In this document: positions 1-64,000 of the stretch, in pieces | Position numbering within the stretch: position 1 is the stretch's first letter | Layout: every line of letters starts with the position of its first letter | Assembly (NCBI GenBank): GCA_028819545.1 | Contig: JAPPLG010000016.1 | Span: 5,160-69,159 of the forward strand | Source: Bdellovibrionales bacterium | GTDB taxonomy: Bacteria > Bdellovibrionota > Bdellovibrionia > Bdellovibrionales > UBA1609 | DNA length: 64,000 nucleotides | Reading direction: 5' to 3' | Position numbers and translations under genes: made by a program | Notes under the pieces: generated by a model | What the model saw: only the letters and a program-made list of their open reading frames with translations | Databases searched by the model: none | Told to the model about the DNA's origin: nothing

Positions 1-229
1 TTCCTCCAGGAGAATTGATATAAAGATGAATATCTTTTGAGGGGTTGTCCATCTCCAAAAAAAACATTTGTGCAATAATGCTATTTGCTAACTCATCTGT
101 GACAGGATGCCCCAACATAATAATGCGGTCCTTAAGAAGACGCGAATAAATATCGTAGCTTCTCTCCCCCTGTGGCGTATGCTCAATAACAATAGGAACC
201 AAGGCGCTTTTTTTATATTCATTTTTCAT
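1..229 (-). CDS. clpP: ClpP protease proteolytic subunit, N-terminal 76 codons (gene continues beyond window start)
   Basis: Own minus-strand translation from ATG 229-227: [76 protein letters not shown]. This is a canonical ClpP N-terminus. Not in the ORF track because it is truncated. Confidence 0.9.
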
Positions 230-352
230 ACTTATCCGCTCCAGTACAAAGGTCCATTTACGTAAATAAAGTATTTCTCCTAGCTTTTTCGGGATATTTT
301 GTCCAGGCCTAAAATTTAATTGACTGTCTCATATCAAATCACCTCTAAATCC

Positions 353-381
353 TTGACAAAACCATACAATCTATTAAAAAT
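353..381 (+). promoter_or_regulatory. Possible sigma70-type promoter for pepA (TTGACA, ~16-17 nt spacer, TAAAAAT)
   Basis: TTGACA at 353-358 followed by an A/T-rich -10-like hexamer around 375-381, about 40 nt upstream of GTG 421. Motif reading only. Confidence 0.3.
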
Positions 382-420
382 TTGGCCCTTCAACCCTAAC
401 CTAACATAGGAGTCTAAACC

Positions 421-1884
421 GTGAGAGTTGTCTACCACAATATAAAAGATAAGAAAAAAAATTACGATGCTTTTGTTTTATTTGTTCCAAAAAATAACGC
501 AGAAAAATTTCTTAAATCTCAACCACAAATTATTAAACAAGTTTTAAAAGAAAAACTGTTTAAAGGTGAAAAAAATGAAGTGTTATTTTTACCCTATCAT
601 CCTGTGCATCACGGAAAACACTTAATCTTAGCAGGGCTGGAAGACTCTAAAAACCACCAGGCTTACAGACAAGCCAGCGGACGGGTTTATAAAATTTTGA
701 ATCAAAACAAATTAAAATCAGCGGCAGTGGATTTATCTTCCGTCTCACAATCCCCGGAAGTGATTCGGGCTGTCACTGAAGGGTTTTTACTGTCTCACTA
801 TAAATATGATTCGCTGAAACAAAAACAAGAAAAAACCTCACAAGTTTCAGAAATATTGCTATTAACGACTTCCAAAGCAAACACTGTTTTACAAGAAGCT
901 ACTGTCTTAGCGGAAGCCACTAATTTTGCCCGTTATTTGGGAGATACTCCAAGCAATTTAATGACCCCCTCCATTTTAACCGACGAAATTCGAAAACAAG
1001 CCCGAGGAACAACTCTCCAAGTCAGCACTTGGAATAAAGAAAAAATTAAAAAAGAAAAAATGGGAGGCCTTTTAGGCGTATCTTTAGGCAGTTCTCAAGA
1101 ACCTCGTTTTATCGCTATGGAATATAAAGGCGCTAAACCCTCTGCAAAACCAATTTGCTTTGTAGGAAAAGGAGTCACTTTTGATTCCGGGGGGATCAGC
1201 ATTAAACCTTCTCCAGGAATGGATGAGATGAAATTTGACATGTGCGGATCAGCCGCTGTTGCCGGAGTTATGCTGGCTATTTCCCGTATGAAATTAAAAA
1301 TCAATGTTATTGCATTTATTTCAGCAACAGAAAACATGCCTGGTGCTTCTGCAAATAAACCTGGAGATGTTCTTACAGCCAGAAATGGAAAAACAATGGA
1401 AGTCTTAAATACAGATGCGGAAGGACGTCTTATTTTAGCGGATGCTTTATCTTACGCCAGTGAGAAAAAACCAGAAGTCATATACGACGCCGCTACATTA
1501 ACAGGAGCTATGGTGATGGCTCTTGGAAATTCTCATACAGGTTTTTTTACAAGAAACAGCTCGCTTAGAAAAAGAATAGAAGAGTCTGCTAAAAAATCAG
1601 GAGAAAGTGTGTGGGCTATGCCTTTGGTTGACGACCATGTGGAAGACATTAAAAGCAATGTTGCTGATGTGGCTAACATCTCTTCTTTTAGAGGAGCAGG
1701 AAGTGCAACAGCGGCGGCTTTCTTGGAACACTTTGTAGATAAAAATATTCCGTGGGCGCATTTTGATATTGCAGGAACAGCTTGGAGTGTTTCCAATAGA
1801 CTGAGCTACTGCCGGCCAAAAGGAGCCTCCGGTGTAATGGTCCGCACTTTTTATGAATTGGCTTGCAGTCATCTTAAAAAATAA
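421..1884 (+). CDS. pepA: Leucyl aminopeptidase, M17 family
   Basis: 487 aa with the M17 signature NTDAEGRLILADAL, plus VGKGVTFDSGG and MKFDMCGSAAV metal/active-site blocks. GTG start. Confidence 0.93.
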   Translation: MRVVYHNIKDKKKNYDAFVLFVPKNNAEKFLKSQPQIIKQVLKEKLFKGEKNEVLFLPYHPVHHGKHLILAGLEDSKNHQAYRQASGRVYKILNQNKLKSAAVDLSSVSQSPEVIRAVTEGFLLSHYKYDSLKQKQEKTSQVSEILLLTTSKANTVLQEATVLAEATNFARYLGDTPSNLMTPSILTDEIRKQARGTTLQVSTWNKEKIKKEKMGGLLGVSLGSSQEPRFIAMEYKGAKPSAKPICFVGKGVTFDSGGISIKPSPGMDEMKFDMCGSAAVAGVMLAISRMKLKINVIAFISATENMPGASANKPGDVLTARNGKTMEVLNTDAEGRLILADALSYASEKKPEVIYDAATLTGAMVMALGNSHTGFFTRNSSLRKRIEESAKKSGESVWAMPLVDDHVEDIKSNVADVANISSFRGAGSATAAAFLEHFVDKNIPWAHFDIAGTAWSVSNRLSYCRPKGASGVMVRTFYELACSHLKK

Positions 1885-1949
1885 ACTGGACCTGTACATC
1901 CTCTAAAAAACTTGAAATTTTCATCAGCTTTTTTATATACTTAAAGAGT

Positions 1950-2627
1950 ATGTTTGTTTTTAATAGAAAGATTTACAAACCTCTTTTGGTTATTTTCGGA
2001 TTTGTTCTTTTTTCCATAGCCTCTTATGTTATTGGATACCAAGTGGGCTTTAAATCATGGGGCAAACAAATTTCAATCTCACTGGATCCTGCTCTTTCTG
2101 TCAGAGGACTGGCTTCCACTGAATCCGCCGCCCGAAGCATAGCCACTGTTTCCAATGAAGAATATACCAACCCCCAAAACTTATTTGATAAAGCTCAAAT
2201 TCTTGAAAACACCCAATCAGATAGTATTCTCTTTGTCATCGGAAACCTTCTCCATACAGATGAACAGGGTAATACATCTTTTGTGTGTAAAAATTTCTCT
2301 CAAGTACAGCTTTGGTTTGAAGCTTTAGGCTTGGCCATTAAAGGTGAAAAGGTAATTATGACAATCAATACAGATTGTACAGAAAATAAAGACCATCAAT
2401 ATATTGGTCCTTTCAGCATCCCCGCAAAAAAAATCTTAGAATCATCCATTGTTGAAAGCACATTTAGTGAGAATAATAGCGAAATTCAATTTGAGAATGT
2501 GTCTCTATCCTGGCCTAAATCGTGGGTGCTGATCAAAGCTGATTTCAAAAAAGCTGGAACATCTGACTTTTCTGTAGTTACTGAAACACCGGAAACTGAA
2601 GACGATATTTTTGTTATTGAACTTTAG
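1950..2627 (+). CDS. Hypothetical membrane-anchored protein
   Basis: 225 aa with an N-terminal TM/signal anchor (LLVIFGFVLFSIASYVIGY). Its last ~60 nt are the sequence repeated at 3894 and 4976. Confidence 0.6.
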   Translation: MFVFNRKIYKPLLVIFGFVLFSIASYVIGYQVGFKSWGKQISISLDPALSVRGLASTESAARSIATVSNEEYTNPQNLFDKAQILENTQSDSILFVIGNLLHTDEQGNTSFVCKNFSQVQLWFEALGLAIKGEKVIMTINTDCTENKDHQYIGPFSIPAKKILESSIVESTFSENNSEIQFENVSLSWPKSWVLIKADFKKAGTSDFSVVTETPETEDDIFVIEL

Positions 2628-2632
2628 TTGCT
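2568..2632 (+). repeat. Junction repeat copy 1 (native 3' end of the 1950-2627 gene)
   Basis: TTTTCTGTAGTTACTGAAACACCGGAAACTGAAGACGATATTTTTGTTATTGAACTTTA recurs at 3894-3958 and, as a shorter copy, at 4976-5015. Confidence 0.9.
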
Positions 2633-2875
2633 TTTGCTGTCTGAAGAATTTGTAAAATATACTTCAGCAATTACTTCTTTTCCAGTTTTGAGCTTTTCAT
2701 TCTTTGAAATAAACTTTCTGGGCACCACTATTTGTGATTTTGATTCTAATGACAACAAAGTGACGTTTTTACCGTCGTACTTCATCACAACGCCCTTGAT
2801 TTTAACCGGTTCTACTACAGCCGCCCAGCTGAATTGCAGTATCATACAGAACAAAACATAAATAAATATTTTCAT
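2624..2875 (-). CDS. Small secreted hypothetical protein
   Basis: 83 aa with signal peptide MKIFIYVLFCMILQFSWA. Sits immediately upstream-adjacent to the 294-aa gene on the same strand. Confidence 0.5.
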   Translation of the reverse strand: MKIFIYVLFCMILQFSWAAVVEPVKIKGVVMKYDGKNVTLLSLESKSQIVVPRKFISKNEKLKTGKEVIAEVYFTNSSDSKSN

Positions 2876-3893
2876 ATTACCTCACTCCTTTCGATGATTT
2901 GAATAATTGAATCTCAGAACGAGGAGTATCATCAGTCCATGGCAGTGTTTGAATAGGGGATTCTGACGAAGGCTTATGAATGTTTACAGATACTTGCTGA
3001 CTATTGATACAGTCATCCGCATTAGGACACCGATTGGAATCTACAGGATCGCAGTAAACTGGTATGGTTTGATTTGGAAAACTGCCTACACGACATTTTA
3101 CTTCACCTATGCAAACCGCTGGAAGCTGACACAAACCATTGCTCTGTGCAAATACAACAGGTGAAGGAGTAGAGCCAATGTATTCGCAATATGAAACACT
3201 AGGATTTGTTGCAGAAACAGTTTTCCTGCGGATAGAAGTTGAAAAATCTTCTTGTACTGCACCAGCAGGAATAGGCCACTCTAACTCCCTGAAACTACTA
3301 CGCTCTATCTCCGGTGAAACAGCATTATAAGTAAAAATCAACTCATCCAGAGACGGTTCTTCCTCTGGACTGTCAGACCAACTTTGAGCGAGTTTTTTTA
3401 ATCCCTCTGCCCCTTTTATTTGAGCAAGATGGTTTTTATAATCGTCATTATCAGGATATTTTTCAGCATTATCCATTATTGATGCTACTTCTATAATTAT
3501 CTGTTCACGTTTATAAGCTCCCTGTGAATAATCTGCTCGCGGCCTTTCCCATTTTAGGCTGGAAGGAGAAAAGCCTGAGCTTTCCACCTCATCATAAACT
3601 TCTCGCATTGTTTTGTCCGGCATATATTTTTGAGCAAATAAAAGAAATCCTCTATCACTTTTGTAAATCCCGTTCGTCAAGATCGCTTGAATTTCCTGTG
3701 GTATGAAAGCGTTTGCCGTAAACATCATGAAAGCAAGTAGAAATAAAAACAAAAAATTCATAGAAACTCCTTTTCAAATTATCAAAGAGAAAATCCCAAG
3801 ATTTTATGATAAAACGAAACACAATTTGTGTTTATAAGAATCTATAAAAACTGTACCAATGTACTGTGAAAGATCCATGATGGTCAAAACAGT
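2633..3893. mobile_element. Accessory cassette A-I (two secreted-protein genes) bounded by junction repeat copies 1 and 2
   Basis: Lies exactly between repeat copies 2568-2632 and 3894-3958. No recombinase gene inside. Confidence 0.55.
2877..3761 (-). CDS. Secreted hypothetical protein with a Cys-rich C-terminal half
   Basis: 294 aa with signal peptide MNFLFLFLLAFMMFTANA and multiple Cys in the last 100 aa. Confidence 0.6.
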   Translation of the reverse strand: MNFLFLFLLAFMMFTANAFIPQEIQAILTNGIYKSDRGFLLFAQKYMPDKTMREVYDEVESSGFSPSSLKWERPRADYSQGAYKREQIIIEVASIMDNAEKYPDNDDYKNHLAQIKGAEGLKKLAQSWSDSPEEEPSLDELIFTYNAVSPEIERSSFRELEWPIPAGAVQEDFSTSIRRKTVSATNPSVSYCEYIGSTPSPVVFAQSNGLCQLPAVCIGEVKCRVGSFPNQTIPVYCDPVDSNRCPNADDCINSQQVSVNIHKPSSESPIQTLPWTDDTPRSEIQLFKSSKGVR

Positions 3894-4068
3894 TTTTCTG
3901 TAGTCACTGAAACACCAGAAACTGAAGACGATATTTTTGTTATTGAACTTTAAGTAGTTGCTAACGAGGCTGTTTCAACATGAGTAAGAAATCCCATAGT
4001 GACTTTGCCATAGACACTGCAGATTTTTTAGCTCGTTCTTTTTCTTCAGAAGAAAATTTTTCTAAACA
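3894..4068. repeat. Junction repeat copy 2: decayed fragment of the 1950-2627 3' end fused to a decayed 3' fragment of the CADD-like gene
   Basis: 3894-3958 matches 2568-2632. 3952-4068 matches 5016-5135 with about 12 differences in ~160 nt by manual alignment, including a 1-nt deletion. It is non-coding remnant sequence. Confidence 0.85.
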
Positions 4069-4124
4069 CTAGAAAGTGTTTCTTCAACAATCTGTTTTAC
4101 ATAAGATAAAATTAGAAATTATTG

Positions 4125-4499
4125 CTATAATACTTTGGATTGAAAATTTCTCATCATACAAATTGAAGGATCGATAGAAAAACAGAAAACACTTTGTTTT
4201 TCATCTAAAAGATAATTGATTGAAAAAGAACCACTCCCAATAATATCCATTCCGATAATAGCCATATATTCTCCTGTATCAAAACAACCAACTTTGTATT
4301 TAAGCAGGGTGATGTCATTTGATAGTTTTATGTCGATATAGTGGATAGGGCATGCAACTTCACTTCCATTTGCCATTCTAACTGTCTTGGCACTATCAAC
4401 ATTTCTTAGTTCCAGATTGGCAATAGTTTTTTTATGTACAACAGTAAATGTGGCTCCAGTATCCCATAACACCTTACCTCTCTTTTTTTTTATTTTCAT
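4125..4499 (-). CDS. Retropepsin-like (clan AA) aspartic protease, possibly frameshifted at an A9 tract with an upstream ORF from 4581
   Basis: LWDTGATFTVV (catalytic DTGA) and IIGMDIIG motifs. A 35-codon ORF (4581-4474) overlaps its start and would fuse by a 1-nt shift in the A9 run at 4483-4491. Confidence 0.7.
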   Translation of the reverse strand: MKIKKKRGKVLWDTGATFTVVHKKTIANLELRNVDSAKTVRMANGSEVACPIHYIDIKLSNDITLLKYKVGCFDTGEYMAIIGMDIIGSGSFSINYLLDEKQSVFCFSIDPSICMMRNFQSKVL

Positions 4500-4607
4500 T
4501 TAGTGGATTTAACAGAGAAATTTCTGTTTCAATTTGAGTAAAAAAAGAATTTTGATGAATAGAAATAAGTTTATGTGCCATATATATTCACTTATTATTT
4601 TAATATT

Positions 4608-4856
4608 TTAAGAATTGACGTTGATTCTAGATATATATTCAATTTTATTAGTTATTTCTTGGACAAGAAAACTTCCTGGAATAAGATTATTGTCCCTTAT
4701 ATATTGTCTTGCTAGATCTTCTGTATCAAAAATATCAATAACCTTTTCATTTTGCACAACAGCAAATTTTCCTTCATTTTTTTGAATCAAAGAAGGTAGC
4801 TTAGTTTTAAAAAACTCATAATTCTTAAGCCAAGACTCTTTAGATGGACACATCAT
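4608..4856 (-). CDS. Small soluble hypothetical protein, partner of the retropepsin-like gene
   Basis: 82 aa, co-oriented and directly upstream of the protease ORF. The GKFAVVQNEKVI...SFLVQEI pattern is reminiscent of small partner proteins seen next to such proteases. That resemblance is from memory and unverified. Confidence 0.55.
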   Translation of the reverse strand: MMCPSKESWLKNYEFFKTKLPSLIQKNEGKFAVVQNEKVIDIFDTEDLARQYIRDNNLIPGSFLVQEITNKIEYISRINVNS

Positions 4857-4975
4857 AGATAAGCTTACATATAATTTTTCAACTTATCAACTGTCAAATG
4901 AATAACTCTTACAAGCCATTTCAATACTTACAGAAAGTCTAGAAAAAGATATATTTGTTTTGCTGTAATTTATAA

Positions 4976-5135
4976 AAACACCGGAAACTGAAGACGATAT
5001 TTTTGTTATTGAACTTTAAGCAGTTGCTAACGAGGCTGTTTCAACATGAGTAAGAAAATCCCATAGAGACTTTGCCATAGACACCGCAGACTTTTTAGCC
5101 CGCTCTTTTTCTTCAGAAGAAAACTTCTCCAACAA
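4976..5135. repeat. Junction repeat copy 3 (short 1950-2627 3' fragment followed by the intact 3' end of the CADD-like gene)
   Basis: AAACACCGGAAACTGAAGACGATATTTTTGTTATTGAACTTTAAGCAGTTGCTAACGAGG... The overlapping stops (CTTTAAG) reconstruct an uninterrupted convergent junction. Confidence 0.9.
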
Positions 5136-5681
5136 AACTTCTATAGCCTGACGATGATAAATATCTGCAGATTTATGCTCTTCAAAGAAAGACAAAGTCT
5201 TTTTATCTGTAATGTGATAATGACTTTTCAAACCTGTCATCTTTGTCTCAGCCACTTCAGGCACTTGGTATTCATAGCTGTAAAGTGCAGACAGCCCTTC
5301 AGGATAAGAAGAGCGGCAGTGAGAGAAAAAAGTATCAATCACTTTTTTTATATTGGGACAAAGAACAGCTTGTTGAACTTCTTCTTTTGTTAAACCCAAA
5401 CCCTCTGCAAAAGACATCCACAATTCCGGATGAGGAGTGCCTCTTTGCCCTTCTTCATCATTTAAATTTTCCAGTAAAATTTTTCTGTCCTGAGCATTTT
5501 CACAAAGAGAGTGCAAAGCACTGATATATCTCGGGAAAGCAGACACATGATGATAGTATTGACTGGCATAGTACTTCAATTGACCTTTGGAAACTTCCCC
5601 TTTTTCCCATTTTTGGTAAAAAGTATGTTTCAGTAGGTGATAAGGAGCTAATGCTGATTTTAACTCTTGAACAAAACTCAT
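5016..5681 (-). CDS. CADD/PqqC/TenA-type heme-oxygenase-like (iron-containing redox enzyme family) protein
   Basis: 221 aa. HLLKHTFYQKWEKGEVSKGQLKYYASQYYHHVSAFPRYISAL and LNDEEG...HPELWMSFAEGLG match my memory of the CADD-like family. Confidence 0.8.
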   Translation of the reverse strand: MSFVQELKSALAPYHLLKHTFYQKWEKGEVSKGQLKYYASQYYHHVSAFPRYISALHSLCENAQDRKILLENLNDEEGQRGTPHPELWMSFAEGLGLTKEEVQQAVLCPNIKKVIDTFFSHCRSSYPEGLSALYSYEYQVPEVAETKMTGLKSHYHITDKKTLSFFEEHKSADIYHRQAIEVLLEKFSSEEKERAKKSAVSMAKSLWDFLTHVETASLATA

Positions 5682-5703
5682 GTCTTTCTCCGCAATTAAA
5701 AAA

Positions 5704-5961
5704 TTATTTTTTCGATTTTTTGGCCATACTGTATTTTTTCATAAATTTTTCAGCTCGACCTTCTGTATCCACTAGACGTTGCTGTCCTGTATAGAAAGGG
5801 TGGGACTGGCTGGACACATCAAAAGTAAACAGAGGGTAAGTTTTACCTTTAATTTCTGTTGTTTCTTTTGTGGCCGCTGTGGACAAAGTCACTATTTCAA
5901 ATCCACAAGAAATATCTCTGAATACCACTTCTCTAAGCTTAGGGTGAATGTCTTTTTTCAT
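5704..5961 (-). CDS. rpmE: Ribosomal protein L31, type B
   Basis: MKKDIHPKLREVVFRD...HPFYTG. It lacks the CxxC zinc motif, so type B. The probable start is the MKKDIHPK Met rather than the ORF-track start at 5976. Confidence 0.9.
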   Translation of the reverse strand: MKKDIHPKLREVVFRDISCGFEIVTLSTAATKETTEIKGKTYPLFTFDVSSQSHPFYTGQQRLVDTEGRAEKFMKKYSMAKKSKK

Positions 5962-6010
5962 ATTTATTCTCTCCACTTAACCTTTCAGAATGGACTTGAT
6001 ATTTTATATC

Positions 6011-6277
6011 TTAACTAAAATCAAGGATTTTTTTCAGCAAAGACTCTCTTAGCTCCTCAGAGTCATTAGGGCCTGTATAAAGCACAAGATTTCTCATCTC
6101 TTTTACATGTTGTTGATAATTATCAGGCAATTCTTCACCCAGACGATTAATATACACAACCAGCCTTCGTCTAAAATCACCTCTATCGACCTCCTGAAGG
6201 TGAGTCACTTTATCTTTAAATTCTCTAATGAGACTATCCATAAGCAAAAATGTATACAAAGACCAGGATTCATGCAA
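6011..6277 (-). CDS. Hypothetical protein
   Basis: 88-aa ORF in an otherwise empty gap. No recognisable motif. Confidence 0.4.
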   Translation of the reverse strand: MHESWSLYTFLLMDSLIREFKDKVTHLQEVDRGDFRRRLVVYINRLGEELPDNYQQHVKEMRNLVLYTGPNDSEELRESLLKKILDFS

Positions 6278-6327
6278 TGATAAAATACAGAGTTGCCATA
6301 CAAACTAGTGTATCCAAGGTTTAAATA

Positions 6328-6786
6328 ATGAAATTTTTGTTTTTCTTTCTATCAGTTTTTCTGACTCACTGTAATTTATTTACTCCCCAACCTATAACCT
6401 CCAAAACTTCAGAAAACGGATCTGACGAAGAATTAATCAAGCTCAGCATCTGCCATGATGTAGATACGTTTTCTTCATGCACTAGCCCCTCCGCTTCCAC
6501 ACCTAAAGATCTTCTGGCATGCAAAAGGGAGTTTTCAAAAATACTAAGGGACACATTGGATGAAATAGATAACTCTCAAACAAATTTTTCTCTTACTCCT
6601 GAAGAAGAAAGAAATTTTAATTCCGCATTAAAAAGGCAAGAAGACTGCATCAGTGAACCCTCAGCAAAAGTAGATTCAGTTGGTAGTGATGATGAATTGC
6701 AGGAAGTACATGAAGACATATTATCTTGTGTAGAGGGTTTTACATCATCTGTACAAGACATCATGAAATGCGATCTGGAAACTTAA
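6328..6786 (+). CDS. Putative lipoprotein/secreted Cys-containing acidic protein
   Basis: 152 aa. N-terminal MKFLFFFLSVFLTHC has a lipobox-like LTHC. Confidence 0.5.
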   Translation: MKFLFFFLSVFLTHCNLFTPQPITSKTSENGSDEELIKLSICHDVDTFSSCTSPSASTPKDLLACKREFSKILRDTLDEIDNSQTNFSLTPEEERNFNSALKRQEDCISEPSAKVDSVGSDDELQEVHEDILSCVEGFTSSVQDIMKCDLET

Positions 6787-6792
6787 CGTTCT

Positions 6793-7152
<360 letters not shown>

Positions 7153-7225
7153 TTAAAATAATAAGTCATGCCTTTAAAAATAACTTTAAAGACCATAGTT
7201 TACACAGCTCATACAAAAATCATAA

Positions 7226-7248
7226 TTACATTAAGCTGTAGTCAGGGC
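7226..7248. repeat. Copy of the last 23 nt of the ETF-QO gene (direct repeat of 8478-8500)
   Basis: TTACATTAAGCTGTAGTCAGGGC vs TTACATGAGGCTGTAGTCAGGGC, 21/23 identical. The two copies bracket the ATPase gene. Confidence 0.65.
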
Positions 7249-7259
7249 TGAAAATTCTA

Positions 7260-8441
7260 TTATTTGAGAATTCTGCGGTACTTTTCTATTGTTTTTACAT
7301 AAGGTTCAACCCAAACATGTTCTCCAATTTTTCTACTTCTTTTTTCATAGAGAGAACAGATAATCACCGGAGTTTTTGGAAATTCTCTTTGAAAAGCTTT
7401 AATAGAATGTTTGTTTTTTATTTGCTTTCCAGATTTACATTCAATAGCCATAATCGGCTTTTTTCCAGAATGAATAAGAAAATCTATTTCCCACTTGTCT
7501 TTACGCCAGCACGAAATTTGATGTGCATACTCCATATAATCACGAACTCTAATAAGCTCATTGGCGACCCATGTCTCAAATAAAAAACCCAATTCCTCTG
7601 TTGCAGGTTTATCCGTCAACCTATTCTGAAGCGCCCTTACAATACCACAGTCAAAAAAATAAAATTTAGGACGAGCTTTTTTTCTCTCACTTCGATCAAA
7701 CGGCCAAATAAAACGACCCATCAAAGTATCCTCCAGAATAGAATAGTGCTCCTTCACTGTATTCATATGAACAGAGCATTCTCTGGAAATATTAGAAAAC
7801 TCAATCATTTGTCCATTACACTGAGCCGCTACATCTAAAAAACGGTAGAATGAACTTAAATTTCTAACCAAAGATTCTGCTTTTATCTCTTCTTTAATAT
7901 AGGTAGTGACATAACTTTTTAACTGCCTCACAACACGTTTATTTTGTTTTTGAGCTACCAAAGAAGAAATCAAAGGCAAAGATCCAAAAAGAAGAACATT
8001 ATGAATATTAAAATCTTTTCCTAACTCTTTTATAGTCAATGGATGCAGTTTTAAATCTAAAGCTCTACCGCCAAGTAAGTTAGACTTTCCTCTTTTTAAT
8101 TTCCGAGCACTTGAACCAGAAAGAAAAAATTGAAGATTTTTTTGGTCTATTCCCATTTGAACATAATCCAAAATAGATGGTACTTTTTGAATTTCATCAA
8201 TAATCACTTGAGAACCTGTTTTTAAAGCAGATATTTCTTCCCAAAACATCTGAGGGTGAGTTATGAAATCCTTCTCTAATTGAGGATCTAATAAATCATA
8301 AAACACAGCGCTTTTGCATTGACTCAGAAGATGTGTTTTACCTGTCATGCGAGGACCAAAAAGAAAACAAGAAGATGAGTAATCCTTCATATTCAGCTCT
8401 CTTTTATATATTATATTGTTATTTACGCTCATAAATAACAA
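7260..8441 (-). CDS. COG1373-type AAA ATPase with a C-terminal PD-(D/E)xK-like (DUF4143-type) module; true start may be 8432 or 8390
   Basis: Walker A GPRMTGKTHLL, Walker B VIIDEIQK, LSGSSARKLKRGKSNLLGGRA, and C-terminal WEIDFLI...AIECKSGK (D...ExK). Paralogous to 22471-23610 and 42862-44013. Confidence 0.85.
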   Translation of the reverse strand: MLFMSVNNNIIYKRELNMKDYSSSCFLFGPRMTGKTHLLSQCKSAVFYDLLDPQLEKDFITHPQMFWEEISALKTGSQVIIDEIQKVPSILDYVQMGIDQKNLQFFLSGSSARKLKRGKSNLLGGRALDLKLHPLTIKELGKDFNIHNVLLFGSLPLISSLVAQKQNKRVVRQLKSYVTTYIKEEIKAESLVRNLSSFYRFLDVAAQCNGQMIEFSNISRECSVHMNTVKEHYSILEDTLMGRFIWPFDRSERKKARPKFYFFDCGIVRALQNRLTDKPATEELGFLFETWVANELIRVRDYMEYAHQISCWRKDKWEIDFLIHSGKKPIMAIECKSGKQIKNKHSIKAFQREFPKTPVIICSLYEKRSRKIGEHVWVEPYVKTIEKYRRILK

Positions 8442-8452
8442 TATAATATATA
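8405..8452. promoter_or_regulatory. Perfect 21-bp-arm palindrome (6-nt spacer) at the 5' end of ATPase gene B
   Basis: TATATATTATATTGTTATTTA-cgctca-TAAATAACAATATAATATATA. It lies upstream of the likely start at 8390. Confidence 0.6.
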
Positions 8453-8477
8453 AATACTAGAATTGTAAAGCTCTTTT

Positions 8478-10079
8478 TTACATGAGGCTGTAGTCAGGGC
8501 CGGAGCCTCCCTCTCTTGGATTCCACCAGGGGCCTAAAACATCTGTAGCTTTGCAGTCCACACAGTTGGGTGCATTCACAATAAATTTTCCATTCTTTCT
8601 TTCATACACTCCAGCCGGACAAAAATTAATATAAAAATCCTGAACAGCTTCCGGAAGATCTTTGGAAACTTCCAAGTGAGAAGGAATATCATCTCTTGTT
8701 TTATTTCCGGAAAGATAAACAGCATCTGCTTTTGAATCAGAAGAAGTTTGATCTTTATTCAACAATCTTTTTTTCTGATGATCCGAAAGAAGTTTCTTCG
8801 GATTTAAATTTCCAGGAAAATAACCACCGCTGAGTATCATCAAACCCGCTTTGATAAATCCTATAATCTTTGCTTCCACCTGCAAAGTTCTTAAAACATT
8901 TCTCACCTTATACAAATCTTTACCAATAACAGATTTCTTCTTAATCACATCTTCAAAAGAAGCTGTTATGTTCCCCTGTTTTTTCTGAACTAAAAACTCA
9001 GCAGATGAAATCCCTGATAACATCGCATAATGAATACCTTTTAAAGAAGGGACGTTTACCAGCCCTGCCGCATCCCCCAATATAAAAACTCCTTCATCAT
9101 AAAGGCGGTCCGGAATACTATAAAAACCTCCTTCGGGAATCACCTTAGCCCCCCACTCCAAGCACTCTCCCCCTTCTAATATTTTTTTAAAAAGAGGATG
9201 CTCTTTCATCTCCTGAAATTTTTTATTTAAATTCCACTTGTTGGATGGATGATCCATCCCCGCCACCAAGCCAATGGAAATATTATTATTGGATAAAGGA
9301 TAGAGAAAGCTTCCTCCAAAACCTTCCAAAGGATACCCCACAGTATGGATGACATTTTTTGGAAGTTCTTTGACTTTCCATATCTCTTTTACCCCTAAAG
9401 CATATTGATCCGGATAATGAGAAGAAATATTTTTCCATTTCAACCAGGCTTGTGAAAGATTTCCCCTTACTCCATCTGCTAAAAAAATATTTTCAGCTAA
9501 AATATTCACAGGCTCCTGATACTGAGAAGTTTTTTCTCCATTTCTATCCAAACCGGAAGGTGTTGTTTGAATACCGATCACCTGACCTTTTTCTACAATC
9601 AGTTTATGAGCCGGAGTGCCCGGAAAAACATCCACACCCAACTCTTCTGCTTTTTTTCCAAGCCAGCGAACAACCTCACATAAAGAGGCTGTAAAGAAAC
9701 CCTTATTTCGCATCGTAGGAGGGGCAGGTATTCTGTATTGATTTTTTTTCGTCAGAAAATACATCTTTTCACTTTTCACAGATTGGCAAAAAGGCCAATC
9801 CTTGGATGTCATCTGAGGAAATAATTTTTTAAAAGCAACAGGATTGATAATAGAGCCGGAAAGGGAATGTCCTCCCAAACGTCCTGCTTTCTCTATCACC
9901 CCAATTTGCAAATCCGGAAGCAGTTGTTTTAAACGTATAGCTCCGGCTAAAGAAGCAGGGCCTGCGCCCACAAACAAAGCAGAAAAATTAAGAACTTCCC
10001 CTGAAGGACGTCCTTCAACAATTCTCTGATCCAAAGAATATTTTAATTGATAATCCTTTGGTATAAAACCTGAACCCAT
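8478..10079 (-). CDS. Electron-transfer flavoprotein:ubiquinone oxidoreductase (ETF-QO)
   Basis: 533 aa with an N-terminal FAD fold VGAGPASLAGAI and a C-terminal 4Fe-4S region FCPAGVYE...NAPNCVDCKATD. Confidence 0.9.
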   Translation of the reverse strand: MGSGFIPKDYQLKYSLDQRIVEGRPSGEVLNFSALFVGAGPASLAGAIRLKQLLPDLQIGVIEKAGRLGGHSLSGSIINPVAFKKLFPQMTSKDWPFCQSVKSEKMYFLTKKNQYRIPAPPTMRNKGFFTASLCEVVRWLGKKAEELGVDVFPGTPAHKLIVEKGQVIGIQTTPSGLDRNGEKTSQYQEPVNILAENIFLADGVRGNLSQAWLKWKNISSHYPDQYALGVKEIWKVKELPKNVIHTVGYPLEGFGGSFLYPLSNNNISIGLVAGMDHPSNKWNLNKKFQEMKEHPLFKKILEGGECLEWGAKVIPEGGFYSIPDRLYDEGVFILGDAAGLVNVPSLKGIHYAMLSGISSAEFLVQKKQGNITASFEDVIKKKSVIGKDLYKVRNVLRTLQVEAKIIGFIKAGLMILSGGYFPGNLNPKKLLSDHQKKRLLNKDQTSSDSKADAVYLSGNKTRDDIPSHLEVSKDLPEAVQDFYINFCPAGVYERKNGKFIVNAPNCVDCKATDVLGPWWNPREGGSGPDYSLM

Positions 10080-10144
10080 TAAGTCAACTCCTATAAAAAA
10101 TCAAATAGAAAAGCTAGTGGTTCCTTAATTACGGGTCAAGAACC

Positions 10145-10160
10145 GATTATCATTTGATTC
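10145..10160. promoter_or_regulatory. Putative Fur box upstream of feoAB
   Basis: GATTATCATTTGATTC resembles the GATAATCATTATC part of the Fur consensus. Located ~125 nt upstream of feoA. Confidence 0.35.
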
Positions 10161-10284
10161 TTGTTTACATAAATTTTTTGAATTTAATAGTATGGCGCAA
10201 AGCTTCCATGCTAACTTGGTTTAAGTCTATCCATGGTGTCCTAAAAATATTCCAAAATAGACAAAAACATAAACCGAGGGGAAT

Positions 10285-10515
10285 ATGAATTATTGCCTTA
10301 TTGATTTTCCAGTTTTAGCTCAAGGTAAAGTTGCAAACCTTGCAGGCGAGCAATCCATTTGTCAGAAGTTTTATGAAATGGGAATTCGAAAAGGCGCTCA
10401 CATTCAAAATTTAGGCCGTCTGCCCTTTAGTCAAAATGTTCATGTTATTGTAGGAAATGAAAGCCTGGTATTGAGGGAAGAAGAAGCGCGTCTGCTTGAA
10501 GTCTGTTCTTTTTAA
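10285..10515 (+). CDS. feoA: Ferrous iron transport protein A
   Basis: 76-aa small protein immediately preceding feoB, with FeoA-like size and position. Confidence 0.75.
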   Translation: MNYCLIDFPVLAQGKVANLAGEQSICQKFYEMGIRKGAHIQNLGRLPFSQNVHVIVGNESLVLREEEARLLEVCSF

Positions 10516-10517
10516 AA

Positions 10518-12368
10518 ATGTCCTCTGATTCAAACACTAATAAAAAACATATTATTCTCATTGGCCCTCCAAATAGCGGAAAAACCACTTTATTTAACTG
10601 GCTGACAGGCTACAAAGCCCGTGTCGTCAATTACCCCGGGTCCACTGTAGATTACCTGACAGGCGATCCTTTAGATAAATACAATCTGCCTTATAAAATT
10701 ATAGATACTCCTGGAGTCTATAGCATCTTTCCAAAAAACCCCAGTGAACATATTACTCAAAAAATCCTAACAGAAACCCCTGTTCATACTGTACTTGTTT
10801 CTATTGATATTTCACGACTTCATAGACAACTGCCCTTGGTCTTTCAATTAAAAGCCATGGGTCTCCCTGTAGCTGTTGCACTCACGATGACCGACTTAGT
10901 GGATCAAAAATATGATATTTCAAAACTCTCAAAAACACTAGGAGGTATCCCTGTGTTTTCAGTCCAAGGCAAACTGGGCCAAGGTGTCACAGAGCTGGCT
11001 CAGGGAATTTCAAAGCTCTCTCACAAACCAGGCACACGCATGAGTGTGGAAGATATATCTAAATTACAGTCAAAGTTTTTTGAACAAACAGACGAAATTA
11101 TAGAAAAACTTCTGCCTAAAGAAATTAAAGGCATTGAATTTACAAAAAAAGCAGACCGTATTTTACTCCACCCTATCTTTGGGACTGTCAGTTTTATCTC
11201 TATTATGATGATTTTATTCTCATCTATATTTTGGCTTGCGGCACCCCTTATGGACTTAGTGGATATGGGGTTTTCTGTTATAGCTGAAAAAACATTACAA
11301 CTTGGCGACTCTCTTTTTATTGATTTTTTATCAAATGGAGTAATTACAAGTTTTGCCGCCGTCTCTGTTTTTATTCCACAAATTTTCATTCTTTTTGCCG
11401 GTATTAGTATCTTAGAAGACAGCGGATACCTGGCACGGGCTGTTTCTTTAATGGATACTTTCTTTTCTAAAATTGGCTTAAGCGGACGCTCCTTTATTCC
11501 ATTTTTATCAGGATATGCCTGTGCTATCCCTGCTTGTTTATCTGCCAGAAACCTCACATCCCGAACTGAAAGGTGGATTGTAATTGCAGTCATTCCACTA
11601 TTAACGTGCTCAGCCAGACTGCCTGTTTATTCCCTGTTGCTCAGTTTATTTTTCTATGACGACTCCCCTTGGAAAGCCGGGTTATGGATGACCATTATTT
11701 ATTGCGGCTCTATGGTGCTTGCCTCTATAGGAGCTTATATTTTAAGTCTTGTGATTCGATCCAACTCTTCTAATCCTTTTGTCATGGAACTTCCTATCTA
11801 CAGAAGACCCCTGCTGTTCGGAGTGGTTTTAGCCGCCTGGAGAAGAAGCTTTTCTTATATTAAAGGTGCAGGGCCTTTAATTTTTATTTTTGCTTTACTA
11901 ATGTGGGGTGCTTTGAATTTTCCCAGAAATGCAGACTGGAGTCCTTCCGAACAAATGGAAAATAGTTATGCCGGACAATTCGGAAAAGCTATTGAACCTG
12001 CCTTTGAACAAATGGGAACAGATTGGAGAGTAGGTATTGGTTTAATTTCCGCTTTTGTCGCTCGTGAAGTTTTTGTCTCCACTTTAGCAACTTTATTTCA
12101 AATTACAGGTGACGCAGAAGAATCAAGTCTCCAGCATTCCCTACTAAAGAAGATGCGCTTAGCCCAAAATAAAAGAGGCGATCCTGTTTTCACTCCCCTC
12201 AGCCTTGGAGTGCTTATTTTATTTTTTATGATTTCACTTCAATGCCTGTCCACTACAGCTGTCGTACAAAGAGAAACAAACTCAACACTGTTTGCAGTCA
12301 CTCAGCTGTTTCTTCTGAATTTTCTTGCTTATTTTATCAGTGTGGGCATCTATCAAATTTTATCTTGA
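10518..12368 (+). CDS. feoB: Ferrous iron transporter B
   Basis: 616 aa with an N-terminal G domain (GPPNSGKTTLFNWLTG, DTPG) followed by a polytopic membrane domain. Confidence 0.93.
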   Translation: MSSDSNTNKKHIILIGPPNSGKTTLFNWLTGYKARVVNYPGSTVDYLTGDPLDKYNLPYKIIDTPGVYSIFPKNPSEHITQKILTETPVHTVLVSIDISRLHRQLPLVFQLKAMGLPVAVALTMTDLVDQKYDISKLSKTLGGIPVFSVQGKLGQGVTELAQGISKLSHKPGTRMSVEDISKLQSKFFEQTDEIIEKLLPKEIKGIEFTKKADRILLHPIFGTVSFISIMMILFSSIFWLAAPLMDLVDMGFSVIAEKTLQLGDSLFIDFLSNGVITSFAAVSVFIPQIFILFAGISILEDSGYLARAVSLMDTFFSKIGLSGRSFIPFLSGYACAIPACLSARNLTSRTERWIVIAVIPLLTCSARLPVYSLLLSLFFYDDSPWKAGLWMTIIYCGSMVLASIGAYILSLVIRSNSSNPFVMELPIYRRPLLFGVVLAAWRRSFSYIKGAGPLIFIFALLMWGALNFPRNADWSPSEQMENSYAGQFGKAIEPAFEQMGTDWRVGIGLISAFVAREVFVSTLATLFQITGDAEESSLQHSLLKKMRLAQNKRGDPVFTPLSLGVLILFFMISLQCLSTTAVVQRETNSTLFAVTQLFLLNFLAYFISVGIYQILS

Positions 12369-12414
12369 GATTTGCCAAAAGGGGCTCTAATATACAATAC
12401 AGGAAGCATAACTA

Positions 12415-13446
12415 TTGAAATACCAAGAAATTTTAAAAACAGCTAAAGACGAACTCTCCCAGGCCCCAGATACGAATGCTTTGTATCAAGTTCGGGTGCG
12501 CTATTTAGGAAAAAACGGGACAATCACTTCTTTGATGAAAGAACTTAAAAACCTCTCCCCTGAAAAGCGGCCGGCATTCGGCCAACAAATCAATGAATTA
12601 AAAAACGCTATTGAAGAACATTATCAAAACCGTAAAAAAACTTTAAAAAAGTCAGAAATATCCCATGAAGTTTCAAAAGATTTTTTAGATTTAAGTCTTC
12701 CAGGCCCCACACCTAAAGGAGGGGCTTTTCATCCTATTGAGCAAATTATTCAAAAGACATCCTCTATTTTTACTCATCTGGGTTATAAAAAAGTGTCCGG
12801 CCCTTTAATTGAAACAGATTGGTATAATTTTTCTGCTTTAAATATTCCTCCGGACCATCCCTCTCGAGACAACCAGGACACTTTTTATCTGGACTCTGAA
12901 CATTTGTTAAGAACTCACACCAGCCCTGTACAAATCCGAAGTTTGGAAAGACTCAAGCCCCCTTTGGCTATTATTGCTCCCGGCGCTGTTTTCAGAAGAG
13001 ATGAAATTGATTCTTCTCACTCCCCTCACTTTCATCAAATGGAAGGTTTGTTTATCGACCGAAAAGTTTCTATGAGCCACCTGAAAGGCACACTATCTTA
13101 TTTTTTAAAGGAACTTCAAGGCTCTTCTGCAAAGATTAGATTTCGCCCAAGCTTTTTCCCATTCACAGAGCCTTCCGCAGAATATGACAGCTCTTGTTTT
13201 ATTTGCAAAGGAAAAGGATGCTCTCTTTGTAAAGGCACAGGGTGGATTGAAATTGGAGGTTGTGGTTTGGTTCATCCCCAAGTTTTAAAAGCCAGTGAAG
13301 TTAATCCTGAAAAATGGCAGGGGTTTGCTTTTGGAATGGGCATGGACCGACTGGCCTTATTGGAATACGGCATTCCTGATATTCGCTTGTTTTATGAAAA
13401 TAGAATGAGCTTTCTGGAGCAATTTGAAAATGCTTTATTCTTTTAA
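12415..13446 (+). CDS. pheS: Phenylalanine-tRNA ligase alpha subunit
   Basis: 343 aa with class II motifs (DTFY, FRRDEIDSSHSPHFHQMEG, FRPSFFPFTEPSAE, GMGMDRLA). TTG start. Confidence 0.95.
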   Translation: MKYQEILKTAKDELSQAPDTNALYQVRVRYLGKNGTITSLMKELKNLSPEKRPAFGQQINELKNAIEEHYQNRKKTLKKSEISHEVSKDFLDLSLPGPTPKGGAFHPIEQIIQKTSSIFTHLGYKKVSGPLIETDWYNFSALNIPPDHPSRDNQDTFYLDSEHLLRTHTSPVQIRSLERLKPPLAIIAPGAVFRRDEIDSSHSPHFHQMEGLFIDRKVSMSHLKGTLSYFLKELQGSSAKIRFRPSFFPFTEPSAEYDSSCFICKGKGCSLCKGTGWIEIGGCGLVHPQVLKASEVNPEKWQGFAFGMGMDRLALLEYGIPDIRLFYENRMSFLEQFENALFF

Positions 13447-15895
13447 TTGGTTAAATGAATTTATTTCCCTTTCAGACCTTCAACCGCAGGACTTAGCTCA
13501 ACTGCTGAATGAAAGAGGCTTGGAAGTGGAAGCTTTATCCTCTGAGAAATTAGATCATGTGGTTATCGGTCAGATCACCAAAATTTACCCTCATCCTAAT
13601 GCTGATAAACTTCAAATATGCCATGTAAAAAAAGATAAAGACCAGGCTCCCCTATCTATAGTATGTGGAGCAAAAAATCCAAAAACTGGAGACAAAGTGG
13701 TTCTCTGTTTGGAAGGGGCGGTTCTTCCTGGAAATTTTAAAATTCAGGAAAGAAAAATTCGAGGAGAACTCAGTCAGGGAATACTTGCTTCCAAAAAAGA
13801 ACTTGGAATCTCTTCTGAAGACGACGGGGGTATTTTCATTTTACCCACATCTGCTCCCATTGGAAGCAGACTGGATGAATACTTAAAAACAAATGACACT
13901 ATTTTAGACGTATTTATTCCTCCCAACCGGGTGGATTTAATGAGCCACATTGGACTGGCACGGGAGCTTTCAAGCTTATTGGACAAACCTTTTCGCTTCC
14001 CTTTTGAACCTTATCATCATAAATCAAACACTTCCAACTTAGGAATTCCCAAAGGGCAAATGAAATATTCCAAAAGCCCTAAACTTCCTTTTGTTCCTTA
14101 CAAAAATTCTTTTAATGTCAAAGTATATGAAACTGATATTTGCCCCTATTACAGCGGACAAATGATGAAAGACGTACAAATCGGCCCCTCCCCCTACTGG
14201 CTTAAAAAAAGATTGGAATTGTTGGGTGTCAATTCTGTGAACAACATTGTTGATATCACCACCTGGATTTTACTGGAATGGGGCCAGCCTCTTCATGCCT
14301 TCGACTTGGACACTTTAGAAGGAGGCATCCACGTCAAAAAAGCAAAGTCCAAAGATCAAATGCTGGCTTTAAATGAAGATCAACTGACATTTCGAGGCGA
14401 TGAATTAGTCATTCGCGATGATAAAAAAAATCTGGCTTTAGCAGGTGTCATTGGCGGAAAAAGCAGTGCTATTTCTGATAAAACAAAAAATATTTTTATT
14501 GAATCCGCTGTATTTGCTCCTTATGACGTTCGACGTACTGCCAGGAGACTTGGCTTAAATACAGCATCCTCCTTTCAGTTTTCAAGAGGTGTCTTTCCCC
14601 ACACATCAATGCTGGCTCTACAAAGAGCCTGCTCACTGATCCAACAAGTTGCAGGAGGCTCTTTACAGGGAAGTCCTTACGAAGAAGGATCTTTTTCATT
14701 TGCACAAAAATCCATTACTATCAACCAAGAACAACTCAATGAACGTCTAGGGTATGAAGTTCCTCTGAATGAATTTACCGATTGGATGAAAAAAATGAAC
14801 TCCAAAGTGACAAAAAGATTTAGCAACATAAAAGTCACTCCTCCTTATTACAGAAAAGATGTAAATATTAAAGAAGATCTTATTGAAGAGTGGGCCAGGC
14901 TGAAGGGTTATGATTTTGTGCCGAAAGAGCTTCCGGTCTTTGCTCCTCAAAAATCTTTAAACAATAAGGAATTGAACTTTCTTGAGCGGATCAAACATAC
15001 TGTTAAAGAGCAAGGATATTATCAGGCTATTAATTATAGTTTTGTAGATCATACACTGCATAGTGAATTTTTAGGTGAAAAACCTGTTGCAGATATACCT
15101 CTTGGCCCTCCTATTTTTCTCACTAACCCCATCACTCAGGATTTGAACAGTCTTCGCCAGAGTTTGCTCCCCGGGCTTTTTCAAAATTTACTTTTTAATA
15201 TGCGGCATGGAGAAGATTTCGGACGGCTTTTCGAACAAGGGATCAGTTTTTTTAAAACAGGAAATAGGTTTGAAGAAAAACAGTATTTATCTTTTATGGT
15301 GTGGGGGCAAAAAAAAGACATATGGAATTCCAATCCACGTCCAACTCTTTTTGATTTGAAAAGCTCTATAGACAATTTATTAACATTGATTCAGGCTCCT
15401 GATTGGACTTGGACGGATTTTGAAGGTTCATTTCCATTTTTACATACAAAAAGACGCCTTTTACTAAAAATACAGGGGCAAACAGTGGGTTTTATTGGAG
15501 CTATCAACCCTATGTTGTCAGATCAAAATAAAATTCGAGGTGATATCTCGATGGGGGAGCTAAATCTATCTTTACTCTTGAATATTCCAAAAACAGAGTT
15601 CAAGTTCCAAAAACCTTCCCTCTTACCTTCTGTAAAAAGAGATATCTCCCTTCTCATCCCTAATGAGCAAAATGTAGAAGAAATTTTAAATTTTATGAAA
15701 AGTCATGCTCCTGCAGAATTCCGTCAAATCTCTCTTGTTGATTATTATGAAGGGGTTCAGAAGGGATTTCGATCTGTTTCTTTCCGTTTTATCATTCAAG
15801 GTTCTGATAAAACCCTCTCTGAAAAGCAAATCAGCTCCCTTCAACAGCCTATGGTAAAGGCTCTGTTAAAAAAATATCCTGTTCAGATTCGATAA
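13424..15895 (+). CDS. pheT: Phenylalanine-tRNA ligase beta subunit
   Basis: 823 aa with an N-terminal FNWLNEF and tRNA-binding domain (HPNADKL), plus B3/4, B5 and C-terminal FDX-ACB-like regions. Overlaps the pheS stop. Confidence 0.95.
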   Translation: MKMLYSFNWLNEFISLSDLQPQDLAQLLNERGLEVEALSSEKLDHVVIGQITKIYPHPNADKLQICHVKKDKDQAPLSIVCGAKNPKTGDKVVLCLEGAVLPGNFKIQERKIRGELSQGILASKKELGISSEDDGGIFILPTSAPIGSRLDEYLKTNDTILDVFIPPNRVDLMSHIGLARELSSLLDKPFRFPFEPYHHKSNTSNLGIPKGQMKYSKSPKLPFVPYKNSFNVKVYETDICPYYSGQMMKDVQIGPSPYWLKKRLELLGVNSVNNIVDITTWILLEWGQPLHAFDLDTLEGGIHVKKAKSKDQMLALNEDQLTFRGDELVIRDDKKNLALAGVIGGKSSAISDKTKNIFIESAVFAPYDVRRTARRLGLNTASSFQFSRGVFPHTSMLALQRACSLIQQVAGGSLQGSPYEEGSFSFAQKSITINQEQLNERLGYEVPLNEFTDWMKKMNSKVTKRFSNIKVTPPYYRKDVNIKEDLIEEWARLKGYDFVPKELPVFAPQKSLNNKELNFLERIKHTVKEQGYYQAINYSFVDHTLHSEFLGEKPVADIPLGPPIFLTNPITQDLNSLRQSLLPGLFQNLLFNMRHGEDFGRLFEQGISFFKTGNRFEEKQYLSFMVWGQKKDIWNSNPRPTLFDLKSSIDNLLTLIQAPDWTWTDFEGSFPFLHTKRRLLLKIQGQTVGFIGAINPMLSDQNKIRGDISMGELNLSLLLNIPKTEFKFQKPSLLPSVKRDISLLIPNEQNVEEILNFMKSHAPAEFRQISLVDYYEGVQKGFRSVSFRFIIQGSDKTLSEKQISSLQQPMVKALLKKYPVQIR

Positions 15896-15896
15896 A
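15833..15896 (+). repeat. Native pheT terminus: 64-bp sequence repeated perfectly at 23638-23701
   Basis: AGCTCCCTTCAACAGCCTATGGTAAAGGCTCTGTTAAAAAAATATCCTGTTCAGATTCGATAAA is identical at both positions. A diverged third copy lies at 22007-22053. Confidence 0.95.
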
Positions 15897-15960
15897 CCAC
15901 AAGCCATTCTTGTACGTAAAAGTTATTCTGAACTTGTTTCAGAATCCAGTGCATAGGAAA

Positions 15961-16065
15961 TACTTTGTATAAGCGGCTCAAAGCTCAAACATGCGTTTGC
16001 CACAGAACAACTTTCAGTCGTTCTGTGATCAAATCCGAACTCATTTGAGCCGCTTATACAAAGTA
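15961..16065. repeat. IR-flanked hairpin-core element, copy 1 (core in reverse orientation)
   Basis: 22-bp perfect IRs TACTTTGTATAAGCGGCTCAAA / TTTGAGCCGCTTATACAAAGTA flank a 61-nt core at 15983-16043. Confidence 0.9.
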
Positions 16066-16272
16066 TGTCCCTGCAAAGACAGGAGGCCAGCTTATATGCT
16101 ATGTAAAGGCTTGTTCTGTAAATTCCACCTAATATTACTCTATACATATAAAAGTTCTGTTAAAAACAAAGTAATTGAAAAATTTACACTTTTCTAAACA
16201 TCCTCTGTCAGTTTTATGAAGATTATGGTATAAAAACAAATCCATAACGTTGCTAAAGAGGATGTATTTTAC

Positions 16273-19200
16273 ATGAATACCCTGATTAAAAGTGTGTATT
16301 TAAAAAGCTGTACCCATTTTTTGTTTGTTTTCTTTTTTACACTTCCATCTCAATCTTTAGAGGAAACTTTCAATCTTTCACGCCCCTTCACAGTAACACA
16401 ATCTAGTTATCGACCAAATACTTTAGAAGAAAGCTTATATTACATGGAACTTTATGAGTTTCTTTCTAAAAATAAACATGCATTATCACTTTTAGAGTCT
16501 GCTCGAAAAGGCGGTGTACACTACAATTCTGCTCAATCAGAATTCAACAGATATTTATCAAACCCAGTATCTAATTTGAGAGAAGGTTTTGATTTGATAA
16601 ACAGAAATACTCATTTGAAGGCCAAAGCTCAGATAGGGGCTAAAATTTCAAATGCAGATATTGGATTATCCGCTGAAGTAGATTTAAAACGCCTTGGAAA
16701 TGACATATTAAATAGCTTGAGTAGTAAAGAATACAATCAAAAAGTTACAGACACTGCCCAGTTTTATACAAGAGAGATTTATGCGTGCTTAGAAAATAAT
16801 AATCAATGCTCTATAAATGCTCAAGTTCATCAAATACAAGCCTTGAAAGCCATACGATTCCATTTTCACGATTTTCCACAAGACAAAGATCAAGAAGGAA
16901 ATCGTTTAAACTTTGAAGAAAAATCCCAATATGCTTCTCCAGCACAAATAGAAATGGCAACTACTCTTTTTAATACTCATCAGCTACGAAGTATCTCAAC
17001 ACAAAATGAACAGAACACAGAAGAAATAATAAACGCCGTGAATACAAATACAGAGAGTGCTCAACAAATATCTCAGAAAGAAAAAGAGGAAATAATAACA
17101 GCAATAAATAAACATACAAAAAATATACAAGAGTCAGCTCTTATAGAAATGGAAAGGCTAGAACATCTAAGAAGAGAAAATATGAGACAAAACGATCCAG
17201 ATTATATGAATAGAGACCCAATTGTTCTGGCTACAAATAATAGTATTCAATCATGGGAAAAAGAAAAAGAACAAATCGCATCAGAGCTAGAGCAAGGCTC
17301 CATCACACAGGAAGAATACAGTAAAGAAATAGAAAACATTGATCGTACAATAAAAGAAAAACAGATAGATATTCAAGTTTATGAATTTAAAAAACACATA
17401 CAAAACGGAATAGCATGGGCGAATGCTGTAGAAGCAACTGGAAGAGTATTAGGAGCTCCAGAAGAGATCATCCAATTAAGCCGTGCAGGCTCAGCCAGCA
17501 TGCAAACAATCGGTGCTATAGGATCTATGTTTATAGCAGGATCCATAGACCCCACAGGGCTGACTTTAGCCCTTAATGGTGTTTCAATGCTTATCACAGC
17601 AATTTCAAATAATCCTAACTCAGAACAAATAATGATAGAACTGCTTGATGGCTTAAGAAAAAGACAAATACAAATTCTAAATAAACTTAATGAGATAGAC
17701 TTTAAAGTTGAAGAAATTCAACTCAAAGTGAATCATATTATTGAAATACTCCAAATGAATCATAATCAAATAACAGAAAAATTAGATCGAATTACAGATG
17801 ATCTGCAAAGAATTGAAAGTGAAATGATACTTGCAATAACAGAAGCAAAGTCCACTACAATGAAAGAGTCCCAAAAAAGAGGAGCTTTTTTTACTGATGA
17901 CGGCAGGGTGGTATTGGATGTATTAGAAAATTGGGAAAGACCTCATTTGAATGAAGTTATATCTCAATGTAAACACTATAAAGATCAATACGATAAAACT
18001 GGAAATATTAGATTTTACGACGACTATAATTGGTGTATTGATAAAGCTAGAAACCAACTCTTCATGATACAAGAAAGTTTGTCTGATATGTATCAAAAAT
18101 CCAGACACCGTTTTGGATCAGACACTTATATTGTGGAACAAAGTATTAATAAACTGAGCATTGAACAAGTTATTGATGAATGGAATAAATTAGTAGAAGA
18201 CCGAATTGGGATTTTCTCATCTATACACCCTTGGTTGAATCAACAATATTCAAAATATATGGCAAGCGACAGAAGATTCGGAGGCTTGTGGGCGGAAAGC
18301 CAGCCTCAGTGGGATGAATACAGACAGTTTTTAAACCGCATAAGAGAGGTGAATATTAAACATCCCTTATTTTATGATGAAGTTTTATCAGTATATGCAC
18401 CTTTAACAGAAAAACTTCCACTCCCCAAAAATCTCAGTTTTATCACAGAATCTAACATCACAGACTATAAAGATGCTCACCTGACTGAAATGTGCCAAAA
18501 TCTGAAACATATTGAAGATTTGTCTCAATACAATAGAGACCACCTCCAAAGAGCATGGCTGGTTTACCTTTATCTATCTGATCAATTGAAAAGGCAATTA
18601 AATAATCTAATGGAGAAACATATTGATCAATTAATAGAAAGACACGAAGAGCAAAGTAATAGCTTTGTTAACACTCCCGCCCTAAAAGAGCCAGACTGTA
18701 ACTGCAGTAGTAATTATGCACAAACAGAAGCAAAATTTTTCCAATATATATCCAGCCAAAAACAAACAGATATTTTTAGATACATTCAAAATCAAGGATA
18801 CAATATACATGATTTTATGAATATAAATCCTGAAGAAACTGCTCGAAAAGCCAGCAGGCGCCCTCATATAACCAACCCCTATCTTCTTCAAGAAGGATTT
18901 TTCAAAACTGTTCAAACTGGATGTGGAATGACAAGTAAAGGCCAGAGAAAAGACGTGGCCGATTTAAATCAACCCAAACAAGCAGAATTATTTGAAAAAA
19001 CACTGGAAGAAGTGCGAAGAGGATCACAAGGTGGCTGCTGGTTTATTGATCAATACGGTCTTTTTGGACAAACAGGCCAAAAAATACAATTAAGTCAACA
19101 GACAGGGCCTTATGAGTTTGAAGGTAGAGCTTTGGAAACAATGTGCCCCATTTTCGTTGTGAAGAAAACAGAAGGAACTATGAAAGATGAAGTGCAAAAG

Positions 19201-20349
19201 AGAGCTATCTGTTTAGAAACAAAAATACACAAGCTTGAAACCATATCAACACTGGATAATCTAGTTTTTGAAAATCTGTATGATTGGCCTGAAAGCCTCC
19301 CCATTGGAAAAGATTTAAAATTTATTGAAGAATCCCGTAATAAAATTTTTCATAATGAAAAACAAATTGATATTAATGAGCCTGCAATTTACGTATTCTT
19401 TAGGCAAAAAACTATGAAAGAAAACCCTGTTTATCATACAAAGCACAGCAGTTCTTTTATAAACTATAATTCAGCTAATAACACAACACCCAAAGAAGGA
19501 GGCCTTTTTACACTAAGTCATTATAAAATAGCTTATGGCTATTCCCGACAGCAAAGTGAAATAGTAGATTCTCCGCACTATAGAACTCCTGATTCTCCAG
19601 AGTACATTGGTAATATGACTTTGCAGAATCGAAATGGCAATACCATTTCATTTGGAAAATATAATGGTATTATTGAAGATAATACATATCAACAGGTGGA
19701 AACAGCTACTCAAAATAATTACCCAATCAGAATAGACACTCAATGGATTCGAGGAAATTTCGATAAACAAAATTATTGGACCATTAAAGATAATCTAGAT
19801 TATGAAAATACGGACAGCCATGGAATATGCCTTAAAAAAGCTTGTTTGGAGTATGAAGAAATAAAAGAGGCAGATAGAGAAGCCTGGATTCAAACAGCCG
19901 CTCAACACATAAGACAACTACAAGGTTTTTTAAACACTGATATTAAGAGATGGATCAACAAAGCCAATCTTGAAAATGATGACAATACTCCAAAACTGCA
20001 TATGTTGCTGCCAAAAAGTGCACTGGTTTTAGATACAATGGCTAGAGCTGGATACGGACAGTCTTTAGAAACACAGCCCGATTTATTAAATATAGTTGAA
20101 GAAATAAAATCATTAAAAGAAAAAATAAACACTCAAAATACAGAACAAATATTAAAAATTATTCAAAGTTTAAGAGATTTAAACGCTAATCAAGGTATTC
20201 CCTCTCTGCCTATTCAACCGATAGTACAAGAGGTGCCTGTCGGACTGGGAGACACCAAAAGCCGACATCAGGCCTTAAATATTATATTGAACAGAAATTA
20301 TCTCAGCCCAAGAGAATGTCGCTATTTAAAAAGAAGAGAACAACAATGA
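16273..20349 (+). CDS. Giant secreted coiled-coil protein of unknown function
   Basis: 1358 aa with an N-terminal signal-like segment and long charged heptad-like regions. A ~45-aa Gly/Ala-rich hydrophobic segment is encoded around 17479-17612. Confidence 0.75.
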   Translation: MNTLIKSVYLKSCTHFLFVFFFTLPSQSLEETFNLSRPFTVTQSSYRPNTLEESLYYMELYEFLSKNKHALSLLESARKGGVHYNSAQSEFNRYLSNPVSNLREGFDLINRNTHLKAKAQIGAKISNADIGLSAEVDLKRLGNDILNSLSSKEYNQKVTDTAQFYTREIYACLENNNQCSINAQVHQIQALKAIRFHFHDFPQDKDQEGNRLNFEEKSQYASPAQIEMATTLFNTHQLRSISTQNEQNTEEIINAVNTNTESAQQISQKEKEEIITAINKHTKNIQESALIEMERLEHLRRENMRQNDPDYMNRDPIVLATNNSIQSWEKEKEQIASELEQGSITQEEYSKEIENIDRTIKEKQIDIQVYEFKKHIQNGIAWANAVEATGRVLGAPEEIIQLSRAGSASMQTIGAIGSMFIAGSIDPTGLTLALNGVSMLITAISNNPNSEQIMIELLDGLRKRQIQILNKLNEIDFKVEEIQLKVNHIIEILQMNHNQITEKLDRITDDLQRIESEMILAITEAKSTTMKESQKRGAFFTDDGRVVLDVLENWERPHLNEVISQCKHYKDQYDKTGNIRFYDDYNWCIDKARNQLFMIQESLSDMYQKSRHRFGSDTYIVEQSINKLSIEQVIDEWNKLVEDRIGIFSSIHPWLNQQYSKYMASDRRFGGLWAESQPQWDEYRQFLNRIREVNIKHPLFYDEVLSVYAPLTEKLPLPKNLSFITESNITDYKDAHLTEMCQNLKHIEDLSQYNRDHLQRAWLVYLYLSDQLKRQLNNLMEKHIDQLIERHEEQSNSFVNTPALKEPDCNCSSNYAQTEAKFFQYISSQKQTDIFRYIQNQGYNIHDFMNINPEETARKASRRPHITNPYLLQEGFFKTVQTGCGMTSKGQRKDVADLNQPKQAELFEKTLEEVRRGSQGGCWFIDQYGLFGQTGQKIQLSQQTGPYEFEGRALETMCPIFVVKKTEGTMKDEVQKRAICLETKIHKLETISTLDNLVFENLYDWPESLPIGKDLKFIEESRNKIFHNEKQIDINEPAIYVFFRQKTMKENPVYHTKHSSSFINYNSANNTTPKEGGLFTLSHYKIAYGYSRQQSEIVDSPHYRTPDSPEYIGNMTLQNRNGNTISFGKYNGIIEDNTYQQVETATQNNYPIRIDTQWIRGNFDKQNYWTIKDNLDYENTDSHGICLKKACLEYEEIKEADREAWIQTAAQHIRQLQGFLNTDIKRWINKANLENDDNTPKLHMLLPKSALVLDTMARAGYGQSLETQPDLLNIVEEIKSLKEKINTQNTEQILKIIQSLRDLNANQGIPSLPIQPIVQEVPVGLGDTKSRHQALNIILNRNYLSPRECRYLKRREQQ

Positions 20350-21980
20350 AAATTTTAATTTACTTCATAATCACTTTAGGTCTTATAAACTGCAGTCAAG
20401 GGCTTGCTACCGATGAACCTTCGAAAACTCCCGCTCTTTCCGAACAACTTGAAGAAACCACAGAAGAGCCAATAAACTCACTTAAAACACAAGTGTTTAC
20501 TTTTGACCAAATCAAAGCTATGACTCCCTCTGAAATAACAATCCGAATAGGCAAAGATAAATCTATTCCTCATTTTAAAGATTTTGAAAACTGGCCATTA
20601 TACGAGTTAAACACACAACAGTTGGGAAGACTATTTTATCAAATTATTCTACACGGATATCTTGGTAATGTCACACCTGAACAAATTCACTCTATAAGAC
20701 CAGAATCAATAAACAGAATAGACTATATTATAAGATGCCTCTCCCCTGAGCAAACAAAAGCTATGACTCCAAAACAAATTTCGAGAGTTTGGACATTTGA
20801 TTTTACTCCAGAACAAGTTGCACAGCTTAATGCCAGTCAAATAAACTCTTTATCCAGCAATGATCTCACTGCTGAAAAAGTACATGTCATCTCTCCTGAA
20901 ACTATCACAGAAATAGGTCACTATAGCATACCTTTTGATCGATTAACACGCGCTCAAGTGGAAGCCGTCACCCCTGAACAAATCTCTTATGTAGATGAAT
21001 ATGGACTTCCTGGGGATGGAATTTCAAAGTTTACAGTCGAACAAATCCCATGGCTGACTCCTGAACAAATTTCAGCTCATCCTATCGAAGTCATTCAATT
21101 TCTAAAACCAGAACAATTAGCGGCCATGTCTCACGAACAATTACAAGCTATCTCTATAGAAAAATCTTACGAGTTCAAAGACCGCCACTTGAGAGCTTTA
21201 TCCTTTAGCCAGCTTTTACTATTTGAGGAAAATCATAAGATCGATACAATTATAGGCTTTTCAGCTAACGGAAGACAGTTTTTCCAACAAACAAACCCTA
21301 AAGATTATCCACAGTATGAATACTATATGCAGTTTATTTTTCCAAATGACTTTAAACATGTCTCTTATACACAGGCTTTAAGTTTTTCTCACAATTTACT
21401 GGCAGTGTTAAGCCCTGAGAGAATCAAGTGGATGCCTTATTATGCCAAAGTACTAACCCCTCAGTTGATTCAAAAAGATGCTACTGAGCCAGATAAGTGG
21501 TTGATCACAAAAGAGCAGTTTCAAGCTATTCCTGTAGAGCAGATACCAGATTTGAGTTTAGAATTTCTTGAAGCCATGACTAATGAGCAAGTTTATTGGT
21601 TTACTTTTGAGCAGCTCGCTCACCTGAATAGAGATCAATTAAAAAGACTTTTTACTTCTGGATTTAGTGAACGCCCGCCTATGCACGTCCCAAAAGTATT
21701 TAGCATTATACATATTGCTGAACAAACAGAAGAGGGAGATGAGTGGCTAAGAGGCCCTATGAAGGAAGTGATTATGGAACATATGGAAATAGAATGTGCA
21801 CAATTTTATGGTTGCAGAGAGAGATGGATGAAATTTCCTGATCTTCCACAAAGCATGAAAGATAGTTACTTTTCCCCTCCTCCTCAGCCTGAAGAACCTA
21901 TCTTAACTTATTTGCCACATCTAATCGACTGTCAGCAACTTAGCAATCTTATAACCAATAGTAAAAATAGATCAAAATGA
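20346..21980 (+). CDS. Lipoprotein with degenerate ~10-aa TPEQI-type repeats
   Basis: Probable start is MKILIYFIITLGLINC (lipobox) at 20346, overlapping the upstream stop as ATGA. Many copies of [LF]TPEQ[IV]xx[LIM]. Confidence 0.7.
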   Translation: MKILIYFIITLGLINCSQGLATDEPSKTPALSEQLEETTEEPINSLKTQVFTFDQIKAMTPSEITIRIGKDKSIPHFKDFENWPLYELNTQQLGRLFYQIILHGYLGNVTPEQIHSIRPESINRIDYIIRCLSPEQTKAMTPKQISRVWTFDFTPEQVAQLNASQINSLSSNDLTAEKVHVISPETITEIGHYSIPFDRLTRAQVEAVTPEQISYVDEYGLPGDGISKFTVEQIPWLTPEQISAHPIEVIQFLKPEQLAAMSHEQLQAISIEKSYEFKDRHLRALSFSQLLLFEENHKIDTIIGFSANGRQFFQQTNPKDYPQYEYYMQFIFPNDFKHVSYTQALSFSHNLLAVLSPERIKWMPYYAKVLTPQLIQKDATEPDKWLITKEQFQAIPVEQIPDLSLEFLEAMTNEQVYWFTFEQLAHLNRDQLKRLFTSGFSERPPMHVPKVFSIIHIAEQTEEGDEWLRGPMKEVIMEHMEIECAQFYGCRERWMKFPDLPQSMKDSYFSPPPQPEEPILTYLPHLIDCQQLSNLITNSKNRSK

Positions 21981-22006
21981 AAATTTTAATTTACTTCATA
22001 ATTGAT

Positions 22007-22117
22007 GCTGGTGAAAGCTCTGTTAAACAAATATCCTGTTCAGATTCGATAAACCACAAGCCATTCTTGTACGTAAAGGTTATTCTGAACTTGTTTCAGA
22101 ATCCAGTGCATAGGAAA
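22007..22117 (+). repeat. Diverged internal copy of the pheT terminus plus downstream left-end module
   Basis: 22007-22053 aligns to 15850-15896 with several substitutions. 22054 onward is near-identical to 15897 onward. Confidence 0.85.
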
Positions 22118-22224
22118 TACTTTGTATAAGCGGCTCAAATGAGTTCGGATTTGATCACAGAACGACTGAAAGTTGTTCTGTGGGCAAAACGCATTTTTGA
22201 GCTTTGAGCCGCTTATACAAAGTA
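22118..22224. repeat. IR-flanked hairpin-core element, copy 2 (core in forward orientation, inverted relative to copy 1)
   Basis: Same 22-bp IRs as copy 1. The core at 22140-22202 equals the reverse complement of 15983-16043, differing only by two 1-nt indels and one substitution (61 vs 63 nt). Confidence 0.9.
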
Positions 22225-22403
22225 TTTCCCTGCTTCAACACTTCCTTCGGTTGACACTTCATCACTTCGCTCCGAACTTGATCCGGAATCCAGTCGTACT
22301 TGCAGACATTCGATCAGCAGTTTCGGTTGACACCTACACTGCCTCGCCCCCTGCAAAAGCAGGGGTCCAGCTTACATGTAAAGGCTTACTCCATAGACTC
22401 CAC

Positions 22404-22429
22404 TTAACATTACTCATGAGTAATGTTAA
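22404..22429. promoter_or_regulatory. Perfect 13+13 bp palindrome upstream of ATPase gene C
   Basis: TTAACATTACTCA|TGAGTAATGTTAA, 42 nt upstream of ATG 22471. TTGACA at 22436-22441 follows. Confidence 0.55.
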
Positions 22430-22470
22430 CTATACTTGACATTACTCATATCTCATATTACTCTCTTTTC

Positions 22471-23610
22471 ATGGTTGAAAAGCGTTATTTATTTTCCCAC
22501 ATTCAAAAAGATTTAAAATCCAAAATGGTTTTTATCGGCGGAGCCAGACAAGTCGGTAAAACCACCTTGGCCCTTAAATATTTAAAACCTTCTGACCCCA
22601 AACATCCAGCTTATCTTAATTGGGATATTTCTTCTCATCAGGAGAATATTATCAAAAATCAAATTCCACTGAAATTTAAAACAATCGTTTTTGATGAAAT
22701 ACATAAATACGTAAAATGGAGAAATTTTATGAAGGGCCTCTATGATGAACACCATAGAACTCATTCTTTTTTAGTGACAGGGTCTGCCCGCTTGGATTTT
22801 TTTTCAAAAGGAGGTGACTCCCTTTTGGGAAGATACCACTATTACCGCTTGCATCCGTTTTCCTTATTCGAAATCAATAAAAATCCAACTCGAAAAGATT
22901 TAGAGCAACTGCTCACATTCGGAGGGTTTCCAGAGCCTTTTTCAAAACAATCCAAAACATTTTCAAAAAGATGGTTTCGAGAAAGAAGAAAAAGGGTGAT
23001 CCAAGAAGATATTAGAGATTTGCAAAAAATTAAAGAAATTTCCTATATCGATCTTCTGATAGAAGCTCTTCCAAGCCGAGTTGCTTCTCCTTTATCAATT
23101 CGCTCTATAAAAGAAGATCTACAGGTCAGCCACCAATCTATCGAAAACTGGATACAAATATTGGAAAACCTTTACATGATCTTCAGAATACCCCCTTACG
23201 GCTCCCCTCAAATCCGAGCTGTAAAAAAAGAACAAAAACTGTACTTTTTTGATTGGTCGCACATCTTGGATGAAAATATTAAATTTGAAAACTTAGTAGC
23301 CAGTCACCTGCTCAAATACTGCCATTACCACGAAGATATTAATGGAGATGATATGGAATTGAGGTTTTTAAGAGATACAGACAAACGAGAAGTAGATTTT
23401 GTGGTTTTAAAAAACAAAAAACCACTATTTGCCGTCGAATGCAAAGCAGGAGAAAGAGCTCTATCCCCCCATCTCAAGTATTTTAAAGAAAGAACCCCTA
23501 TTCCTTTATGGTTTCAAGTGCATAGAGGAAAAAAAGACTATGGAGACGAAAAAACAACAGGAAGAGTTTTACCATTCACCACATTTTCTAAAGATCACCT
23601 CAAGTTATAA
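22471..23610 (+). CDS. COG1373-type AAA ATPase with a C-terminal PD-(D/E)xK-like (DUF4143-type) module
   Basis: Walker A GGARQVGKTTL, Walker B VFDEIHK, and C-terminal REVDFVV...AVECKAGE. The start MVEKRYL at 22471 is preferred over the ORF-track start at 22423, which lies inside the palindrome. Confidence 0.85.
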   Translation: MVEKRYLFSHIQKDLKSKMVFIGGARQVGKTTLALKYLKPSDPKHPAYLNWDISSHQENIIKNQIPLKFKTIVFDEIHKYVKWRNFMKGLYDEHHRTHSFLVTGSARLDFFSKGGDSLLGRYHYYRLHPFSLFEINKNPTRKDLEQLLTFGGFPEPFSKQSKTFSKRWFRERRKRVIQEDIRDLQKIKEISYIDLLIEALPSRVASPLSIRSIKEDLQVSHQSIENWIQILENLYMIFRIPPYGSPQIRAVKKEQKLYFFDWSHILDENIKFENLVASHLLKYCHYHEDINGDDMELRFLRDTDKREVDFVVLKNKKPLFAVECKAGERALSPHLKYFKERTPIPLWFQVHRGKKDYGDEKTTGRVLPFTTFSKDHLKL

Positions 23611-23637
23611 CACATACCAAGCTCCAATAGAGCCAAA

Positions 23638-23701
23638 AGCTCCCTTCAACAGCCTATGGTAAAGGCTCTGTTAAAAAAATATCCTGTTCAGATTCGATAA
23701 A
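23638..23701 (+). repeat. Perfect 64-bp copy of the pheT 3' end, right boundary of the composite insertion
   Basis: Identical to 15833-15896. It is followed by unrelated sequence leading into the ihfA-like gene. Confidence 0.95.
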
Positions 23702-23745
23702 AAAGAGTTGTCTTTTGATCCAGTTGGCTTTAAATACAAAAAATC

Positions 23746-24048
23746 ATGTCAAATAAAGAGATGAAACATACAGATACATACACCAAAAATGATATCATAA
23801 ATGCAGTCTATAATGAGATCGGCTATTCCAAAAAATACTCTACAGAACTAGTGGAATTTTGTTTTGATATTATTAAAGAGAAATTGAGAACCAATCATAA
23901 TGTAAAAATTTCTAATTTCGGACATTTCATACTGAGAGATAAAAAAGCCAGAGTAGGAAGAAACCCCACAACAGGACTTAACTTAACTATTCCTTCAAAA
24001 AGAGTAGTGACTTTTCGCCCTAGTGTATTTTTAAAAAGAAAGGTTTAG
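23746..24048 (+). CDS. ihfA: Integration host factor alpha / HU family DNA-binding protein
   Basis: 100 aa with GRNPTTG...RVVTFRPS arm motifs. pheS-pheT-ihfA is a conserved operon arrangement in many Proteobacteria. Confidence 0.85.
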   Translation: MSNKEMKHTDTYTKNDIINAVYNEIGYSKKYSTELVEFCFDIIKEKLRTNHNVKISNFGHFILRDKKARVGRNPTTGLNLTIPSKRVVTFRPSVFLKRKV

Positions 24049-24053
24049 TTTTT

Positions 24054-24455
24054 ATGCTAGATAAAGAACTCACTGATCAATGGATGGAAGAACAATTAGA
24101 TAAAATCCCCTCAAAGCTCTCATTCAGAATTGGTGAAGTGGCAAAGATTTTATCTATCAAGCCCTATATTCTTCGCTACTGGGAGTCTGAATTTGACCAG
24201 TTACGCCCCGGTAAAATGGACAACAAACAAAGGCTTTATTTCCATAAAGACATTGAAACGCTTTTATTGATAAAAAAGCTTCTTTATAAAGACGGCTACT
24301 CTATTCGCGGCGCCAAACAAGCCCTAAAATCACTCAGCAAAGAATTTAAAACAGTCAAAAAAGAACATTACTCTAAAGACCGCGTCTATCGGGAAATCTC
24401 AGGCCTTTTAGATCAAGTCTCCAAATTTAAAACAATTGTTAAAAACGCAAAATAA
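24054..24455 (+). CDS. MerR family transcriptional regulator
   Basis: 133 aa with an N-terminal HTH FRIGEVAKILSIKPYILRYWESEF. Confidence 0.8.
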   Translation: MLDKELTDQWMEEQLDKIPSKLSFRIGEVAKILSIKPYILRYWESEFDQLRPGKMDNKQRLYFHKDIETLLLIKKLLYKDGYSIRGAKQALKSLSKEFKTVKKEHYSKDRVYREISGLLDQVSKFKTIVKNAK

Positions 24456-27014
24456 CTATTTGTAAGCCTCATCCCAGTTGCTTCCTGAACCTATATTGAC
24501 TTTGAGTGGAATATCCAAAGAAAGCTCTTCAACACCCTCCCCTTCCATAATTTCCTGAATAGATGTTTTTTCATACTCCACACCCTCTTTGGGGCATTCA
24601 AATAAAAGCTCATCATGAACTTGAATCAAAAGACGAGACCATACACTGGCATTCAAATGAACCATGGCCAGTTTGACCAAGTCACTTGCTGTTCCCTGGA
24701 TGGAGGCATTAACCGCCGCTCTTTCACCAAATTTCTTTAGTCTGACATTTTTTGAAAAAAGCTCCGGAATCATTCTTCTTCGCCCAAAAAGTGTTTCCAC
24801 ATAACCTGTTTTTCTAGCCTGAGCCAAATGGCTTTCAATATAATCCCGAACTTTGGAAAATTTCTTAAAATACTGATCTACAAGCTCTCCACCTCGAAAA
24901 CGGGACACCCCCAAAGTTTCCGACAAACCAAAAGCAGTCTGACCATATGTGATTCCAAAATTCACAGCCTTGGCAATTCTTCTTTGCTCTGCACTGACTT
25001 CATCCAAAGGGACATTAAACAGCTCTTTAGCTGTACTTTTATGAATATCCTCTCCTTTTAGGAAAGCTTCCTTAAGACCCGGATCTTTTGAAAATAAAGC
25101 CAGAATTCTTAATTCAATTTGAGAATAATCTGCACTAATTAAAACATGATCTTTTTTCGAAACAAAAACTTTTCGAATTTGTCTTCCTCTGGAGGTACGA
25201 ATAGGAATATTTTGCAAATTGGGATGAGCACTGGAGAGTCTTCCTGTGGCAGTGATCGTCTGTTTAAATTGAGTATGCACTCTTTTTGTTTTTTTATCGA
25301 TAGCCTCCAGCAATCCTTCCACATAAGTGGTTTTCAATTTAAAAAGCTCTCTATAATCCAAGATCAATTGAGCAATAGGATGATGATGGGTTAAAGCCTG
25401 AAGTACATCACTATCTGTGGAAAACCCGGTCTTGGTTTTTCTGCCCTTGGCTAAACCCATTTCATCAAAAAGCACGTAAGCCAATTGCTGAGGGCTTGCA
25501 ATATTAAAAGGGTGCCCGGATTGAGCAAAAATCTGATTTTCAAGCTCTAATAAATCGCATTCCAAATTTGTTTTTTCCAAAAGCAGTTGTTTATGGTTGA
25601 TTAAAACACCCCTTCTCTCCATCTTATAAAGCACAGAGACCAAAGGCATTTCTATATTTTGAAACACAAAATCCAGTTTCATCTCTTCTATTTTTTGTTC
25701 ATAGTGTTTTCTAAGATCTACAAGAAGAGGAATAATATTTTCTTCGTTCAACTCTTCTTCTCCGCAGACTTGACGAACTAGAGAAATTAAATCTGTAGAA
25801 GGTTTATTTTCCACCAAATAACCGGCCACCATTAAATCCCAGCTGGCAATAGGGCTTTTAACCTCCATTTCTTTCCATATGGATTTTAAATCGTAACCCC
25901 ACCATTTGACTTTTTTATGTGACAACAGCTCTCCTACCAGATTCAAAGATTTTGTTTGCACCTGCACCCATGCTTTTTTTAAAAACAGATGCACCTGACT
26001 GTCTAAAACAGCCACCCCTACTTCTTCATAAGGTTTTAAAGATTCTTGTAATTCATTTAAGGACCAGGAGTATTTCCTCAACCCTTTTATTTTTTGAGGA
26101 AGTTTTTCTTTTGAAACTGAAGAAACTTTTTTCTTTTTTGAATCTTCTGCATCAGCAAACATTTTTCTTCGAATAGATCGGAATTCCAAATTATCCAAAA
26201 GCTCAAGCATTTCCTGTTTTTGCAAAGGCTGTCTTTCAAAATCCTTAAATCCAGAAACAAGTTTTAAATCTGTTATAATGCGAGCTAATTTTTGAGAAAG
26301 AAAAGCTTCTTTTTTGGAATCTTTTAGTTTTTGAGCAAGTTTTTCAGGCACCTTATCAATATTGGAATAAATATCATCCATAGTTTTATATTCTAAAAGC
26401 AGTTTTTGTGCTCCTTTTTGTCCAATTCCCCGAACCCCTGGTATGTTGTCACTGGAGTCCCCGACAATTGCTAAATAATCCACAATTTGATTTGGTTTGA
26501 CCCCCCATTTTTTTTGCACACCCTCATTATCATAATAAATGTCTTTCATAGGGTCATAAAGTTTAATCTGATTATCCACCAACTGAGCAAAATCTTTATC
26601 AGAGCTGATGACAACCACTTGAGCTTTTTTATTTTTAGACCAACAAGCTAAACTCCCAATCAAGTCGTCTGCTTCATATCCTTTGAGATCCATTTTCTGG
26701 ATACCCATTAAATCGGTCACTTTGTGAATGTAAGGCACCTGTTCTTCTAAATCTTCAGGCATTTCCTCCCGGTTCGCTTTGTACTCTTTGTAATATTTCA
26801 CACGATGAGTGGGCTCTTTTCGATCAAAGCAATACACCAAATATTGAGGTTTAAATTGTTCTAAAATCTTTAAAGTGGTTGTGAGGTAGCCATAAATGGC
26901 GCTGGTTTGTATTTTTGTTTTTTGAGACTGCATAAACGGAATAGCATAATAAGCTCTAAAAAATATAGAGCTTGCATCCACCAAATACACTGTTTTGTTT
27001 TCTATCTTATTCAT
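24456..27014 (-). CDS. polA: DNA polymerase I
   Basis: 5' nuclease domain (VYLVDASSIFFRAYYA), central exo-like domain, and Pol A motifs (ISADYSQIELRILA, RRIAKAVNFGITYG, QVHDELLFE). The probable start is MNKIENK at 27014, overlapping the ftsB-like stop. Confidence 0.95.
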   Translation of the reverse strand: MNKIENKTVYLVDASSIFFRAYYAIPFMQSQKTKIQTSAIYGYLTTTLKILEQFKPQYLVYCFDRKEPTHRVKYYKEYKANREEMPEDLEEQVPYIHKVTDLMGIQKMDLKGYEADDLIGSLACWSKNKKAQVVVISSDKDFAQLVDNQIKLYDPMKDIYYDNEGVQKKWGVKPNQIVDYLAIVGDSSDNIPGVRGIGQKGAQKLLLEYKTMDDIYSNIDKVPEKLAQKLKDSKKEAFLSQKLARIITDLKLVSGFKDFERQPLQKQEMLELLDNLEFRSIRRKMFADAEDSKKKKVSSVSKEKLPQKIKGLRKYSWSLNELQESLKPYEEVGVAVLDSQVHLFLKKAWVQVQTKSLNLVGELLSHKKVKWWGYDLKSIWKEMEVKSPIASWDLMVAGYLVENKPSTDLISLVRQVCGEEELNEENIIPLLVDLRKHYEQKIEEMKLDFVFQNIEMPLVSVLYKMERRGVLINHKQLLLEKTNLECDLLELENQIFAQSGHPFNIASPQQLAYVLFDEMGLAKGRKTKTGFSTDSDVLQALTHHHPIAQLILDYRELFKLKTTYVEGLLEAIDKKTKRVHTQFKQTITATGRLSSAHPNLQNIPIRTSRGRQIRKVFVSKKDHVLISADYSQIELRILALFSKDPGLKEAFLKGEDIHKSTAKELFNVPLDEVSAEQRRIAKAVNFGITYGQTAFGLSETLGVSRFRGGELVDQYFKKFSKVRDYIESHLAQARKTGYVETLFGRRRMIPELFSKNVRLKKFGERAAVNASIQGTASDLVKLAMVHLNASVWSRLLIQVHDELLFECPKEGVEYEKTSIQEIMEGEGVEELSLDIPLKVNIGSGSNWDEAYK

Positions 27015-27306
27015 CTTCGGGAAAAATAAATATAAGATCACCTTGGCTGGCCAAGTCAAATCTATTTCTGACTTCTTTTTCCAAGTGCTTGGGATCGGAG
27101 AGTTTTTCCATCTTTTCTATCAATATTTGATTCTTTGTCTGAATTTCCAAAGTCTGCTGATCAAGAGTTTTTTGTTGTAAATAGAGTTTTCGAATTTGAA
27201 ATAAAGTACCGTCAAAAACAATATTAAATAAAATCAATACAAGACAAAACCCCATAATGAGTTTAGGTTGTTTAAGCCATTGATCGATATACTGAAAAAC
27301 CTTCAC
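27007..27306 (-). CDS. FtsB/DivIC-like septum formation initiator
   Basis: 99 aa with one TM segment then a coiled coil, and C-terminal DPKHLEKEVRNRFDLASQGDLIF, typical of the family. Confidence 0.6.
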   Translation of the reverse strand: MKVFQYIDQWLKQPKLIMGFCLVLILFNIVFDGTLFQIRKLYLQQKTLDQQTLEIQTKNQILIEKMEKLSDPKHLEKEVRNRFDLASQGDLIFIFPEDE

Positions 27307-27316
27307 AAAAACACTC

Positions 27317-28021
27317 CTAGCTGAAAGCTATAAAATACGGCAAAGCCAAACCAAAACAAAGGGCTATAAATAAGAAAAAAAGTAAAGCATGAACCCAGCC
27401 CATAGTATAAGTCCAATTCTTAGTTTCTATTTTGGGTGGTTTTTTCGCCATTGTTAAAATTATGGACTCAAAATATTTAAACATCTTTACTGCTATGGCG
27501 TCATCCGGACGTGCTTTCATCAACTGGCTATAGCAATAAGAGCCAAAGGCAATATTGTTTTCACTAATACAATCAGAGGCAAACTCTTCATGTTTTTGAG
27601 TGGAGTCATAGTCAGTTAAAAGCTCTTCGAAAGTCTTTCTTAAAAAGAAAGAAGAAGGGGGCGCATTTTTCCTCCATTTGGCATTGTAAAAAGATTCTCC
27701 GCACTTTCCGCAATAAACACTTCCCTTTTTTGTGCTGGTGTAACAGTGTGGGCAGATTTTATGTTCATTGACCAATTTTTCTTTTTGGACAATAGGCTTT
27801 GTTTGAAAAACTTCAATTTTTTGATGTTGGTTAAAGCCCGCCCAAAAAATCTTATGGCAGGATAGACAGGAAAAAGAATAGTAATCTACAGGAAGTACAT
27901 CCTGTTTGCTGACTTTAAACACAGACCTACAAAATGGGCAGGATAAACTTTCCCACTCCAGATTCATTCTTTGTTGGCTTTCAAAACTCATTCGTTTATG
28001 CTTTATCACAATATGTTTCAT
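27317..28021 (-). CDS. Zinc-ribbon-containing membrane protein, hypothetical
   Basis: 234 aa with several CxxC pairs (CPFC, CLSC, CPHC, CGKC) and a C-terminal TM segment. Confidence 0.55.
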   Translation of the reverse strand: MKHIVIKHKRMSFESQQRMNLEWESLSCPFCRSVFKVSKQDVLPVDYYSFSCLSCHKIFWAGFNQHQKIEVFQTKPIVQKEKLVNEHKICPHCYTSTKKGSVYCGKCGESFYNAKWRKNAPPSSFFLRKTFEELLTDYDSTQKHEEFASDCISENNIAFGSYCYSQLMKARPDDAIAVKMFKYFESIILTMAKKPPKIETKNWTYTMGWVHALLFFLFIALCFGLALPYFIAFS

Positions 28022-29536
28022 AATGTGATGTATTTTTTCAAATTCTTTTCCCTGCCAATGCTCTCAGGAATTCTGGCCGCTACAAGCTATATTCCCTTTC
28101 CTCCCTGGGCTGTGCTTTTTTGCTTCATCCCCTTATGGCATTTTTGTTTAAAAAATACGCAGGAGATCAAAAAATTATTTATTGCAGGGTGGCTTACACA
28201 ATTCATTTGGACTCTGATTGGTTTTCACTGGGTGGCCTACACTATCCATATCTATGGAGGTTTTAACTGGTATATTTCAATAGCGGGGCTTTTGGCATTT
28301 TGTTCTTTTGCCCATATACATATTCCTCTAGCTCTTGTGGCGTGGTCTTATTTTATACGTTTGATTCCACCTGTTCAGTGGATGCGTCTTCTTGCTCTGG
28401 CTTCCTTAATTTCTCTCGCTCTTTCTCTTCCGATGCTTTTTCAATGGAACTTTGGATACACTTGGTTTTGGGCTAAATTTCCGATCTTTCATACAGCAGA
28501 GCTTTGGGGCTTTCAGTTTATATCGACTTTAACAATATTGCTTCAAGTTTGTTTTTATTCTTTAAGAAATAAAAAACTAATAGCCATTGGTTTAAGTTTT
28601 TTCTTTCTGCTCAATGTTTTTGGATTTGTTTTGGCAAAAAAACTGGGAGAGCCTGACTCCACAGCAAAGGTGCTTCTCGTACAACACAATATTGGAAGTA
28701 CAATGGAGCTTAGGGGGCTTCGTAGTGATATCTATCAAAAAGTTTCAAGCACACTAATAGATCTTACGACAAAAACCTTAGACAGCTCTGTAGATTTTAT
28801 TTTATGGCCTGAGGGGGCTTATCCATACTTAGTGTTAAAAGGCAAAAAATCCACTATAGATTTAAAAAAAACTGTACAAAATAAATTTCAAACAACTTTA
28901 ATTACAGGAGCTTCGACTCGTGTAGGAAGAGATATCACCAATTCCATTTTCTTTATTGATGCTAAGGGAAAGTTGAACCCCAGAAGATATGACAAAAATA
29001 TACTTCTGGCTTTTGGAGAATATATTCCCGGGGATCGTTGGTTCCCGCAATTGAGAAAGATTTTTTTAGGAAGCCACCAGGCTTTTAAGGCAGGAGAAGA
29101 GGGTCCCTCTGTCAGAGAAGTAAGAGGTATTCGTTTGGGTCTTCAAATTTGTTATGAGAGTTTGTCTGATTTATTTTCAAGAAGTTTATCTCAACAGAGT
29201 GCAGATATATTGATCAATCTGACAAATGACTCATGGTTTGGCTGGTGGTATGAGCCTTATCAGCATTTGTATATGACTTTTGCAAGGGGCATTGAACTGA
29301 GAAAGCCTATGGTGAGATCCACCACGACGGGCATTTCTTCGGCCATGGATGCTTATGGAAATATATTGGAGAAATCTCCTATCCGAGAGCCTTGGGCAAA
29401 AATTGTTGAGGTGCCTTACTCTTCAAAGCATCATCCCACTTTGTTTGAAGGCATTGGTTACTATATTAATGTGGTTGTTTTACTTCTTCTACTACTTACA
29501 CTTTTATCTTCCCGTTTCTTCCAAAAAAGAAAATAA
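27971..29536 (+). CDS. lnt: Apolipoprotein N-acyltransferase; true start probably 28013-28058
   Basis: N-terminal polytopic membrane part and a C-terminal CN-hydrolase domain with the LGLQICYES motif. The ORF-track start overlaps the divergent upstream gene. Confidence 0.88.
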   Translation: MLAFKTHSFMLYHNMFHNVMYFFKFFSLPMLSGILAATSYIPFPPWAVLFCFIPLWHFCLKNTQEIKKLFIAGWLTQFIWTLIGFHWVAYTIHIYGGFNWYISIAGLLAFCSFAHIHIPLALVAWSYFIRLIPPVQWMRLLALASLISLALSLPMLFQWNFGYTWFWAKFPIFHTAELWGFQFISTLTILLQVCFYSLRNKKLIAIGLSFFFLLNVFGFVLAKKLGEPDSTAKVLLVQHNIGSTMELRGLRSDIYQKVSSTLIDLTTKTLDSSVDFILWPEGAYPYLVLKGKKSTIDLKKTVQNKFQTTLITGASTRVGRDITNSIFFIDAKGKLNPRRYDKNILLAFGEYIPGDRWFPQLRKIFLGSHQAFKAGEEGPSVREVRGIRLGLQICYESLSDLFSRSLSQQSADILINLTNDSWFGWWYEPYQHLYMTFARGIELRKPMVRSTTTGISSAMDAYGNILEKSPIREPWAKIVEVPYSSKHHPTLFEGIGYYINVVVLLLLLLTLLSSRFFQKRK

Positions 29537-29780
29537 AACCAAAAGTGGTCTATCAATGCCCATTTTTGGTCACCTTTGATTATAAAAATATTAATCTTAA
29601 GAGTTTTAAATTTTTTAAACCTTCAAAAAGACTGATAAAAAATAAGACTCTTTAAGAAACTATGTGTTTTCAAAAAGCTGTCCATAAGTTTGCATGTCCT
29701 TTTTAGAGGAAATGAGCATATACATCTAAACATAAATCAACTTTGACATTTAACCATATATATGGCAGTATGGTAATAAG

Positions 29781-30074
29781 GTGTTAGAAATGTTGAAAAA
29801 AACTACAATATATCTTGAAGAAAGTGAGTTAAATAATTTAAAGGCTCTTTCCTTTTTGCAGAATAAATCTGTAGCAGAGTTAATTCGCCTTGGAGTAAAG
29901 AGAGTTTACAAGTCTGCTTCTCATGAAGAGAGGAAATTTTTGGAAACTCTAAATAAGATTAGGAAAAATGCGAAAACTAAGGGTTACTCCAATAAAAAGA
30001 TCATGAGTATGGCAATGACTGCACAAAAGGAAGTCCGAAGTGAACGTTACAAAAAGAAAACCCGCCGTTATTGA
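29781..30074 (+). CDS. Ribbon-helix-helix (CopG-like) antitoxin
   Basis: 97 aa. TTIYLEESELNNLKALSFLQNKSVAELIRLGVKRV has a beta-alpha-alpha pattern. The gene overlaps the PIN gene. Confidence 0.7.
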   Translation: MLEMLKKTTIYLEESELNNLKALSFLQNKSVAELIRLGVKRVYKSASHEERKFLETLNKIRKNAKTKGYSNKKIMSMAMTAQKEVRSERYKKKTRRY

Positions 30075-30477
30075 CACAAATATTATTGTCAGTGGCTTAT
30101 TAAGCAATATGGATGCTTACCCTTCCAAAATCATCAATGCTTGGTTATTAGGAGAAATTCAAGTAGCTTTCAGCGAAGAACTTAAGCAAGAGTTACATTG
30201 TGTGTTAAAAAAACCTTATATTCATAAATTGTTTCAAGGTCACAAATCTATAAGGCCTATCTTAGGGAGATTATATAATAAGTCCATAATGTTTAATCCA
30301 AAGACCATCAGTGAGGTAACTTTTCCAGATCCAACAGATCATTTTCTTTTAGAATTAGCTGTCACTGCTAAAGCTGTATTTATTGTAACTGGTGATAAAA
30401 AATTACTAGATATTAAGAAGGCAAGAGGGATTCAAATTCTTAGCCCTAAACAATTCTGTGCAAAATATAGGTTGTAA
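30040..30477 (+). CDS. PIN-domain toxin
   Basis: 145 aa with VIDTNIIVSGLL at the N-terminus, and later DPTDHFLLELA and FIVTGDKKLL acidic motifs. Confidence 0.8.
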   Translation: MNVTKRKPAVIDTNIIVSGLLSNMDAYPSKIINAWLLGEIQVAFSEELKQELHCVLKKPYIHKLFQGHKSIRPILGRLYNKSIMFNPKTISEVTFPDPTDHFLLELAVTAKAVFIVTGDKKLLDIKKARGIQILSPKQFCAKYRL

Positions 30478-30479
30478 TA

Positions 30480-30740
30480 CTACAAACATTGGGTGCTTAT
30501 AGTTTGGGTTTTGTTTTTTCTAAGTTCTTTTAGAACTTCCTGCAATAAAGCTTTTTGTTCTTCGTGATACCTCCTTTGGATAATAAGATCAAAAGTTTTT
30601 AAAACTTCCCTTTCACTTCGAGCAATCTTTATATTTTCTTTTTCTATATTTTGTTTTCTTACAGTTGATATTGTATAAGCTGTGCTGATTAACAACACCC
30701 CAATAGAAAAAGTGATTATAAGCCGATCTGTTTTATTCAC
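30480..30740 (-). CDS. Small single-TM coiled-coil protein (paralog of 35121-35378)
   Basis: 86 aa with a GTG start overlapping the upstream stop. Aligns along its whole length with the 85-aa protein at 35121-35378 (MNKxDR...IEKENI...CL). Confidence 0.55.
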   Translation of the reverse strand: MNKTDRLIITFSIGVLLISTAYTISTVRKQNIEKENIKIARSEREVLKTFDLIIQRRYHEEQKALLQEVLKELRKNKTQTISTQCL

Positions 30741-30915
30741 TTATTTCACCTTTTTCATCTAATTCCTTTTCTTCTTTTGTTAGAGCTTCTATTTTTTTAT
30801 CTATCATTCTTTCTGTGTCTTCATCTTTCCTTGTGATTGCTCTAAGACGTTCTTCCTGAAGAACTTCTAATTCTTTATTTATTTCAAACCTCCTTTGCTC
30901 ATTTTGATCTTTCAC
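30733..30915 (-). CDS. Small highly charged coiled-coil protein
   Basis: 60 aa with a GTG start preceded by a perfect AAGGAGGT Shine-Dalgarno sequence. Confidence 0.55.
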   Translation of the reverse strand: MKDQNEQRRFEINKELEVLQEERLRAITRKDEDTERMIDKKIEALTKEEKELDEKGEISE

Positions 30916-30964
30916 TTTTACCTCCTTTTAAAAAATTAGTTTTTCTTTTAACAACAAACTGAGT

Positions 30965-31141
30965 TCAAAGACTTACAGGACATAAAGAAGAACTAGATAC
31001 TGTAATACATCTTTCTCCTGTAACACATTTGTAACAACATATTTTATTCAAACCACTAGTTCTCTGATACAAGAAACTACAAAAAGCGTAAGTCCCTACT
31101 GTAAAGAAACTAACCATTAAAATAACAAATATTTTTTTCAT
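30965..31141 (-). CDS. Small secreted six-cysteine peptide (58 aa), below the ORF-track cutoff
   Basis: Own translation: MKKIFVILMVSFFTVGTYAFCSFLYQRTSGLNKICCYKCVTGERCITVSSSSLCPVSL. AAGGGGG Shine-Dalgarno 7 nt upstream, and a signal-peptide-like N-terminus. Confidence 0.5.
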   Translation of the reverse strand: MKKIFVILMVSFFTVGTYAFCSFLYQRTSGLNKICCYKCVTGERCITVSSSSLCPVSL

Positions 31142-31261
31142 GTTTTAACCCCCTTCTTGACAGAAAAGGCCGGGTTCTAAGAGCAAGGAACAAATTCTCC
31201 CTTATACTTCCGGCCTTGTTAAGCTGTGTGAAATTAACAAAGCACAGCCTAAGTTATTAAA

Positions 31262-31969
31262 TTAAGAACAAATTCCATTCGTATTAAAAATAGTAGCAGT
31301 ATCTCCTTCTCGATCTCCTACAACCCCATTGCTGTTTACGGTTGCACTATAATAATCAGCTCCTGCAACGTGTCCTCCAACTCCCATCCTATAAGATTCC
31401 ACATTAAGAATACATGCACTATCAGCTGTAGTACTGTTTTGTTTATGTTGACGACTAACTATATTAGTAGTAGGACAAGGAGTGTTTGTTCCTAATGCAC
31501 TGGCATCATCACCAAAACCTATAAAATTATCTTTCCCAGGTCCATATGTTGTTACAACACCATTATTTGTCCATGTACAACCAGTACCTAATGTACCTGC
31601 ACAAGTAGATGCTACTTGGAGTTCTGTAGTACCGACTAAAGCACAAGTTGCTCCTGTATGCTCACATTCTATAACTTGTCCATTTGCTTCTCCATATAAT
31701 TTACTAGATAAAAGCGATTCCATTCCAACACTTGAAATGGAAGCTTGTCTAGGTAAAGTTTCTCTTTCACAAAAAGAATCCAACTCAACTCCAAAAGCCA
31801 TCCATCCTTTATGAAGGCTAAGCATATCAGACTTATAAGCAGTCTTTTTTGCGGACTTCCTGTACTCATTGTAGGCAGGAATTGCTATCGCCGCCAAAGT
31901 TCCCATAATGGCCACAACGACCATCAATTCAACGAGTGAAAAACCTCGTTTTGATTTTAATTGGTTCAT
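31262..31969 (-). CDS. Type IV pilin-like protein (prepilin-type N-terminal cleavage/methylation domain)
   Basis: MNQLKSKRG|FSLVELMVVVAIMGTLAAIAIPAY is a class III signal. The C-terminal region is Cys-rich. AGGAGGG Shine-Dalgarno. No pilus assembly genes nearby. Confidence 0.8.
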   Translation of the reverse strand: MNQLKSKRGFSLVELMVVVAIMGTLAAIAIPAYNEYRKSAKKTAYKSDMLSLHKGWMAFGVELDSFCERETLPRQASISSVGMESLLSSKLYGEANGQVIECEHTGATCALVGTTELQVASTCAGTLGTGCTWTNNGVVTTYGPGKDNFIGFGDDASALGTNTPCPTTNIVSRQHKQNSTTADSACILNVESYRMGVGGHVAGADYYSATVNSNGVVGDREGDTATIFNTNGICS

Positions 31970-32006
31970 AAAAAACCCTCCTGTTATATTTAATTACTAC
32001 TTTTTA

Positions 32007-32017
32007 GTAGGTACCTA
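32007..32017. promoter_or_regulatory. GTAGGTACCTA motif upstream of the pilin gene (candidate XRE operator; related copy at 32563-32573)
   Basis: Contains the perfect palindrome TAGGTACCTA, 39-48 nt upstream of the pilin ATG. GTAAGTACCTA occurs 31-41 nt upstream of the XRE ATG. Confidence 0.35.
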
Positions 32018-32247
32018 TATATCGGTACTTTTTTATTTTTCATAAAAATTAAAAAATAGTCCACTGCTTTATTTAAAGAAGGGCGGAAAGTAGAGGATTA
32101 AATCTATAAAAAGGCTTAAAAATATAGTTTTTTTAGGAACTTATAGAAGTTACTCTTCAATTTATTGAAATAGAGTAAGACCTTAGTTGTGTTTCATTTA
32201 GAGACATGGTTCTATTTTTGAGTTTTCTGAATTGTCTTACTTTGGAT

Positions 32248-32532
32248 TTAATTTTTCAGACTTTTTAAACTGATCTTTTTGCTGAGCAAATTAATAGGTG
32301 TCACTTTTAAGGCCTTGGAAATAGCCGTTAACGTGCTGAAGTTTAAATTTTGAAGACATTTCTGCTCAATAGCCGCCACAGTGCTGATGGATAGTTTGGA
32401 TTTAAAGGCTAATTCCTGCTGTGTCATGCCTCTGTACTTTCTAACCATCTCCATATTTAAGGCAAAAGTATAAAGCAGATTTTTCAGCACCTCATCTTCT
32501 ATTTGAATGTCTAATTTTCTAGCTCTAGCCAT
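32248..32532 (-). CDS. XRE-family helix-turn-helix regulator
   Basis: 94 aa. RKYRGMTQQELAFKSKLSISTVAAIEQ is an HTH_3-type motif. Confidence 0.8.
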   Translation of the reverse strand: MARARKLDIQIEDEVLKNLLYTFALNMEMVRKYRGMTQQELAFKSKLSISTVAAIEQKCLQNLNFSTLTAISKALKVTPINLLSKKISLKSLKN

Positions 32533-32829
32533 ACAAATAAAATAAATGATTGTTCTTTATCTGTAAGTACCTACCTATTGATAGTTTATAACTCAAAATT
32601 AAAGAATTTTGCGATTTATCTGAGCCAAAAATTTAGATATGCACATGTGAAACAAGTCAGAATGATCTGGTCTCTTAGGATATGATTTTTTAAAGAAATA
32701 ATGACGAAGATCACCGCTAAAAAACACTTTGAGTGGTGATACCTTTTGGGATCTGCTTATTAGTCTGAAACAGCTTACATAAATGTAATTAAATATTTTG
32801 TAGTATATTGCATACAAAATAATTTATAG

Positions 32830-33699
32830 ATGTATTTAGATTGCTTAATATCCCAAGTATATCTCATAATGATAGTACCTGGAGAAATAGATATGGTAGG
32901 TATTACACCTCAAAATACACTCTATAAAACACAAATTCACATCTATAAAAGAAAGCTTATTGCTAGATACATCTTATTATTTGCATCTATCGCATTTGCT
33001 TTATATTTAATGTTAGATTGCCAATCTATACTGCCTCCTCAATTTCGTATAGTGCCTGAACTCTATAAAGGTATTACTTTCAATATCTCATCAGGCTATA
33101 CAGTCAGCTGGATATTCTACCTCATAGTCGTTTATCTACCCCAAAGAAGAAGAAAAGATAGAATTAAAAAAAATCTAGACATAAATTTCAGAATTTTCAA
33201 AAGAAGAGTTATTGAACAACTCCTTATGGCTTTGTACGGCCATTTTAAAGTAGAATTGTTGAATCAAAACAATCTTCTTGAACCCTCCGGCTTTAAAAGA
33301 TTTTTTGATCATAAAGTGGATAAAAATGCTCCTAAAAATAGTGATGAAAATGAGAAGCTTTCTGATGAAGAATGGCTGTCTGAATATGACAATAGATTAC
33401 ATGCCCTCTTGAATAAGATGAAACCTCAACAGCTGAAAGAAATAAAATTAGAGATTAAAGTATTTAATGCAAATTTATTATCAACCATTGAAAGTATCAA
33501 TATAGAAAATAAATTCGTTTTTGATAGATGTAAAAATTTACATGAATCTTTCTATCGTTTAGAAAAATCTGTACCAATCCACCCGGGCAGTGATTCGAAA
33601 GTCTTTATGGAGAGATTGTTAAATCTTTTTTCCCGCTGGCAGTATGTTGAAGGGCAAGTCAATGATGACCCCGTCAAACTGCTTATTCAGGAAATGTAA
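32830..33699 (+). CDS. Two-TM membrane protein with a helical C-terminal domain, hypothetical
   Basis: 289 aa with TM1 YILLFASIAFALYLML and TM2 VSWIFYLIVVYL followed by RRRKDR. The start may be the internal MVGITPQ (32893). Confidence 0.6.
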   Translation: MYLDCLISQVYLIMIVPGEIDMVGITPQNTLYKTQIHIYKRKLIARYILLFASIAFALYLMLDCQSILPPQFRIVPELYKGITFNISSGYTVSWIFYLIVVYLPQRRRKDRIKKNLDINFRIFKRRVIEQLLMALYGHFKVELLNQNNLLEPSGFKRFFDHKVDKNAPKNSDENEKLSDEEWLSEYDNRLHALLNKMKPQQLKEIKLEIKVFNANLLSTIESINIENKFVFDRCKNLHESFYRLEKSVPIHPGSDSKVFMERLLNLFSRWQYVEGQVNDDPVKLLIQEM

Positions 33700-33906
33700 A
33701 GAAAAACAGTTTAAAAAAATATAAAATGATTCCTTTTAAAACAAAGTCCTAAGTTAAAACATTAAAATGTGATTAAGAAGATATATTGGCGATAAAAAGC
33801 AAAAATTTTATTTTTACGTTTATTGAAAAATAAACTTTATTCTATCTAAAAACCCTATTTAAATCAAGTCTTTTTCCATGAAAATTATGAATACTACTTT
33901 TCGAAA

Positions 33907-33948
33907 ATATTAATAGGTTTTAAAGGCTTTGGTAAAACCTATTAATAT
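33907..33948. promoter_or_regulatory. Perfect 16-bp inverted repeat with a 10-nt spacer in the long AT-rich gap
   Basis: ATATTAATAGGTTTTA-aaggctttgg-TAAAACCTATTAATAT. It lies between the 2-TM gene and the MBL-like gene. Confidence 0.5.
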
Positions 33949-34198
33949 CATGATTTCATCTTGATAGCAATTATATATGTATTTTTATGCCTAATATTAT
34001 AAAATAATCCTTGCAAATTTGAAAATAGGACCATATAAGATGTTCCGCTAAAAAATATGGAGATGCTTCTTAACCTTTTTGTTCATCGTACTTTTCTGAT
34101 TACTTCAGATCCAAATCTATTTTTTGATTATTCTTCTAAAATAAAATTCCAAACTGGTTGGATCAGTTATTATGCAAACTCAAGGAGGTGTTAGCTGT

Positions 34199-34975
34199 AT
34201 GAGGATCACTGTTCATAGTGTAGGCGACGGTTTATGTATATCGTTAATTCATGATAACGGAACGACTATGCTTTGGGGTTGTGGACATAATGATCGTAAT
34301 AAACCATCAGATTTTCTATCTAAAATTGGGGTAAATACAATTGATGCACTTTTTATTACTAATTTTAACAAAAACCATATCAGTGACCTGCCTAATCTTT
34401 TTAGTAAATTTCATATACAAGCAATGTTTCAAAATGACAGTATTTCAGTAAGCCAGCTTCAAGCGTTAAAAATAAAACAGTCTGGAGAAATCTCTATTCC
34501 AACAAAGTGTATGCTTGATATGATGCGAACATATTCCAGAATGGAAGAGACTCCCCCCTCTTTATTGGAAGTAAACTATAAACTTTTTTATAATGAATAT
34601 TATTATGATTTTTATGACATAAATAATATTAGTCTTGTCACATTTCTAAAATGCAAAGGAAAGTGTTTTCTCATACCCGGAAACTTGGAAGTTTCCGGAT
34701 GGAGGCGTTTGTTAAAGAAAAGTCATTTTAAACTGGCACTACAAGACGTAAATGTATTTATAGCATCACACAATGGAAGAGGAATCGGCTACTATCCGGA
34801 AGTGTTCAATTTTTGCAACCCGGAAGTTATTGTCTGCTCAGATAGTCATATTCAGTGTGCCACTGAGGAAATGACTGGAATATACAAAAATCATGCGACA
34901 GGCATTCTATTCAATAATAAAAAAAGATATGTCTTATCAACACATAAAGATGGAACTATTTGTTGGTATTTATAG
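34199..34975 (+). CDS. ComEC/Rec2-type metallo-beta-lactamase-fold protein with a degenerate metal motif
   Basis: MRITVHSVGDGLCISL...; FITNFNKNHISDL sits where HxHxDH is expected; IASHNGR resembles the ComEC-type HHGS block. AAGGAGGT Shine-Dalgarno 9 nt before ATG 34199. Confidence 0.6.
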   Translation: MRITVHSVGDGLCISLIHDNGTTMLWGCGHNDRNKPSDFLSKIGVNTIDALFITNFNKNHISDLPNLFSKFHIQAMFQNDSISVSQLQALKIKQSGEISIPTKCMLDMMRTYSRMEETPPSLLEVNYKLFYNEYYYDFYDINNISLVTFLKCKGKCFLIPGNLEVSGWRRLLKKSHFKLALQDVNVFIASHNGRGIGYYPEVFNFCNPEVIVCSDSHIQCATEEMTGIYKNHATGILFNNKKRYVLSTHKDGTICWYL

Positions 34976-35120
34976 TCTATATAACAGATATAAAATCATT
35001 TTTTAACTATTCTTCATCACTAAAATGAAATATAGCATTCCCAAGCTTTGTTGTTGTACTGCCATTTGAGTGCACAATGGTATTACCTACTTTCATCATA
35101 TAACTACCGTCGGAATAGCT

Positions 35121-35378
35121 TTAAAGACATTTAGTTGCTTGTTGAATCCTATTTTCTTTAAGTTGATTGAGTATAGCATTTAAAGCGGCCATTTGCTGGT
35201 TATGATACTCACGCCATATTATTACGTTTTGTGTATCTGTCACCGTCTCCTCATGCTCGGACAATCTGATATTTTCTTTTTCAATACTTTGATACTTTAC
35301 TGTGGTAACCATATACATCATACTAATAAGAAAAACACCCACAGCCCCAATAAGAATACATCTATCTATTTTATTCAT
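35121..35378 (-). CDS. Small single-TM coiled-coil protein (paralog of 30480-30740)
   Basis: 85 aa, collinear with the 86-aa protein, including the C-terminal Cys-Leu. Confidence 0.55.
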   Translation of the reverse strand: MNKIDRCILIGAVGVFLISMMYMVTTVKYQSIEKENIRLSEHEETVTDTQNVIIWREYHNQQMAALNAILNQLKENRIQQATKCL

Positions 35379-35640
35379 TAAGATCCCTCTCTAAAAAAAT
35401 TTATAACAGGAAGGTTAAAATCATTTTAAGACCTACTGTATCATTATGAGTTTACTCACTGTTTCAGTCAAGATATTCCTATTTTTTTGCTTTGACTTCA
35501 TCTGATACACTCTTAGTTTTACAGAGTTTTTTAACCTGCTAAAAAAAGATCATCAAAAGAGTACGATATGACTGTCTCAAAATATCATACTGTTTTTATG
35601 TTCACAAAATTCATCATTTTAAGTAAAGTGCACAACATCT

Positions 35641-36348
35641 ATGAAAACATTTTTTAGCTTCCTTGTTTTTTTATCTATTTTTAACTGCGCAGGCCCTGAT
35701 TTTACCCCTAATTTTTCAAACGACCAATTTGTGGAACAAATACAAGGGGTTTATGAAAGCAATTACAAAAATACTGTTTTTGAAATATGGATTGAAAAGG
35801 CAAACCTGCCAGAAAGTGACATCCGCCATAGGAGCGGCTTAATCCAGGAAGCTTTATTTGTAATGGTTTTCGAAAAAAACAAGCGCACCGAAATCGAAAT
35901 GCTTTTAAGAAAATATCAAGATACTGATATGCTTGCACAAGACATATGCTCTTATGTGGAAAATTTGTCTTGGGGAACTCACGGCCTTTGGAGAGTTAAA
36001 AATATGGGTGGACTGGCGGGGCTGTCTGTCCCAGCAGATGCCACACAAAGCCCCACCATTCCCCTTGAAACTTTATTTTATATAGACTTTCCCACAAATG
36101 ATGAACATGGCTTTACATCTTTGGAGATAAATAACAGTGGTGAAGCTGTAAAAATTAGTTTTTTTGAAACAGGATTTATTAAAAAACCATGGAATTATTT
36201 TTTGACTTCTTCTATGCCAATACGAAAACAATCTAATAATACGCTGAACCTGCTCAGTCGATTTTATATTAACAGTGATCGAGCGAACCAAGAAATCCCT
36301 CCATCAACAAATCAATCAGACCGGCAGTCTTATTGTAACAAGTATTAA
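35641..36348 (+). CDS. Putative lipoprotein, hypothetical
   Basis: 235 aa. MKTFFSFLVFLSIFNCAG is a lipobox-like signal. Confidence 0.6.
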   Translation: MKTFFSFLVFLSIFNCAGPDFTPNFSNDQFVEQIQGVYESNYKNTVFEIWIEKANLPESDIRHRSGLIQEALFVMVFEKNKRTEIEMLLRKYQDTDMLAQDICSYVENLSWGTHGLWRVKNMGGLAGLSVPADATQSPTIPLETLFYIDFPTNDEHGFTSLEINNSGEAVKISFFETGFIKKPWNYFLTSSMPIRKQSNNTLNLLSRFYINSDRANQEIPPSTNQSDRQSYCNKY

Positions 36349-36362
36349 GTTCTTGTATTCAT

Positions 36363-37055
36363 ATGCTTTATTTTTTTAATAACAGCCAAAAGGATATCAC
36401 GATTTTAAGATGGATCATTTTTTTCTTCTGCCTACTGCATTTTTCGAGCTATGCCAGTGAATACGGGCATATATGGGGAGAAGAAGACAGAAGAGGCACA
36501 TGGCGCCCCAGCTCCTATGAGATAAACCATGAAGGTATGACGCCTATAAAATATCCAGAAAAATGTGAGTACAAATCCTGTATTACATTGTATGTGAGTT
36601 GTACGAACTCGAAAAGCAATAACTCAGATCAAAAGAAATTTAGAGCGAGTGTTTCAATAGAACGTCATCCAGAGCACCCTCAAGAAATGTTCCATGTTCT
36701 GCGTATTCCAAGTTATAGCACAAGTGCCTCTATCTGGCTTAACGGAAACAAATCCCAAGCTTCTTTAAACCGAAGCAGTTTAATATACAGTTTTATGTAT
36801 AATACATCTTATTTTTGGTCAGCATACTTTGATGCCGAACTATTCGATGCCATACCTGTGAATGAAGTAAAGCTCCAAATAGAAAGCGAAGGTCAGCTCT
36901 TAAAAGTGCAAGCTGTATTTGATTTATCCAAAGAACAGGAAGATTTGCAGTATATGAAATCTACGTGCCCTCATCCTGGAACAGCAGAAGAAGAGACCGT
37001 AAAAAAAGTCAGAAAAAAGCCTTTTTTTTCCACTAAAAATTTGATACAAAAATAA
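36363..37055 (+). CDS. Secreted/membrane-anchored hypothetical protein
   Basis: 230 aa with an N-terminal hydrophobic segment WIIFFFCLLHFSSYA. Confidence 0.55.
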   Translation: MLYFFNNSQKDITILRWIIFFFCLLHFSSYASEYGHIWGEEDRRGTWRPSSYEINHEGMTPIKYPEKCEYKSCITLYVSCTNSKSNNSDQKKFRASVSIERHPEHPQEMFHVLRIPSYSTSASIWLNGNKSQASLNRSSLIYSFMYNTSYFWSAYFDAELFDAIPVNEVKLQIESEGQLLKVQAVFDLSKEQEDLQYMKSTCPHPGTAEEETVKKVRKKPFFSTKNLIQK

Positions 37056-37086
37056 ACTCATACCCATTTCCATAAGGAGGATATTC

Positions 37087-37626
37087 ATGTTAGGTGTAGG
37101 CGACCAATTCCCTGAGTTTAAAGTTAAAGCAACTGTTTCTACTTCAAGAAATTTATCAGAAGCTTTTAAAGATATTGATCAAGATACTTATGCAGGAAAG
37201 TGGAAGGTTTATTTCTTCTATCCAAAAGATTTTACTTTTGTATGCCCTACAGAAATCAAAGGGTTCAATGATCTAAACTCTGAATTTGAAAAAAGAAATG
37301 CTCAAGTGATCGCCGCTTCCACAGACTCCGAGTTTGTACACCATGCCTGGCGCACCCATGACAAACTTATTAATGACTTATCCATCCCTATGCTTGCAGA
37401 TATAAAAAGAGAGCTTTCAGCCTCTTTGGGCATCTTAGATGCAGAAGAGGGAGTCGCTCAAAGGGCTACTTTTATTGTAGATCCTGACAACAAAATTCGA
37501 GCTGTATATGTCACAGATCTGAATGTCGGCCGTGACCCTAAAGAAGTGCTTAGAATTTTAACTGCGCTTCAAACAGACAAACTGTGCCCTTGTGCATGGG
37601 AAGAAGGCAAAGACACTTTAAGCTAA
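37087..37626 (+). CDS. ahpC: Peroxiredoxin, AhpC/Tsa (typical 2-Cys) family
   Basis: 179 aa with the peroxidatic motif DFTFVCPTEI and a C-terminal Cys pair CPC. Confidence 0.92.
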   Translation: MLGVGDQFPEFKVKATVSTSRNLSEAFKDIDQDTYAGKWKVYFFYPKDFTFVCPTEIKGFNDLNSEFEKRNAQVIAASTDSEFVHHAWRTHDKLINDLSIPMLADIKRELSASLGILDAEEGVAQRATFIVDPDNKIRAVYVTDLNVGRDPKEVLRILTALQTDKLCPCAWEEGKDTLS

Positions 37627-37803
37627 GTCTTTCCTCAAACAAGCTGTTCTTTCCAAGAAATACCCTATAAAACATAGGTTATTGTCTCTTGGTGCCTTAT
37701 TGCCCAACTTTCATACTGTTAAGAGTGTGTATTTTTTACCCAGGCCTATAAGCCTGAGACGTTTAAAGTAAAGTTTTAACTCTAAAAATCCGTTTTTATT
37801 AAT

Positions 37804-38493
37804 ATGAGATATTTAATTTTTTTACTTATTTTATTGGGTGGATGTGATGCTATCAATAATGCCCAATCTTTTCTTAATAGCAATGAGAATGACTTTTCCT
37901 CTTCTTCAGGGTGCTCCAGCGAATGCCAGCAGGATTGTCGTGAAGTTTTTCCAAGCCTTGGCGACTTTGAAGAGTGTACAAAACTCTCTGATACCGCTGT
38001 TCGGCTTATTGAAAGAGCTGTGAATAATATGGAGAGAGGTATCTGGGAGCCCATTACTGAAGAACAAATTTCCTATATTGTCAGCATTTCTTATGATCCC
38101 TGGATACGCTATGCTGAAGGAGGCTCTGAGTCTGCAGAAAATATGCTTATATGGCTTGCAGAAAACGATAGAATCCCCCACTACCTGGATAAAGACAGCG
38201 AAGTGCTTAAAACTGTTCTGGACTCTTTAAGCTCACTTTCTTTTAATGAGGGAGTGAAAGACGCTCTCAGCAAAGAAATCGAAGACGGCAGAACCTTTTT
38301 GGAAATGATTGCCTGGGAAAAAAATGACACTGCCTTTAGAAGAGTACATGAGGTTATCTTAGAAGTATGTGATAGGGATGATATCTGTATTCGACAAACT
38401 TATTGCCAAAATAATTCAGATATTGTTCCAGATACTGTAAACAAATTGGAACTCAATCTTGACTTTCAAGATTTTAATTTTTCCTGTTCTTAA
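37804..38493 (+). CDS. Lipoprotein with a conserved Cys motif (paralog of 44399-45460)
   Basis: 229 aa with lipobox LLGGC. Shares CxxxC..C...F...EC..L and W[LV]AEN[DE]RI blocks with the 353-aa acidic protein. Confidence 0.6.
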   Translation: MRYLIFLLILLGGCDAINNAQSFLNSNENDFSSSSGCSSECQQDCREVFPSLGDFEECTKLSDTAVRLIERAVNNMERGIWEPITEEQISYIVSISYDPWIRYAEGGSESAENMLIWLAENDRIPHYLDKDSEVLKTVLDSLSSLSFNEGVKDALSKEIEDGRTFLEMIAWEKNDTAFRRVHEVILEVCDRDDICIRQTYCQNNSDIVPDTVNKLELNLDFQDFNFSCS

Positions 38494-38655
38494 TTAATAG
38501 ACACATTTTGTTATTCTTCATATTTCACTATATTCCAATATGAATATCACTTAAAAATTATGTAAATTTTACATTTTGAAGTTTTTTGTTACACAATAAC
38601 TTCTTTTGTGATAAGGACATTATCTCTTATAAAAAACAACAACTTTGGAGAAATT

Positions 38656-40113
38656 ATGAAAGCCATTCTGATATCTTTCCTGCTTGTATTTTGCTCTTTA
38701 GCAGTTTCACAAGAACCTTTAACTTTAGAAGAAATTCCCCAAGCCATTACAGAATACAATAAAAGAGAATCAAGAAGCATTACTTCTCTCAAAGATTTAA
38801 ATGACATGTATCTGCTCATTGAAGGCGCTCTTTCCACTGATGAGTATATGAAAAGACATAATTTAACAAAAAGGAAGTTTATTAAAAAGGTTTTCTCACA
38901 AGTTGATCATTTAACTCCAGAAGCACTTGCTGTGGCCATTGTAGATTGGAATTCAAAACAAGCATTCTCTGAAAATAAAGAATCTGTCATTAATTCTATT
39001 TCGAGATTTAATACTTTTTATAATCGTATTTACGGGGCACTGTCTCTTGAAACTTACAGAGTTCTTTATGACCTTAAATTAAGTGAGTTTCTACACATAG
39101 TATTTGGAATTGGGAATAATGATGATGGTTTTGCGAGTTTGCAACAGCTTCCTCAGGCTATTGCTAGATATCACAGTAGCAAGGGAGCACGCTTTATAGC
39201 TTCTGCTCATATATATGACCATTACTACGGAGATATCCAAGGCGCCCTCTCTCGTGAAACTTATCAAGCGTTAAATAACATAAGAAAAACAGAGTTTGTA
39301 CAGTTTGTCTTTAGTAGAATTGAACATTTAACCCCGGAAGAACTTCCTCAGGCCATCAAAAATTATCATCGCAGGGTGCAGGCTGTTAGAATATCATCTT
39401 TAAACTCTTACAACCAGAACCGCAGTCGTATTCCGGGAGCTCTTAGTGTTGAAACCTATAAAACTCTTTATGGAGTGACAAGAGAACAGTTTAATAAAAT
39501 ATTAGAGAGCATAAACTATGTTAAAACCTTTACTACTGAAGAAATAAAAGAATATGAAAGAGAACAAGCACAAAAATCTAAATCTCGCACTCAACCCGAT
39601 AAAACAAACAATGGGAATATTCCTACATTGACATGGAAGCAAACTGTACAAGCTATTATTGAATACAATAAACCAGAGGCTCAAAATGGAAATGGACATA
39701 TATTTCATCCCATTGACTCATGGGCCTCTTATAGAAAACATCGTGAAGGAATTCCGGGAGCTGACTCTGTGGAAAACTTAGAGAGACAATACTTAGAAGA
39801 AAATAAAACTCTTTCCGGGTTTACACTCGCTCTTTTGGGGGAAGAAGAAAAAACTCTTACTCCTTTGGAACTTTCAAGAGCTATTGCGAAATACAATAGT
39901 GAAGTCCTTGCAACAGAACAAATTGATTACATAGAGGACTATGAAATCTTTTACTACAGGATTCCTCATGCTCCTACTATAGAAACCTTTAAAAAGTATG
40001 CTGAAGAGCTGTGGAAAGGGAACAATCAGTTTCAAGAAAAGTTTAGAACAGTAGATAGATATGTGGAACATGTTATTGTGAGCAATGTCTGTATGGAATC
40101 ATTTGGCAAATAA
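38656..40113 (+). CDS. Secreted protein built from six ~65-75-aa repeats
   Basis: Start MKAILISFLLVFCSLAVSQ (GGAG Shine-Dalgarno). Repeat signature LTPEELPQAIxxYN...IPGALSxETYxxLY...F. Confidence 0.65.
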   Translation: MKAILISFLLVFCSLAVSQEPLTLEEIPQAITEYNKRESRSITSLKDLNDMYLLIEGALSTDEYMKRHNLTKRKFIKKVFSQVDHLTPEALAVAIVDWNSKQAFSENKESVINSISRFNTFYNRIYGALSLETYRVLYDLKLSEFLHIVFGIGNNDDGFASLQQLPQAIARYHSSKGARFIASAHIYDHYYGDIQGALSRETYQALNNIRKTEFVQFVFSRIEHLTPEELPQAIKNYHRRVQAVRISSLNSYNQNRSRIPGALSVETYKTLYGVTREQFNKILESINYVKTFTTEEIKEYEREQAQKSKSRTQPDKTNNGNIPTLTWKQTVQAIIEYNKPEAQNGNGHIFHPIDSWASYRKHREGIPGADSVENLERQYLEENKTLSGFTLALLGEEEKTLTPLELSRAIAKYNSEVLATEQIDYIEDYEIFYYRIPHAPTIETFKKYAEELWKGNNQFQEKFRTVDRYVEHVIVSNVCMESFGK

Positions 40114-40115
40114 CT

Positions 40116-42218
40116 TTAAGTAAAAGATTTTTCTAAATGCAGTAAGAAAGCGTACTCAAGAGCCAGCAGTTTTAACTTTTTAAACCTTCCTGTTGTACCG
40201 CTATGGCCGGAATCCATATCCATATAAAGCAAAATCAAAGAATCGTTTTGTTGTAAATCCCTTAAACGAGTAACCCATTTTAAAGGCTCCCAGTACTGCA
40301 CTTGTGAATCGTGATACCCGGAAGTCACTAATATATGTGGAAATGAGTTTTGTTTAACATTATCGTAAGGGGAATAAGATTTTATATAATCATAATAGGC
40401 CTTATCTTCAGGGTTGCCCCATTCATCGTATTCTCCTGAGGTCAAGGGAATGGATGAGTCCTGCATGGTTGTCACCACATCCACAAAAGGCACATGAGCC
40501 ACCAGCCCTGTATAAAGATCAGGTCTGCTGTTGAGAACACTTCCTATAAGAAGCCCCCCTGCAGATCCTCCAACCGCATAGAGGCGCTTTCCATAGCCTT
40601 CTTTTAGTAAATACTCAGAACAGTCAATAAAATCATTAAAAGTATTTTTTTTATTTAAAAGCCTTCCCTGTTCATACCACCATTTACCGTTTTCAGCGCC
40701 GCCGCGAATATGAGCGATAGCAAAAACAAACCCCCGATCCACTAATGAAAACATATTTCTATAAAAGAAGGGCTCCATACTAATACCGTAAGATCCATAT
40801 CCATAAAGATAAAGAGGATTTGAGTGTTGTTTAAATTGATCTTTTTTATAAAGCAGACTCACAGGAATTTCTACTCCATCTCGAGCTGGAATAAAAAGTC
40901 TTTCCTGATGGTATTTGTCTGGATCAAAGGGGACAGCTAAATTCTTCTGATGGATAAATTTATTTTTCTTAGTTAATACATCGTAATCATAAATAGTTTC
41001 AGGAGTAATCAGAGACTCGTAACTAAAACGAAGCAAATCAGTTTTAAAATTAGCATTAGTGGAAAGCTCCACGACATGAGGTTCAGCAGGTACAGGAAGT
41101 TTTTTCAATTGATGTGTCTTTCGATCTAAAAGAAGCACTTGGGTAAGACTTTTCTCTCGCACTTCAAGAGCAATAAAATCTTCAAACACATGAAAATCTT
41201 CAATATAAATATCTTTATTATGAGGAAAAATATTGCTCCACTGGTCTTTATTGCTCAAGGAAGCCTGATCCAACCGATAATTTTTGCAGTCATTTGAATT
41301 TGTTAAAATATAAAAACAGTCTCTTCCATCCTCAACAAAGTATTTATGTTTTCTTTTTCTTTCTAAAAAGACCTCAAAATTATTTGCAGGTTTATCTGCA
41401 GGTATAAATCGGGACTCCGTTGTCATAGAACTTAAAGATTGAATAAAAATATATTTCTCAGACAAAGATTTGAATATATCTATGTAAAATGTTTCGTCTT
41501 TTTCTTCAAAAACTAATGTATGTTCTTGAGTTTTAAGATCGTATCGAAACACTTTATGAGGTCTCAAAGTTTGAGCGTCTTGTTTGACATAAAACAAAGT
41601 TCGATCGTCATTAGCCCATACCATGTCTCCTGCAGTATCAGGAATGTTATTGGGTAAAATTTGATTTTTTTCTAAATCCTTAAAACAAATTGTATAAAAC
41701 CTTCTTCCGACAGAATCTGCTGAAAATGCTATAAACCTATGAGAAAAAGAAAGTGAAATATTGGATAGAGAATAGTATTTATGTTCTTTTGCCAGCTCAT
41801 TAACGTCTAAAATAATTTCTTCGTTTTCAGTATTTATTTTTTTTCTACAATAGATTGAATACTCTTTTTTATCTTCATAGCGGCTCCAGTAAAGATAGTT
41901 TTTAAAAGGGTAAGGAGGTGTGGATTCTTTTCCAGGGATTTTTTTCTTTAGCTCTTCATAGATTTGATCTTGAAGTTCTTTTGCAGGCTTACTCTTATGT
42001 TCAAAGTATTCCTGTTCTGTTGCAATATGAGATAAGACAGCAGAGGAGTCTCTTTGATTCATCCAGTAATAAGGATCTCTCCTCTGATCTTTCAAGATCT
42101 TCTCAATTTTTTGAGCTTTTGGGGCTTTCATAAGGCTTCTTTCACTATAAAACTGTGTTATAGTCAAAATCCAAAATAAAGACAATGAGAAAAAGGGCAG
42201 TCCACTTTGAAAGATCAC
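40116..42218 (-). CDS. ptrB: S9A serine peptidase, oligopeptidase B-like (alternative start 42131)
   Basis: 700 aa with N-terminal RRDPYYWM and a catalytic GGSAGGLL nucleophile elbow, plus a C-terminal Asp/His region. Confidence 0.88.
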   Translation of the reverse strand: MIFQSGLPFFSLSLFWILTITQFYSERSLMKAPKAQKIEKILKDQRRDPYYWMNQRDSSAVLSHIATEQEYFEHKSKPAKELQDQIYEELKKKIPGKESTPPYPFKNYLYWSRYEDKKEYSIYCRKKINTENEEIILDVNELAKEHKYYSLSNISLSFSHRFIAFSADSVGRRFYTICFKDLEKNQILPNNIPDTAGDMVWANDDRTLFYVKQDAQTLRPHKVFRYDLKTQEHTLVFEEKDETFYIDIFKSLSEKYIFIQSLSSMTTESRFIPADKPANNFEVFLERKRKHKYFVEDGRDCFYILTNSNDCKNYRLDQASLSNKDQWSNIFPHNKDIYIEDFHVFEDFIALEVREKSLTQVLLLDRKTHQLKKLPVPAEPHVVELSTNANFKTDLLRFSYESLITPETIYDYDVLTKKNKFIHQKNLAVPFDPDKYHQERLFIPARDGVEIPVSLLYKKDQFKQHSNPLYLYGYGSYGISMEPFFYRNMFSLVDRGFVFAIAHIRGGAENGKWWYEQGRLLNKKNTFNDFIDCSEYLLKEGYGKRLYAVGGSAGGLLIGSVLNSRPDLYTGLVAHVPFVDVVTTMQDSSIPLTSGEYDEWGNPEDKAYYDYIKSYSPYDNVKQNSFPHILVTSGYHDSQVQYWEPLKWVTRLRDLQQNDSLILLYMDMDSGHSGTTGRFKKLKLLALEYAFLLHLEKSFT

Positions 42219-42854
42219 ACGTTAATTGTTGGGGATATTCACGGGTGTTTTGATGAACTGATGATGTTATTGGAGAAGGCGGACTACAACCCATCAAAAC
42301 ATGAGTTGATTTTCATTGGGGATCTTATCAATAAGGGGCCTTATTCTTTTAAAACCTTAAAATTTGCTTATGAGAATAAAATTCAATGTGTCATAGGAAA
42401 TCATGAATTAAAGTTTATCCACTTTATTGAAAAAGGTTTAGAGCTTCCTCCAAAGTTAAATCAGTTAAAATTGGAGATGGGTTCAGATTTGAAAAAATGG
42501 CTGGAGTACATGAAAAGCTGGCCGACTTTTATTGAAAAAGAAGATTTTCTAGTCGTACACGCAGGTTTGGTGCCGGAGAAGCATCCCAGCCAATCCCATA
42601 TCGTGCAGTTGGTGAACATTCGTCACTGGGAGAACGGAAAGATGTGTTCCCAAAATACAGGACGCCCTTGGCATGATTATTATAAAGCAGAAAAGTTAGT
42701 TATTTATGGACACTGGGCAAGACAGGGAGTTTTGAAAAAAAATAATTCCTTATGTTTGGATTCAGGCTGTGTGTATGGGAGACAGCTCACAGGTGTTTTT
42801 TTCCCAAGTCAAACTCTGGTTCAAGTTCCTTCACTTCAACCCAAAGTGTTTTAG
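42207..42854 (+). CDS. Metallophosphoesterase, ApaH/PrpE-type phosphatase
   Basis: 215 aa with GDIHGCFDEL, GDLINKGP and GNHE motifs. TTG start. Confidence 0.8.
   Translation: MKDHTLIVGDIHGCFDELMMLLEKADYNPSKHELIFIGDLINKGPYSFKTLKFAYENKIQCVIGNHELKFIHFIEKGLELPPKLNQLKLEMGSDLKKWLEYMKSWPTFIEKEDFLVVHAGLVPEKHPSQSHIVQLVNIRHWENGKMCSQNTGRPWHDYYKAEKLVIYGHWARQGVLKKNNSLCLDSGCVYGRQLTGVFFPSQTLVQVPSLQPKVF
42791..42853 (+). repeat. Native 3' end of the phosphatase gene, repeated at 44101-44164
   Basis: 51 nt are perfectly identical (CCCAAGTCAAACTCTGGTTCAAGTTCCTTCACTTCAACCCAAAGTGTTTTA), plus ~12 nt of imperfect match on the left. Confidence 0.92.
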
Positions 42855-44100
42855 TTGATTTTTAAATCAGTTTGTCTTTTTCCAAACATTTAAGAAAATT
42901 TTTAAGAGTATAAATTTCTAAAAATTCAGTCTTTAAATTTCTATCTCCTAAATAAATCCCTAAAGCTCTATCTATAATGTTTTCTTTCTTAACTTTTATG
43001 AGATGCTTTCCAAATTCCCTTTTCCAATGGGTTGAAGATTTCAATTCAATTCCTATTTTTTTTCCTCTTATTTCTATTATAAAGTCTATTTCTGAATTGT
43101 GATGCGTTTTCCAAAAACTAATCTTAGCCCCCCAATCTTTTATTTGATTCCAAGCTTTTAATTCGTGGAGAAGATAGGTTTCCAAAAGAAACCCCTTTTC
43201 TGGAGCCTGTAAAGGAACCCTTAACTGCCCCGATAAAGTTCGAACAACCCCTGTATCAAAAAAGAAAAATTTAGGTTGAATAACAGTTTTAACACGAGCT
43301 TTAGATTTCCATACAGGAAGCCATGAACCAATTAAAGTGTCCTCCAAGGCTTGAAAATATCCTTTTACAGTTGTCCTGGAAACACCTGAGTCCCTTCCTA
43401 AAGAGGCCATGTTAATAATTTGAGCATTACAAACAGAAGATATATCCAAAAAATTTGAAAAAGCACTAATATTTTTCACAACAGCTTCCTGCTGAATTTC
43501 TTCTCTAAGATACATTAACGAATACGCTTCTAAAAATTCTATTTTTTGTTTAACTGTTTTCAAATTCAAACATTCAGGCAAAGTTCCAAATCGAAGAATA
43601 TCTTCCCATTGATCACTCTGATGTTCTGAGTACACCAAAGGATAGAAAAACTTGTGACTCGCCCTTCCTCCAAGCAAGTTGGAAGAGGATCTTTTCAGTT
43701 TTCTAGCACTGGAGCCCGACAAGACAAATTGTTTTTTATTATTTCTTTCAGATAGAAAATGATGAACATCATCTAAAAGAAGCGGCAACTTTTGCACTTC
43801 ATCAATAACGATAATAGAGTTTTTAGGAAGAGCTAATACTTCATGCCGAAACAGCTCTGGATTTTTTTGAAACTTAAGATAGGTTGAAGGGTGAAGAAGA
43901 TCATAGAAAACAGCTTTTTTATAATGACTTTTAAGCCAAGTGGTTTTTCCTGTTCCTCTAGGCCCTAAAATAAAGAAAGATCTGTTAGAAGTATGAAAAT
44001 GCCTTTTATACATGAGGCGAGCTTAACATGAAAACAAAAATTTGTAAAGTCTGTTGTCATATTTCCCTTAAAAATAACAATCTACATTACATTTTTTTCA
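42854..44100 (-). mobile_element. Single-gene ATPase cassette D inserted at the stop codon of the phosphatase gene
   Basis: Bounded by 42791-42853 and 44101-44164. The only cargo is a COG1373-type ATPase gene, here convergent with the target gene. Confidence 0.6.
42862..44013 (-). CDS. COG1373-type AAA ATPase with a C-terminal PD-(D/E)xK-like (DUF4143-type) module
   Basis: Walker A GPRGTGKTTWL, Walker B VIDEVQK, LSGSSARKLKRSSSNLLGGRA, and C-terminal SEIDFII...GIELKSS. Confidence 0.85.
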   Translation of the reverse strand: MYKRHFHTSNRSFFILGPRGTGKTTWLKSHYKKAVFYDLLHPSTYLKFQKNPELFRHEVLALPKNSIIVIDEVQKLPLLLDDVHHFLSERNNKKQFVLSGSSARKLKRSSSNLLGGRASHKFFYPLVYSEHQSDQWEDILRFGTLPECLNLKTVKQKIEFLEAYSLMYLREEIQQEAVVKNISAFSNFLDISSVCNAQIINMASLGRDSGVSRTTVKGYFQALEDTLIGSWLPVWKSKARVKTVIQPKFFFFDTGVVRTLSGQLRVPLQAPEKGFLLETYLLHELKAWNQIKDWGAKISFWKTHHNSEIDFIIEIRGKKIGIELKSSTHWKREFGKHLIKVKKENIIDRALGIYLGDRNLKTEFLEIYTLKNFLKCLEKDKLI

Positions 44101-44164
44101 AGGATGTTTTTCTCCCAAGTCAAACTCTGGTTCAAGTTCCTTCACTTCAACCCAAAGTGTTTTA
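44101..44164 (+). repeat. Duplicate of the phosphatase gene 3' end (right boundary of cassette D)
   Basis: See 42791-42853. The stop is TAA here and TAG in the native copy. Confidence 0.92.
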
Positions 44165-44344
44165 AAATTAACTTGTTTCGTGACCCCTATTTTGACTAGA
44201 TACTTTCCTGAAGGGATATGGACTATTTTGCTTTTCACGCTCTCTCAATTCTCCAATTCTGTCAGCGAGCAAAGAGGTGAAACTCTAAACCTCTGAGCAA
44301 TGAACATTTACAATTCCAGCGAAGGCCGGAATCCAGATGCACAT

Positions 44345-44373
44345 AAAAAAAAGGGGAAGTGAAAACTTCCCCT
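44345..44373 (-). terminator. Rho-independent terminator of the 44399-45460 gene
   Basis: Minus strand: AGGGGAAG-ttttca-CTTCCCCT followed by T8, 26 nt after the stop codon. Confidence 0.75.
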
Positions 44374-44398
44374 GAACGATCAAGTGTATTTTAATTAC

Positions 44399-45460
44399 TC
44401 AATCGAATAAATCTTCAAGATCATCATCAGTGTTGTCCACAAGTACACTAGGACCACAATCATTGGCTTCAGCATTGTAATCATCCAAAACATCATCAAA
44501 AATCTTATCACTTTTTTCTAAATCATAAATACTGCAATAAGCGGCCAACATACACTGCTGAACATCTTCATCCGGCAGTTCATCATCTGTAGCTTCTTCA
44601 CAAAAACGAACTAAACTTTCATGAGCCAATTCAATTGCCGCTTCATTGTCTTCATCTTCAGCATAACTGATAAAAGAATCACCACTAAATTTTAGATCAT
44701 TATGTGATCCAATAAAACTACTGATAAATTCTAAAACTGAACCACTAAGCAATAAACTAGAACTGCCAAGCCTTACCCTGTCACTTTCCCACACTATACT
44801 AATATCGCCATTATTTGTTTCTGCATTAGTTAAATTAAATCTGGTCATACCACCATTTACGTCATCACTTAATCGTAAAAATAAATGATACAAAATATCG
44901 TAGTGTTCATCTACACGTTCAATAGCTCTGGCAATCCTTTCATTTTCAGCAACCCATTCCAAGGCTAACTTAGCTTCCATTCTGTTATAAGCAGCACGGT
45001 TATTATAGTCGTCGCCTCCCTGTGAACCAAGAATAATATCCACCCAACCGTCGACATCTATGTCTAAAAACTCCTCAAAATCATTCACATCTATATCTTC
45101 CAAGCTTCTTAGACTAATAGAAGAAGAATGAAGTTCGTCAAAAACATGCTCCAAGTCACTCACCTCATCAAAATCTAACTCGTAACACTCACTTCGAGCG
45201 CTGGAGTTACGAAACATATAGTCACAACTGTCTTGGCAAGAGTCTCTATCTTCACAAGGTCTGCGATCTCTACTACTGCCTCTTCTTCTGTCTGCAAAAG
45301 CCACATCATCATCGTCATCATCTCTGTCTAAACTAAATAAATCTGAACGACTTCTATCAGCAGGAGCAATACACGAAATCATAAAACCACTGTAGATGAT
45401 TAAAATTAAAAACATGCTTCCAAGCATGATATTTTCAAGACTGAAATACTGTTTGCTCAT
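44399..45460 (-). CDS. Highly acidic putative lipoprotein (paralog of 37804-38493)
   Basis: 353 aa with an N-terminal TM/lipobox-like ...GFMISC and D/E-rich sequence. Shares Cys-motif and WVAENERI blocks with the 229-aa protein. Confidence 0.6.
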   Translation of the reverse strand: MSKQYFSLENIMLGSMFLILIIYSGFMISCIAPADRSRSDLFSLDRDDDDDDVAFADRRRGSSRDRRPCEDRDSCQDSCDYMFRNSSARSECYELDFDEVSDLEHVFDELHSSSISLRSLEDIDVNDFEEFLDIDVDGWVDIILGSQGGDDYNNRAAYNRMEAKLALEWVAENERIARAIERVDEHYDILYHLFLRLSDDVNGGMTRFNLTNAETNNGDISIVWESDRVRLGSSSLLLSGSVLEFISSFIGSHNDLKFSGDSFISYAEDEDNEAAIELAHESLVRFCEEATDDELPDEDVQQCMLAAYCSIYDLEKSDKIFDDVLDDYNAEANDCGPSVLVDNTDDDLEDLFD

Positions 45461-46020
45461 TTTCTAACTCCTTTTAAAGCAGGGCTTTTGTCCCTCTCAT
45501 ACAGACTATCGTCTAATCCAGCTTTAGAACTTTAATTTTTCTGACAAAGAAGTATAAATTATTGATTTTACTGGATTTTTTAATTTTTATCAGAATGTAT
45601 GTTATATCATCTTCATTTTCTACAGTGAAAGAGTATGTATAAGCGACTTAAACGAATTCAACTACGAGGCAGCAAGATGCCAACCGAACATGGGTGCCAA
45701 CTGAAACTGCTGAGTTGTTTTTATATAAGGCCTTTGTAATAAAAGAAGTCGATCAATCTTTGCCGGAAGCTTTAGCTTTACAAAAACAGAATAACATAGG
45801 TATTGGTTTATACTGCCACAGTTGGTGTAATTGTTATATCATTCCTTCCCATTATCATTGCTACAGAATAAATAGAAAACTTTATCTGCAATAATTTTAT
45901 CTCAGACGCTTTGTACCGGATGACCCAAACTGGAACATAGTAATTACTGTTTTTTCTTCAAACAAATATAGAAACTGATATACGCTTGAGAGCGTTTAAA
46001 TAAATGTCGATAATCACAAT

Positions 46021-46932
46021 ATGTTCGACTTATTTTTTTCACCTTCAGGGCGTATCAATAGGAAAGTTTTTATATGGAGCTGGTTCTCTTTAACATTCAT
46101 CGAATTGGGGATTACTTATTTTGTTGAACATCCTATAGGCTCTTTCTTGGTCATGTTGCCTGGTATGTACTGCATGGCTGTTTTATCTATCAAAAGATTT
46201 CATGACCTGGATAAGTCAGGCTGGTTTTATCTAACCTTATGGATTCCTATAGTGGGTCTATATTTTTATGCTCTTTTAGTCTTTAAGAAAGGTATAGCAG
46301 GAAACAATACTTATGGCCCTGACCCTTTAGAAAAGCAGAAACAAGTAAATACGCCTGTAGAGCCTGTCGCAAATCCTGCAGTAAACCAATACTCAATAGG
46401 ACCTCAAAAAGATATTATTTCCATCTCAGCAAATAGCAATCCAGTTCACTCAGCTTCTTCACCAGGTCTTGAGAAAAACTTGATTGTACGAGTTGGAATT
46501 GTGTTGATTATAGCCGCTATTATTGGTTACATGACCAACTCTGATGTTGATAATACTGAACATTTACAACAAAAATTGTCGAAACAAACTCCTGAGTCTG
46601 ACCGCGGTTTATCCGGCTCAACTGCAGAAAATAGTGAACTGGAAGAAAATCTTTTGGACAACCCACCATCTTCTAAGTTTGTGTTTAAAGTATTGAGTAT
46701 TGATAACGATGAAGTGACTGTGCAGTTTGAAAGAAATATCCCAATGAATATTAAATTTTTTGGGGTTTCAAAAGACTTGGTTAGAAGAGCAGAGATTCTT
46801 TCAAGAGCAGATCAAAGACAGGCGGTCATTTTTCTAAACAGTGCTTCTTTGTTGGAGATAGGAAAAAGGTATTACGGATACTTGGTAAACCCTTCGGAAG
46901 AACCTACTCCTCCCTCTGAAGACTGGCTCTAA
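46021..46932 (+). CDS. DUF805-type membrane protein with a long C-terminal extension
   Basis: GRINRKVFIWSWF... and KRFHDLDKSGWFYL match my memory of DUF805. An additional TM segment and a ~130-aa C-terminal domain follow. Confidence 0.7.
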   Translation: MFDLFFSPSGRINRKVFIWSWFSLTFIELGITYFVEHPIGSFLVMLPGMYCMAVLSIKRFHDLDKSGWFYLTLWIPIVGLYFYALLVFKKGIAGNNTYGPDPLEKQKQVNTPVEPVANPAVNQYSIGPQKDIISISANSNPVHSASSPGLEKNLIVRVGIVLIIAAIIGYMTNSDVDNTEHLQQKLSKQTPESDRGLSGSTAENSELEENLLDNPPSSKFVFKVLSIDNDEVTVQFERNIPMNIKFFGVSKDLVRRAEILSRADQRQAVIFLNSASLLEIGKRYYGYLVNPSEEPTPPSEDWL

Positions 46933-47162
46933 TAGGACTGGATTCCGGCCGGATGCATGACTGATTCCTGTGTTCATGGTTAATAACTGTGCTTTTGGAT
47001 TTTTTGCAAGCATTCGCTCACACTTTGCATAGGCTCTCTTCACTCAGAAAATCGTCCAGATTTTCTGCCTTGTGCTGAATACTTTCGTATTCAACACAAG
47101 TCGTTCGTTCAATTCGAATCCTGCCCCGATAAAAAAGAGAGGATCTATGATCCTCATCCTTT

Positions 47163-47645
47163 TATTTTTACAATTTTTTGTCTGTGCCTCAAGCGAGTTC
47201 GGATTTGATCACAGAGCGGCTAAAAGCCCACTCTGTGGCAAAACGCATGTTTGAGCTTTGAACCACTTATACCAGTCCTTCCTTGTCATAACGTACAATA
47301 AACGAAAACCCTATAACGAAGAAAAGTTCAAACTTTTGCTTCTTTGTATTTTTATAATTTTTTGTCTGTGCCTCAAGCGAGTTCGGATTTGATCACAGAG
47401 TGGCTAACAGCCAGCTCTGTGGCAAAACGCATGTTTGAGCCTTGAATCACTTATACCAGTCCTTCCTTGTCATAACGTACAATAAACGAAAACCCTATAA
47501 CGAAGAAAAGTTCAAACTTTTGCTTCTTTGTATTTTTATAATTTTTTGTCTGTGCCTCAAGCGAGTTCGGATTTGATCACAGAGTGGCTAAAAGCCCACT
47601 CTGTGGCAAAACGCATATTTGAGCCTTGAGGCACTGACAAAAAAT
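47163..47645 (+). repeat. 184-bp tandem repeat (about 2.6 units), each unit containing the conserved hairpin core
   Basis: TGTGCCTCAAGCGAGTTCGG starts at 47183, 47367 and 47551, a period of 184. The last unit closes with the IR GAGCCTTGAGGCACTGACAAAAAAT and abuts the tRNA-Gln 3' end. Confidence 0.92.
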
Positions 47646-47717
47646 ATGGGGTGGCAGGATTCGAACCTGCGCATGACAGAATCAAAATCTGTTGGCTTAC
47701 CACTTGCCGACACCCCA
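47646..47717 (-). tRNA. tRNA-Gln (anticodon UUG), CCA not encoded
   Basis: Reverse complement: TGGGGTGTCGGCAAGTGGTAAGCCAACAGATTTTGATTCTGTCATGCGCAGGTTCGAATCCTGCCACCCCA. It folds as a cloverleaf, with anticodon loop TTTTGAT and T-loop TTCGAAT. Confidence 0.9.
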
Positions 47718-47722
47718 AGAAC

Positions 47723-49153
47723 TTATTTCTTAATAACTACAATTCTTTTTAAATTGTATCGGCCCGGTTGGTCAAACCGAAGAACATACAAAACATTTTC
47801 ACGGGCATCCCTCAGCCTGTTAAAAGTATCTTCCACTGTCTGTACATTCTCCCCATTTACGCTAAAAACAATATCTCCCACTTTTAAACCAGCCCGCTGT
47901 GCATGAGAAGGAGATATAACCTCCACAACAATAGGCCTATGAGCGTAAATTAAAGGTAATTTTAAGCGTCGTGACAAACTGGCATCTGTTTGAGCCAAAT
48001 GAAAGCCCAAATTATAAGGAGCTTTATTCATATTGCTCGGAACTTTTTCAACAGAACTTCTTTGTGCTTGAGAAGTATTATTCGGTCTTTCCGCAACAAC
48101 CACAGTAAAGCTTTGCATTTGATTTTTTCTAAAGAGTTGACCTTTAACCTTTTCATTTACAGGAGTGGCAGAAACAATCTTAACTAACTCCCTGCTAGAG
48201 GCAATAGGAGTGCCGTTAAATTCAGTAATAATGTCATAGGGTTTAATTCCAGCTGTCTCAGCAGGGCCTCCCTGCACCACATCTACAATTAAGACACCTC
48301 TATGGGTTTTCCCATTGTAATCAAACTCAATTTTATTGGGATCCATTCGCACACCTAAAAATCCCCTCTTAACATAGCCATTGTTTTTCAAACTTTTTAA
48401 AATCGATTTCACATTGTGAATAGGAATGGCAAAACCAATATTGTTTGCATAAGGATTGATAGCCGTATTTACTCCAACAACTTCACCTTGAGTGTTAACC
48501 AAAGGCCCCCCGGAATTTCCCGGGTTGATGCTGGCATCTGTTTGTAAAAAAGGCAGAAGATTAATATCATCTATCTGACGGTCAATAGCTGAAATAATCC
48601 CCTTGGTCATTGTATTGGCATGTCCAAACGGATTTCCAAAGGCCGCAACCCACTCACCAACTTGAAGTTTGTTGCTGTCTCCCAATTCCGCCGACGTAAA
48701 CTCTTTTCGGGTTCTACTGTCTTTAATATTTATTTTTAACAAAGCAATATCTGTCGGACGATCCCTGCCTATCACCTTAGCCTTATAAATAGTGGGGTCA
48801 TCTTTAATTTGAATATGAATACTGTCAGCTTGATCCACCACATGTGCATTAGTTACGACATGACCGCTGTTATCTATAATAAAACCAGAACCCAATGAAT
48901 GTGGAGTCGGTAAAGAAGGGGAAGGAACAGGAGCATTTGGAGCCAACAGCATATCAAATATATCCACTTGTCTCATACGTTGTTTTTTTGTGGTTGATAT
49001 ATTGACAATGGAAGGCTGTATCTTCTTTGAAATTTGAATAAACAAATCTGCCGGCAAAGGCTTCCCCGGTTCAATTTTTGGAATAACAACTTCTTCTGAA
49101 ATTGAAAAAATCGGCAGTAATAAAAAAAGTATTAAAAATATTTTCATCTTCAT
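47723..49153 (-). CDS. htrA: Periplasmic serine endoprotease HtrA/DegP/DegQ family
   Basis: 476 aa with a signal peptide, catalytic triad context (VTNAHVV, DIALLK, GNSGGPL) and two PDZ domains. Confidence 0.93.
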   Translation of the reverse strand: MKMKIFLILFLLLPIFSISEEVVIPKIEPGKPLPADLFIQISKKIQPSIVNISTTKKQRMRQVDIFDMLLAPNAPVPSPSLPTPHSLGSGFIIDNSGHVVTNAHVVDQADSIHIQIKDDPTIYKAKVIGRDRPTDIALLKINIKDSRTRKEFTSAELGDSNKLQVGEWVAAFGNPFGHANTMTKGIISAIDRQIDDINLLPFLQTDASINPGNSGGPLVNTQGEVVGVNTAINPYANNIGFAIPIHNVKSILKSLKNNGYVKRGFLGVRMDPNKIEFDYNGKTHRGVLIVDVVQGGPAETAGIKPYDIITEFNGTPIASSRELVKIVSATPVNEKVKGQLFRKNQMQSFTVVVAERPNNTSQAQRSSVEKVPSNMNKAPYNLGFHLAQTDASLSRRLKLPLIYAHRPIVVEVISPSHAQRAGLKVGDIVFSVNGENVQTVEDTFNRLRDARENVLYVLRFDQPGRYNLKRIVVIKK

Positions 49154-49169
49154 AAACTCCTTACATACA

Positions 49170-49454
49170 CTATTCTTTTACTTTAATAAAATTCATTTTT
49201 AAATCACTAATACAATGGTCCAATAATTGGGACTCATTTTCTGTGCGATTGTTTTTAGTTTTTTCTTTCAAAACTTCCAGCATATCTATATTGAACCCAG
49301 CCATCTTCAGGTCTTTTTTATCTTTCATCTTTGGTTCTAAACCCATATAGATCAAAGCGGAAGAGGATATAGAAAGGATTAAATTAGAAAGGGATGCCGT
49401 TTCCAAATGTTTTAAAAACTCTTTGTCGTTAACATTGGTGTCTGTTTTATTCAT
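49170..49454 (-). CDS. Small conserved protein, DUF1844-like
   Basis: 94 aa. The LILSISSSALIYMGLEP...FNIDMLEVLKEKTKNN pattern resembles DUF1844 from memory. Confidence 0.5.
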   Translation of the reverse strand: MNKTDTNVNDKEFLKHLETASLSNLILSISSSALIYMGLEPKMKDKKDLKMAGFNIDMLEVLKEKTKNNRTENESQLLDHCISDLKMNFIKVKE

Positions 49455-49483
49455 AAACTCACCTCTTGTATAAATTTATTGTT

Positions 49484-50308
49484 TTAAATAGGAAAGGCTC
49501 CCGTTAACTTCTCGATTCTCTTTTCTATATGAGGATGAATATTGAAGTAAAAAGAGTTTTTAGTCAAGGGGTTTATTAAAAACAAGGAGTTTAAAAACAC
49601 AGGAGGCCTCTGATCTGAAACATCCCAAAACGTATGCATTTTCCATAACCATTCCGAGTATTGTTTTTTAGATGCAAATAGAGAAGAAAGCTCTTCATCT
49701 ATTAAGTAATATTGCTGATAAACCCAATACTGAAATGGAAATAAAATACAAAAACATAAAAAAGTTGGTATGCTTTCAACAGCACGTTTTGCAAAAAGAA
49801 TTTTTTTAAATATAAACAAGAAAGGTTGAAAAGGAAGAAAAATTAAAAACAAGAAATAACTCATCCAGGTAAAATTCTGAACAAACCCACGATCAAACAG
49901 TAAAGACATCGCCTTAAGCTGTAAGGTCATCTCTTCTTTATTGAAGTGTTTTAGAAGCGAAGAGCTTAAGATCAGTTTTTTATTATTATAAAAATCGTAA
50001 CCTAGAACAAATGGTGTGGAATGAGAATGTACAGTCAATTCCACTTGAGGCAAACACTGCTCTCTTAAATTTTTCAAATGCCAGGGGTCATACCCTTTTA
50101 GGGTCGTGCCTTCAAAAAACCTCTTCACTTGAGAGGTAAACAGCCATACCAGGGAGGAGAGAATTATAATAGAGAGAACTATACTTTGAATCCATAAAGC
50201 AAGACCAAATAGAAATAAAAAAAGAGACAAGAGAATGCTAAATTGTAAAAGAGCCCAACACCATCCCTGATAATTCTTCCAAAAAATATTTTTTTCTGTT
50301 TGATTCAT
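49484..50308 (-). CDS. Polytopic membrane protein, hypothetical (M48-like C-terminus, no HExxH)
   Basis: 274 aa with several TM segments. The C-terminal NIHPHIEKRIEKL resembles the tail of M48 peptidases, but no metal motif is seen. Confidence 0.5.
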   Translation of the reverse strand: MNQTEKNIFWKNYQGWCWALLQFSILLSLFLFLFGLALWIQSIVLSIIILSSLVWLFTSQVKRFFEGTTLKGYDPWHLKNLREQCLPQVELTVHSHSTPFVLGYDFYNNKKLILSSSLLKHFNKEEMTLQLKAMSLLFDRGFVQNFTWMSYFLFLIFLPFQPFLFIFKKILFAKRAVESIPTFLCFCILFPFQYWVYQQYYLIDEELSSLFASKKQYSEWLWKMHTFWDVSDQRPPVFLNSLFLINPLTKNSFYFNIHPHIEKRIEKLTGAFPI

Positions 50309-50340
50309 AAAAGAATTCCATTATATTATTTGATTTACTT

Positions 50341-51315
50341 ATGTCTTCATTACAGTCATCAGAGTTTAATTTCAAGCGTCTTTCGTCCTGTATGGATGAG
50401 GTTCGCAAAGTTATTGTCGGGCAAAATGAAATGCTTGAGGCTTGCTTTATCGGCTTATTAACAGAAGGTCATATTTTAATTGAGGGTTTGCCGGGTTTGG
50501 CTAAAACCTTAACGATTTCATCTGTAGCACAATCTTTAGACCTAAAGTTTCAAAGAGTGCAGTTTACCCCTGACCTTCTGCCTACAGATATTATTGGAAC
50601 CATGATTTATCAATCAGCTTTACATGAATTTAAAGTACGAAAAGGGCCTGTATTCACCAATATTTTACTGGCTGATGAAGTCAATCGCGCCCCTGCCAAA
50701 GTACAAAGCGCCCTACTGGAAGCTATGGGTGAAAAGCAAGTCACCATTTCTGACACCAGCTATCCATTAGAAAAACCCTTTTTAGTTCTAGCCACACAAA
50801 ATCCATTGGAGCATGAAGGCACCTATCCTTTGCCGGAAGCACAAATGGATCGATTTTTATTTAAGATTTTAGTTCATTATCCTTCCAGAAAAGAAGAAGA
50901 AGAAATTTTTAAAAGAATGTCTGTTAAAGATATTTATAAAATCCAAGCGCAAATTGAAGCTAAGGAGATTTTAGAGTTTCAAAAGCAGTCAGAAAAAGTT
51001 TACCTGGATGATAAAGTTATGAATTATATGCTGGACCTGATTATGGCTACCAGAGATCCGGCTCTTTATGGTTTGCTGGAATTAAAAGAATGGGTGCAAG
51101 TGGGAGCTTCTCCTCGAGCTACTATTGGTTTTCCAAAAGCATGTCGGGCTAGAGCTTTCTTAAATGGCAAAGACTATGTGACTGCAGAAGATGTAAAGGC
51201 TATGGCCTATCCCATTTTGAGACATCGATTGATTTTAACTTATGAAGCTCAAGCTGAAAATATTTCTCCAGATGACGTGATTGAATTGATCTTAAAACGG
51301 ATTCGAGTGCCTTGA
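50341..51315 (+). CDS. MoxR-family AAA+ ATPase
   Basis: 324 aa with GLPGLAKT Walker A and LLADEVNRAPAKVQSALLEAM. Confidence 0.92.
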   Translation: MSSLQSSEFNFKRLSSCMDEVRKVIVGQNEMLEACFIGLLTEGHILIEGLPGLAKTLTISSVAQSLDLKFQRVQFTPDLLPTDIIGTMIYQSALHEFKVRKGPVFTNILLADEVNRAPAKVQSALLEAMGEKQVTISDTSYPLEKPFLVLATQNPLEHEGTYPLPEAQMDRFLFKILVHYPSRKEEEEIFKRMSVKDIYKIQAQIEAKEILEFQKQSEKVYLDDKVMNYMLDLIMATRDPALYGLLELKEWVQVGASPRATIGFPKACRARAFLNGKDYVTAEDVKAMAYPILRHRLILTYEAQAENISPDDVIELILKRIRVP

Positions 51316-52184
51316 ACTCAGAAATTTTAAAAACAGTTTTAAAACTTCGTTTTTTACTGGCTAAAAAATCTAAGAGATCTTTTATGGGAGCCTATCGAAG
51401 CGCTTTCAGAGGGTCCGGTCTGACTTTTTCTGATTTTAGAGAATATACAGACGGAGATGATGTGCGCTCCATCTCCTGGCCTCTCACAGCAAAGATGAGA
51501 AAACCTTATATTAAAATGTTTGAAGAAGATCGCGGAAGCACTTTTGTTTTAATGGTGGATGTCAGCGCCTCTTCTGCTTTTGGAACACAAAATCGCAATA
51601 AAAAAGAAGTTATTCATCAATTGGCATCTTTACTGGCTTTAGCAACAGAGCAAAACCACGACCAATTAAGCCTTCTTCTCTTTTCAGACCGTACAGAACA
51701 CTATGTCCCTCCCAAAAAAGGCAGAACCCATACCTTAAGAATTATTCGGGATATTTATAATTTTAAACCTAAATCCAGAAAAACAAACTTAACAGAACCT
51801 TTCAGACATCTGGAAAATGTACTAAAGAAAAGGTGCTATATATTTTTATTAAGTGATTTTATAATGGATAACTTTGAACAACCTATACGCCGATTGAGAC
51901 ATAAACATGATGTCACTGCTATTGTCATCCAAGACCCCTTAGAGCAGAACTTTCCAAAACTTGGATTGATGGACTTGGAGGATATGGAATCCGGCAGGCG
52001 GATAACTGTAGATTCCTCTTCATCGTATTTTCAGGAACAATATCATATAATGACAAAAGACCATAAAAAGAAAATAGAAAAACAGTTACAAAAATCGGGA
52101 GTGGATTATTTTTACATTCAAACAAATGAGGATATCTTCAAACCTTTTATTCAATTTATGCAGAAAAAAAACAAAGCCAACTAA
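51312..52184 (+). CDS. DUF58 (VWA-like) protein, MoxR partner
   Basis: 290 aa with FREYTDGDDVRSISWPLTAKMRKPYIKMFEEDR. Its start overlaps the moxR stop. Confidence 0.85.
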   Translation: MNSEILKTVLKLRFLLAKKSKRSFMGAYRSAFRGSGLTFSDFREYTDGDDVRSISWPLTAKMRKPYIKMFEEDRGSTFVLMVDVSASSAFGTQNRNKKEVIHQLASLLALATEQNHDQLSLLLFSDRTEHYVPPKKGRTHTLRIIRDIYNFKPKSRKTNLTEPFRHLENVLKKRCYIFLLSDFIMDNFEQPIRRLRHKHDVTAIVIQDPLEQNFPKLGLMDLEDMESGRRITVDSSSSYFQEQYHIMTKDHKKKIEKQLQKSGVDYFYIQTNEDIFKPFIQFMQKKNKAN

Positions 52185-52199
52185 AAGGATTGACAACAA

Positions 52200-53012
52200 A
52201 TGAAAGTCAATTGTCATTTTCAAGATTCTTCTTCCTTCACAGTAGGTGAAGTACGCCTTTTAAAATGTAGAGGGGACATCCCTCCTTTTTCATCCTCTGT
52301 AAAAACTGAATTTCAAGATAAATCGAAAAAATACGCCTTACATATATTGGAAACAGTATCCATTCAAGATCAAGACATCACTTTAAAAGTCACTGGGTAT
52401 CAAACTGGTCAATATAAAGATTCTATTTTGAAACTCACTGATGGACAGCACTCTGTGAACATAGAAGGACTTTCATGGCAGGTTCCTTCTGTACTGACAT
52501 CCGAAACCGGACCTCACCCTCCTTATGGCCCATGGAAAATTAAAGTTCCTCTTTGGTATGAGCTTTCTTGGGGGTTTTTATTTCTTGTAATTTTAATATT
52601 TGGAATTTTCAGATTTAAAAAACATCGGTTAAAAACCCTTATTCGACAAAGAGTGGCAGACCGTTTGGAAGAAAAAACTCCTGTTCAATATTTCATCCGT
52701 CAACTCAGCTCCCTTTTTAGCTTAGAAAAAAACTCTGAAACATTTTTAGTTCAATTGCAAAAAAGTTTTAGAGCTTTTTTAGAAAATCAATTTGAAATTC
52801 CCCTTGAAGAGCCTGTTCACAAAGTCCTAAAGCATAAATCTATCGACAAAAAAGCCAGGCAAATTATTTCTGAGCTGGAAACAGCTTTGAAAGTGCAGGA
52901 TTCTTATTCTGAACAAGATGGAGAACAACTTTTAAACATGGTTCGAAGCTGGATCTTTCAATTTAATAAAAAAACCAGCCCTATGGACAAGCCAAAAGAG
53001 GAGATTGATTGA
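52200..53012 (+). CDS. Single-TM hypothetical protein in the Bat operon (DUF4381-like position)
   Basis: 270 aa with a central TM segment LSWGFLFLVILIFGIF. It sits between DUF58 and batA, as in other Bat operons. Confidence 0.55.
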   Translation: MKVNCHFQDSSSFTVGEVRLLKCRGDIPPFSSSVKTEFQDKSKKYALHILETVSIQDQDITLKVTGYQTGQYKDSILKLTDGQHSVNIEGLSWQVPSVLTSETGPHPPYGPWKIKVPLWYELSWGFLFLVILIFGIFRFKKHRLKTLIRQRVADRLEEKTPVQYFIRQLSSLFSLEKNSETFLVQLQKSFRAFLENQFEIPLEEPVHKVLKHKSIDKKARQIISELETALKVQDSYSEQDGEQLLNMVRSWIFQFNKKTSPMDKPKEEID

Positions 53013-54011
53013 ATGGCCTGGGAAACACCAAATGCTTTTTTTATTTTTATTCCTCTGTTGTTATCCTTGATCTTCCTGATCTTTTTTGGATTCAAAAGAA
53101 AATTATCTCTTCAATGGAGTTCTTTAAAGGATTGGTCAGCTTTATCCAACTCTTTTCGTGTTCTGCTCAGCTGGACGCCTATGATTTTACAATATATAGC
53201 AATTTCATTAATCATTTTTTCTTTAGCACGCCCTCAAACTTTCAATACAGCTAAAGTTCGCTCTTTGGACGGCATTGATATTATGGTGGTCCTGGATATT
53301 TCCTTTAGCATGATGGTTGAAGACATGCACCCCGGAAACCGCCTATCTGCCGCTAAACAAGTTATTGGACAATTTATTGAGGGTTTGCATTCCGATCGAG
53401 TGGGACTCATTTTATTTTCAGGAGAGTCCTACACAAAAACCCCTCTCACTTTAGATTATGTTCTATTGCAAGAAGAACTGGAAAAAGTTGAAACTTCGGC
53501 AGATATTCAACAAGGCACCGCCATTGGAGTGGCTTTAGCAAACGCTGTCTCCAGACTCAGGCATTCTTCCTCCCGTGTTATTATTTTACTCACTGATGGA
53601 GAAAACAATGCAGGAAATATCAGCCCAAGCACAGCTATTTCTTTAGCCCAAAAATATGACATTAAAGTTTATTCTATTGGTATCGGTACAGAGCAAAAAG
53701 GCCGCATCCCTATTAAAGAAAGAGATATGCTTGGAAGGGAAAGAACTATTTACACCACTATCCACAGCAGAATTAATAAAAAACTTCTTTCAGAGATATC
53801 TGAAAAAACAAATGGAAAGTTTTATCTGGCAAAAAGTTTAAGGAATTTATCAGAAATATTTGAAGAAATCAGTCAAATTGAAAAAAGCCCCATCCCAATA
53901 CAAGAACACAAAACCAAACAAGAGCATTTTCAAGAGTACTTAAAACCTGCTTTATTTTTATACTTACTGTCTTTATTGCTGTCCTTAACTGTTTTTGGAA
54001 AGATCATATGA
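53013..54011 (+). CDS. batA: VWA-domain membrane protein BatA
   Basis: 332 aa with N-terminal TM segments and MIDAS VLDISFSM. LLTDGENN block. Confidence 0.85.
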   Translation: MAWETPNAFFIFIPLLLSLIFLIFFGFKRKLSLQWSSLKDWSALSNSFRVLLSWTPMILQYIAISLIIFSLARPQTFNTAKVRSLDGIDIMVVLDISFSMMVEDMHPGNRLSAAKQVIGQFIEGLHSDRVGLILFSGESYTKTPLTLDYVLLQEELEKVETSADIQQGTAIGVALANAVSRLRHSSSRVIILLTDGENNAGNISPSTAISLAQKYDIKVYSIGIGTEQKGRIPIKERDMLGRERTIYTTIHSRINKKLLSEISEKTNGKFYLAKSLRNLSEIFEEISQIEKSPIPIQEHKTKQEHFQEYLKPALFLYLLSLLLSLTVFGKII

Positions 54012-55015
54012 TTTTATTTTCTGACACATTTTATTTATTTTATTTAATCACTGCTGTCATTTTATCAGCTTTGTTCTTCATAATGTTTCAATTAAAAAAA
54101 AGAAAGCTTAATCAATTTTTTAATAAAAATTCTTTTTTTAATCTTATACCTGAGTTTTCTTTTTCAAAAAAATTGATTAAGTTTATGTGCGCTGTATTTG
54201 CTGTTATTTGTATGATTTTAGCTTTAGCACGCCCTCAACTCCCGGATGAAACTGTTTTAGAAAAAGTTGAAGGAGTGGAACTGATGATTCTAGCAGACGT
54301 GTCAAAGAGCATGTTGGTCGAGGATGTCAGCCCTAACCGTTTATCTTTGATGAAAGCTCAGCTCAGCCGTTTTATTCAATCTTCTCAAGGGAAACATCGA
54401 GTTGGATTGATTGCTTTTGCAGGCTCCTCTTTTTTAATTTCCCCTCTGACCTCGGATTTATCCTTGTTAGTAAATTATCTGCACTCTCTATCAATCGATA
54501 TGGTAAGTTCTCAAGGGACAGACTTTAAAACTGCCTTAGAACAAGCTCAAAAATCTTTCGAAGGAGGATCTACTCATCAGGGGGGAACTCGCGCCATCAT
54601 CATTGCATCAGACGGGGAAGACCATGAGGTTGGAGCATTAGAACTTGTCCGGTCTTTGAGTGAACAAGGCATTCGTTTTTTTACACTTGGTTTTGGCACC
54701 GAACAGGGAGGAAAAATCCCTTTAGAAAGAGAAGGAGGTTATCAAAAAGATGCTCAAGGACAAGAGATTCACTCCAAACTTAAAACCCGTACATTAAAAG
54801 AGTTTGCAAAAATTGGAAAAGGTGCTTTTTATCACATCTCTTCATCTTCAAATTTTTCTGAAAAATTACATCAAGATCTAAAAACTCTGGACCAACAAGT
54901 TTTTGAAGAACGAAATCAACAAACCCGCCAGGAGCTATTTCAATACTTTTTAGTACTGGCTTTAATTTTTTCATTTGCTCATCTCTTAATAGATGAAAAA
55001 AAGAAGGTCAGTTGA
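54008..55015 (+). CDS. batB: VWA-domain membrane protein BatB
   Basis: 335 aa with MIDAS LADVSKSM and IIASDGEDH. Its start overlaps the batA stop. Confidence 0.85.
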   Translation: MILFSDTFYLFYLITAVILSALFFIMFQLKKRKLNQFFNKNSFFNLIPEFSFSKKLIKFMCAVFAVICMILALARPQLPDETVLEKVEGVELMILADVSKSMLVEDVSPNRLSLMKAQLSRFIQSSQGKHRVGLIAFAGSSFLISPLTSDLSLLVNYLHSLSIDMVSSQGTDFKTALEQAQKSFEGGSTHQGGTRAIIIASDGEDHEVGALELVRSLSEQGIRFFTLGFGTEQGGKIPLEREGGYQKDAQGQEIHSKLKTRTLKEFAKIGKGAFYHISSSSNFSEKLHQDLKTLDQQVFEERNQQTRQELFQYFLVLALIFSFAHLLIDEKKKVS

Positions 55016-55698
55016 TGAACAAGTGGGAGTGGTGTTTATCTTTTTTATTGGCTTTTGCAGTTATCTTTTTAACTGGTCTTTACTTCCAACAATTTCAGCC
55101 TTATCAACTGGGGTTAAAATTTCTGAAAGATAAAAATTACTCATCCGCCAAAGAAGAATTTTTACATATATTAGGCAAAAATCCTTTTTTATTTCCTGCA
55201 CGATTGAATCTGGCTTTGGTTGAATCTCTTCAAAAAAACATCCCAAATGCTATGGGAGAATATCAAGTTGTTGCTGAAGACTCCCCGGATAAAGAAGAGC
55301 GTTTTCAAGCTCAGTTTAATACAGCTATACTGCAGTTTCTTTCAGGAAAAATCCCTGCTTCTTTAGACCATTATCAACAGGCTCTAGAAGAAACCCCTGA
55401 ATCTATGGAAGTAAAAGTCAATATTGAGTTGATGATGTTGGCCCATGAACAAGAACAAAAACAACAACAGCAGGAACAAGAGGAGCAGGAGCAAGAAAAA
55501 CAAAATAAAGATTCCAAAGATGGATCTGAACAAACAGTACAAGAAATGAAAGAAGAGCAGGGTGAAGAAAAAATGAAAGAAAAGATGAATGAAGATCAAA
55601 TTCAGTTTATATTCAAGGAATTGGAAGAACGTGAAAGGAAATTAAGATCCCGCCTGCAAGATCAAGAGGGAAAAAGAAGAAGAGGAAAATCATGGTAA
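55012..55698 (+). CDS. batC: TPR-like protein BatC with an E/Q/K-rich tail
   Basis: 228 aa with an N-terminal TM segment, TPR-like helices and low-complexity EQEQKQQQQEQEEQEQEKQ. Confidence 0.6.
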   Translation: MMNKWEWCLSFLLAFAVIFLTGLYFQQFQPYQLGLKFLKDKNYSSAKEEFLHILGKNPFLFPARLNLALVESLQKNIPNAMGEYQVVAEDSPDKEERFQAQFNTAILQFLSGKIPASLDHYQQALEETPESMEVKVNIELMMLAHEQEQKQQQQEQEEQEQEKQNKDSKDGSEQTVQEMKEEQGEEKMKEKMNEDQIQFIFKELEERERKLRSRLQDQEGKRRRGKSW

Positions 55699-57497
55699 TT
55701 GCTCACATTCACTTTAAAATTTTTATTTTATTGATTTGTGGATGGGCGTACACCTCCCATGCTGTTTCTGTGAAAGCAAATGTAAGCCAAGATATTGTAG
55801 GAGTGAGTCAGCCTTTTTATCTAAATATCACCATTTCCTCTGAAGAGGATGTCGATATTGAAACTCCTGTACTTCCGAATATGTCTCCTTTTATTGTTCA
55901 AGGAAGCAATCAATCCACCAGTATCGCATACTCTTTTTCAATGCCTGGAGGGCAAACCAAAACTGTTGAAAATAAAATCTCTTACACGCTTATGAGTGAT
56001 AAAAAAGGTGAGTGGACCATAGGCCCTATTTCAGTAAAAGTGGATGGAAAAATTTATAAAACCGAAGAATTAAAAGTGGAAATATCAAATCAAGCTCCAT
56101 CACCCTCTCCTCCCAGTTCTATTTTTAATCATCCGCTTCTTCCAAAAATCTTTCAGGATGAAGAAGCTTTTCCTTTTTCAATGCCCAAAATTCTTGGTGA
56201 AGATGAGTTTATTTTAAAACCAGATAGAAATAAGAGAATTGTGTATCTAGGACAAGGGGTGCCTGTTCAGTGGTTTTTGTATAAAAAAAGCCGTCATTCT
56301 TTTGCTGTAAATATTCAACCACACGAAAATATGCAGCCAGAACATTTTTGGACTGAAAAAGTCAATGACCCTTCTGTTGCTCAATTTACGGAAACAGAAA
56401 CGATCAATGACCATGAATATTTTCGAGCTTTAGCCGCTTCTTACATATTTTTTCCTTTAAAAGAAGGAGAGTTAAAGATTGATCCTCTTAAGCTCACTGT
56501 GACGACAACTTTTTCTGGTTTTTTTTCAAGAAAACGCCCGAATGTCCTTACAAGCCCTCCTATTTCTATAAAAGTTCTGCCTTTGCCTCAGCAAGGTCGA
56601 GGGGAATTCACAGGAGCTGTAGGACGTTTTTTTATATTTCCAAAAGTAGATCGAAAACAAATTTTAAAGGATGATATTTTGTCTTATAAAATCCTTTTTG
56701 AAGGAGATGGAAATATAAGAATGATTCAACTTCCCTCCTGGCCTGAAGATTCAGATTTTAAAGTTTATGATGTATTGGAATCCGGAGAATTTTCTTCTGA
56801 AAAAAGCTACAAAGAATATGAAGTGCTGCTCTCTGCTAAAAACTCAGGGTTGCTGAAAACACCCCGTCTCAATTGGACCACTTTTGACCCTGATTTAAAA
56901 AGTTATGTGAACCATGAATTAGAGCCTGTAGAAATAAGGGTGCAAGAAGAAGATTCTGTTCAAGGAGAAGAACAAAAGTTTTTTGATTCTACCACTTCCT
57001 CTAGATCTGAAAAAAAAGAAGACGTTTTATCTCCTCTTCCTGAGAATGTTTCTATTTATGAAAAGAATAAATATTTATTTTGGAGCTTTGTATACACTTT
57101 ATTAGCGTTAATGATCTTTTGGAGGCATAAAAGCTTTTTTATTAGAAAAAAGAAAGTAAGCTGGGCTTTTATTTTAAATCAAACATTCAATCAAGCTCAA
57201 AAATCTTTAACAGAAGGGCAGTATAGAAGAGTAGGAACTCTTTTATTAAACTTAATAGATCAAGTTTGGCTGAAAGTGACAGGCACAGGCGGAAGAGAAT
57301 TAGAAAAATTGCTTAAGAAATGTCCTCCCAGTTTAAGAAAAGATTTGGGAGAAGAGGTTACAAATTTAGTGAAAGAACTGGAAGACTTAAGTTTTGCAGA
57401 AAGACCTGAATCAAGCGACCCATGGATTCATGAAAAGGTTGAAGCATTGATGAAAAAAAGCAAAACAACAATTGAAAAAGTTCTGCGTTATTCATAA
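55692..57497 (+). CDS. batD: BatD-like (oxygen tolerance) protein
   Basis: 601 aa with a signal peptide, a large extracytoplasmic region, a TM segment near residue 470 and a cytoplasmic tail. Last gene of the Bat operon. Confidence 0.7.
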   Translation: MVIAHIHFKIFILLICGWAYTSHAVSVKANVSQDIVGVSQPFYLNITISSEEDVDIETPVLPNMSPFIVQGSNQSTSIAYSFSMPGGQTKTVENKISYTLMSDKKGEWTIGPISVKVDGKIYKTEELKVEISNQAPSPSPPSSIFNHPLLPKIFQDEEAFPFSMPKILGEDEFILKPDRNKRIVYLGQGVPVQWFLYKKSRHSFAVNIQPHENMQPEHFWTEKVNDPSVAQFTETETINDHEYFRALAASYIFFPLKEGELKIDPLKLTVTTTFSGFFSRKRPNVLTSPPISIKVLPLPQQGRGEFTGAVGRFFIFPKVDRKQILKDDILSYKILFEGDGNIRMIQLPSWPEDSDFKVYDVLESGEFSSEKSYKEYEVLLSAKNSGLLKTPRLNWTTFDPDLKSYVNHELEPVEIRVQEEDSVQGEEQKFFDSTTSSRSEKKEDVLSPLPENVSIYEKNKYLFWSFVYTLLALMIFWRHKSFFIRKKKVSWAFILNQTFNQAQKSLTEGQYRRVGTLLLNLIDQVWLKVTGTGGRELEKLLKKCPPSLRKDLGEEVTNLVKELEDLSFAERPESSDPWIHEKVEALMKKSKTTIEKVLRYS

Positions 57498-57513
57498 TTT
57501 GTTACATTTCATT

Positions 57514-59352
57514 TTATAAGGGCCACTGTGGATATTTGGCTTTATCGCCAAGCTCCTCTTCAATACGAAGAAGGCGGTTGTACTTAGCTGTTCTTTCTCC
57601 CCGACTCACTCCACCTGTTTTAATCTGGTGGCACTCAAAAGCTATAGATAAATCAGCAATCACAGAATCCTCAGTCTCACCGCTTCGATGAGAAAGTACC
57701 GTTCGATAACCCGATTGATGTGCAAGCTTCACCGCTTGATAAGCTTCTGTCACTGTTCCAATTTGATTAACTTTTACTAAAAGTGCATTTGCAGTTTTAT
57801 TCTCAATTCCCTTCTTCAACCTCTTAGAATTAGTCACAAATAAATCATCCCCAACAATCTGTACTTTCCCCCCTTGAAGCCTGCTCCACTTCTTCCAATC
57901 CTCCCACTCTTCTTCTTCCAAACCATCTTCAATACTCACCAAAGGATAATTTCTTAACCACTTGTCATAGATTTGAATTAAGTCATCCGCTTTAATCTTT
58001 TTCCCTTCCCATATATACAATCCATTTTGATAAATAGAACTGGCCGCAACATCCAAAGCCAAAGAAATTTCTTTGCCAGGTTTATAGCCTGCATTTTTAA
58101 TAGCTGAAACTAAAAGCTCCAAAGCCTCTTCATTGGATTTCAAAGAAGGAGCTACACCCCCTTCATCCCCAACGGAGGTGCTGTAATTTTTATTTTGCAA
58201 ATCTTTTTTTAACGTATGAAAAACCTCAGAGCTTGCTCTTAAAGCTTCGCGAAAAGAAGAAAAACCATGAGGCACCAGCATAAACTCCTGCACATCCAAA
58301 TTATTATTGGCATGGGAGCCTCCATTCAAAACATTAGTCAGTGGGATAGGAAGTTGATTTACCCCTTTTTTAAAAAAAGAATAAATATTTTTCTTTTGAA
58401 TTTGTGCCAAAAGTTTTAAACAAGCTAAAGAAACACCTAAAATAGCATTAGCACCTAGGCGGCTTTTATTTTCTGTTCCATCCAGATCAATCAATCTTTC
58501 ATCTATATCTTCTATGGATTCCAGATAAACACCACGAATTTTTTTAGAAATCTCAGACACATTCTCACAAGCTTTTAATAAACCTTTCCCGTGAAATCTT
58601 TTTTTGTCCTGATCCCGTAATTCCAAAGCTTCAAAGCGCCCTGTAGAAGCTCCTGATGGAACCATTGCCGAAGCAGAATGCCCGCTTGAACTCCAAACCT
58701 CTACTTCTAAAGCCGGAAAACCCCGACTATCCAAAAGCTCCCTTCCATGAATCTTTGTAATCCTTGGAGAATTTAAAACTAAACTTTTCATATCATTATT
58801 ACTCTCATTAAAAAAAGACATTTGACCGTAAGGAGTGTATTTAATGGAGATTTTATTATCTTTCCACTCCACCTCTGTCATCTCTTCCGATTTATAAGTA
58901 GGAAGCACTTCCAGCATAGAGCGTAGATACTCCACAATATAAGGATAATCTTCTGAAGAAAGCTCACACTCACAGGTAATTGAATTATATTTATATTGAA
59001 CATTATCAATATGCAGAGGGGATACAAACCACTGCAAAATATCTGATAACTTTTGATAGATATTAAAAACAGGTCCAAGTTTTAAAACATGATCCAACTC
59101 ACCCCAGGCCCCAAGCTCTAAAGCCGCATGACCTACAGCAGTTGTCAGTTCCTTATCTACAAAGTGACGGCCAAACTCGTCTGACAACTCCTCAAGAAAA
59201 TTTTCAACTAACTCTGCCTCCATCCAAACACTAGGGTCTTTAATGAAGTGCATTTCCATATTGCTTAATTCATAAAAGCGAGAAGTATCAAAATATCTTT
59301 GATCCAAAAATCGAAAAAAAGAATTTGTCACTCGTCCACTAACTTTCAACAT
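57514..59352 (-). CDS. eno: Enolase with a ~187-aa N-terminal extra domain
   Basis: Residues ~198-612 are a canonical enolase (ITKIHGRELLDSRGFPALEVEV, SHRSGETEDS). The in-frame N-terminal 187 aa have no stop, and a GAAGGT Shine-Dalgarno precedes ATG 59352. Confidence 0.9.
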   Translation of the reverse strand: MLKVSGRVTNSFFRFLDQRYFDTSRFYELSNMEMHFIKDPSVWMEAELVENFLEELSDEFGRHFVDKELTTAVGHAALELGAWGELDHVLKLGPVFNIYQKLSDILQWFVSPLHIDNVQYKYNSITCECELSSEDYPYIVEYLRSMLEVLPTYKSEEMTEVEWKDNKISIKYTPYGQMSFFNESNNDMKSLVLNSPRITKIHGRELLDSRGFPALEVEVWSSSGHSASAMVPSGASTGRFEALELRDQDKKRFHGKGLLKACENVSEISKKIRGVYLESIEDIDERLIDLDGTENKSRLGANAILGVSLACLKLLAQIQKKNIYSFFKKGVNQLPIPLTNVLNGGSHANNNLDVQEFMLVPHGFSSFREALRASSEVFHTLKKDLQNKNYSTSVGDEGGVAPSLKSNEEALELLVSAIKNAGYKPGKEISLALDVAASSIYQNGLYIWEGKKIKADDLIQIYDKWLRNYPLVSIEDGLEEEEWEDWKKWSRLQGGKVQIVGDDLFVTNSKRLKKGIENKTANALLVKVNQIGTVTEAYQAVKLAHQSGYRTVLSHRSGETEDSVIADLSIAFECHQIKTGGVSRGERTAKYNRLLRIEEELGDKAKYPQWPL

Positions 59353-59407
59353 TTTTTTACCTTCTTTTAAAAAAGAAGCAAAATACTTCTCTAAAACAAA
59401 GACTAAA

Positions 59408-59477
59408 GAAATGATTTATATAAGCTACTCAAAGCTCAGACACACAACTCGTTTGAGCCGCTTATATAAATCATTTC
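59408..59477. repeat. Miniature member of the IR-element family (26-bp IRs, 18-nt core)
   Basis: GAAATGATTTATATAAGCTACTCAAA-gctcagacacacaactcg-TTTGAGCCGCTTATATAAATCATTTC. The IR inner part is shared with the 15961 and 22118 elements. Confidence 0.8.
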
Positions 59478-59564
59478 AACTCAATCTTACACATTGTTAA
59501 ACATATGTCATAGGCCAAAACAACTTAAAATTCAGCAAAGTGATGAGGCGCCAGCCGATATCAC

Positions 59565-59620
59565 TGAGCAAAAAGCTCAGACACACAACTTACTTGATCC
59601 CCCACTTATATAAACCATTC
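59565..59620. repeat. Second, degenerate miniature family member
   Basis: Contains the same mini-core GCTCAGACACACAACT and a right arm CACTTATATAAACCATT. Confidence 0.55.
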
Positions 59621-59642
59621 TTCAAATCGCCCCTATACATCT

Positions 59643-60629
59643 TTAAACATCTGAAATAGTTAAAACACGAATGTTTTTTTCTGCACACACTTTTAAAGTC
59701 TTTTGAGGATGTTCTGTCCATAATAAAGCACAGCCTCCCCCTCCAGCTCCCATCATCTTAAAAGCCTTCACACCTGCTGAGGCAAACCAGGTTTTCTGCA
59801 TCTCTTCCATTTCTTTCGGAATATAGCCTTTGTGAAACTTCTTACGTAATACACACTCCCTATTAAATAACTCCGGCCATTTTTGAAAATTCTCTTCTCT
59901 GCAAGCTTTTGCCATATCCAAAGCGATATCACGACACTGCACCAAAAAGTCAGAGCCTTCCAGGTAAGACTGAATTCCCCTCCAATTGCTTCGCCCAGAA
60001 TGATGTGAAATCCCCGTATCAATCAACACCAAGTTTTCTTTCATACTCTTAAGTAACTCCAAAGTTGCAATACGAGGTTTCAAAGCTGACCAATAAATAA
60101 TATTGATGAACTTTTTTACTTTCAAAGATTCTGAAATACTTTGAAGAGGAATAATATAATCCTGAAAGCCGGCAAAAGTGCCCATAGCCTGTGCTTCCAA
60201 ATCACGACATAAATAAAGCAACTCATAAAAATCCAATTTATGTTTCAACCATTTGGAAAAACAATTTATCCACAACACAGCTAAACAAGAACTTGCTCCA
60301 AGCCCCCCTCCCTGCGGCGAATCGGAAGACCATTCCAACTGAAAACCGGAGGAAGGTTTAAAGTGCCGAACTATAGATTGAAGAAGGGCAAATTTTTCAT
60401 CTTTTACATCCAAAAAATCTTTTAATGAATTATATTCAAAAGACTGACCCCCTGTCTTTAGGACAATACGATTTGAATTTTTATTTACAACTAAACTGGA
60501 AGAGCATTTCAAACTTAAAGCCAACTGAATAGTGACGCTGTTTTCAACCATAAGATAAAAGGGCCAGATGTCCAGGGTACCCCCGGCCAAGTCCGCTCGC
60601 ATTTGAGCTGAATAACTATATTTACTCAT
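59643..60629 (-). CDS. GHMP-family sugar kinase (HddA/fucokinase-like)
   Basis: RADLAGGTLDIWP, GGLGASSCLAV (GHMP motif 2) and MGAGGGGCALLW (motif 3). The probable start is MSKYSY at 60629. Confidence 0.8.
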   Translation of the reverse strand: MSKYSYSAQMRADLAGGTLDIWPFYLMVENSVTIQLALSLKCSSSLVVNKNSNRIVLKTGGQSFEYNSLKDFLDVKDEKFALLQSIVRHFKPSSGFQLEWSSDSPQGGGLGASSCLAVLWINCFSKWLKHKLDFYELLYLCRDLEAQAMGTFAGFQDYIIPLQSISESLKVKKFINIIYWSALKPRIATLELLKSMKENLVLIDTGISHHSGRSNWRGIQSYLEGSDFLVQCRDIALDMAKACREENFQKWPELFNRECVLRKKFHKGYIPKEMEEMQKTWFASAGVKAFKMMGAGGGGCALLWTEHPQKTLKVCAEKNIRVLTISDV

Positions 60630-60720
60630 TCCAACCCCCACTTGTTAGATATACTAAAAACATAGATATTTACATAAAAAAATTGTTTTATTTATTTCAA
60701 ACAGTTATTCTCCTAAACCT

Positions 60721-62058
60721 ATGAAATGGCTGGATCAATTTTTTGAAATTACAAAAAACGGTAGCTCTTTCACTCAAGAAGCCAGAGCCGGACTCACTAC
60801 TTTTCTTGCTATGGCCTATATTATACAAGTCCACCCTGCTATCTTAAGTGAGACGGGTATGCCCTTTAGCAGTCTTGTAACCTCTACGGTACTTGTTTGC
60901 TTCTTCTCCTCTCTTGCTATGGCTCTTTATGCCAAAAACCCTCTTGTTATGGCTCCAGGACTTGGCATCAACAGCTTCTTTACATTTACCATGGTTTTAC
61001 AAATGGGTATTCCTGTTGAAAAAGCTCTCGGCGCCACTTTTTGGGCCGGAGTTATTTTTTCGATTTTATCAATCTTTAAAGTTAGAGAAAAAATTGTTAT
61101 GAGTGTCCCCAACCACTTGAAAAAATCTTTGGCTGGAGGAATAGGTCTTCTTATTGCTTATATTGGTTTTTTAGAGGGAAGTTTTATTACTTTATCTTCA
61201 GGAAGACTTCAACAAGCTCCCTGGAACTTAAATAATATTATTTTTATAGTTAGCTTGCTTATCGTTTCCATACTAATCATAAGAAAAATCAAGGGTGCTT
61301 TTCTCATTTCTATTTTAATCACTACTCTCATTTGTTATGTGGGTTCTATTTTTACAGGCGCAGAGCTCATCCAATACAAAGGAATATTCGCCCTGCCAGA
61401 CTTTTCTCTGATTGGAAAATTAGATCTTTTAGGTTCTCTTCATCTAAGTGTTTTGCCATCTATTTTCGCTTTAGCTTTTGTAGATTTATTTGAAAGCCTT
61501 GGAACTTATATGGCCTTGCTCAATCGCTTTGACTTAACAGAGCCCGTGCCTCAAGCATCAAACTCTGCTCACTCCACTCAACCCAGAAGATTGAAGGAAT
61601 CTCTAATTTGTGATGCCTTAGGGACTACCTTTGCAGGAATTGTAGGCTCCAGTTCCGCAACAGCTTACCTGGAGTCAGGAGCCGGCCTGCAAGAAGGAGG
61701 TCGTACAGGACTCACAGCCTTAATCACAGCCTTGCTCTTTCTACCCTTTATGTTCTTATCCCCCCTTTTATCTATGATTCCCCCTGTTGCTACAGCCTCT
61801 ATTTTAGTTATTGTTGGAGCTTTAATGCTGGACTCTATGATGGATATTTCTTGGAGAAAATTAGATGAAGCCATTCCATCTTTTTTAGTTTTATTTCTTA
61901 TCCCCTTCACTATTTCCATCACCAATGGCCTAATATGGGGGTTTTTAAGCCATACTTGCATTCAAATCTTTATGGGCAGAAAAATATCTATTGCTCTTTA
62001 TGTTATCAGTGGATGTTGTGTGTTGTCTTTAATCCTCAACCACTTCATACTAGTGTAA
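60721..62058 (+). CDS. NCS2-family purine (adenine/guanine/hypoxanthine) permease, AzgA-like
   Basis: 445 aa. The N-terminal FEITKNGSSFTQEARAGLTTFLAMAYIIQVHPAIL is typical of this family. The protein is polytopic. Confidence 0.88.
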   Translation: MKWLDQFFEITKNGSSFTQEARAGLTTFLAMAYIIQVHPAILSETGMPFSSLVTSTVLVCFFSSLAMALYAKNPLVMAPGLGINSFFTFTMVLQMGIPVEKALGATFWAGVIFSILSIFKVREKIVMSVPNHLKKSLAGGIGLLIAYIGFLEGSFITLSSGRLQQAPWNLNNIIFIVSLLIVSILIIRKIKGAFLISILITTLICYVGSIFTGAELIQYKGIFALPDFSLIGKLDLLGSLHLSVLPSIFALAFVDLFESLGTYMALLNRFDLTEPVPQASNSAHSTQPRRLKESLICDALGTTFAGIVGSSSATAYLESGAGLQEGGRTGLTALITALLFLPFMFLSPLLSMIPPVATASILVIVGALMLDSMMDISWRKLDEAIPSFLVLFLIPFTISITNGLIWGFLSHTCIQIFMGRKISIALYVISGCCVLSLILNHFILV

Positions 62059-62065
62059 TACATGG

Positions 62066-63832
62066 ATGATGAAAGAAATTAAAAAAATATTTATAAAGAA
62101 TTTCTCTTTAGACTCAAGATCTCTGGCCTTCTTTAGAGTGGGCATAGGTCTTACATTTTTAATAGACTACCTTTTTACACGTATACCTTATGCAGATTTA
62201 TTTTATTTTAGGGGCGGTTTAAGTTCTGCAAGATCCCACGCAAGCTCTCTGGCTTTTATCCACTCTGCAGACTGGTTTCAATTATTGCTTTTACTCTCAG
62301 CGATTATTTGTTTTTGTTTGCTTATTGTTGGCTATAAAACAAGATATACAGCTTTTATTGCATGGCTTTTACTGGTTTCTATTCACGCTAAAAATGAGAT
62401 GATTGTTAATGCTGGAGATATACTGGGCTATTTACTTTTATTTTGGGCCTTACCCCTTCCTTTAAACAAACATTTTTCTGTAGATTCTGCTTTAAAAGAA
62501 CAAAAATCCACTGAACATTTTTCTTTATTTTCCATATTCTTTATAGGACAAATCATATTAGTTTACTGGATTGCTTTTCTTCTAAAAAATCATCCGATCT
62601 GGCAGAATGGAGATGCTATTTATTACGCCATGATGCTGGATAATTTTAGAACCTACTGGGGAGATATTTTACTTCAGTATCCCTATGCGATGAAAGTTTT
62701 AACGTACATCACTTATTATTTTATTGAAGGGTCAGTCCCTTTACTTTTATTGTTTTTAGGGTTTATCCCTCAGATGAGAATATTTCTTATTTTCTCAATG
62801 CTTATGTTTCATATCTCCTTAAACATAACTATGCATCTTGGAATGTTTTCTTACTTTTGTATGTTTATGTGGTGTGCCCTTTTACCTTCTGAGTTTTGGA
62901 ATTATCTTAAAAAATATATTCCAAAAAAATCTTTGGATATTTATTTTGACGGCAAATGTTCTTTTTGTAAAAAATCCACATATTTACTTAAAACATTTTT
63001 AATTTTACCTCGCATAAAGTTAATGGAGGCTCAATCCAATCCCTCTGCTTTATCTGAAATGGAAAAAAGAAATTCATGGCTTGTTTGGAATCAGGACAAA
63101 GGCTGGCAAAGTCATTTTTCCGCCTTTGTAGAATTGATCTCCAGATCCCCTTTATTCTTCTACCTTGCTCCTGTGTTGCGATTAAAAATTATCTCTTCTT
63201 TGGGAAATAAAGCTTATGCTCTAGTGGCTAAAAATAGAAATAACTTAAATCTTTCTATTCCGGAAGATGCTCCCCTGTTTCAAAAACGAAAGTGGGTTTT
63301 TGCTCTTTGTATGTTTTACTCTTTTTGTTTTCTATATATCATTGCATGGAATATCCGCACTTTAAACTTCAAGCATTATGAAAAATATTTTCCAAGAAAA
63401 TATAACGATGCAGGACACTTCCTGCATATTTCACAGTATTGGAGTATGTTTGCCCCCTATCCGATGAAAAAAGGAGGCTACGTTATTCTATCAGCCACTA
63501 GAGAAGACGACACCAAGATAGATCTTTGGAAAAACGGAGAGCCCGTTATGATAACCCCTCAAGCCCCTCATAGATATGACAAAACCTTCCCTGTTTTTAG
63601 GTTTAGAAAAATGATTGAAAACATTATTCATAAAAAAAATCATCAGGGAATGAGAAAAGTTTACCTGAGATACTTGTGTCGAAAATGGAATAAAAAATTA
63701 AAAGAAAATCCGATACAAAGAATTGAACTCATTCACATGAGCACTGTCACTCCAGAACCAGGAAAACTAAGAGCCCCTGCAAAACAACAATCCGTTGCCA
63801 GTATGAAATGCCCCTCCCCTAAAGAGAAGTAA
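62066..63832 (+). CDS. HTTM (gamma-carboxylase-like) membrane domain fused to a DCC/DUF393-type thiol-disulfide oxidoreductase motif and a C-terminal domain
   Basis: 588 aa with N-terminal SRSLAFFRVGIGLTFLIDYL (HTTM-like) and a central IYFDGKCSFCKKS (DxxCxxC of DUF393). Confidence 0.72.
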   Translation: MMKEIKKIFIKNFSLDSRSLAFFRVGIGLTFLIDYLFTRIPYADLFYFRGGLSSARSHASSLAFIHSADWFQLLLLLSAIICFCLLIVGYKTRYTAFIAWLLLVSIHAKNEMIVNAGDILGYLLLFWALPLPLNKHFSVDSALKEQKSTEHFSLFSIFFIGQIILVYWIAFLLKNHPIWQNGDAIYYAMMLDNFRTYWGDILLQYPYAMKVLTYITYYFIEGSVPLLLLFLGFIPQMRIFLIFSMLMFHISLNITMHLGMFSYFCMFMWCALLPSEFWNYLKKYIPKKSLDIYFDGKCSFCKKSTYLLKTFLILPRIKLMEAQSNPSALSEMEKRNSWLVWNQDKGWQSHFSAFVELISRSPLFFYLAPVLRLKIISSLGNKAYALVAKNRNNLNLSIPEDAPLFQKRKWVFALCMFYSFCFLYIIAWNIRTLNFKHYEKYFPRKYNDAGHFLHISQYWSMFAPYPMKKGGYVILSATREDDTKIDLWKNGEPVMITPQAPHRYDKTFPVFRFRKMIENIIHKKNHQGMRKVYLRYLCRKWNKKLKENPIQRIELIHMSTVTPEPGKLRAPAKQQSVASMKCPSPKEK

Positions 63833-63881
63833 ATCTTCTTATTTTCAAATATACAATATTAGTATAATATATGAAAATATT

Positions 63882-64000
63882 ATGAGAAAAAAGGAAAACA
63901 AACCCAAAAACCCTTTGAACCTTCAAGAGGATATGTACTTCTCTAAAGTAGCTGACAAACGTTTATCTCAAAAACAAAAACGAATTCCACACAGCAAAGC
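63882..64000 (+). CDS. Start of an unidentified basic protein (runs off the window)
   Basis: ATG 63882: MRKKENKPKNPLNLQEDMYFSKVADKRLSQKQKRIPHSK... The frame stays open to the window end. Confidence 0.3.
   Translation, partial: MRKKENKPKNPLNLQEDMYFSKVADKRLSQKQKRIPHSK

Follow-up and report, generated by a model that had tools for sequence, protein, structure and literature searches.

Two small gene cassettes between long target duplications at a convergent gene junction of a sponge-associated Bdellovibrionales bacterium

The site described here is a zero-spacer junction of two convergent core genes in a sponge-associated Bdellovibrionales bacterium, and it holds two small accessory-gene cassettes. 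Its structure is an insertion with long target duplication, which is a known class (PMC2853133) that an earlier note on this DNA did not name. We favour an account in which insertion with long target duplication was followed by stacking and loss of cassettes through recombination in a conserved core, and we give this account about an even chance of being right.

The window, which is the whole 64,000-nt stretch of DNA that was analysed, contains the two core genes on either side of the cassettes. The left-hand gene, geneA (1950-2627, + strand), encodes a 225-aa membrane-anchored protein that matches no Pfam or NCBIfam family. Related Bdellovibrionales MAGs contain 10 homologs that are 60-85% identical to it, and among these the C-terminus, PETEDDIFVIEL, is nearly invariant. 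The right-hand gene (5016-5681, - strand) is an intact CADD-family gene of the TENA/THI-4/PqqC fold (TIGR04305, E=6e-80; PF03070). The last ~60 nt of geneA form a repeated segment, J, and the last ~120 nt of the CADD gene are the right-hand member of a 160-nt repeat.

J is present in three copies on the + strand. J1 (2568-2626) is the functional 3' end of geneA; its stop codon is TAG, with the G supplied by the cassette side, and is directly fused to the stop of an 83-aa cassette gene at the joint TTTA/GTTGC (the slash marks the boundary). J2 (3894-3952) and J3 (4976-5018) are orphan geneA 3' ends. J2 has the ancestral-type TAA that overlaps the CADD stop and runs into CADD' (3950-4068, - strand), a piece of a CADD-family gene that keeps its final ~39 codons and is cut off at 4066-4068. 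The overlapping stops, CTTTAAG, that the earlier note reported in copies 2 and 3 are indeed there, and the stops also overlap in an empty relative, L006. A 35-nt core, GAAACTGAAGACGATATTTTTGTTATTGAACTTTA, has exact matches at 2592-2626 (+ strand), 3918-3952 and 4984-5018 when the whole 64 kb is searched. There is no further site in the 64 kb with up to three mismatches, and the core is absent from 100 shuffles, so that three exact matches stand against 0 expected by chance and bear out the triplication claimed for this junction. The same 35 nt are identical in the relative L001. It is the one stretch that all alleles share unchanged, since it codes for the invariant C-terminus ETEDDIFVIEL.

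Pairwise, 57 of 59 nt are identical between 2568-2626 and 3894-3952, and 43 of 43 between 2584-2626 and 4976-5018. Identity is 98% over 82 nt (3910-3991 against 4976-5057) and 90% between 3989-4065 and 5056-5132, where the offset is a 1-nt deletion. Copies 2 and 3 are set apart by 10 substitutions and a single 1-nt deletion in ~160 nt, close to the "about 12" differences first estimated. Formal alignment also confirms that the copies coincide with the cassette edges, the cassettes at 2627-3893 and 4069-4975 fitting exactly between them. The left arm of copy 3 may have a degenerate extension to ~4957 (10/11 match, register within 1 nt), which is marginal alone. J folds no better than shuffled sequences (z between -1.0 and +0.05).

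Cassette 1 (2627-3893, - strand, 1.27 kb) consists of two ORFs and the 132 nt upstream of them, where a promoter-like site lies at 3887-3858. The products of 83 aa (2624-2875, - strand) and 294 aa (2877-3761, - strand) both have N-termini that resemble Sec signal peptides by eye, and no family was found for either in Pfam, NCBIfam, PADLOC and further family searches. They look like putatively secreted proteins carried as flexible or selfish cargo. Cassette 2 (4069-4975, - strand, 0.91 kb) has a G+C content of 28%, compared with 36% for the window. It encodes a retropepsin-like aspartic protease of 124 aa (4125-4499, - strand; PF13975, PF13650) and a small partner protein of 82 aa (4608-4856, - strand), with a TTGACA-containing region upstream that is conserved with L012. 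The pair gives a weak PADLOC match to PDC-M08B and is also found in L012 and L013, the L013 partner having a weak DUF5678 match. It looks like a defence-candidate or toxin-antitoxin-like pair, again flexible or selfish cargo. Neither cassette contains R-M genes (Pfam, NCBIfam), terminal inverted repeats or a transposase domain. The absence of integrase and transposase claimed by the earlier note is upheld: no integrase, transposase or reverse transcriptase was found in cassettes 1 and 2 (Pfam, NCBIfam and PADLOC scans), among window ORFs of at least 150 aa scanned against Pfam, or among the Pfam matches listed for 13 related loci (~170 kb), many genes of which have no match.

Relatives carry the same site in several states. 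Empty sites, proposed earlier as a thing to look for, were found in three related species: in L006, where the geneA homolog abuts the CADD gene with overlapping stops, and in L002 and L003, where spacers of 14-19 nt separate the two genes; alignment gives a single copy of the repeat target in each of the three. Alleles with alternative cargo exist as well. L001 carries its own geneA end twice (38/39 identical) with a 57-nt mini-insert in between, L004 has ~6 kb of cargo followed by a decayed orphan copy of ~63 nt, and L009 has homologs of both cassette 1 genes (72% and 52% identity) at the same place without repeats. There is no integrase among the Pfam matches of the ~6-kb L004 cargo.

The signature is not confined to this junction. 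In L012 the cassette 2 gene pair (57% identity) lies at a different, unrelated convergent junction, with one copy of a 57-nt stretch of that junction on either side, and no termini are conserved between cassette 2 and its L012 counterpart. Since the pair sits at a new junction with a local duplication, an origin step that duplicates the local target is needed. Within the window, duplications of gene 3' ends flank inserted genes in at least four more places: the pheT end in three copies (64 nt at 100%, 131 nt at 97%), the metallophosphoesterase end (60 nt), the ETF-QO end (23 nt), and a 27-nt exact repeat that encloses a 554-aa ORF. In related loci, the HIT end of L002 is present in three copies (76 nt), L004 has two duplications, one of 57 nt and another, of 32 nt, that encloses a BglII-like R-M pair, and L008 has one of 110 nt. 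Altogether the same signature is seen at at least nine other loci in the clade. When about 10 independent duplicated targets are compared, the one informative k-mer that recurs is the 7-mer CTGTAGT, found in three of them.

The earlier note described 3952-4068 as a decayed fragment, a description that the substitutions contradict, and the middle copy as a different allele of the junction, which they support. In the geneA or CADD frame, 10 of the 11 substitutions in the middle copy are synonymous. Both differences between J1 and J2 are synonymous, and CADD' differs from 5016-5135 by eight synonymous third-position substitutions, by one substitution that is non-synonymous and by a 1-nt deletion. 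All 16 G's at codon positions 1-2 are unchanged. Where G>A would be synonymous, 7 of 10 G's are changed, compared with 0 of 18 where it would be non-synonymous (~1e-4, hypergeometric estimate). Comparison with outgroups places synonymous changes on both lineages. As the differences are almost all synonymous, the middle copy is the allele that an intact junction had in another lineage, and CADD' is a foreign or older allele rather than a decayed duplicate. Diagnostic sites flanking the 35-nt core switch allele between copies, which maps both exchanges inside the core. Judged by these markers, at least two lineages contributed to the stack, with exchange points within the 35 nt.

The convergent geneA-CADD junction, whose stops overlap when it is uninterrupted, would be a landing site for small self-contained cassettes. 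In a first step, inferred here, a promoter-bearing cassette would be captured at the junction in some lineage by a recombinase-independent illegitimate event; equivalently, a short tandem duplication of the target would arise with foreign DNA at the new joint, giving target-cassette-target. Because the duplicated target spans both stop codons, both core genes stay intact. In a second step, a cassette with a junction copy from another lineage would recombine with the resident junction inside the 35-nt core, and two such events would yield J1-cassette 1-J2/CADD'-cassette 2-J3-CADD. In each event an excised circle could have entered by a single crossover, two alleles could have crossed over unequally, or the unit could have been imported by double crossover. 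In a third, likewise inferred step, the direct repeats would permit precise loss and so regenerate empty sites. The process probably runs without an element-encoded integrase or transposase, the enzymes being host homologous-recombination and repair functions, whose substrate is possibly transforming DNA.

The interpretation first proposed is supported in part. As to its entry by a single crossover, two successive events of this kind within the 35-nt core are compatible with the SNP pattern, but a double-crossover import or a later homologous replacement of the resident CADD gene fits the same allele pattern equally well, and therefore a circle and Campbell-type entry are not singled out. As a full account a single crossover fails, for it does not account for how a cassette first reaches a new site, as in L012 and at at least nine other loci.

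A rival account is a target-site duplication made in situ, which we regard as unlikely. The two strands would be cut ~25-175 nt apart by the stop codon, the incoming DNA ligated and the overhangs filled, by a lineage-specific enzyme or break-repair route; the copy 2 allele would stem from a later homologous replacement of the resident CADD gene by that of another strain. Most duplications in the clade are 98-100% identical, as if made from one template (pheT 64/64, and 27/27, 32/32, 109/110 and 75/76), they affect many unrelated targets without a shared core, and their lengths cluster at 57-64 nt at four independent sites. Four independent duplications end at a boundary after TTTA on the sense strand of the duplicated gene, and in three of the four the intact gene has TAG where the orphan reads TAA. 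This boundary hints at a target preference beyond what purely generic repair predicts, and so counts against the account that we favour. Each of three unrelated DUF4143/AAA_14 genes (21-41% identity) forms an insert by itself, with a duplication at its flanks; DUF4143 is a PD-(D/E)XK domain (PMC3424549), and these nuclease-ATPase proteins could be the enzyme, in cis and in trans. However, in-situ duplication needs the extra allelic replacement, ending inside an 82-nt near-identical stretch, to explain 10 synonymous differences, and the lengths range from 23 to ~175 nt, hence follow no strict ruler. No nuclease is encoded in cassettes 1 and 2, there are no conserved termini for an enzyme to recognize, and DUF4143 is without a link to integration, PADLOC filing it as the defence candidate PDC-S01.

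Integrases typically target conserved gene 3' ends, and J could be read as an att site served by a recombinase encoded elsewhere in the genome, with the cassettes as integrase-less satellites, CIME-like or cargo-only islets, in a tandem attL-attI-attR array. Besides the conserved gene end, the three direct repeats with their perfectly conserved 35-nt core agree with such a site, and copy 3 has a possibly degenerate left arm that looks like an imperfect attP arm. Reuse of the site extends across species that share 75-91% DNA identity: in four cases (twice in the window, L001 and L004) the orphan geneA copies have left edges within ~20 nt of each other. An att site would also predict these similar left edges, which to that extent count against a repair-based origin; for the favoured account we propose that they reflect stop-codon anchoring together with a typical duplication length of ~45-65 nt. 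Against site-specific integration, neither integrase, relaxase nor excisionase was found in the cassettes, the scanned window ORFs or the listed Pfam matches of ~170 kb of related loci, the ~6-kb L004 cargo included. At least nine other duplicated targets in the clade have no core motif in common with J, the cassette 2 family uses a different target in L012, and the right edge is not fixed, its range running from the stop codon to +117 nt. We consider this reading quite unlikely.

A further conjecture, improbable in our estimate, is that the clade possesses a dedicated insertion route, free of integrase and transposase, that homes to stop codons, leaves TTTA joints and copies a gene's last ~25-175 nt to either side of whatever DNA comes in, possibly catalysed in cis and in trans by DUF4143 proteins. 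If that were true, DUF4143 genes would be a new autonomous mobile element and cassettes 1 and 2 its non-autonomous passengers.

The window is 100% identical to the ENA scaffold ROBB21-1_SAMN13943215_METAG-scaffold_906, which comes from a short-read metagenome, and strain variants with different cargo at one junction could have been joined by the assembler via the shared repeat. The different alleles on the junction copies would fit such a chimera, as would the fact that L001, a related Logan contig, breaks off within the CADD 3' end. However, each joint has unique sequence on at least one side, and the diagnostic SNPs around the 35-nt core lie within ~50 nt, therefore spanned by single reads. 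An independent Logan contig, L011 (SRR10996925, 1,044 nt), is 100% identical to 3962-5005 and thereby confirms both cassette 2 joints, that with the truncated CADD fragment and that with copy 3; for the scaffold order across the repeats, this independent confirmation covers cassette 2. Other assemblies show the same architecture, in contigs (L004, L008 and L012) that are 0.02 to ~2 Mb long, and even in a chimera each cassette would still have junction copies at its flanks. A chimera is thus very improbable. A diversity-generating retroelement, with CADD' as template repeat and the CADD 3' end as variable repeat, has next to no chance of being right: all nine substitutions in the CADD part are A in the orphan and G or T in the gene (sense strand), but they fall at third codon positions only (8/9 synonymous) with many A's at positions 1-2 untouched, outgroups place changes on both lineages, and no reverse transcriptase or Avd was found in the cassettes or among the scanned window ORFs.

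This one site offers a natural series of an empty junction, a 57-nt mini-insert, one repeat-less cassette, two stacked cassettes and a 6-kb cargo, and its allele markers place the exchange points within 35 nt. It extends long target duplication to non-nuclease cargo, namely defence-candidate or toxin-antitoxin-like pairs, putatively secreted proteins and DUF4143 ATPases, the last (AAA+/PD-(D/E)XK, PDC-S01) being the commonest single-gene cargo. The data suggest that this is a main way in which compact host-associated genomes accommodate flexible genes with the tightly packed core genes unbroken. If the preference for stop codons and TTTA and the ~60-nt length hold genome-wide, the mechanism becomes directly testable.

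Among known systems, the stack resembles integron arrays and CALINs in its small one- or two-gene cassettes, stacked in one orientation, with toxin-antitoxin-like or defence-like cargo. Unlike integrons, it has no intI or attI and no attC-like palindrome at the cassette ends; the cassettes have their own promoters and the repeats are host gene ends. The stop of the cassette 1 gene abuts the boundary and thus leaves no room for attC, and with no intI among the scanned window ORFs and no significant fold of J an integron array was rejected. CIMEs adjoin ICESt1/ICESt3 at the fda 3' end in Streptococcus thermophilus, and cargo-only islets adjoin tycheposons; accretion in both depends on a known tyrosine integrase that a related element at the same site provides, and on one shared att core. 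The likeness lies in the tandem attL-attI-attR order, repeats of a conserved gene 3' end, recombinase-less modules and the coexistence of empty and occupied alleles. Here, in contrast, the targets are many and unrelated, and the searches turned up no integrase; with no cognate recombinase among the scanned window ORFs or the listed Pfam matches of 13 loci, and no shared att core, an integrase-mediated island or CIME was set aside. Insertion sequences of the IS1634/IS1630 type also make long, variable direct repeats (PMC2853133, PMC2266710), and the duplications here are likewise variable and far above 10 bp. Those elements have a DDE transposase and terminal inverted repeats, whereas the cassettes have neither, which rejects an IS1634-like transposon.

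The published class with the same defining features is insertion with long target duplication (PMC2853133, PMC3457768), reported in 2000 (Gene 259:99) and by Furuta, Abe and Kobayashi in 2010 (NAR; PMC2853133), through which R-M genes enter genomes without a mobility gene by a mechanism never solved (PMC2853133). R and M genes in the insert were a search criterion of Furuta et al. (2010), not a mechanistic requirement (PMC2853133); they are lacking from cassettes 1 and 2 and present in the BglII-like R-M cassette of L004, whose 32-nt duplication is itself a point of likeness. As in that class (PMC2853133), the inserts are shorter than 20 kb (1.27 and 0.91 kb) and missing from empty-site relatives (L002, L003 and L006). 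The direct repeats, of variable length and often over a gene 3' end, exceed 30 bp and derive from a single-copy target (59, 43 and ~160 nt), and no mobility gene lies in or beside the inserts in Pfam, NCBIfam and PADLOC scans. Unlike the class as published (PMC2853133), the cargo here is non-R-M and without a nuclease, two cassettes are stacked among three target copies, the target consists of overlapping convergent stops, the middle copy is an allele of another lineage, and the signature is pervasive across a clade of sponge-associated bacteria.

Downstream of pepA (421-1884) and geneA (1950-2627, plus strand; 225 aa, no known family) lie four small minus-strand genes, a convergent CADD-family gene (5016-5681, minus strand; TIGR04305, E=6e-80) and then rpmE2, encoding ribosomal protein L31. 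A 35-nt core from the 3' end of geneA, GAAACTGAAGACGATATTTTTGTTATTGAACTTTA, matches the window exactly three times, at 2592, 3918 and 4984 (copies J1, J2 and J3); no further match exists in the window with up to 3 mismatches, nor in 100 shuffles. Around the core, copies 1 and 2 (2568-2626 and 3894-3952) agree at 57/59 positions, copies 1 and 3 (2584-2626 and 4976-5018) at 43/43, and copies 2 and 3 (3910-4065 and 4976-5132) align over ~160 nt with one 1-nt deletion. In copies 2 and 3 the convergent stop codons overlap (CTTTAAG) and the repeat runs on into the last ~39 CADD codons; geneA ends in TAG in copy 1, where this stop is joined directly to that of an 83-aa cassette gene. Cassette 1 (2627-3893) lies exactly between copies 1 and 2, and cassette 2 (4069-4975) exactly between copies 2 and 3. 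The matches and this placement therefore confirm what an earlier note had read from the sequence alone, a triplicated junction whose copies coincide with the cassette edges; the repeat-framed cassette structure is real and well supported.

We found ten geneA homologs at 60-85% identity, among which P0002-P0009 were the source of the useful related loci; an exact-protein look-up of geneA gave no match. Scanning DNA for the core pattern returned nothing from viral or metagenome contigs, a protein-pattern scan of metagenome contigs had no match, and the scan of genome contigs returned only two loci. Empty sites, which the earlier note had suggested looking for, exist: in L006 the geneA homolog directly abuts CADD with overlapping stops, and in L002 and L003 the two genes are 14-19 nt apart. 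The closest relative, L001 (90.7% DNA identity over pepA and geneA), repeats its own geneA end (38/39 identical) 57 nt downstream, before CADD; this 57-nt insert is similar to no other fetched sequence, and an origin as a remnant was rejected. A distant relative, L004 (75% identity), has ~6 kb of other genes after geneA, and beyond this cargo a decayed ~63-nt orphan geneA end adjoins rpmE2. In L009 both cassette-1 genes have homologs between geneA and CADD, with identities of 72% and 52% versus 88-93% for the core genes CADD, L31, HIT and ETF-QO, and no repeat was found around them. Judged by this range of states, cargo has been gained and lost repeatedly at the geneA-CADD junction within the clade. 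In L005 (10586-10830) CADD is cut down to an N-terminal remnant between geneA and rpmE2, and is therefore dispensable in part of the clade. The Logan contig of L001 ends in ...TTCTTCAGAAGAA (10886-10898), a few nucleotides from the equivalent of the end of the truncated CADD fragment beside J2 (window 4066-4068), and that genome may hold a second, truncated CADD 3' end.

The same architecture is found elsewhere in the window. Three copies of the pheT 3' end occur (15833-15982, 21990-22139 and 23638-23701): 15833-15896 matches 23638-23701 at 64/64 positions, and 15852-15982 matches 22009-22139 over 131 nt at 97%, of which 86 nt are downstream sequence. A block of 1358-aa and 554-aa genes and a DUF4143 gene separate the copies, ahead of ihfA. 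Within this block a 27-nt exact direct repeat (20345-20371, 21976-22002), with its first copy starting at the 1358-aa ORF's stop codon and its second lying at that of the 554-aa ORF, frames the latter, an ALTTAQ-repeat protein. Another DUF4143 gene is enclosed by repeats of the final 60 nt of a metallophosphoesterase gene (42794 and 44105), and a third by repeats of the final 23 nt of ETF-QO (7226 and 8478). Each of the three AAA_14+DUF4143 genes (7260-8441, minus strand; 22423-23610, plus strand; 42862-44013, minus strand) is a single-gene insert, with 23, 64 and 60 nt of the neighbour's 3' end duplicated, respectively. Their proteins are only 21-41% identical to each other and are therefore separate acquisitions. 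They are listed in PADLOC as the defence candidate PDC-S01; on the mobility of DUF4143/COG1373 the literature yielded nothing relevant except the assignment of DUF4143 as a PD-(D/E)XK domain. Perfect palindromes precede two of the three genes (8403-8454; about 22406-22431). Next to the pheT repeats, a ~115-nt element occurs in both orientations with terminal inverted repeats of 20-27 nt (ACTTTGTATAAGCGGCTCAAA...TTTGAGCCGCTTATACAAAGT); together with a related element, which makes up three 184-nt units in tandem next to tRNA-Gln (47646-47717), it is located at 15955-16075, 22115-22235, 47125-47676 and 59452-59482. It looks MITE-like, REP-like or invertible and is without an Rfam match.

Related loci carry the signature as well. 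In L002 the 3' end of a HIT-family gene is present three times (12640-12678, 15954-16029 and 19190-19265), as a 76-nt pair (99%) and a partial copy that lacks 14 nt, and between the copies are a 1077-aa gene and a paralogous pair of 445-aa and 480-aa genes; the window's HIT junction (6786/6793), unlike that of L002, is unoccupied. L004 has a 57-nt repeat pair and, around a BglII-like restriction-modification pair, a 32-nt repeat at 100% (17230-17261 and 18826-18857); L008 has a 110-nt repeat at 99% (2432-2541 and 4451-4560) around a ~1.9-kb insert. Both the 32-nt and the 110-nt repeats are the 3' end of a small gene downstream of rpmE2, whose intact copy in L004 has a new C-terminus, KGF* instead of S*. 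In L013 (3500-8221) pilin-like (N_methyl) paralogs alternate with cassettes, namely two DUF4143 genes and the pair of small protein and protease; repeats of ~450 nt, 80-99% identical, cover the pilin 5' end and its upstream region, and a common terminator hairpin occurs three times.

The most informative case is the cassette-2 gene pair, a small protein and a retropepsin-like protease: at 57% identity it is also present in L012, where its surroundings differ and two copies of another convergent gene pair's junction (57 nt, 93% identical) enclose it. Outside a promoter-like TTGACA region, cassette 2 and this homolog have no termini in common. One cassette thus sits at unrelated targets, each time framed by local sequence, so it did not carry that sequence along and the duplication must be created on arrival. 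A plasmid or phage origin of cassette 2 was rejected, there being no plasmid match and only 29%-identity matches in three Leptospira phages.

The joints exhibit several regularities. In four independent duplications (window 2622-2630 and 42849-42857; L012 10494-10502; L004 18823-18830) the repeat, read along the duplicated gene's sense strand, ends in TTTA|, and at three of them the intact gene has TAG and the orphan TAA, which puts the joint inside the stop codon. Four independent sites have duplications of 57-64 nt, and in four cases the left edges of orphan geneA copies lie no more than ~20 nt apart. These features could stem from stop-codon anchoring with a preferred length, or from an enzyme with a target preference. 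The second reading bears on a true staggered-cut duplication by a lineage-specific enzyme, which we regard as unlikely; duplications of 23, 27, 32, 76, 110 and ~160 nt weaken the idea of a fixed ~60-nt ruler. The 7-mer CTGTAGT, rare in the 64-kb window (nine occurrences on both strands), is found close to the stop-distal edge in three independent duplicated segments (window 2572 and 3898 at the geneA end, 7236 and 8488 at the ETF-QO end; ~9603 and ~10542 at the L012 junction), but its orientation is inconsistent and the association may be chance.

A site-specific recombinase encoded elsewhere in the genome could act in trans on inserts that carry no mobility gene of their own. No integrase, transposase, relaxase or reverse transcriptase domain was detected in cassettes 1 and 2, among 30 Pfam-scanned ORFs of the 37 of at least 150 aa in window 9000-64000, or among the precomputed Pfam matches listed for ~170 kb of related loci, in agreement with the earlier note, which had seen no integrase or transposase. 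J folds no better than shuffles, without significant secondary structure on either strand, and has no Rfam match, tRNA-Gln being the only hit of that scan, so an RNA or structural explanation was rejected. There are no terminal inverted repeats, and cassette ends align locally no better than shuffles do, which likewise removes conserved termini. No informative motif is common to ~10 independent duplicated targets; the only candidates for a common att motif, AT-rich k-mers and CTGTAGT in three targets, are not convincing. Together these absences argue against an integron, an IS or a single att-specific recombinase, and we consider the trans-acting enzyme improbable.

That the array is an assembly chimera is very doubtful. 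The window is 100% identical to a 71-kb sponge-metagenome MAG scaffold (ROBB21-1_SAMN13943215_METAG-scaffold_906, labelled 'Bdellovibrionales bacterium'), and a 1,044-nt contig from an independent Logan assembly of run SRR10996925 is identical to window 3962-5005: it starts within the truncated CADD fragment, crosses cassette 2, reaches into copy 3 and stops where k-mers become common to the other copies. At each of the other joints one side is unique sequence, about 50 nt at most separates the allele-specific bases on either side of the 35-nt core, and contigs of 0.02 to ~2 Mb from other assemblies show the same architecture.

Read in the CADD frame, copies 2 and 3 have eight differences at third codon positions, all synonymous, plus one non-synonymous change (penultimate codon) and the 1-nt deletion; in the geneA frame, both differences between copies 1 and 2 are synonymous. 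Seven of the ten G's where G>A is synonymous have changed, versus 0/16 at codon positions 1-2 and 0/2 among non-synonymous third-position G's (~1e-4, our hypergeometric estimate), and outgroups place synonymous changes on both lineages. These same features dismiss a diversity-generating retroelement as the source of the A-versus-G pattern, a reading with next to no probability. A duplicate idle for that long would carry ~30 changes over all positions; copy 2 therefore comes from an intact, empty-type junction with both genes under selection, in a lineage about as distant as L001, and was orphaned only recently. The earlier note was partly right: it took the middle copy for a different junction allele, which holds, and its CADD fragment for decayed, which does not. 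Left of the core, J1 (2591) and J3 (4983) have G and J2 (3917) has A; diagnostic sites on both sides switch allele between copies, which places the exchanges that built the array, whatever their nature, inside the 35-38-nt core, also identical in L001. The single-crossover entry proposed in that note is compatible with this pattern, as two successive single crossovers, but unequal crossover of two occupied alleles, double-crossover import or later replacement of the resident CADD would fit equally well.

The alleles show that at least two lineages contributed to the array, with exchanges in the core. In the overall model, to which we give about even credence, a promoter-bearing cassette would enter the junction through an illegitimate capture, which amounts to a short tandem target duplication that holds foreign DNA at its joint; where a genome is compact, both genes stay intact only if the event duplicates the two gene ends. 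Units of cassette and junction copy would then spread and stack by recombining with resident junctions through the conserved 35-nt core, and recombination between direct repeats would restore empty sites.

The cassette array is a known but unsolved kind of event. It matches the features that define 'insertion with long target duplication', described by Kobayashi's group: short inserts without mobility genes, framed by direct repeats of >30 bp equal to one empty-site copy and often overlapping a gene's 3' end, found mostly in naturally competent species (PMC2853133). The idea has also been used for very short inserts between long duplicates (PMC3457768), which the 57-nt insert of L001 resembles. 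The geneA-CADD locus series could make the mechanism of such insertion testable. What is new compared with the Kobayashi class is that the geneA-CADD site has cargo other than restriction-modification genes, stacks its cassettes among three target copies, uses two overlapping convergent stops as target and offers allele markers, and that the signature is frequent across the whole clade.

Follow-up and report, generated by a model that had tools for sequence, protein, structure and literature searches.

The 64,000-nt stretch of DNA that was analysed (the window) contains, on its minus strand, a gene at 8478–10079 for a 533-aa ETF-ubiquinone oxidoreductase (ETF-QO; Pfam ETFQO_UQ-bd and Fer4_ETF_QO), orthologues of which were found at 82–88% identity in Bdellovibrionales MAGs. 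As stated in the original prediction, the last 23 nt of this gene including the stop codon (8478–8500, minus strand, TTACATGAGGCTGTAGTCAGGGC) recur at 7226–7248 on the same strand (TTACATTAAGCTGTAGTCAGGGC), with 21 of 23 positions matching, in direct orientation and at a spacing of 1252 nt. Both the gene-attached copy and the displaced copy (the relic) read P-D-Y-S-L-M-stop in the ETF-QO frame, since the two mismatches are confined to a single codon (CTC to TTA) that specifies Leu either way. The CTC codon of the attached copy is also that of a more distant relative (L006); the three closest relatives have TTG. Directly after the relic lies a HIT-family gene (6793–7134, minus strand; Pfam HIT) with its 91-nt upstream region (together 6793–7225), the predicted neighbour of ETF-QO before insertion, and about 40 nt immediately upstream of HIT are conserved with the relative L090.

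The repeat at the end of ETF-QO was not a product of chance. Its ungapped score of 17 was equalled in none of 2000 dinucleotide-preserving shuffles (maximum 16, mean 10.3) of the 730 nt on either side of the ATPase gene described below, and by blastn-short the match had an E-value of 7e-4 in a search of 940 x 940 nt. A second, independently made assembly from this sample (Logan SRR10996925) contained the region from 7000 to 8700 in exactly this form, with both copies. An assembly artefact was rejected from this agreement between assemblies and from the non-identity of the two copies.

Between the ETF-QO copies was one self-contained unit of approximately 1.23 kb (cassette B, 7249–8477), and its sole gene (gene B, 7260–8432, minus strand) encodes an AAA+/winged-helix/PD-(D/E)xK ATPase-nuclease that matched Pfam AAA_14 and DUF4143 (PD-(D/E)xK) with E-values of 8e-20 and 8e-28. 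These matches bear out the earlier description of the only intervening gene as an ATPase with a D...ExK nuclease-like motif. In an alignment of 22 sequences, Walker A (GxxGxGKT), Walker B (DE) and residues E317 and K319 were invariant and D303 was nearly invariant, and the catalytic D...ExK and Walker motifs were intact in all three paralogues from the window. Translation from the ATG at 8432 gives a product of 390 aa with an N-terminus (MSVNNNIIYKRELN) that agrees with the family consensus; gene callers chose the ATG at 8390 and a product of 376 aa. The PADLOC model for PDC-S01 (HMM PDLC04790) matched gene B with an E-value of 2e-48 and the paralogues of cassettes A and C with E-values of 2e-51 and 9e-53. 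An AlphaFold model of the gene B product (pLDDT 89.7) was closest in a fold search of the PDB to generic AAA+ proteins only (Orc1/Cdc6, RFC and RuvB), and a sequence search of the PDB found no solved relative.

The downstream edge of cassette B is a spacer of 11 nt (7249–7259) between the ATPase stop codon and the distal repeat, while at the upstream edge, a spacer of 23 nt (8455–8477), homology to cassettes elsewhere begins between 8452 and 8470. A perfect palindrome with 23-nt arms and a 6-nt spacer (8403–8454) is centred on the start codon (ATG, 8432–8430) and is probably an operator; its arms co-vary yet remain complementary in four homologues. Palindromes of the TGTTATTTA...TAAATAACA type recur in the family, stems of 12 or more being present in 22 of 88 ATPase ORFs as opposed to 13 of 302 others. 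An Rfam scan of the whole window detected tRNA-Gln only, and the palindrome and inverted-repeat element are thus not members of any known RNA family. Homologues that were 74–80% identical were located in three genomic contexts other than this one. Their DNA was homologous to that of cassette B only over 8470–7269 (the gene and approximately 40 nt upstream), the homology ending at the repeat edges. The edges of cassette B were thus defined independently of the repeat. The GC content of the cassette was 32.3% compared with 39–40% in the flanks.

Different genes occupied the slot between ETF-QO and HIT in each of four relatives (L005, L006, L090 and L091). The relic was absent from this slot in all four and was found only in this genome, and none of the four had an empty ETF-QO site. 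The search for empty-site alleles was, however, successful for the pheT site (cassette A with insert E2), at which the pheT stop codon in relative L005 is followed by 44 nt and then by HU. This relative also has an empty site for the g1950/TENA inserts (X1 and X2). At the metallophosphoesterase slot (cassette C), relatives have a TAA stop codon and other genes, and no empty site was present in two relatives, both of which carry Sel1-like genes there. At approximately five informative sites (from B, C and TENA), the distal copies looked slightly closer than the attached copies to the sequences of relatives that were themselves only 78–89% identical. Taken with the ending of homology at the repeat edges and the low GC content, the variability of the ETF-QO slot supports the predicted discrete insert, and cassette B is very probably a real inserted cassette. 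Placement of the insertion at the ETF-QO stop codon, as originally proposed, may be inexact in that the attached copy may be imported and the distal copy native.

Recurrence of the same architecture at 22.0–23.7 kb and 42.8–44.2 kb, also foreseen, was found in the form of bracketing repeats of 45 nt (93% identity) and 67 nt (94% identity), so that all three ATPase paralogues of the window (3/3) were bracketed. Cassette A (22009–23701, plus strand) consists of a diverged copy of the pheT end (22009–22053), a 369-nt leader (22054–22422), an ATPase paralogue (22423–23610) that is 24% identical to B and has its start codon inside a palindrome (CATTACTCATGAGTAATG), and a second copy of the pheT end (23638–23701) that is identical at 64 of 64 positions to the real pheT end at 15833–15896; its repeat is given as 45–64 nt overall. 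Cassette C (42787–44165) consists of the 3' end of a metallophosphoesterase gene with stop codon TAG (42787–42854), an ATPase paralogue on the minus strand (42862–44013) that is 38% identical to B, and a relic copy with stop codon TAA (44098–44165). The three paralogues were mutually only 24–38% identical. Three other inserts in the window, X1 (59-nt repeat), X2 (148-nt repeat) and E2 (a block with a lipoprotein gene), lacked any ATPase or nuclease match and showed the same footprint, which indicates that bracketing is not confined to the ATPase. The TENA end and its relic differed by 9 substitutions, 8 of them at the third position of a codon (binomial p = 1e-3); all differences between the copies of pheT (3/3) and g1950 (3/3) were also at that position. 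Integrase and transposase domains were absent from the approximately 40 window ORFs that were scanned.

Of 71 surveyed family members, 13 had flanking direct repeats, as did 5 of 156 neighbouring ORFs of matched size. By Fisher's test p was 2.4e-4, or 2.4e-3 with the window left out, and the repeats were thus approximately five times commoner around the family members. In an inverted-orientation control, the corresponding numbers were 1 of 71 and 2 of 156. The survey sustained the idea of a family-wide association as far as this enrichment is concerned, but approximately 80% of the surveyed members had no detectable repeat, which by the criterion set in the original prediction counts against it, although it would be compatible with decay of old repeats. 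A 79%-identical homologue from another metagenome was bracketed by a 129-nt repeat (98%), whereas close homologues at L007 and L009 and the second gene of L008 had no flanking repeat above chance. Repeat sequences differed at every site, with lengths from 18 to approximately 190 nt, and the stop-side edge of the cassette was often 11 nt or less from the ATPase stop codon. At L059, a 45-nt repeat bracketed a lone PD-(D/E)xK gene (YhcG/DUF1016), and at L069 a tRNA 3' end was present in three copies around the ATPase and one neighbouring ORF. Identical proteins P0075 and P0038 were each present on 13 contigs and each in a single context; from this and the low mutual identity of the window paralogues, recent transposition was rejected. 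Members of the family were carried by 276 of 72,556 plasmids and by only 4 of 50,697 phage records, and the family is therefore not a phage gene.

Similar footprints were described for restriction-modification genes by Nobusato et al. (2000, as cited in PMC2853133) and are known as insertion with long target duplication. Furuta, Abe and Kobayashi (2010; PMC2853133) found long and variable target duplications, often overlapping gene 3' ends, around restriction-modification genes without mobility genes, mostly in naturally competent species. The direct repeats in that survey ranged from 30 to more than 400 bp (>30 bp being an operational cut-off), the footprint was enriched relative to average genes, the cases included mcrA, a Type IV nuclease gene that occurs on its own, and a double-strand break was suspected in the mechanism. 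The cassettes described here resemble those cases in that a nuclease-encoding, putative defence or selfish gene forms a minimal unit without transposase or integrase and in that target repeats of variable length (30 to more than 400 bp there, 23 to approximately 190 nt here) often overlap a gene 3' end and are enriched. With respect to the cut-off, cassettes A (45–64 nt) and C (67 nt) are above it, whereas the ETF-QO repeat (23 nt, 21/23) is below, which counts against the assignment of cassette B. Other differences are that the product of gene B, an AAA+/PD-(D/E)xK protein of the PDC-S01 type, is not recognised as an enzyme of restriction or modification and that no methyltransferase is present, that non-nuclease inserts of this genome share the footprint, and that the ETF-QO locus has no empty site among the relatives. 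On balance, cassette B probably belongs to the long-target-duplication class.

The best fit to these findings is that cassette B is a self-contained single-gene unit, equipped with a promoter region and an operator-like palindrome of its own, that was acquired horizontally; the recombination route, the direction of the event (insertion rather than loss) and the function of the gene are what we infer. The cassette would have integrated right behind ETF-QO by break-and-repair recombination, without a transposase or integrase, the incoming DNA being joined within the last codons of the gene. The working ETF-QO gene would have retained, or acquired, a complete 3' end and the resident 23-nt end would have been displaced to the far side of the insert, so that the uninterrupted site would consist of the gene body joined directly to ...GCCCTGACTACAGCTTAATGTAATTATGATTTTTGTATGAGC. 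Host recombination with one homologous and one illegitimate side may have been responsible, with DNA taken up from a diverged relative as the donor, a route that assumes natural competence of this lineage. The ATPase-nuclease gene would be the cargo and would most likely be defensive or selfish in nature, being retained for its effect on DNA. One-sided homologous recombination accounts for variable repeat length and for allele-like differences, although it is known mainly from transformation experiments, and what usually accompanies it is deletion, not duplication. A restored gene end with a displaced or duplicated copy is likewise the outcome both of homology-facilitated illegitimate recombination and of integrative elements at the 3' ends of genes or tRNAs; unlike such elements, the cassettes here have no recombinase.

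Host-mediated insertion with the ATPase-nuclease gene as cargo is tentatively preferred to its rivals, at somewhat below even confidence. It is favoured by the three window inserts that share the footprint and lack an ATPase or nuclease. The differences at third codon positions argue, as judged by comparison of the copies, that these behave like alleles, and duplication of a target site by fill-in of staggered nicks appears less likely because of this bias. The bias could nevertheless also result if a diverged allele had taken the place of the working gene at a later time. Enrichment of the footprint and the tight stop-side edge would also fit a role for the ATPase-nuclease gene itself, although the enrichment may reflect only recent acquisition because the neighbouring ORFs are mostly core genes.

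Such a role is central to a possible but doubtful alternative, in which the cassette is an autonomous, nuclease-driven mobile gene, equivalent in bacteria to the mORFs (mobile endonuclease ORFs) found in fungal mitochondria. The ATPase-nuclease would cut a target that lacks the insert, close to where a conserved gene ends, and repair from a cassette-bearing copy would install the cassette along with a replacement end and leave the native end downstream. Fungal mORFs create C-terminal gene duplications of this kind in Allomyces atp6 and in Glomus atp6, atp9, cox2 and nad3 (PMC3630166), and the hybrids described there have the order found here, i.e., host gene with inserted, replacement C-terminus, endonuclease ORF and displaced native C-terminus. 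In both systems the copies differ in a coding-compatible manner; in mORFs the native copy is the one closer to relatives, a tendency that the relics here may weakly share. mORFs, however, encode LAGLIDADG or GIY-YIG homing endonucleases, are often in frame with the host gene and have been shown biochemically to be mobile, whereas gene B forms a transcription unit of its own, its putative nuclease comes with an ATPase domain, and the orientation varies among cassettes. The intact catalytic and Walker motifs of all three paralogues, the enrichment around family members, the tight cassette edges, the bracketed YhcG/DUF1016 gene of L059 and the discovery of the family as genes 'embedded' in other operons (bioRxiv 10.1101/2024.01.29.577857), of which one example was seen here, are consistent with movement by the nuclease. 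The slightly greater closeness of relics to relatives would fit as well, but this comparison was based on approximately five informative sites. Moreover, the footprint occurs in this window without a nuclease, near-identical copies at different sites were not found, most members have no repeats, and the targets have no common sequence and are not in constant orientation to the cassette (C being convergent). The broader proposition that PDC-S01 genes are single-gene mobile elements, their own nuclease cutting behind conserved genes and the cassette being copied in with a replacement end, is slightly less likely still.

Site-specific recombination, with the repeats as attL and attR and the cassettes as decayed or trans-mobilised integrative elements at gene 3' ends, appears improbable. 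Imperfect, coding-compatible repeats are expected from such elements, which typically bring a copy of the target 3' end, and the three tRNA 3' ends of L069 and a tandem accretion at pheT that resembles an att-site array are in keeping with them. On the other hand, no tyrosine or serine recombinase was found in any cassette or among the approximately 40 window ORFs, cassettes of 1.2–1.6 kb hold one gene, repeat sequence and length change from site to site, and 74–80% identical homologues occupy unrelated sites. A DDE or IS-type transposon was rejected for the lack of a transposase and the variation in repeat length among sites, and no inverted repeat that pairs the two ends of cassette B was found. 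An integron gene cassette was also rejected, since the sole palindrome overlies the start codon at the 5' end and neither an integrase nor an array was found. Thus, transposon, integron and integrase readings all fail for want of their defining parts. Still less credible is the view that there was no insertion at all, the ATPase gene being ancestral at this site and lost or replaced in relatives and the 23-nt match reflecting chance or local slip. The shortness of the match and the failure to find an empty ETF-QO site in four relatives agree with it, but the results of the shuffles, the reading frame and stop codon kept by the relic, the recurrence of the pattern at every paralogue (3 of 3) and also in unrelated metagenomes, the confinement of homology to the cassette and its GC content below that of the flanks are all against it.

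PDC-S01 is a PADLOC 'phage defence candidate' named from guilt by embedding (bioRxiv 10.1101/2024.01.29.577857; PMC12988326) and is reported to rank fourth in frequency among defence systems, with validation pending (PMC12988326). The genes described here agree with this single-gene system in the fusion of an ATPase to PD-(D/E)xK and in the HMM match of all three paralogues. The literature on PDC-S01 treats the family as a defence candidate only, and our literature search found no paper that connects PDC-S01, DUF4143 or COG1373 with mobility or with duplicated target sequence at the flanks. PDC-S01 genes are among the most abundant predicted defence genes, with a role known from prediction, and from the target-end footprint around many relatives elsewhere they seem to move in the manner of restriction-enzyme genes and with no transposase. 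The 'embedded' position on which inference from defence islands depends may accordingly reflect mode of insertion and not only function. If the nuclease-driven reading were true, PDC-S01 genes would be the prokaryotic counterparts of mitochondrial mobile endonuclease ORFs, and the enzyme behind insertion with long target duplication, unexplained since 2000, would be identified. With one gene and many independent insertion events, the family offers a tractable model for study of that mechanism. PDC-S01-type genes appear to travel as minimal, self-regulated one-gene units that leave a long-duplication footprint like that of restriction-modification genes; exact edges and a probable operator follow from this view, which argues that these genes behave as selfish or restriction-like elements.

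The end of the ETF-ubiquinone oxidoreductase (ETF-QO) gene was found on both sides of cassette B, the insert at 7249-8477. In direct orientation, 21 of the 23 nt at 8478-8500 (TTACATGAGGCTGTAGTCAGGGC), the 3' end and stop codon of this 533-aa, minus-strand gene, were the same at 7226-7248 (TTACATTAAGCTGTAGTCAGGGC), in agreement with the original prediction. Both copies encoded PDYSLM-stop in the frame of the gene, and both mismatches fell in a single Leu codon as a synonymous swap (CTC to TTA). The observed score was reached by none of 2000 dinucleotide-preserving shuffles of the 730 nt on each side of the ATPase gene, and the ETF-QO/cassette B region of this scaffold (scaffold_906 of a Bdellovibrionales metagenome-assembled genome) was identical base for base in a second, independent assembly of the same sample. 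Read in the direction of ETF-QO from 8500 down to 6793, the stop codon was followed by 23 nt of spacer, a perfect palindrome at 8403-8454 (arms of 23 nt), a minus-strand ORF of 390 aa (8432 to 7260), 11 nt of spacer, the displaced second ETF-QO end (the relic, 7226-7248), 91 nt of intergenic DNA and the minus-strand HIT gene, which ends at 6793.

The predicted lone COG1373-type ATPase with Walker and nuclease motifs was evident from Pfam AAA_14 and DUF4143 domains in the ORF product and from a family alignment in which Walker A, Walker B and ExK did not vary and the aspartate of the nuclease was almost invariant. Gene callers started this protein at ATG 8390 whereas the family consensus N-terminus, MxINNNxLYKRE, indicated ATG 8432, at the centre of the palindrome. 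The nearest solved folds to an AlphaFold model (pLDDT 89.7) were Orc1/Cdc6, RFC and RuvB, and we interpret the secondary structure of this model as a predicted AAA+ core, lid, winged helix and C-terminal alpha/beta nuclease domain. PADLOC assigned all three paralogues in the window to PDC-S01, a phage-defence candidate reported to rank fourth in frequency among such systems, with validation pending, and discovered because its genes are embedded in other defence operons (10.1101/2024.01.29.577857; PMC12988326). DUF4143/COG1373 is listed within the PD-(D/E)XK superfamily with function unknown (PMC3424549).

Homologues nearest to ATPase B (74-80% identical) were located on other long metagenomic contigs, in three unrelated contexts, and DNA homology to them was confined to approximately 8470-7269 (ORF and palindrome region), stopping at the repeat edges. 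GC content was 32% for cassettes B and C as opposed to 38-40% for flanking genes. The palindrome arms varied between B homologues yet remained complementary, many members of the family had a palindrome of the TGTTATTTA...TAAATAACA type on the start or a little 5' of it, and stems of at least 12 accompanied 22 of 88 ATPase ORFs versus 13 of 302 other ORFs. We interpret the start-codon palindrome as a probable auto-regulatory operator, which would be bound by the protein's own winged helix. Besides that of ATPase B, palindromes on or at the start codon, often of the same type and in some cases around a TTGAC box, were located at 22404-22449, in other metagenomic loci at L007 4980-5029, L008 1553-1600 and L009 4963-5010, and in many of L010-L089. 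Among B-like members, a conserved N-terminal NNNI(I/V/L)YK was encoded by the right arm, and the arms co-varied.

Recurrence of this architecture at 22.0-23.7 kb and 42.8-44.2 kb, also predicted, was borne out by repeats of 45 nt (93%; 22009-22053 and 23657-23701) around the plus-strand ATPase gene of cassette A (22423-23610) and of 67 nt (94%; 42787-42853 and 44098-44164) around the minus-strand ATPase gene of cassette C (42862-44013). The cassette A copy at 23638-23701 was identical to the true pheT end (15833-15896) at 64 of 64 positions, and the first cassette C copy was the end of a metallophosphoesterase gene, with stop codon TAG as opposed to TAA in the relic. Pairwise identity of the three ATPases was only 24-38%; they are old paralogues rather than recent copies.

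Bracketing by a gene end was also noted for the non-ATPase inserts X1, X2 and E2. The end of gene 1950-2627 was repeated at 3894-3952 (59 nt, 97%) and 4976-5018, and 3910-4056 matched 4976-5123 (148 nt, 95%); no nuclease domain was matched in X1 or X2, though both are repeat-bracketed. These two inserts were nested (2568-5132) between gene 1950-2627 and TENA (5016-5681), which converge. X1 (2628-3893), with a 59-nt copy of the upstream gene's end on either side, held one 294-aa ORF without a Pfam match, and X2 (4057-4975; 28% GC), bracketed by 148-nt copies of the entire gene junction, held a retropepsin-like gene (4125-4499; weak match to PADLOC candidate PDC-M08B) and an 82-aa ORF. E2, a 5.7-kb block of two lipoprotein-like genes after pheT, shared its leader with cassette A. 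The approximately 6-kb stretch directly 3' of pheT (15897-22053) opened with a leader of about 250-370 nt common to cassette A and carried two lipoprotein-like genes, 16273-20349 and, with ALTTAQ repeats, 20346-21980. It ended with a relic, 27 nt long, of the start of a third paralogue (MKILIYFII, 21976-22002) and a diverged pheT-end copy; inserts at pheT seem to have built up in tandem at this single site. Both leaders contained an inverted-repeat element with perfect 27-nt arms and a 63-nt loop (15956-16070 and 22113-22229), and the opposite orientation of the loop in the two copies suggests flip-flop inversion between the arms. A 184-nt unit about 80% similar to the cassette A element was tandemly repeated (2.6 copies, 47159-47629) against the 3' side of tRNA-Gln (47646-47717), with a further partial copy near 59408-59482; neither repeat nor element had an Rfam match. 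Separately, the enolase ORF (57514-59352) encoded 612 aa with Pfam enolase domains beginning at residue 198, indicating either a start called too far upstream or an unusual N-terminal extension.

Differences between repeat copies fell largely at third codon positions (8 of the 9 that separate the TENA end from its relic, p = 1e-3; 3 of 3 for both the pheT and gene 1950 copies), and relics were closer to relatives than gene-attached copies were, at few informative sites. By sequence, the differences have the look of allelic variation and not of random decay. Incoming DNA bearing a donor version of the gene end and a subsequent swap of the working gene for a diverged allele both fit, so these differences do not decide the mechanism. 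The 64/64 identity of the outer pheT copies is compatible with either a true duplication or an event of very recent date.

Relatives, all at most 89% identical, supplied empty sites for some of the inserts other than cassette B. In L005 (ETF-QO 88% identical), the pheT stop was followed by 44 nt and then HU, an empty site for the pheT inserts, and TENA and the gene 1950 orthologue were convergent and 14 nt apart, an empty site for X1/X2. In contrast, the ETF-QO-to-HIT slot held a different gene in each of four relatives, among which neither an empty site nor a relic was found; the metallophosphoesterase slot was also variable.

A family survey (80 metagenomic loci, 39-60% identical, plus earlier loci and the window) revealed direct repeats scoring at least 16 within 700 nt each side of 13 of 71 family ORFs and 5 of 156 size-matched neighbouring ORFs (Fisher p = 2.4e-4; 2.4e-3 with the window left out), compared with 1 of 71 and 2 of 156 for inverted orientation. 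The association was seen as an enrichment; some 80% of the members surveyed had no detectable repeat, and this speaks against the original prediction by its own refuting condition, though repeats would be lost with age. The repeats were mutually unrelated, ranged from 18 to about 190 nt and came from AT-rich and GC-rich organisms; several contained gene or tRNA 3' ends, and the stop-side edge was often no more than 11 nt from the ATPase stop codon. In L008, a homologue and a 221-aa ORF were bracketed by a 129-nt repeat (98%) containing the upstream gene's end. One positive among non-family ORFs was a lone YhcG/DUF1016 PD-(D/E)xK gene (L059 1186-2538; gene 1371-2426), between 45-nt direct repeats (93%) with internal GC-rich hairpins. 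L069 (5836-7783) had a tandem layout at a tRNA gene, in which three copies of a tRNA 3' end (5836-5850, 7145-7165 and 7763-7783) enclosed in turn the ATPase gene and a 199-aa ORF. In L095-L104, the family protein P0038 was tightly placed (gaps of 42 nt upstream and 22 nt downstream) among co-oriented neighbours of unknown function (466, 348, 271 and 967 aa) with a second paralogue nearby, an "embedded" arrangement. Most of the neighbouring ORFs belong to the core gene set and are an imperfect control; the enrichment is evidence of recent insertion but need not imply self-mobility.

The closest described phenomenon is the "insertion with long target duplication" seen for restriction-modification genes, and it shares the long repeats of variable length, the lack of mobility genes and the overlap with 3' ends of genes; examples come from every restriction type, a lone mcrA among them, and its cause is unexplained, with a break suspected (PMC2853133). 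The closest mechanistic analogue is a fungal mitochondrial mobile endonuclease ORF that inserts behind a gene, bringing a foreign C-terminal end and displacing the native one (PMC3630166). Our literature search found no paper linking PDC-S01, DUF4143 or COG1373 to a flanking target-duplication footprint.

No transposase, integrase, terminal inverted repeats or attC-like site was present in the cassettes or among the window ORFs scanned; site-specific recombination acting in trans fits poorly and is improbable, and that no insertion took place, also a poor fit, is very hard to credit. Identical family proteins occurred in one context only, and the family was rare on phages and occasional on plasmids. 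The main rival, a break made by the cassette-encoded nuclease itself, is a less likely though serious contender. Tentatively, we favour acquisition by horizontal transfer with break-repair integration: cassette B would have arrived from elsewhere, host break-repair recombination would have integrated it, leaving the target end displaced, and the ATPase-nuclease would have been the cargo of this event.

Follow-up and report, generated by a model that had tools for sequence, protein, structure and literature searches.

A hot spot of insertion and recombination lies between pheT and ihfA in an uncultured Bdellovibrionales family. In the window (the whole 64,000-nt stretch of DNA analysed) the gap between these genes holds two modules, C-I and C-II, set between copies of the pheT end. 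The reading favoured here, at slightly better than even chance, is serial integration of fragments from related genomes. Each fragment would enter through a single homologous exchange within the end of a conserved gene, plus one illegitimate joint (Campbell-type or of the type of homology-facilitated illegitimate recombination, HFIR), with displacement of the resident terminus and with later gene conversion and repeat-mediated deletion. The same build is found at three more sites within 64 kb, so the lineage seems to gain genes by homology-guided recombination, without a dedicated integrase. The flanks and repeats of the locus are as follows.

12415–13446 (+): pheS (Pfam tRNA-synt_2d, 2.6e-93).
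13424–15895 (+): pheT, intact, flanking the hot spot on its conserved left side (five PheT domains in Pfam, with FDX-ACB reaching residue 823).
15833–15896 (+): left repeat T, comprising the final 58 nt of the working pheT, stop codon and 3 nt (100% identity to 23638–23701).
22007–22053 (+): T′, diverged orphan copy of the pheT 3′ end, ~45 nt (pheT-frame reading (L)VKALLNKYPVQIR*).
23638–23701 (+): right repeat T, orphan pheT terminus adjoining the ihfA leader (100% identity to 15833–15896).
23702–23745 (+): ihfA leader, the 44 nt found after pheT at empty sites (88–93% identity to L006 12469–12510 and L004 14040–14083).
23746–24048 (+): HU/IHF-family gene (ihfA), conserved right flank (Pfam).
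24054–24455 (+): merR, conserved right flank (Pfam).

The perfect 64-nt direct repeat of the pheT terminus and the third, diverged copy inside the insertion, both reported in the preliminary description, are confirmed. T′ ends at 22053 and is detectably similar from about 22007. pheT is whole, as had been claimed, and its 3′ end falls inside left repeat T. In 64 kb, a 25-nt core of the repeat has exactly three occurrences (0 in 100 shuffles). The last 25–30 nt, beside the stop codon, are identical in all pheT-end copies; counted against homology-guided integration, this common stretch could be a recombinase core. The right flank (23746–24455) shows 91–96% amino acid identity in six genomes. 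The insertion between these flanks is composed of the following.

15897–16140 (+): left-end sequence 1, LE1 (97% identity to LE2 up to 16070, about 80% beyond).
15923–15950 (+): 8-bp hairpin, then TCCAGT (sequence and fold).
15956–16070 (no strand): 115-nt palindromic element in LE1, perfect 27-bp arms, 61-nt centre (inverted-repeat match and fold).
16273–20349 (+): C-I gene 1, 1358-aa protein, signal-peptide-like N terminus (open reading frame, sequence read).
20316–21980 (+): C-I gene 2, 554-aa ORF, repeat-rich lipoprotein (Pfam ALTTAQ_rpt, 4.3e-10).
21976–22002 (+): start of a third, paralogous gene, broken off after about 9 codons (perfect copy of 20345–20371, the start of the 554-aa gene).
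22054–22415 (+): left-end sequence 2, LE2, with palindromic element 22113–22229 and ~117 extra nt (self-comparison).
22405–22460 (+): palindromic repeats TAACATTACTCATGAGTAATGTTA and a second copy, upstream of the ATPase (direct and inverted repeat match).
22423–23610 (+): C-II gene, AAA_14 + DUF4143 ATPase (Pfam; PADLOC PDC-S01, 2.1e-51).

The cargo is that given in the preliminary description: a 1358-aa ORF, the 554-aa ALTTAQ repeat ORF and the AAA_14 + DUF4143 ATPase. The 1358-aa protein has no match in Pfam, NCBIfam or PADLOC; its gene has a homologue at L007 15235–19158 (69% nucleotide identity). C-I gene 2 likely starts at 20346 (MKILIYFIITLGLINC) and has its homologue at L007 19158–20927. 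The truncated third gene, likewise claimed before, stands as the perfect copy listed; its truncation, judged from the sequence, is the illegitimate junction at the right end of C-I. L007 carries an analogous fragment (20932–21012 versus 19101–19181). The right joint of C-I lies at pheT position about −47 in the window and about −86 in L007, comparable but not identical.

The ATPase of C-II likely starts at 22471, giving a product of 379 aa, the length of its homologues. The palindromic repeats at 22405–22460 are conserved 5′ of the ATPase homologues of L004, L011 and L012, travel with the ATPase gene and are likely an operator/promoter. The closest homologues of this ATPase in other genomes stand at unrelated loci without flanking repeats; the repeats of the pheT end thus belong to the insertion event at the pheT site and not to the cargo.

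A common left-end sequence opening both modules had been described and is borne out, at 97% identity over 15852–15982 versus 22009–22139 and about 80% over 16069–16140 versus 22349–22415. Each left end bears one palindromic element, whose 61–63-nt centre is inverted between the copies at 15956–16070 and 22113–22229; these inverted-arm elements with a flipped centre are absent from the preliminary description. The LE1 element folds at −37.5 kcal/mol (z = −10.7), and the core of the element is homologous to a 184-nt tandem repeat at 47159–47629. The ~117 additional nt of LE2 are 22234–22348, of which 22271–22346 match L009 3868–3943 (76 nt, score 92 versus null maximum 28). The hairpin-TCCAG motif stands just 3′ of pheT at four occupied sites (window, L004, L007, L009; degenerate copy in L003), with kindred hairpins and compensating stem changes in L004, L007 and L009. 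Its presence at occupied sites counts against the homology-guided reading.

Empty sites, predicted for relatives, are found in four genomes. In L006 and L008 (PheT 82% and 81% identical) pheT is followed by 44 nt and then ihfA; in the distant L013 and L014 about 115 nt separate the two genes. The modules are separable, as had been proposed: L004 has the ATPase module alone and L007 a module of 1307-aa and 589-aa genes alone; in each, the module is trailed by that genome's own pheT-end copy, directly ahead of ihfA. Other cargo, also expected, lies between pheT and ihfA in L003 and L009. After right repeat T (orthologue at L004 13968–14040) comes the ihfA leader, which at empty sites comes after pheT; after T′ come LE2 and the ATPase, which in L004 lie downstream of pheT. 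Each orphan copy is thus trailed by the pheT-downstream DNA of a simpler state, which supports displacement.

The window is identical to ENA ERZ23495468 scaffold_906, a short-read metagenome scaffold (run SRR10996925). An assembler could have strung strain variants, or an excised circle and an empty site, through the 64-nt repeat: an independent Logan contig of the same run ends inside the repeat, at 23672, and across it the k-mers would be no different for an empty site plus a 7.8-kb circle. Such an artefact is hardly credible. The path C-I, T′, LE2, ATPase is unique (private substitutions, flipped centre, 117-nt insert), the window contains no N, and 64 nt is less than a typical Illumina read, assumed for this run, so spanning reads could have resolved the repeat. 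The same architecture occurs in L004, whose repeat pair is 86% identical and not confusable, and in L007, with copies 8.6 kb apart on a 2.07-Mb contig.

For homology-guided integration the following steps are proposed. A fragment from a related genome would bear the end of the conserved flanking gene, then cargo. A single homologous exchange inside that gene end would integrate it. The other end would be closed illegitimately, either by circularisation, with a Campbell-type single crossover to follow, or by direct joining of a linear fragment to the chromosome (HFIR). The working gene would stay whole, and the old terminus would move downstream as an orphan, still linked to its former downstream DNA. 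In the window, C-II would have entered first, giving pheT-LE-ATPase-T-ihfA, the state kept in L004; C-I would have been added next, in front of C-II, pushing T′, LE2 and the ATPase downstream. Afterwards the direct repeats would recombine: gene conversion would keep them alike, which would explain the perfect 64 nt, and deletion between them would remove modules and restore clean empty sites. The enzymology would be RecA-type exchange plus end joining; an element-encoded recombinase is unnecessary. Neither a circular or excised form nor a donor allele that matches an orphan copy exactly was seen.

The module distribution could equally reflect one old composite island with differential loss, a point against the homology-guided order. 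Repeat recombination losing C-I in L004, C-II in L007 and both in L006 and L008 gives the states observed, and the window and L004 have orthologous ATPase-T junctions. A single ancient composite insertion shaped purely by such loss is nevertheless distinctly improbable: it leaves the internal T′ and three other like-built sites unexplained, the right junctions and left-hand material of C-I differ between the window and L007, and the orphan copies have the appearance of separate alleles.

The three other sites with this architecture are listed below.

7226–8500 (−): site 2, ETF-QO terminus 8478–8500, second DUF4143 ATPase 7260–8441, orphan ETF-QO terminus 7226–7248 (Pfam).
42787–44164 (no overall strand): site 3, metallophosphoesterase terminus 42787–42853 (+), third DUF4143 ATPase 42862–44013 (−), orphan terminus 44098–44164 (Pfam).
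2584–5132 (no overall strand): site 4, ends of a 225-aa gene and a convergent TENA gene, with two one-gene modules (repeat comparison).

The gene ends are unrelated in sequence, and the repeats at sites 2–4 measure 23, 67 and 44–156 nt. At site 2 the 23 nt have 2 synonymous differences (shuffle p < 0.0005); this length is short for a RecA-dependent crossover, which counts against the homology-guided reading. At site 3 the 67 nt are 94% identical, and the orphan retains reading frame and stop codon. At site 4 three copies of the 225-aa gene end lie at 2584–2627, 3897–3952 and 4976–5018, the second and third extending through the convergent TENA gene end, to 4065 and 5132. The two modules bracketed by these copies hold a 294-aa ORF (2877–3761, −) and a 124-aa ORF (4125–4499, −) and no ATPase; the empty counterpart is L006 332–1692. 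Junction positions vary between sites, with left junctions within about 8 nt of the stop codon at all four. Several modules are just about 1.1–1.3 kb with one gene, and the DUF4143 ATPase is the cargo of three of the seven window modules.

Orphan and working gene ends differ by 22 synonymous and 12 non-synonymous changes, with the host reading frame kept; the TENA fragment has 8:0 over 75 nt. Because the differences are mostly synonymous, the orphan copies resemble the ends of other alleles; the test against duplication in place with subsequent neutral decay gives P = 0.0012. The sequences give signs of continuing exchange between the pheT-end repeats. About 28% of third codon positions differ between the window and L004, yet only 6/64 positions separate their orphan T copies (P = 2.5e-4), and the window's own two T copies match throughout (P about 6e-5 under free drift of each). 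Recent conversion or crossover is the best reading of the perfect 64-nt identity, in preference to a defined att core; the orthologous L004 pair is only 86% identical.

Insertion machinery of a novel kind, making long in-place target duplications at stop codons and maybe tied to DUF4143 AAA-ATPase/PD-(D/E)XK proteins, is very improbable. Each of the three DUF4143 ATPase genes of the window lies between two copies of a host-gene end, DUF4143 is placed in the PD-(D/E)XK nuclease superfamily (PMC3424549), and the left junctions keep close to the stop codon at four of four sites. Against this, site 4 and the L007 insertion have repeats without an ATPase, the closest homologues of the pheT-site ATPase have no flanking repeat, the orphan copies resemble foreign alleles, and repeat lengths vary far more than known transposases produce.

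The window encodes no recombinase, as had been stated: Pfam shows no recombinase or transposase domain in any of its ORFs of at least 100 aa. The annotation of the L004 and L007 modules lists none either, and no recombinase gene or remnant is found in the seven window modules or in those of L004, L007 and L003. The search covered 64 kb of the genome, and a recombinase may act in trans from elsewhere. Decayed or cargo-only site-specific elements (CIME-like or of a degenerate tycheposon type), entering serially at a pheT 3′-end att site with a recombinase lost or acting in trans, are the chief rival reading but unlikely. Direct repeats of a gene 3′ end around tandem modules, with the target intact, are the classic layout of att-site accretion (PMC5704250; bioRxiv 10.1101/2020.12.28.424599), and the identical 25–30 nt beside the stop codon fit it. 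A substitute gene end borne by an integrase-driven element would also evolve under coding constraint, so the synonymous bias cannot separate homologous from site-specific integration. However, besides the lack of a recombinase, four unrelated targets in 64 kb would demand several different specificities, the repeats range from 23 to 156 nt, homologous C-I cargo has a different right junction in L007, and several modules are single-gene units of only about 1.1–1.3 kb. Of the two mechanisms first offered, homology-guided and in-trans site-specific integration, the former fits better, given the same build at three unrelated gene ends, the repeats of 23–156 nt and the differing C-I right junctions.

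Known systems resemble the window in part. Streptococcus ICE/IME/CIME tandems accrete integrative elements at a gene 3′ end (PMC5704250), with the target gene intact and recombinase-free units between att-like repeats; in contrast, no integrase or relic was found in any module or elsewhere in the window, the repeats vary in extent and in junction, 64 kb hold four unrelated targets, and some modules are single genes of ~1.2 kb. Prochlorococcus genomic islands driven by tycheposons grow by proximal integration (bioRxiv 10.1101/2020.12.28.424599). As in the window, new arrivals enter proximally, older material is pushed inward and partial target-gene copies are scattered; tycheposons, however, encode tyrosine recombinases and have tRNA genes as their targets, and the window shows neither feature. 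Integron cassette arrays share small, mostly single-gene units, added serially at one site with displacement of older ones. They differ in that the window lacks intI, attI and attC, its units bring their own predicted promoter/operator, and what is repeated is the end of a host gene. The rhs orphan tips and the T6SS effector-immunity arrays of Vibrio cholerae arise by C-terminal displacement through homology-facilitated illegitimate recombination (Kirchberger et al. 2017, PMC5361080). Window anchors, unlike polymorphic toxin tips, are housekeeping genes with conserved ends (pheT, ETF-QO, phosphoesterase, TENA); orphan pieces are 23–156 nt, cargo consists of independent genes and several loci of one genome are involved. 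Common to both are a conserved upstream gene as homologous anchor, an illegitimate joint at the other end, older 3′ pieces and downstream genes pushed along into serial arrays, and independence from a dedicated recombinase.

The interval between pheT and the ihfA-like gene is occupied by two modules and bounded by copies of the pheT end. The genes pheS, pheT, an HU/IHF-family gene and merR were identified with Pfam, and pheT ends within the left repeat. The target gene is intact, and direct repeats containing its 3' end flank the insertion. Features of the interval, with Pfam assignments of the cargo, are as follows.

13424-15895 (+), pheT
15833-15896, pheT-end repeat, left copy
15897-16140, left end of the first module (C-I)
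C-I, 1358-aa ORF, no Pfam match
C-I, 554-aa ORF, ALTTAQ repeat
22007-22053, internal pheT-end copy
22054-22415, left end of the second module (C-II)
C-II, ATPase gene, AAA_14 and DUF4143
23638-23701, pheT-end repeat, right copy
23746-24048 (+), ihfA-like gene

The perfect 64-nt direct repeat (15833-15896 equal to 23638-23701), the third, diverged pheT-end copy and the common start of both modules, all reported in a preliminary description, are confirmed. The 25-nt core of the repeat occurs exactly three times in the window and not once in 100 shuffles, the third copy ends at 22053 with similarity from about 22007, and the two left ends share 131 nt at 97% identity, falling to about 80% beyond. 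The truncated third gene of the same description is a perfect 27-nt copy of the start of the 554-aa gene, located after that gene and fused to the internal pheT-end copy; cut after about nine codons, it forms an illegitimate joint at the non-homologous end. The C-I products are a large protein whose start resembles a signal peptide and a lipoprotein rich in repeats (lipobox LINC). The C-II ATPase, with the AAA_14 and DUF4143 pair by Pfam, matches PADLOC PDC-S01, a candidate anti-phage/defence family (2.1e-51), and is on this family match a candidate phage-defence gene. DUF4143 is classed among the PD-(D/E)XK nucleases (PMC3424549). No toxin or immunity signature is found in the cargo by Pfam, NCBIfam or PADLOC; the displaced gene ends are conserved housekeeping sequence. 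The database entry for the window PheT starts two codons after the start of the 823-aa ORF.

The pheT loci of relatives were collected and ranked by PheT identity.

L009, PheT 87%, occupied, 76 nt in common with the left end of C-II
L004, PheT 86%, ATPase module only, then a pheT-end copy of its own (73 nt, with 86% identity to its pheT and no difference in the last 30 nt)
L006, PheT 82%, empty, ihfA after the same conserved 44-nt leader
L008, PheT 81%, empty, as L006
L007, PheT 80%, 2.07-Mb contig, C-I homologue (1307 aa and 589 aa) plus other genes
L003, PheT 76%, three unrelated reverse-strand ORFs between pheT and ihfA, no repeat
L013 and L014, PheT 49-50%, pheT, ihfA and merR adjacent

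Empty sites had been predicted and are found clean, with pheT and ihfA adjacent, in L006, L008, L013 and L014. The division into two separate modules is borne out by the ATPase module alone in L004 and the C-I homologue without C-II in L007. Since empty, single-module and other-cargo states occur among relatives, the gap is an insertion hot spot. The last parts of the L007 insertion are a truncated third gene and, fused to it, a 79-nt pheT-end copy with one mismatch, 8.6 kb from pheT; at the joint of this analogous fusion the bases CTC.TT are shared. A diverged leader duplication flanking the L003 insertion, proposed by eye, was ruled out by a shuffle test (p = 0.55). A JGI scan with an IHF alignment returned one distant, irrelevant locus only. 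The interval separating the apolipoprotein N-acyltransferase gene from a pilin-like gene is also variable: its content is a PIN-domain gene in the window (29536-31262) and, in L006 (18336-21580), a RES-domain gene cluster with a 33-nt direct repeat (97%) on either side of about 2.4 kb; L004 (19883-19943) has nothing comparable.

An assembly artefact is an unlikely source of this arrangement. Free of N, the window has the same sequence as a scaffold from a short-read metagenome (ENA ERZ23495468 scaffold_906), and one ambiguous pairing, an empty site plus a 7.8-kb circle, would suit an artefact. However, the path from C-I through the internal pheT-end copy and the second left end to the ATPase gene is unique sequence, the two copies of L004 are too different to be confused, and the L007 contig is of megabase size. 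The same run also yielded a Logan contig that breaks inside the 64-nt repeat, as any real 64-nt repeat would predict.

The absence of a recombinase, stated previously, holds: no recombinase or transposase domain is present in any ORF of at least 100 aa in the 64 kb (Pfam), and no tyrosine or serine recombinase gene or remnant in these ORFs or in the cargo of L003, L004 and L007. Three more sites of the same build were found while the window was checked for recombinases.

Site 2, 7226-8500 (-), DUF4143/AAA_14 ATPase gene 7260-8441, between the ETF-QO and HIT genes
Site 3, 42787-44164, third DUF4143/AAA_14 ATPase gene 42862-44013 (-), in reverse orientation
Site 4, 2584-5132, three copies of the end of a 225-aa gene (2584-2627, 3897-3952, 4976-5018)

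The ATPase gene of site 2 is followed by a 23-nt orphan (displaced) ETF-QO end including the stop codon, with only two differences, both synonymous (shuffle p < 0.0005). A perfect 23-bp inverted repeat (8403-8425 and 8432-8454) surrounds the annotated ATPase start at 8441 and may be an operator. At site 3 the last 67 nt of a metallophosphoesterase gene and a 94% copy of them, with frame and stop kept, lie on either side of the ATPase gene; the stop is TAG in the working gene and TAA in the orphan. Copies 2 and 3 of site 4 extend through the end of the convergent TENA gene, and the three copies bracket two one-gene, non-ATPase modules (a 294-aa ORF and a 124-aa aspartyl-protease-like ORF). Orphans of site 4 are likewise still joined to former downstream sequence. 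The empty state of this site is found in L006 (332-1692).

The three ATPases of the window are mutually 23-40% identical. The pheT-site ATPase has its closest homologues (89% and 81% identical) at unrelated loci, with no flanking repeat; homology there comprises the gene and about 70 nt of upstream palindromic, operator-like sequence, and ends at the stop codon. Repeats travelling with the ATPase gene are thereby ruled out, and the repeats belong to insertion events in this genome, not to particular cargo. The DUF4143 ATPases were also rejected as the cause of the duplications, since the same build is found at site 4 and in L007 with no ATPase. Whatever the locus, the pheT-site ATPase gene is always accompanied by a palindromic motif (ACATTACTCATGAGTAATRTTAAC), present in two or three copies about 20-70 nt before the ATPase start and probably the gene's own operator/promoter. 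Positions of the motif:

window, 22405-22460
L004, 12740-12800
L011, locus of another genome with an ATPase homologue, 7928-7981
L012, locus of another genome with an ATPase homologue, 7914-7979

Orphan copies read in the host gene frame, open, with the stop codon at the end. Across all sites, 22 synonymous and 12 non-synonymous changes separate them from the working copies. Of random changes in these sequences, 23% would be synonymous. The share expected after in-place duplication, if the orphan drifts freely while the working copy accepts silent changes only, is 37%; the excess over the latter null is significant (P = 0.0012). In the TENA fragment alone the ratio is 8:0 (third-position synonymous) in 75 nt, beyond which one frameshift and one replacement follow (P = 0.0023). 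Because of this excess the orphans resemble ends of other alleles of the same genes, and they look like ends that were introduced, or left over, when diverged genomes recombined. The bias does not separate homologous from site-specific integration, since an element-borne substitute terminus is also under coding constraint. Between the window and L004 about 28% of third codon positions differ. Their orthologous orphan copies of the pheT end differ at 6/64 positions (P = 2.5e-4), the adjacent spacer being much more diverged, and the two 64-nt copies within the window are identical (P about 6e-5 under free drift). As these copies are too alike for free drift, the perfect 64 nt is best taken for the outcome of a recent gene conversion or crossover rather than for the extent of an att site.

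The right pheT-end copy is followed by the ihfA leader, and the internal copy by the second left end and the ATPase gene, which is the arrangement of L004. The duplicated stretch of C-I begins at the illegitimate joint, where the third-gene fragment meets pheT position about -47, and ends at the divergence point of the left ends (16070 and 22229). Because this is the extent expected of its product, one homologous exchange is proposed. The donor fragment would comprise a pheT end, a left end, C-I and the start of the third gene, and would undergo a single homologous exchange with the resident pheT-end/left-end region. Its ends would be closed by the illegitimate joint, either through circularisation and then a Campbell-type crossover or through one-sided homologous recombination of the linear fragment. 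Serial integration at the pheT end, as interpreted earlier, is supported. Of its two versions the homology-guided one is favoured, with a confidence slightly better than even. Decayed or trans-mobilised site-specific elements of CIME-like type (PMC5704250; compare tycheposon islands) are considered rather improbable. They would agree with the 25-30-nt core common to all pheT-end copies, and the view covers 64 kb of the genome; against trans-acting integrases stand the four target sequences, which are unrelated, the spread of repeat lengths (23-156 nt), the unlike right junctions of homologous C-I cargo in the window and L007, and the lack of recombinase genes among window ORFs of at least 100 aa and in the cargo of L003, L004 and L007. 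The last 25-30 nt are common to all copies, yet the start of the repeat varies (about -47, -64 and -86), and L007 has its left junction displaced by several nt. The addition of genes beside displaced gene ends is a general process in this genome and not the work of a pheT-specific element.

Both left ends contain a 115-nt palindromic element (15956-16070 and 22113-22229) with perfect 27-bp arms and a 61-63-nt centre inverted between the copies. Its single-strand fold is very stable (z about -11). The inverted centre could reflect arm-mediated inversion, a recombination-borne strain polymorphism or a population flip-flop. A 184-nt unit, tandemly repeated 2.6 times (95% matches) at 47159-47629 next to tRNA-Gln (47646-47717, -), has a core of about 75 nt homologous to the centre of the element, with compensating changes in the inner hairpin; the element is therefore a member of a dispersed structured-repeat family in this genome. 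The family is without an Rfam match: Rfam gave only a tRNA at gathering threshold, and a permissive scan of the left ends only a sub-threshold miRNA-hairpin match. Exact-pattern scans for the palindrome gave no match in viral contigs or JGI metagenome contigs.

Short hairpins (stems of 6-8 bp), with (A/G)TCCAG(T/C) after and often GTCAT before them, are located downstream of pheT at four occupied sites (window, L004, L007, L009), with one further copy at site 3.

window, 15923-15950, 22271-22294, 22349-22372, 44313-44340
L004, 12544-12720
L007, 12675-13307, 14088-15020
L009, 3862-3890

None occurs at empty pheT sites. L003 has only a degenerate GCAGGGGTCCAGG, seen by eye and not detected by scans. 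Stem sequences vary between copies yet stay paired (ATTCCGGA, ATACCTGC, ATGCCTGC, ATTCTGAA), and half-units form a 19-nt tandem array in L007. A promoter/terminator scan gave fewer matches than in shuffles. The hairpins were considered as ends of an IS200-type transposase gene located 9 kb upstream in L007; this was dropped, since that gene is flanked by its own, unrelated end hairpins (CCCCGTGCAAGCACGGGG). The L007 insertion also contains a 444-aa ORF (13621-14955) whose HNH domain weakly resembles that of IscB (7e-8, far short of the family cut-off); about 1 kb of hairpin-rich repeats precedes the ORF. A reverse-orientation hairpin copy lies inside this ORF, so the gene call may be wrong. 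A lineage with dedicated capture of single-gene cassettes at stop codons of conserved genes, with long host-sequence repeats and no need of a classical integrase, is highly doubtful; such machinery might involve the DUF4143 AAA-ATPase/PD-(D/E)XK proteins (3/7 window modules) or the covarying hairpin-TCCAG motifs of occupied pheT sites.

Most variable hot spots in bacterial genomes lack mobile-element genes, and the route of DNA entry is mostly inferred. Footprints are unusually readable here: orphan ends keep the host frame, differ mainly at synonymous sites and have their former downstream neighbours attached, so that the order of events can be reconstructed. If the homology-guided reading is right, the sites are natural evidence for one-sided homologous recombination that adds genes, a candidate phage-defence gene among them, beside essential genes without disruption, and four sites within 64 kb suggest that the process is frequent in this uncultured Bdellovibrionales lineage. 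Scanning genomes for orphaned 3' ends located a few kb downstream of their parent genes could gauge how common it is.

The window differs from transposons with target-site duplication in the lack of a transposase domain among ORFs of at least 100 aa and, where such duplications are in place and of fixed length, in repeats of 23-156 nt with orphans resembling foreign alleles. It differs from integrons (intI, attI, attC) in that no integrase domain is present in window ORFs of at least 100 aa and the unit-separating repeat is a host gene end. CIME or integrative-element accretion at a gene 3' end is similar in the flanking 3'-end direct repeats and the intact target gene; the units of the window differ in carrying no recombinase gene or remnant among ORFs of at least 100 aa (Pfam). 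Of the processes described, the nearest is the displacement model put forward for rhs tips and Vibrio T6SS effector-immunity arrays (PMC5361080). The displaced parts here differ from such arrays in the lack of a variable toxin domain with a cognate immunity gene. Shared with them are a conserved anchor gene, then orphan 3' copies each attached to former downstream sequence, an illegitimate joint at the non-homologous end, and an orphan piece that looks like the end of a different allele of the anchor gene.

Follow-up and report, generated by a model that had tools for sequence, protein, structure and literature searches.

Inverted cores in two copies of a palindromic intergenic repeat family from an uncultured Bdellovibrionales bacterium

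The Correia elements (CREE) of Neisseria consist of ~26-bp terminal inverted repeats around a conserved core, and they occur in length classes that include internally deleted short forms as well as singles with a partial core, their ends reading TA (PMC2649163). REPINs are extragenic hairpins of ~100–120 nt, built from two inverted arms and a spacer, that show compensatory changes and are found in tandem clusters that include their flanks (PMC3116915). The palindromic element described here appears closest to Correia/CREE in its architecture and also resembles REPINs and MITEs; its family is a previously undescribed repeat of a known bacterial type that bears a rearrangement of a known kind. 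The flip and flop forms of parvovirus ITRs, like the hairpins of poxvirus telomeres, result from terminal hairpin replication of linear genomes. They share with the present element an asymmetric interior of a long palindrome that exists in two mutually reverse-complementary forms, but the palindrome here is internal to a chromosome. Another precedent is the small inversion at plastid hairpins, a type to which the names of Kelchner and Wendel (in 1996) are reportedly tied. Such inversions are documented in plastid non-coding DNA, without a dedicated recombinase, and typically span 4–50 bp (PMC12371153); as in the present case, the loop between short inverted repeats is reverse-complemented between homologues while the flanks remain collinear, but here the loop is longer (61–63 bp), lies on a bacterial chromosome and sits inside a member of a repeat family. 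Inverted repeats (22–27 bp here) on either side of a segment that occurs in two orientations upstream of genes are also seen in invertons such as fimS and the invertible promoters of Bacteroides; unlike in those systems, the segment described here contains no promoter detectable by consensus scan, no invertase is encoded nearby, and the family is dispersed, with other members that do not lie upstream of genes.

The DNA analysed (hereafter the window) is a 64-kb stretch, positions 5160–69159 of ENA scaffold ROBB21-1_SAMN13943215_METAG-scaffold_906, labelled at NCBI as MAG: Bdellovibrionales bacterium; the genome is known from one metagenome sample. The initial annotation had reported a 61–63-nt core inverted between perfect 22-bp inverted repeats in two copies of a duplicated segment, and this is borne out for the two elements concerned, c1 (15956–16070) and c2 (22113–22229). 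The 22-mer TACTTTGTATAAGCGGCTCAAA occurs exactly at four sites, two flanking the core of c1 (15961–15982 on the + strand and 16044–16065 on the − strand) and two flanking that of c2 (22118–22139, + strand; 22203–22224, − strand), while zero matches to it are expected in shuffled sequence. The true length of the arms is 27 nt (GGAAATAC...), with complementarity of 100% in c2 (22113–22139 and 22203–22229) and of 96%, or one mismatch, in c1 (15956–15982 and 16044–16070). The reverse complement of the c1 core (15983–16043) is identical to the c2 core (22140–22202) in 60 of 63 aligned columns, the differences being two 1-nt indels and one G/T substitution; aligned directly the two cores reach only 57%, and each core compared with its own reverse complement only 57–58%. 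Inversion of the core is therefore unambiguous, and the observed inversion of the segment between the repeats is real. On the + strand the core of c1 is in the orientation here called flop and that of c2 in the orientation called flip. With arms that are perfect inverted repeats, turning round the core alone leaves the same sequence as turning round the entire element.

The initial annotation had further placed the inversion after the duplication, and we accept an inversion between the repeats since the copies diverged, "since the duplication" being taken to mean since the last common ancestor of the two segments, X1 and X2, in which the elements lie. Its statement that the flanks are collinear holds on the left, where 131 nt (15852–15982 versus 22009–22139) align with 4 mismatches; on the right it holds only in part, as 9 matching bases are followed by a ~115-nt extra block in copy 2 (22230–22345) and then by ~72 nt at 76%. 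As DNA, c1 is predicted to form a hairpin of −37.5 kcal/mol (z = −10.7) and c2 one of −44.2 kcal/mol (z = −11.8), and the long stem is predicted to form upon transcription in either orientation. The opposite orientations are also apparent in scores against a covariance model of the element: c1 scores 111 bits on the − strand versus 54 on the + strand, and c2 scores 112 bits on the + strand.

The element had initially been considered by itself. A repeat search and the covariance model (R1, built from five full copies) instead place c1 and c2 in a dispersed palindromic repeat family, which in the window comprises five full copies at three loci and, at a fourth, a derivative of 68 nt and a half copy; the two methods recover exactly these members there and no others. 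The three further full copies, t1 (47168–47277), t2 (47352–47461) and t3 (47536–47645), all with cores in the flip orientation on the + strand, occupy 47159–47645 within a tandem array of 184-nt units (2.6–3 units, 95% matches, spanning 47125–47676) that abuts the 3' end of a tRNA-Gln gene (47646–47717, − strand). The short derivative (59408–59475, − strand), which scores 34.7 bits on the − strand, has most of the core deleted, and the half copy is found near 59575–59625. Members of the family other than c1 and c2 lie between or downstream of convergent genes, or in the tandem array beside the tRNA gene.

All copies have a common fold that consists of an outer stem, an asymmetric internal loop, an inner stem of 11–12 bp and an apical loop of 3–4 nt, and pairing is kept after two-sided changes in 10 of the 42 consensus pairs. 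The arms of c1 and c2 are identical and their cores 95% identical, as against ~80–85% identity to the t copies. The arms of t3, the last unit of the tRNA-Gln array and the sole unit there with matching arms, differ from those of c1 and c2 at ~35% of positions, yet they are complementary to each other at 19 of 20; t1 and t2 have hybrid arms, the left of the t3 type and the right of the c type, and the short derivative carries a third arm variant, again co-varying. Between c2 and t3 the stems have diverged at 23 of 69 positions (the arms at 15 of 43) and the internal loops at 4 of 36 (Fisher p = 0.018), so that the internal loops are about three times more conserved than the stems, most clearly at GAGTTCGGATTTGATCACAG. 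Such conservation implies some sequence-specific constraint on the family, and orientation may matter if the function of the loops is strand-specific. Taken as members of this family, c1 and c2 are most likely paralogous copies of a lineage-specific, ~105–117-bp palindromic intergenic repeat of this uncultured Bdellovibrionales bacterium.

In RNA folding the flip strand of c1, c2 and t3 is ~10 kcal/mol better than the flop strand owing to a G-U-rich helix, and this helix is without covariation support because its columns are invariant; the predicted stability hints at a role at the RNA level. A scan of the entire window with Rfam 15 at the gathering threshold returns only the tRNA-Gln, and permissive Rfam scans return only generic miRNA-hairpin matches (35 bits versus a threshold of 63 bits), with no ribozyme or cis element. 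The exact core pattern has no matches in JGI metagenomes (searched with two patterns), GTDB species representatives or IMG/VR, and no homologues were found in ~130 kb of DNA from relatives, either with R1 (L006, L010, L011 and L013–L016) or with word-7 blastn (L006 and L010–L013). A coding role for the element was also considered and rejected: a 35-codon frame with a ribosome-binding site and ATG does run through the core of t1, but c2 is in a different frame, the indels are not multiples of three, and no frame is conserved when the copies are compared by eye.

As in CREE and NEMIS, inverted arms surround a short, conserved, non-coding core, the copies are intergenic, their transcripts would fold into a long hairpin, a shortened form exists alongside a half copy, and the ends read TA; terminal inverted repeats around a short non-coding core and multiple dispersed copies with deletion derivatives are likewise what is found in MITE- and Correia-like elements generally. 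The ends here read TA...TA, TA being itself palindromic, and the palindrome continues into the flanks (GGAAA/TTTCC) with no boundary that can be fixed. Unlike CREE, the family has no sequence similarity to the Neisseria elements, resides in a Bdellovibrionales host and shows no detectable promoter halves, and the IHF consensus (WATCAANNNNTTR) is absent from core and arms by inspection; moreover, the arms here differ strongly between copies and co-vary within a copy. With REPINs it shares the ~100-nt hairpin, the compensatory stem changes and the tandem clusters including flanks. However, conservation in REPINs is highest in the arms and the spacer varies, whereas in the present family it is the core that is conserved and the arms that vary, and on this criterion membership of the REPINs fails. 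No GTAG/CGTC-tagged REP palindrome was found inside the arms, and no window protein matches RAYT or Y1_Tnp. The element was also compared with integron attC sites and rejected as one, the R''/L''...L'/R' boxes (RYYYAAC...GTTRRRY) being absent from the arms and no IntI integrase being encoded in the window.

The native gene order around the two elements is pheS-pheT-ihfA-merR-polA, and the window has an insertion of 7.7 kb between pheT and ihfA. Its limits are marked by two copies of the pheT 3' end, 64/64 nt identical between 15833–15896 and 23638–23701 (+ strand); the latter copy, directly upstream of ihfA, forms the right boundary, and a partial third copy is present at 22009–22053. Downstream of pheT come, in turn, X1, two genes whose products look secreted, the pheT remnant, X2, an AAA_14/DUF4143 ATPase gene, the pheT 3' copy and ihfA. 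Segment X1 (15852–16140, + strand) begins with the final 44 nt of pheT, which are followed by a spacer of 65 nt containing a small hairpin (15926–15949), by c1 and by ~75 nt similar to the upstream region of the ATPase gene; segment X2 (22009–22415, + strand) consists of the pheT 3' remnant, the spacer, c2, the ~115-nt block, which is related to repeats in the relative L015, and the shared ~72 nt. X1 and X2 are homologous over ~290 nt and bracket a 5.9-kb block with two genes (16273–21980, + strand) for predicted secreted proteins, one of 1358/1342 aa with no Pfam domain and one of 554/544 aa with ALTTAQ repeats. The ATPase gene (22423–23610, + strand) likely has its true start at 22469 (379 aa).

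Right after the stop codon of the 544-aa gene, the opening ~25 nt of that gene (ATGAAAATTTTAATTTACTTCATAA) recur, fused to the pheT remnant (21975–22002 versus 20343–20371); the recurrence may have been left by a past rearrangement or by a paralogue since lost. The smaller hairpin in the spacer belongs to a repeat of the TTCCGGACTTGATCCGGAATCCAGTCGTA type, which is found at 15926–15949, 22083–22106 and 22270–22298 and is common to L015 (9759 and 9878), where it makes up tandem units of ~98 nt that lie between pheT and the ATPase gene; compensatory changes are found in its stem as well (TTCTGAA...TTCAGAA versus TTCCGGA...TCCGGAA).

In L015, which is syntenic with the window at 84–86% nucleotide identity, the order is pheT-ATPase-pheT'-ihfA, without the gene pair and without the hairpin; L016, from another sample and ~85% identical, has this same arrangement, likewise without gene pair or hairpin. 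Presence of the element thus differs at the orthologous pheT-ATPase spacer, where it is found here and is absent from both L015 and L016; these belong to a different species, and loss and gain of the element are not separable from the comparison. In the more distant relative L006, whose PheT is 76% identical, three unrelated genes occupy the site downstream of pheT. Since the insertions differ among the window, L015/L016 and L006, the site is a hot spot. The ATPase insertion is old, and X1 and X2 are probably best explained as a duplication left behind when the 5.9-kb block was later inserted by a Campbell-type or duplicative event. What had been annotated as duplicated modules is accordingly described better as such an insertion of a gene pair at a hot spot, the relative L015 being without the pair.

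Several other features of the region were observed. Whereas the pheT 3' copy of L015 (11159–11231) matches the pheT end of that genome at only 86%, the copy here matches the true end of pheT at 100%, which suggests that the repeats of this lineage have recently undergone gene conversion. Among relatives carrying the ATPase gene, only L015 has a 3'-end duplication of the target gene around it; L010, L011, L013 and L014 have none. Across the window, cassette-like insertions directly 3' of host genes are bracketed by duplicates of the host gene 3' end (2584–5132, 7236–8505, 15833–23701 and 42787–44164), and this holds for 3 of the 3 AAA_14/DUF4143 ATPase genes, the bracketing ends being those of ETF-QO (GCTGTAGTCAGGGC at 8487 and 7236), pheT (64 nt, 100%) and Metallophos (67 nt, 94%); at the fourth bracketed site three 3'-end copies of the gene at 1950–2627 surround unrelated small genes. 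The slot downstream of ETF-QO holds a different, 442-aa gene in L015. The segment of the window from ~29540 to 57520, ending at BatD (57497), is inverted relative to L015 17109–21140, where BatD follows directly after lnt on the opposite strand; this arrangement indicates a probable ~28-kb inversion or rearrangement relative to L015, with one breakpoint near a PIN-domain toxin-antitoxin pair at ~29.8–30.5 kb.

The region upstream of the ATPase gene contains a palindrome of its own, AACATTACTCATGAGTAATGTT, which is perfect, lies at 22406–22427, ~65 nt upstream of the ATPase start, and is followed 32 nt downstream by a half site, GACATTACTCAT. This operator is conserved in six relative loci (L010–L015), of which 0/6 have the hairpin element, an absence that in L010, L011 and L013–L015 was also found by covariance-model search. 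The operator region (22404–22460 in the window; ~9936 in L010, L011, L013, L014 and L015) accompanies closely related ATPase genes in differing genomic contexts, and the palindrome probably serves as an operator for autoregulation and moves together with the ATPase gene. A conserved place for the hairpin within an ATPase cassette was considered and rejected, as all of L010–L015 keep the operator and all are without the hairpin. A literature search on DUF4143 biology returned nothing on mobility.

Support for the two orientations was sought in an independent assembly, the Logan contigs of run SRR10996925 (k=31), which are identical to the window but broken at repeats. One contig starts at 16037 with GAACTCA, the right arm and the flank specific to copy 1, and another at 22200 with AGC, the right arm and the flank specific to copy 2; both orientation-specific right-hand junctions are therefore present in the reads. 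A further contig ends at 22058, 31 nt from the SNP at 22028, and k-mer sharing between the two copies explains the break points in full. There is no extra branch at the arm boundary, where assembly would have pruned rare variants, and the contig boundaries fit one dominant orientation per locus. On the left, 62 nt separate the first base of the core from the closest SNP that tells the copies apart, and the pairing of each left flank (true pheT or pheT remnant) with a core orientation has the ENA scaffold as its sole source. The junction between the end of gene A2 and the pheT remnant is found in Logan contig L009 as well.

The reading we favour, and consider somewhat better than an even bet as a whole, is that c1 and c2 are paralogous copies of the repeat that were duplicated along with the X segments, after which the core of one copy was flipped by its own arms. 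The X segments would have been duplicated when the two-gene block of 5.9 kb was inserted between pheT and the resident ATPase gene; the element would have been co-duplicated with X, and a single arm-to-arm exchange would then have flipped one core. Co-duplication is the most economical account because the c1 and c2 arms are identical, their cores are 95% identical and their flanks are homologous. The flip may have occurred by intramolecular recombination or, more likely, by replication template switching or hairpin-mediated strand exchange between the perfect arms; template switching mediated by the inverted repeats was one of the two options offered in the initial annotation and is the one preferred here. 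Template switching or strand exchange would need no dedicated enzyme and is the process behind the small loop inversions at plastid hairpins; it would also tend to keep both arms of a copy identical, which fits the concerted evolution of arms in the family. Most likely the flip was a single historical event that was neutral or nearly so. We infer that the family itself is mobile or duplicative in nature; no transposase, target-site duplication or same-species pair of empty and filled sites that would prove mobility was found.

The other option raised initially was an invertase-type regulatory switch, in which a site-specific invertase flips the 61–63-bp core and so switches the downstream gene, that for the 1358-aa protein at locus 1 or that for the ATPase at locus 2. 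The geometry is what such a programmed inverton calls for, with perfect inverted repeats around a segment present in both orientations upstream of genes. A loop of 61 bp is very short, however, and tight for the synapsis of two duplex recombination sites. Size alone does not exclude switching, since most read-defined invertons are short (<300 nt; PMC11602134). A consensus scan found no sigma-70-like promoter and no intrinsic terminator in the core in either orientation at either locus (non-sigma-70 promoters fall outside the coverage of the scan), and the Pfam-annotated genes of the 64-kb window include no invertase, integrase or transposase, so that the search for an invertase suggested initially comes out negative within the window. 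The ATPase operator and the proximal upstream region are kept in six relative loci that all lack the element, an expression switch has no obvious role at the other copies of the family (near convergent genes and in the tRNA-side array), and the start points of the Logan contigs agree with a single dominant orientation at each locus. A programmed inverton is thus very unlikely, and the suggestion of an invertase-type switch is not upheld. An alternative with a different kind of movement is that the whole element was mobile: a MITE-like copy could have been excised and reinserted, or X1 and X2 could each have received a copy of their own, at one and the same site but in opposite orientations. 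The family is dispersed and includes derivatives and half copies, L015 and L016 have no element in the orthologous intergenic region, and the arms end TA...TA, as at the TA target sites of Correia elements; all of this would agree with such a history. It requires two insertions at an identical position, or else precise excision followed by reinsertion, and co-duplication is more economical given that c1 and c2 are each other's closest relatives and share the 131-nt left flank; in addition, the palindrome runs past the putative TA into the shared flank, leaving no clear boundary or target duplication, and no transposase was seen in the window. Movement of the whole element is unlikely.

A function carried by one strand of the element is a further alternative, either as a cis-acting RNA (a UTR stabiliser, an RNase III site or a terminator-like hairpin) or as an attC-like folded single-stranded DNA site, a flip then inactivating or re-targeting it. 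What speaks for this are the covarying stems and the loops conserved about three times better than them, the ~10 kcal/mol advantage of the flip RNA strand in three copies, the hybrid arms of t1 and t2, which look as if an exchange had taken place within the core, and the position of copies at insertion hot spots (downstream of pheT and beside a tRNA gene). Yet Rfam yields no match for the element, not so much as a weak one among the ribozymes and known cis elements; no U-tract was found; attC R''/R' boxes (RYYYAAC/GTTRRRY, sought by eye) are absent, as is an integrase from the window; the X duplication has its ends beyond the hairpin, which was therefore not the crossover site; other cassette-like insertions in the window have no hairpin; and the G-U-rich helix responsible for the RNA stability has invariant columns and no support from covariation. 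We regard a strand-specific function as about equally unlikely as movement of the whole element. Its boldest form, in which the element would be a functional, strand-specific structured nucleic acid and arm-driven flipping would serve as a recombinase-free toggle of a cis RNA or single-stranded DNA signal for the neighbouring cassette-like modules, is a long shot. Finally, the opposite cores could be an artefact of assembly or of a strain mixture, two haplotypes having been joined or a repeat mis-threaded, with module A and c1 in reality a ~6.16-kb circle or a strain-specific molecule. The k=31 Logan assembly does break at the left part of X and at the arm repeats, linkage of left flank and core needs a span of at least 63 nt, for which the ENA scaffold is the only source, and L015 shows the arrangement without module A. 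Against this, the cores are distinct (two indels and one substitution) and each is joined to its own right flank in an independent assembly, the junction from gene A2 to the pheT remnant recurs in L009, and any alternative threading would still leave two homologous elements with opposite cores, only the map being changed. An artefact is therefore the least probable of these explanations, and very improbable in absolute terms, and duplication of the repeat with X followed by a flip of one core between its own arms remains the preferred account.

These results have a bearing on prediction of invertons from sequence alone, where perfect inverted repeats around an inverted segment upstream of genes may denote a flipped repeat element. 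They also provide a clean bacterial case of a hairpin-loop flip between paralogous copies. For the organism, they add a new palindromic repeat family to an uncultured lineage of predatory bacteria, one that is unusual in that the core is more conserved than the arms; and if both states occurred at one locus, the element would be an example of invertase-independent switching.
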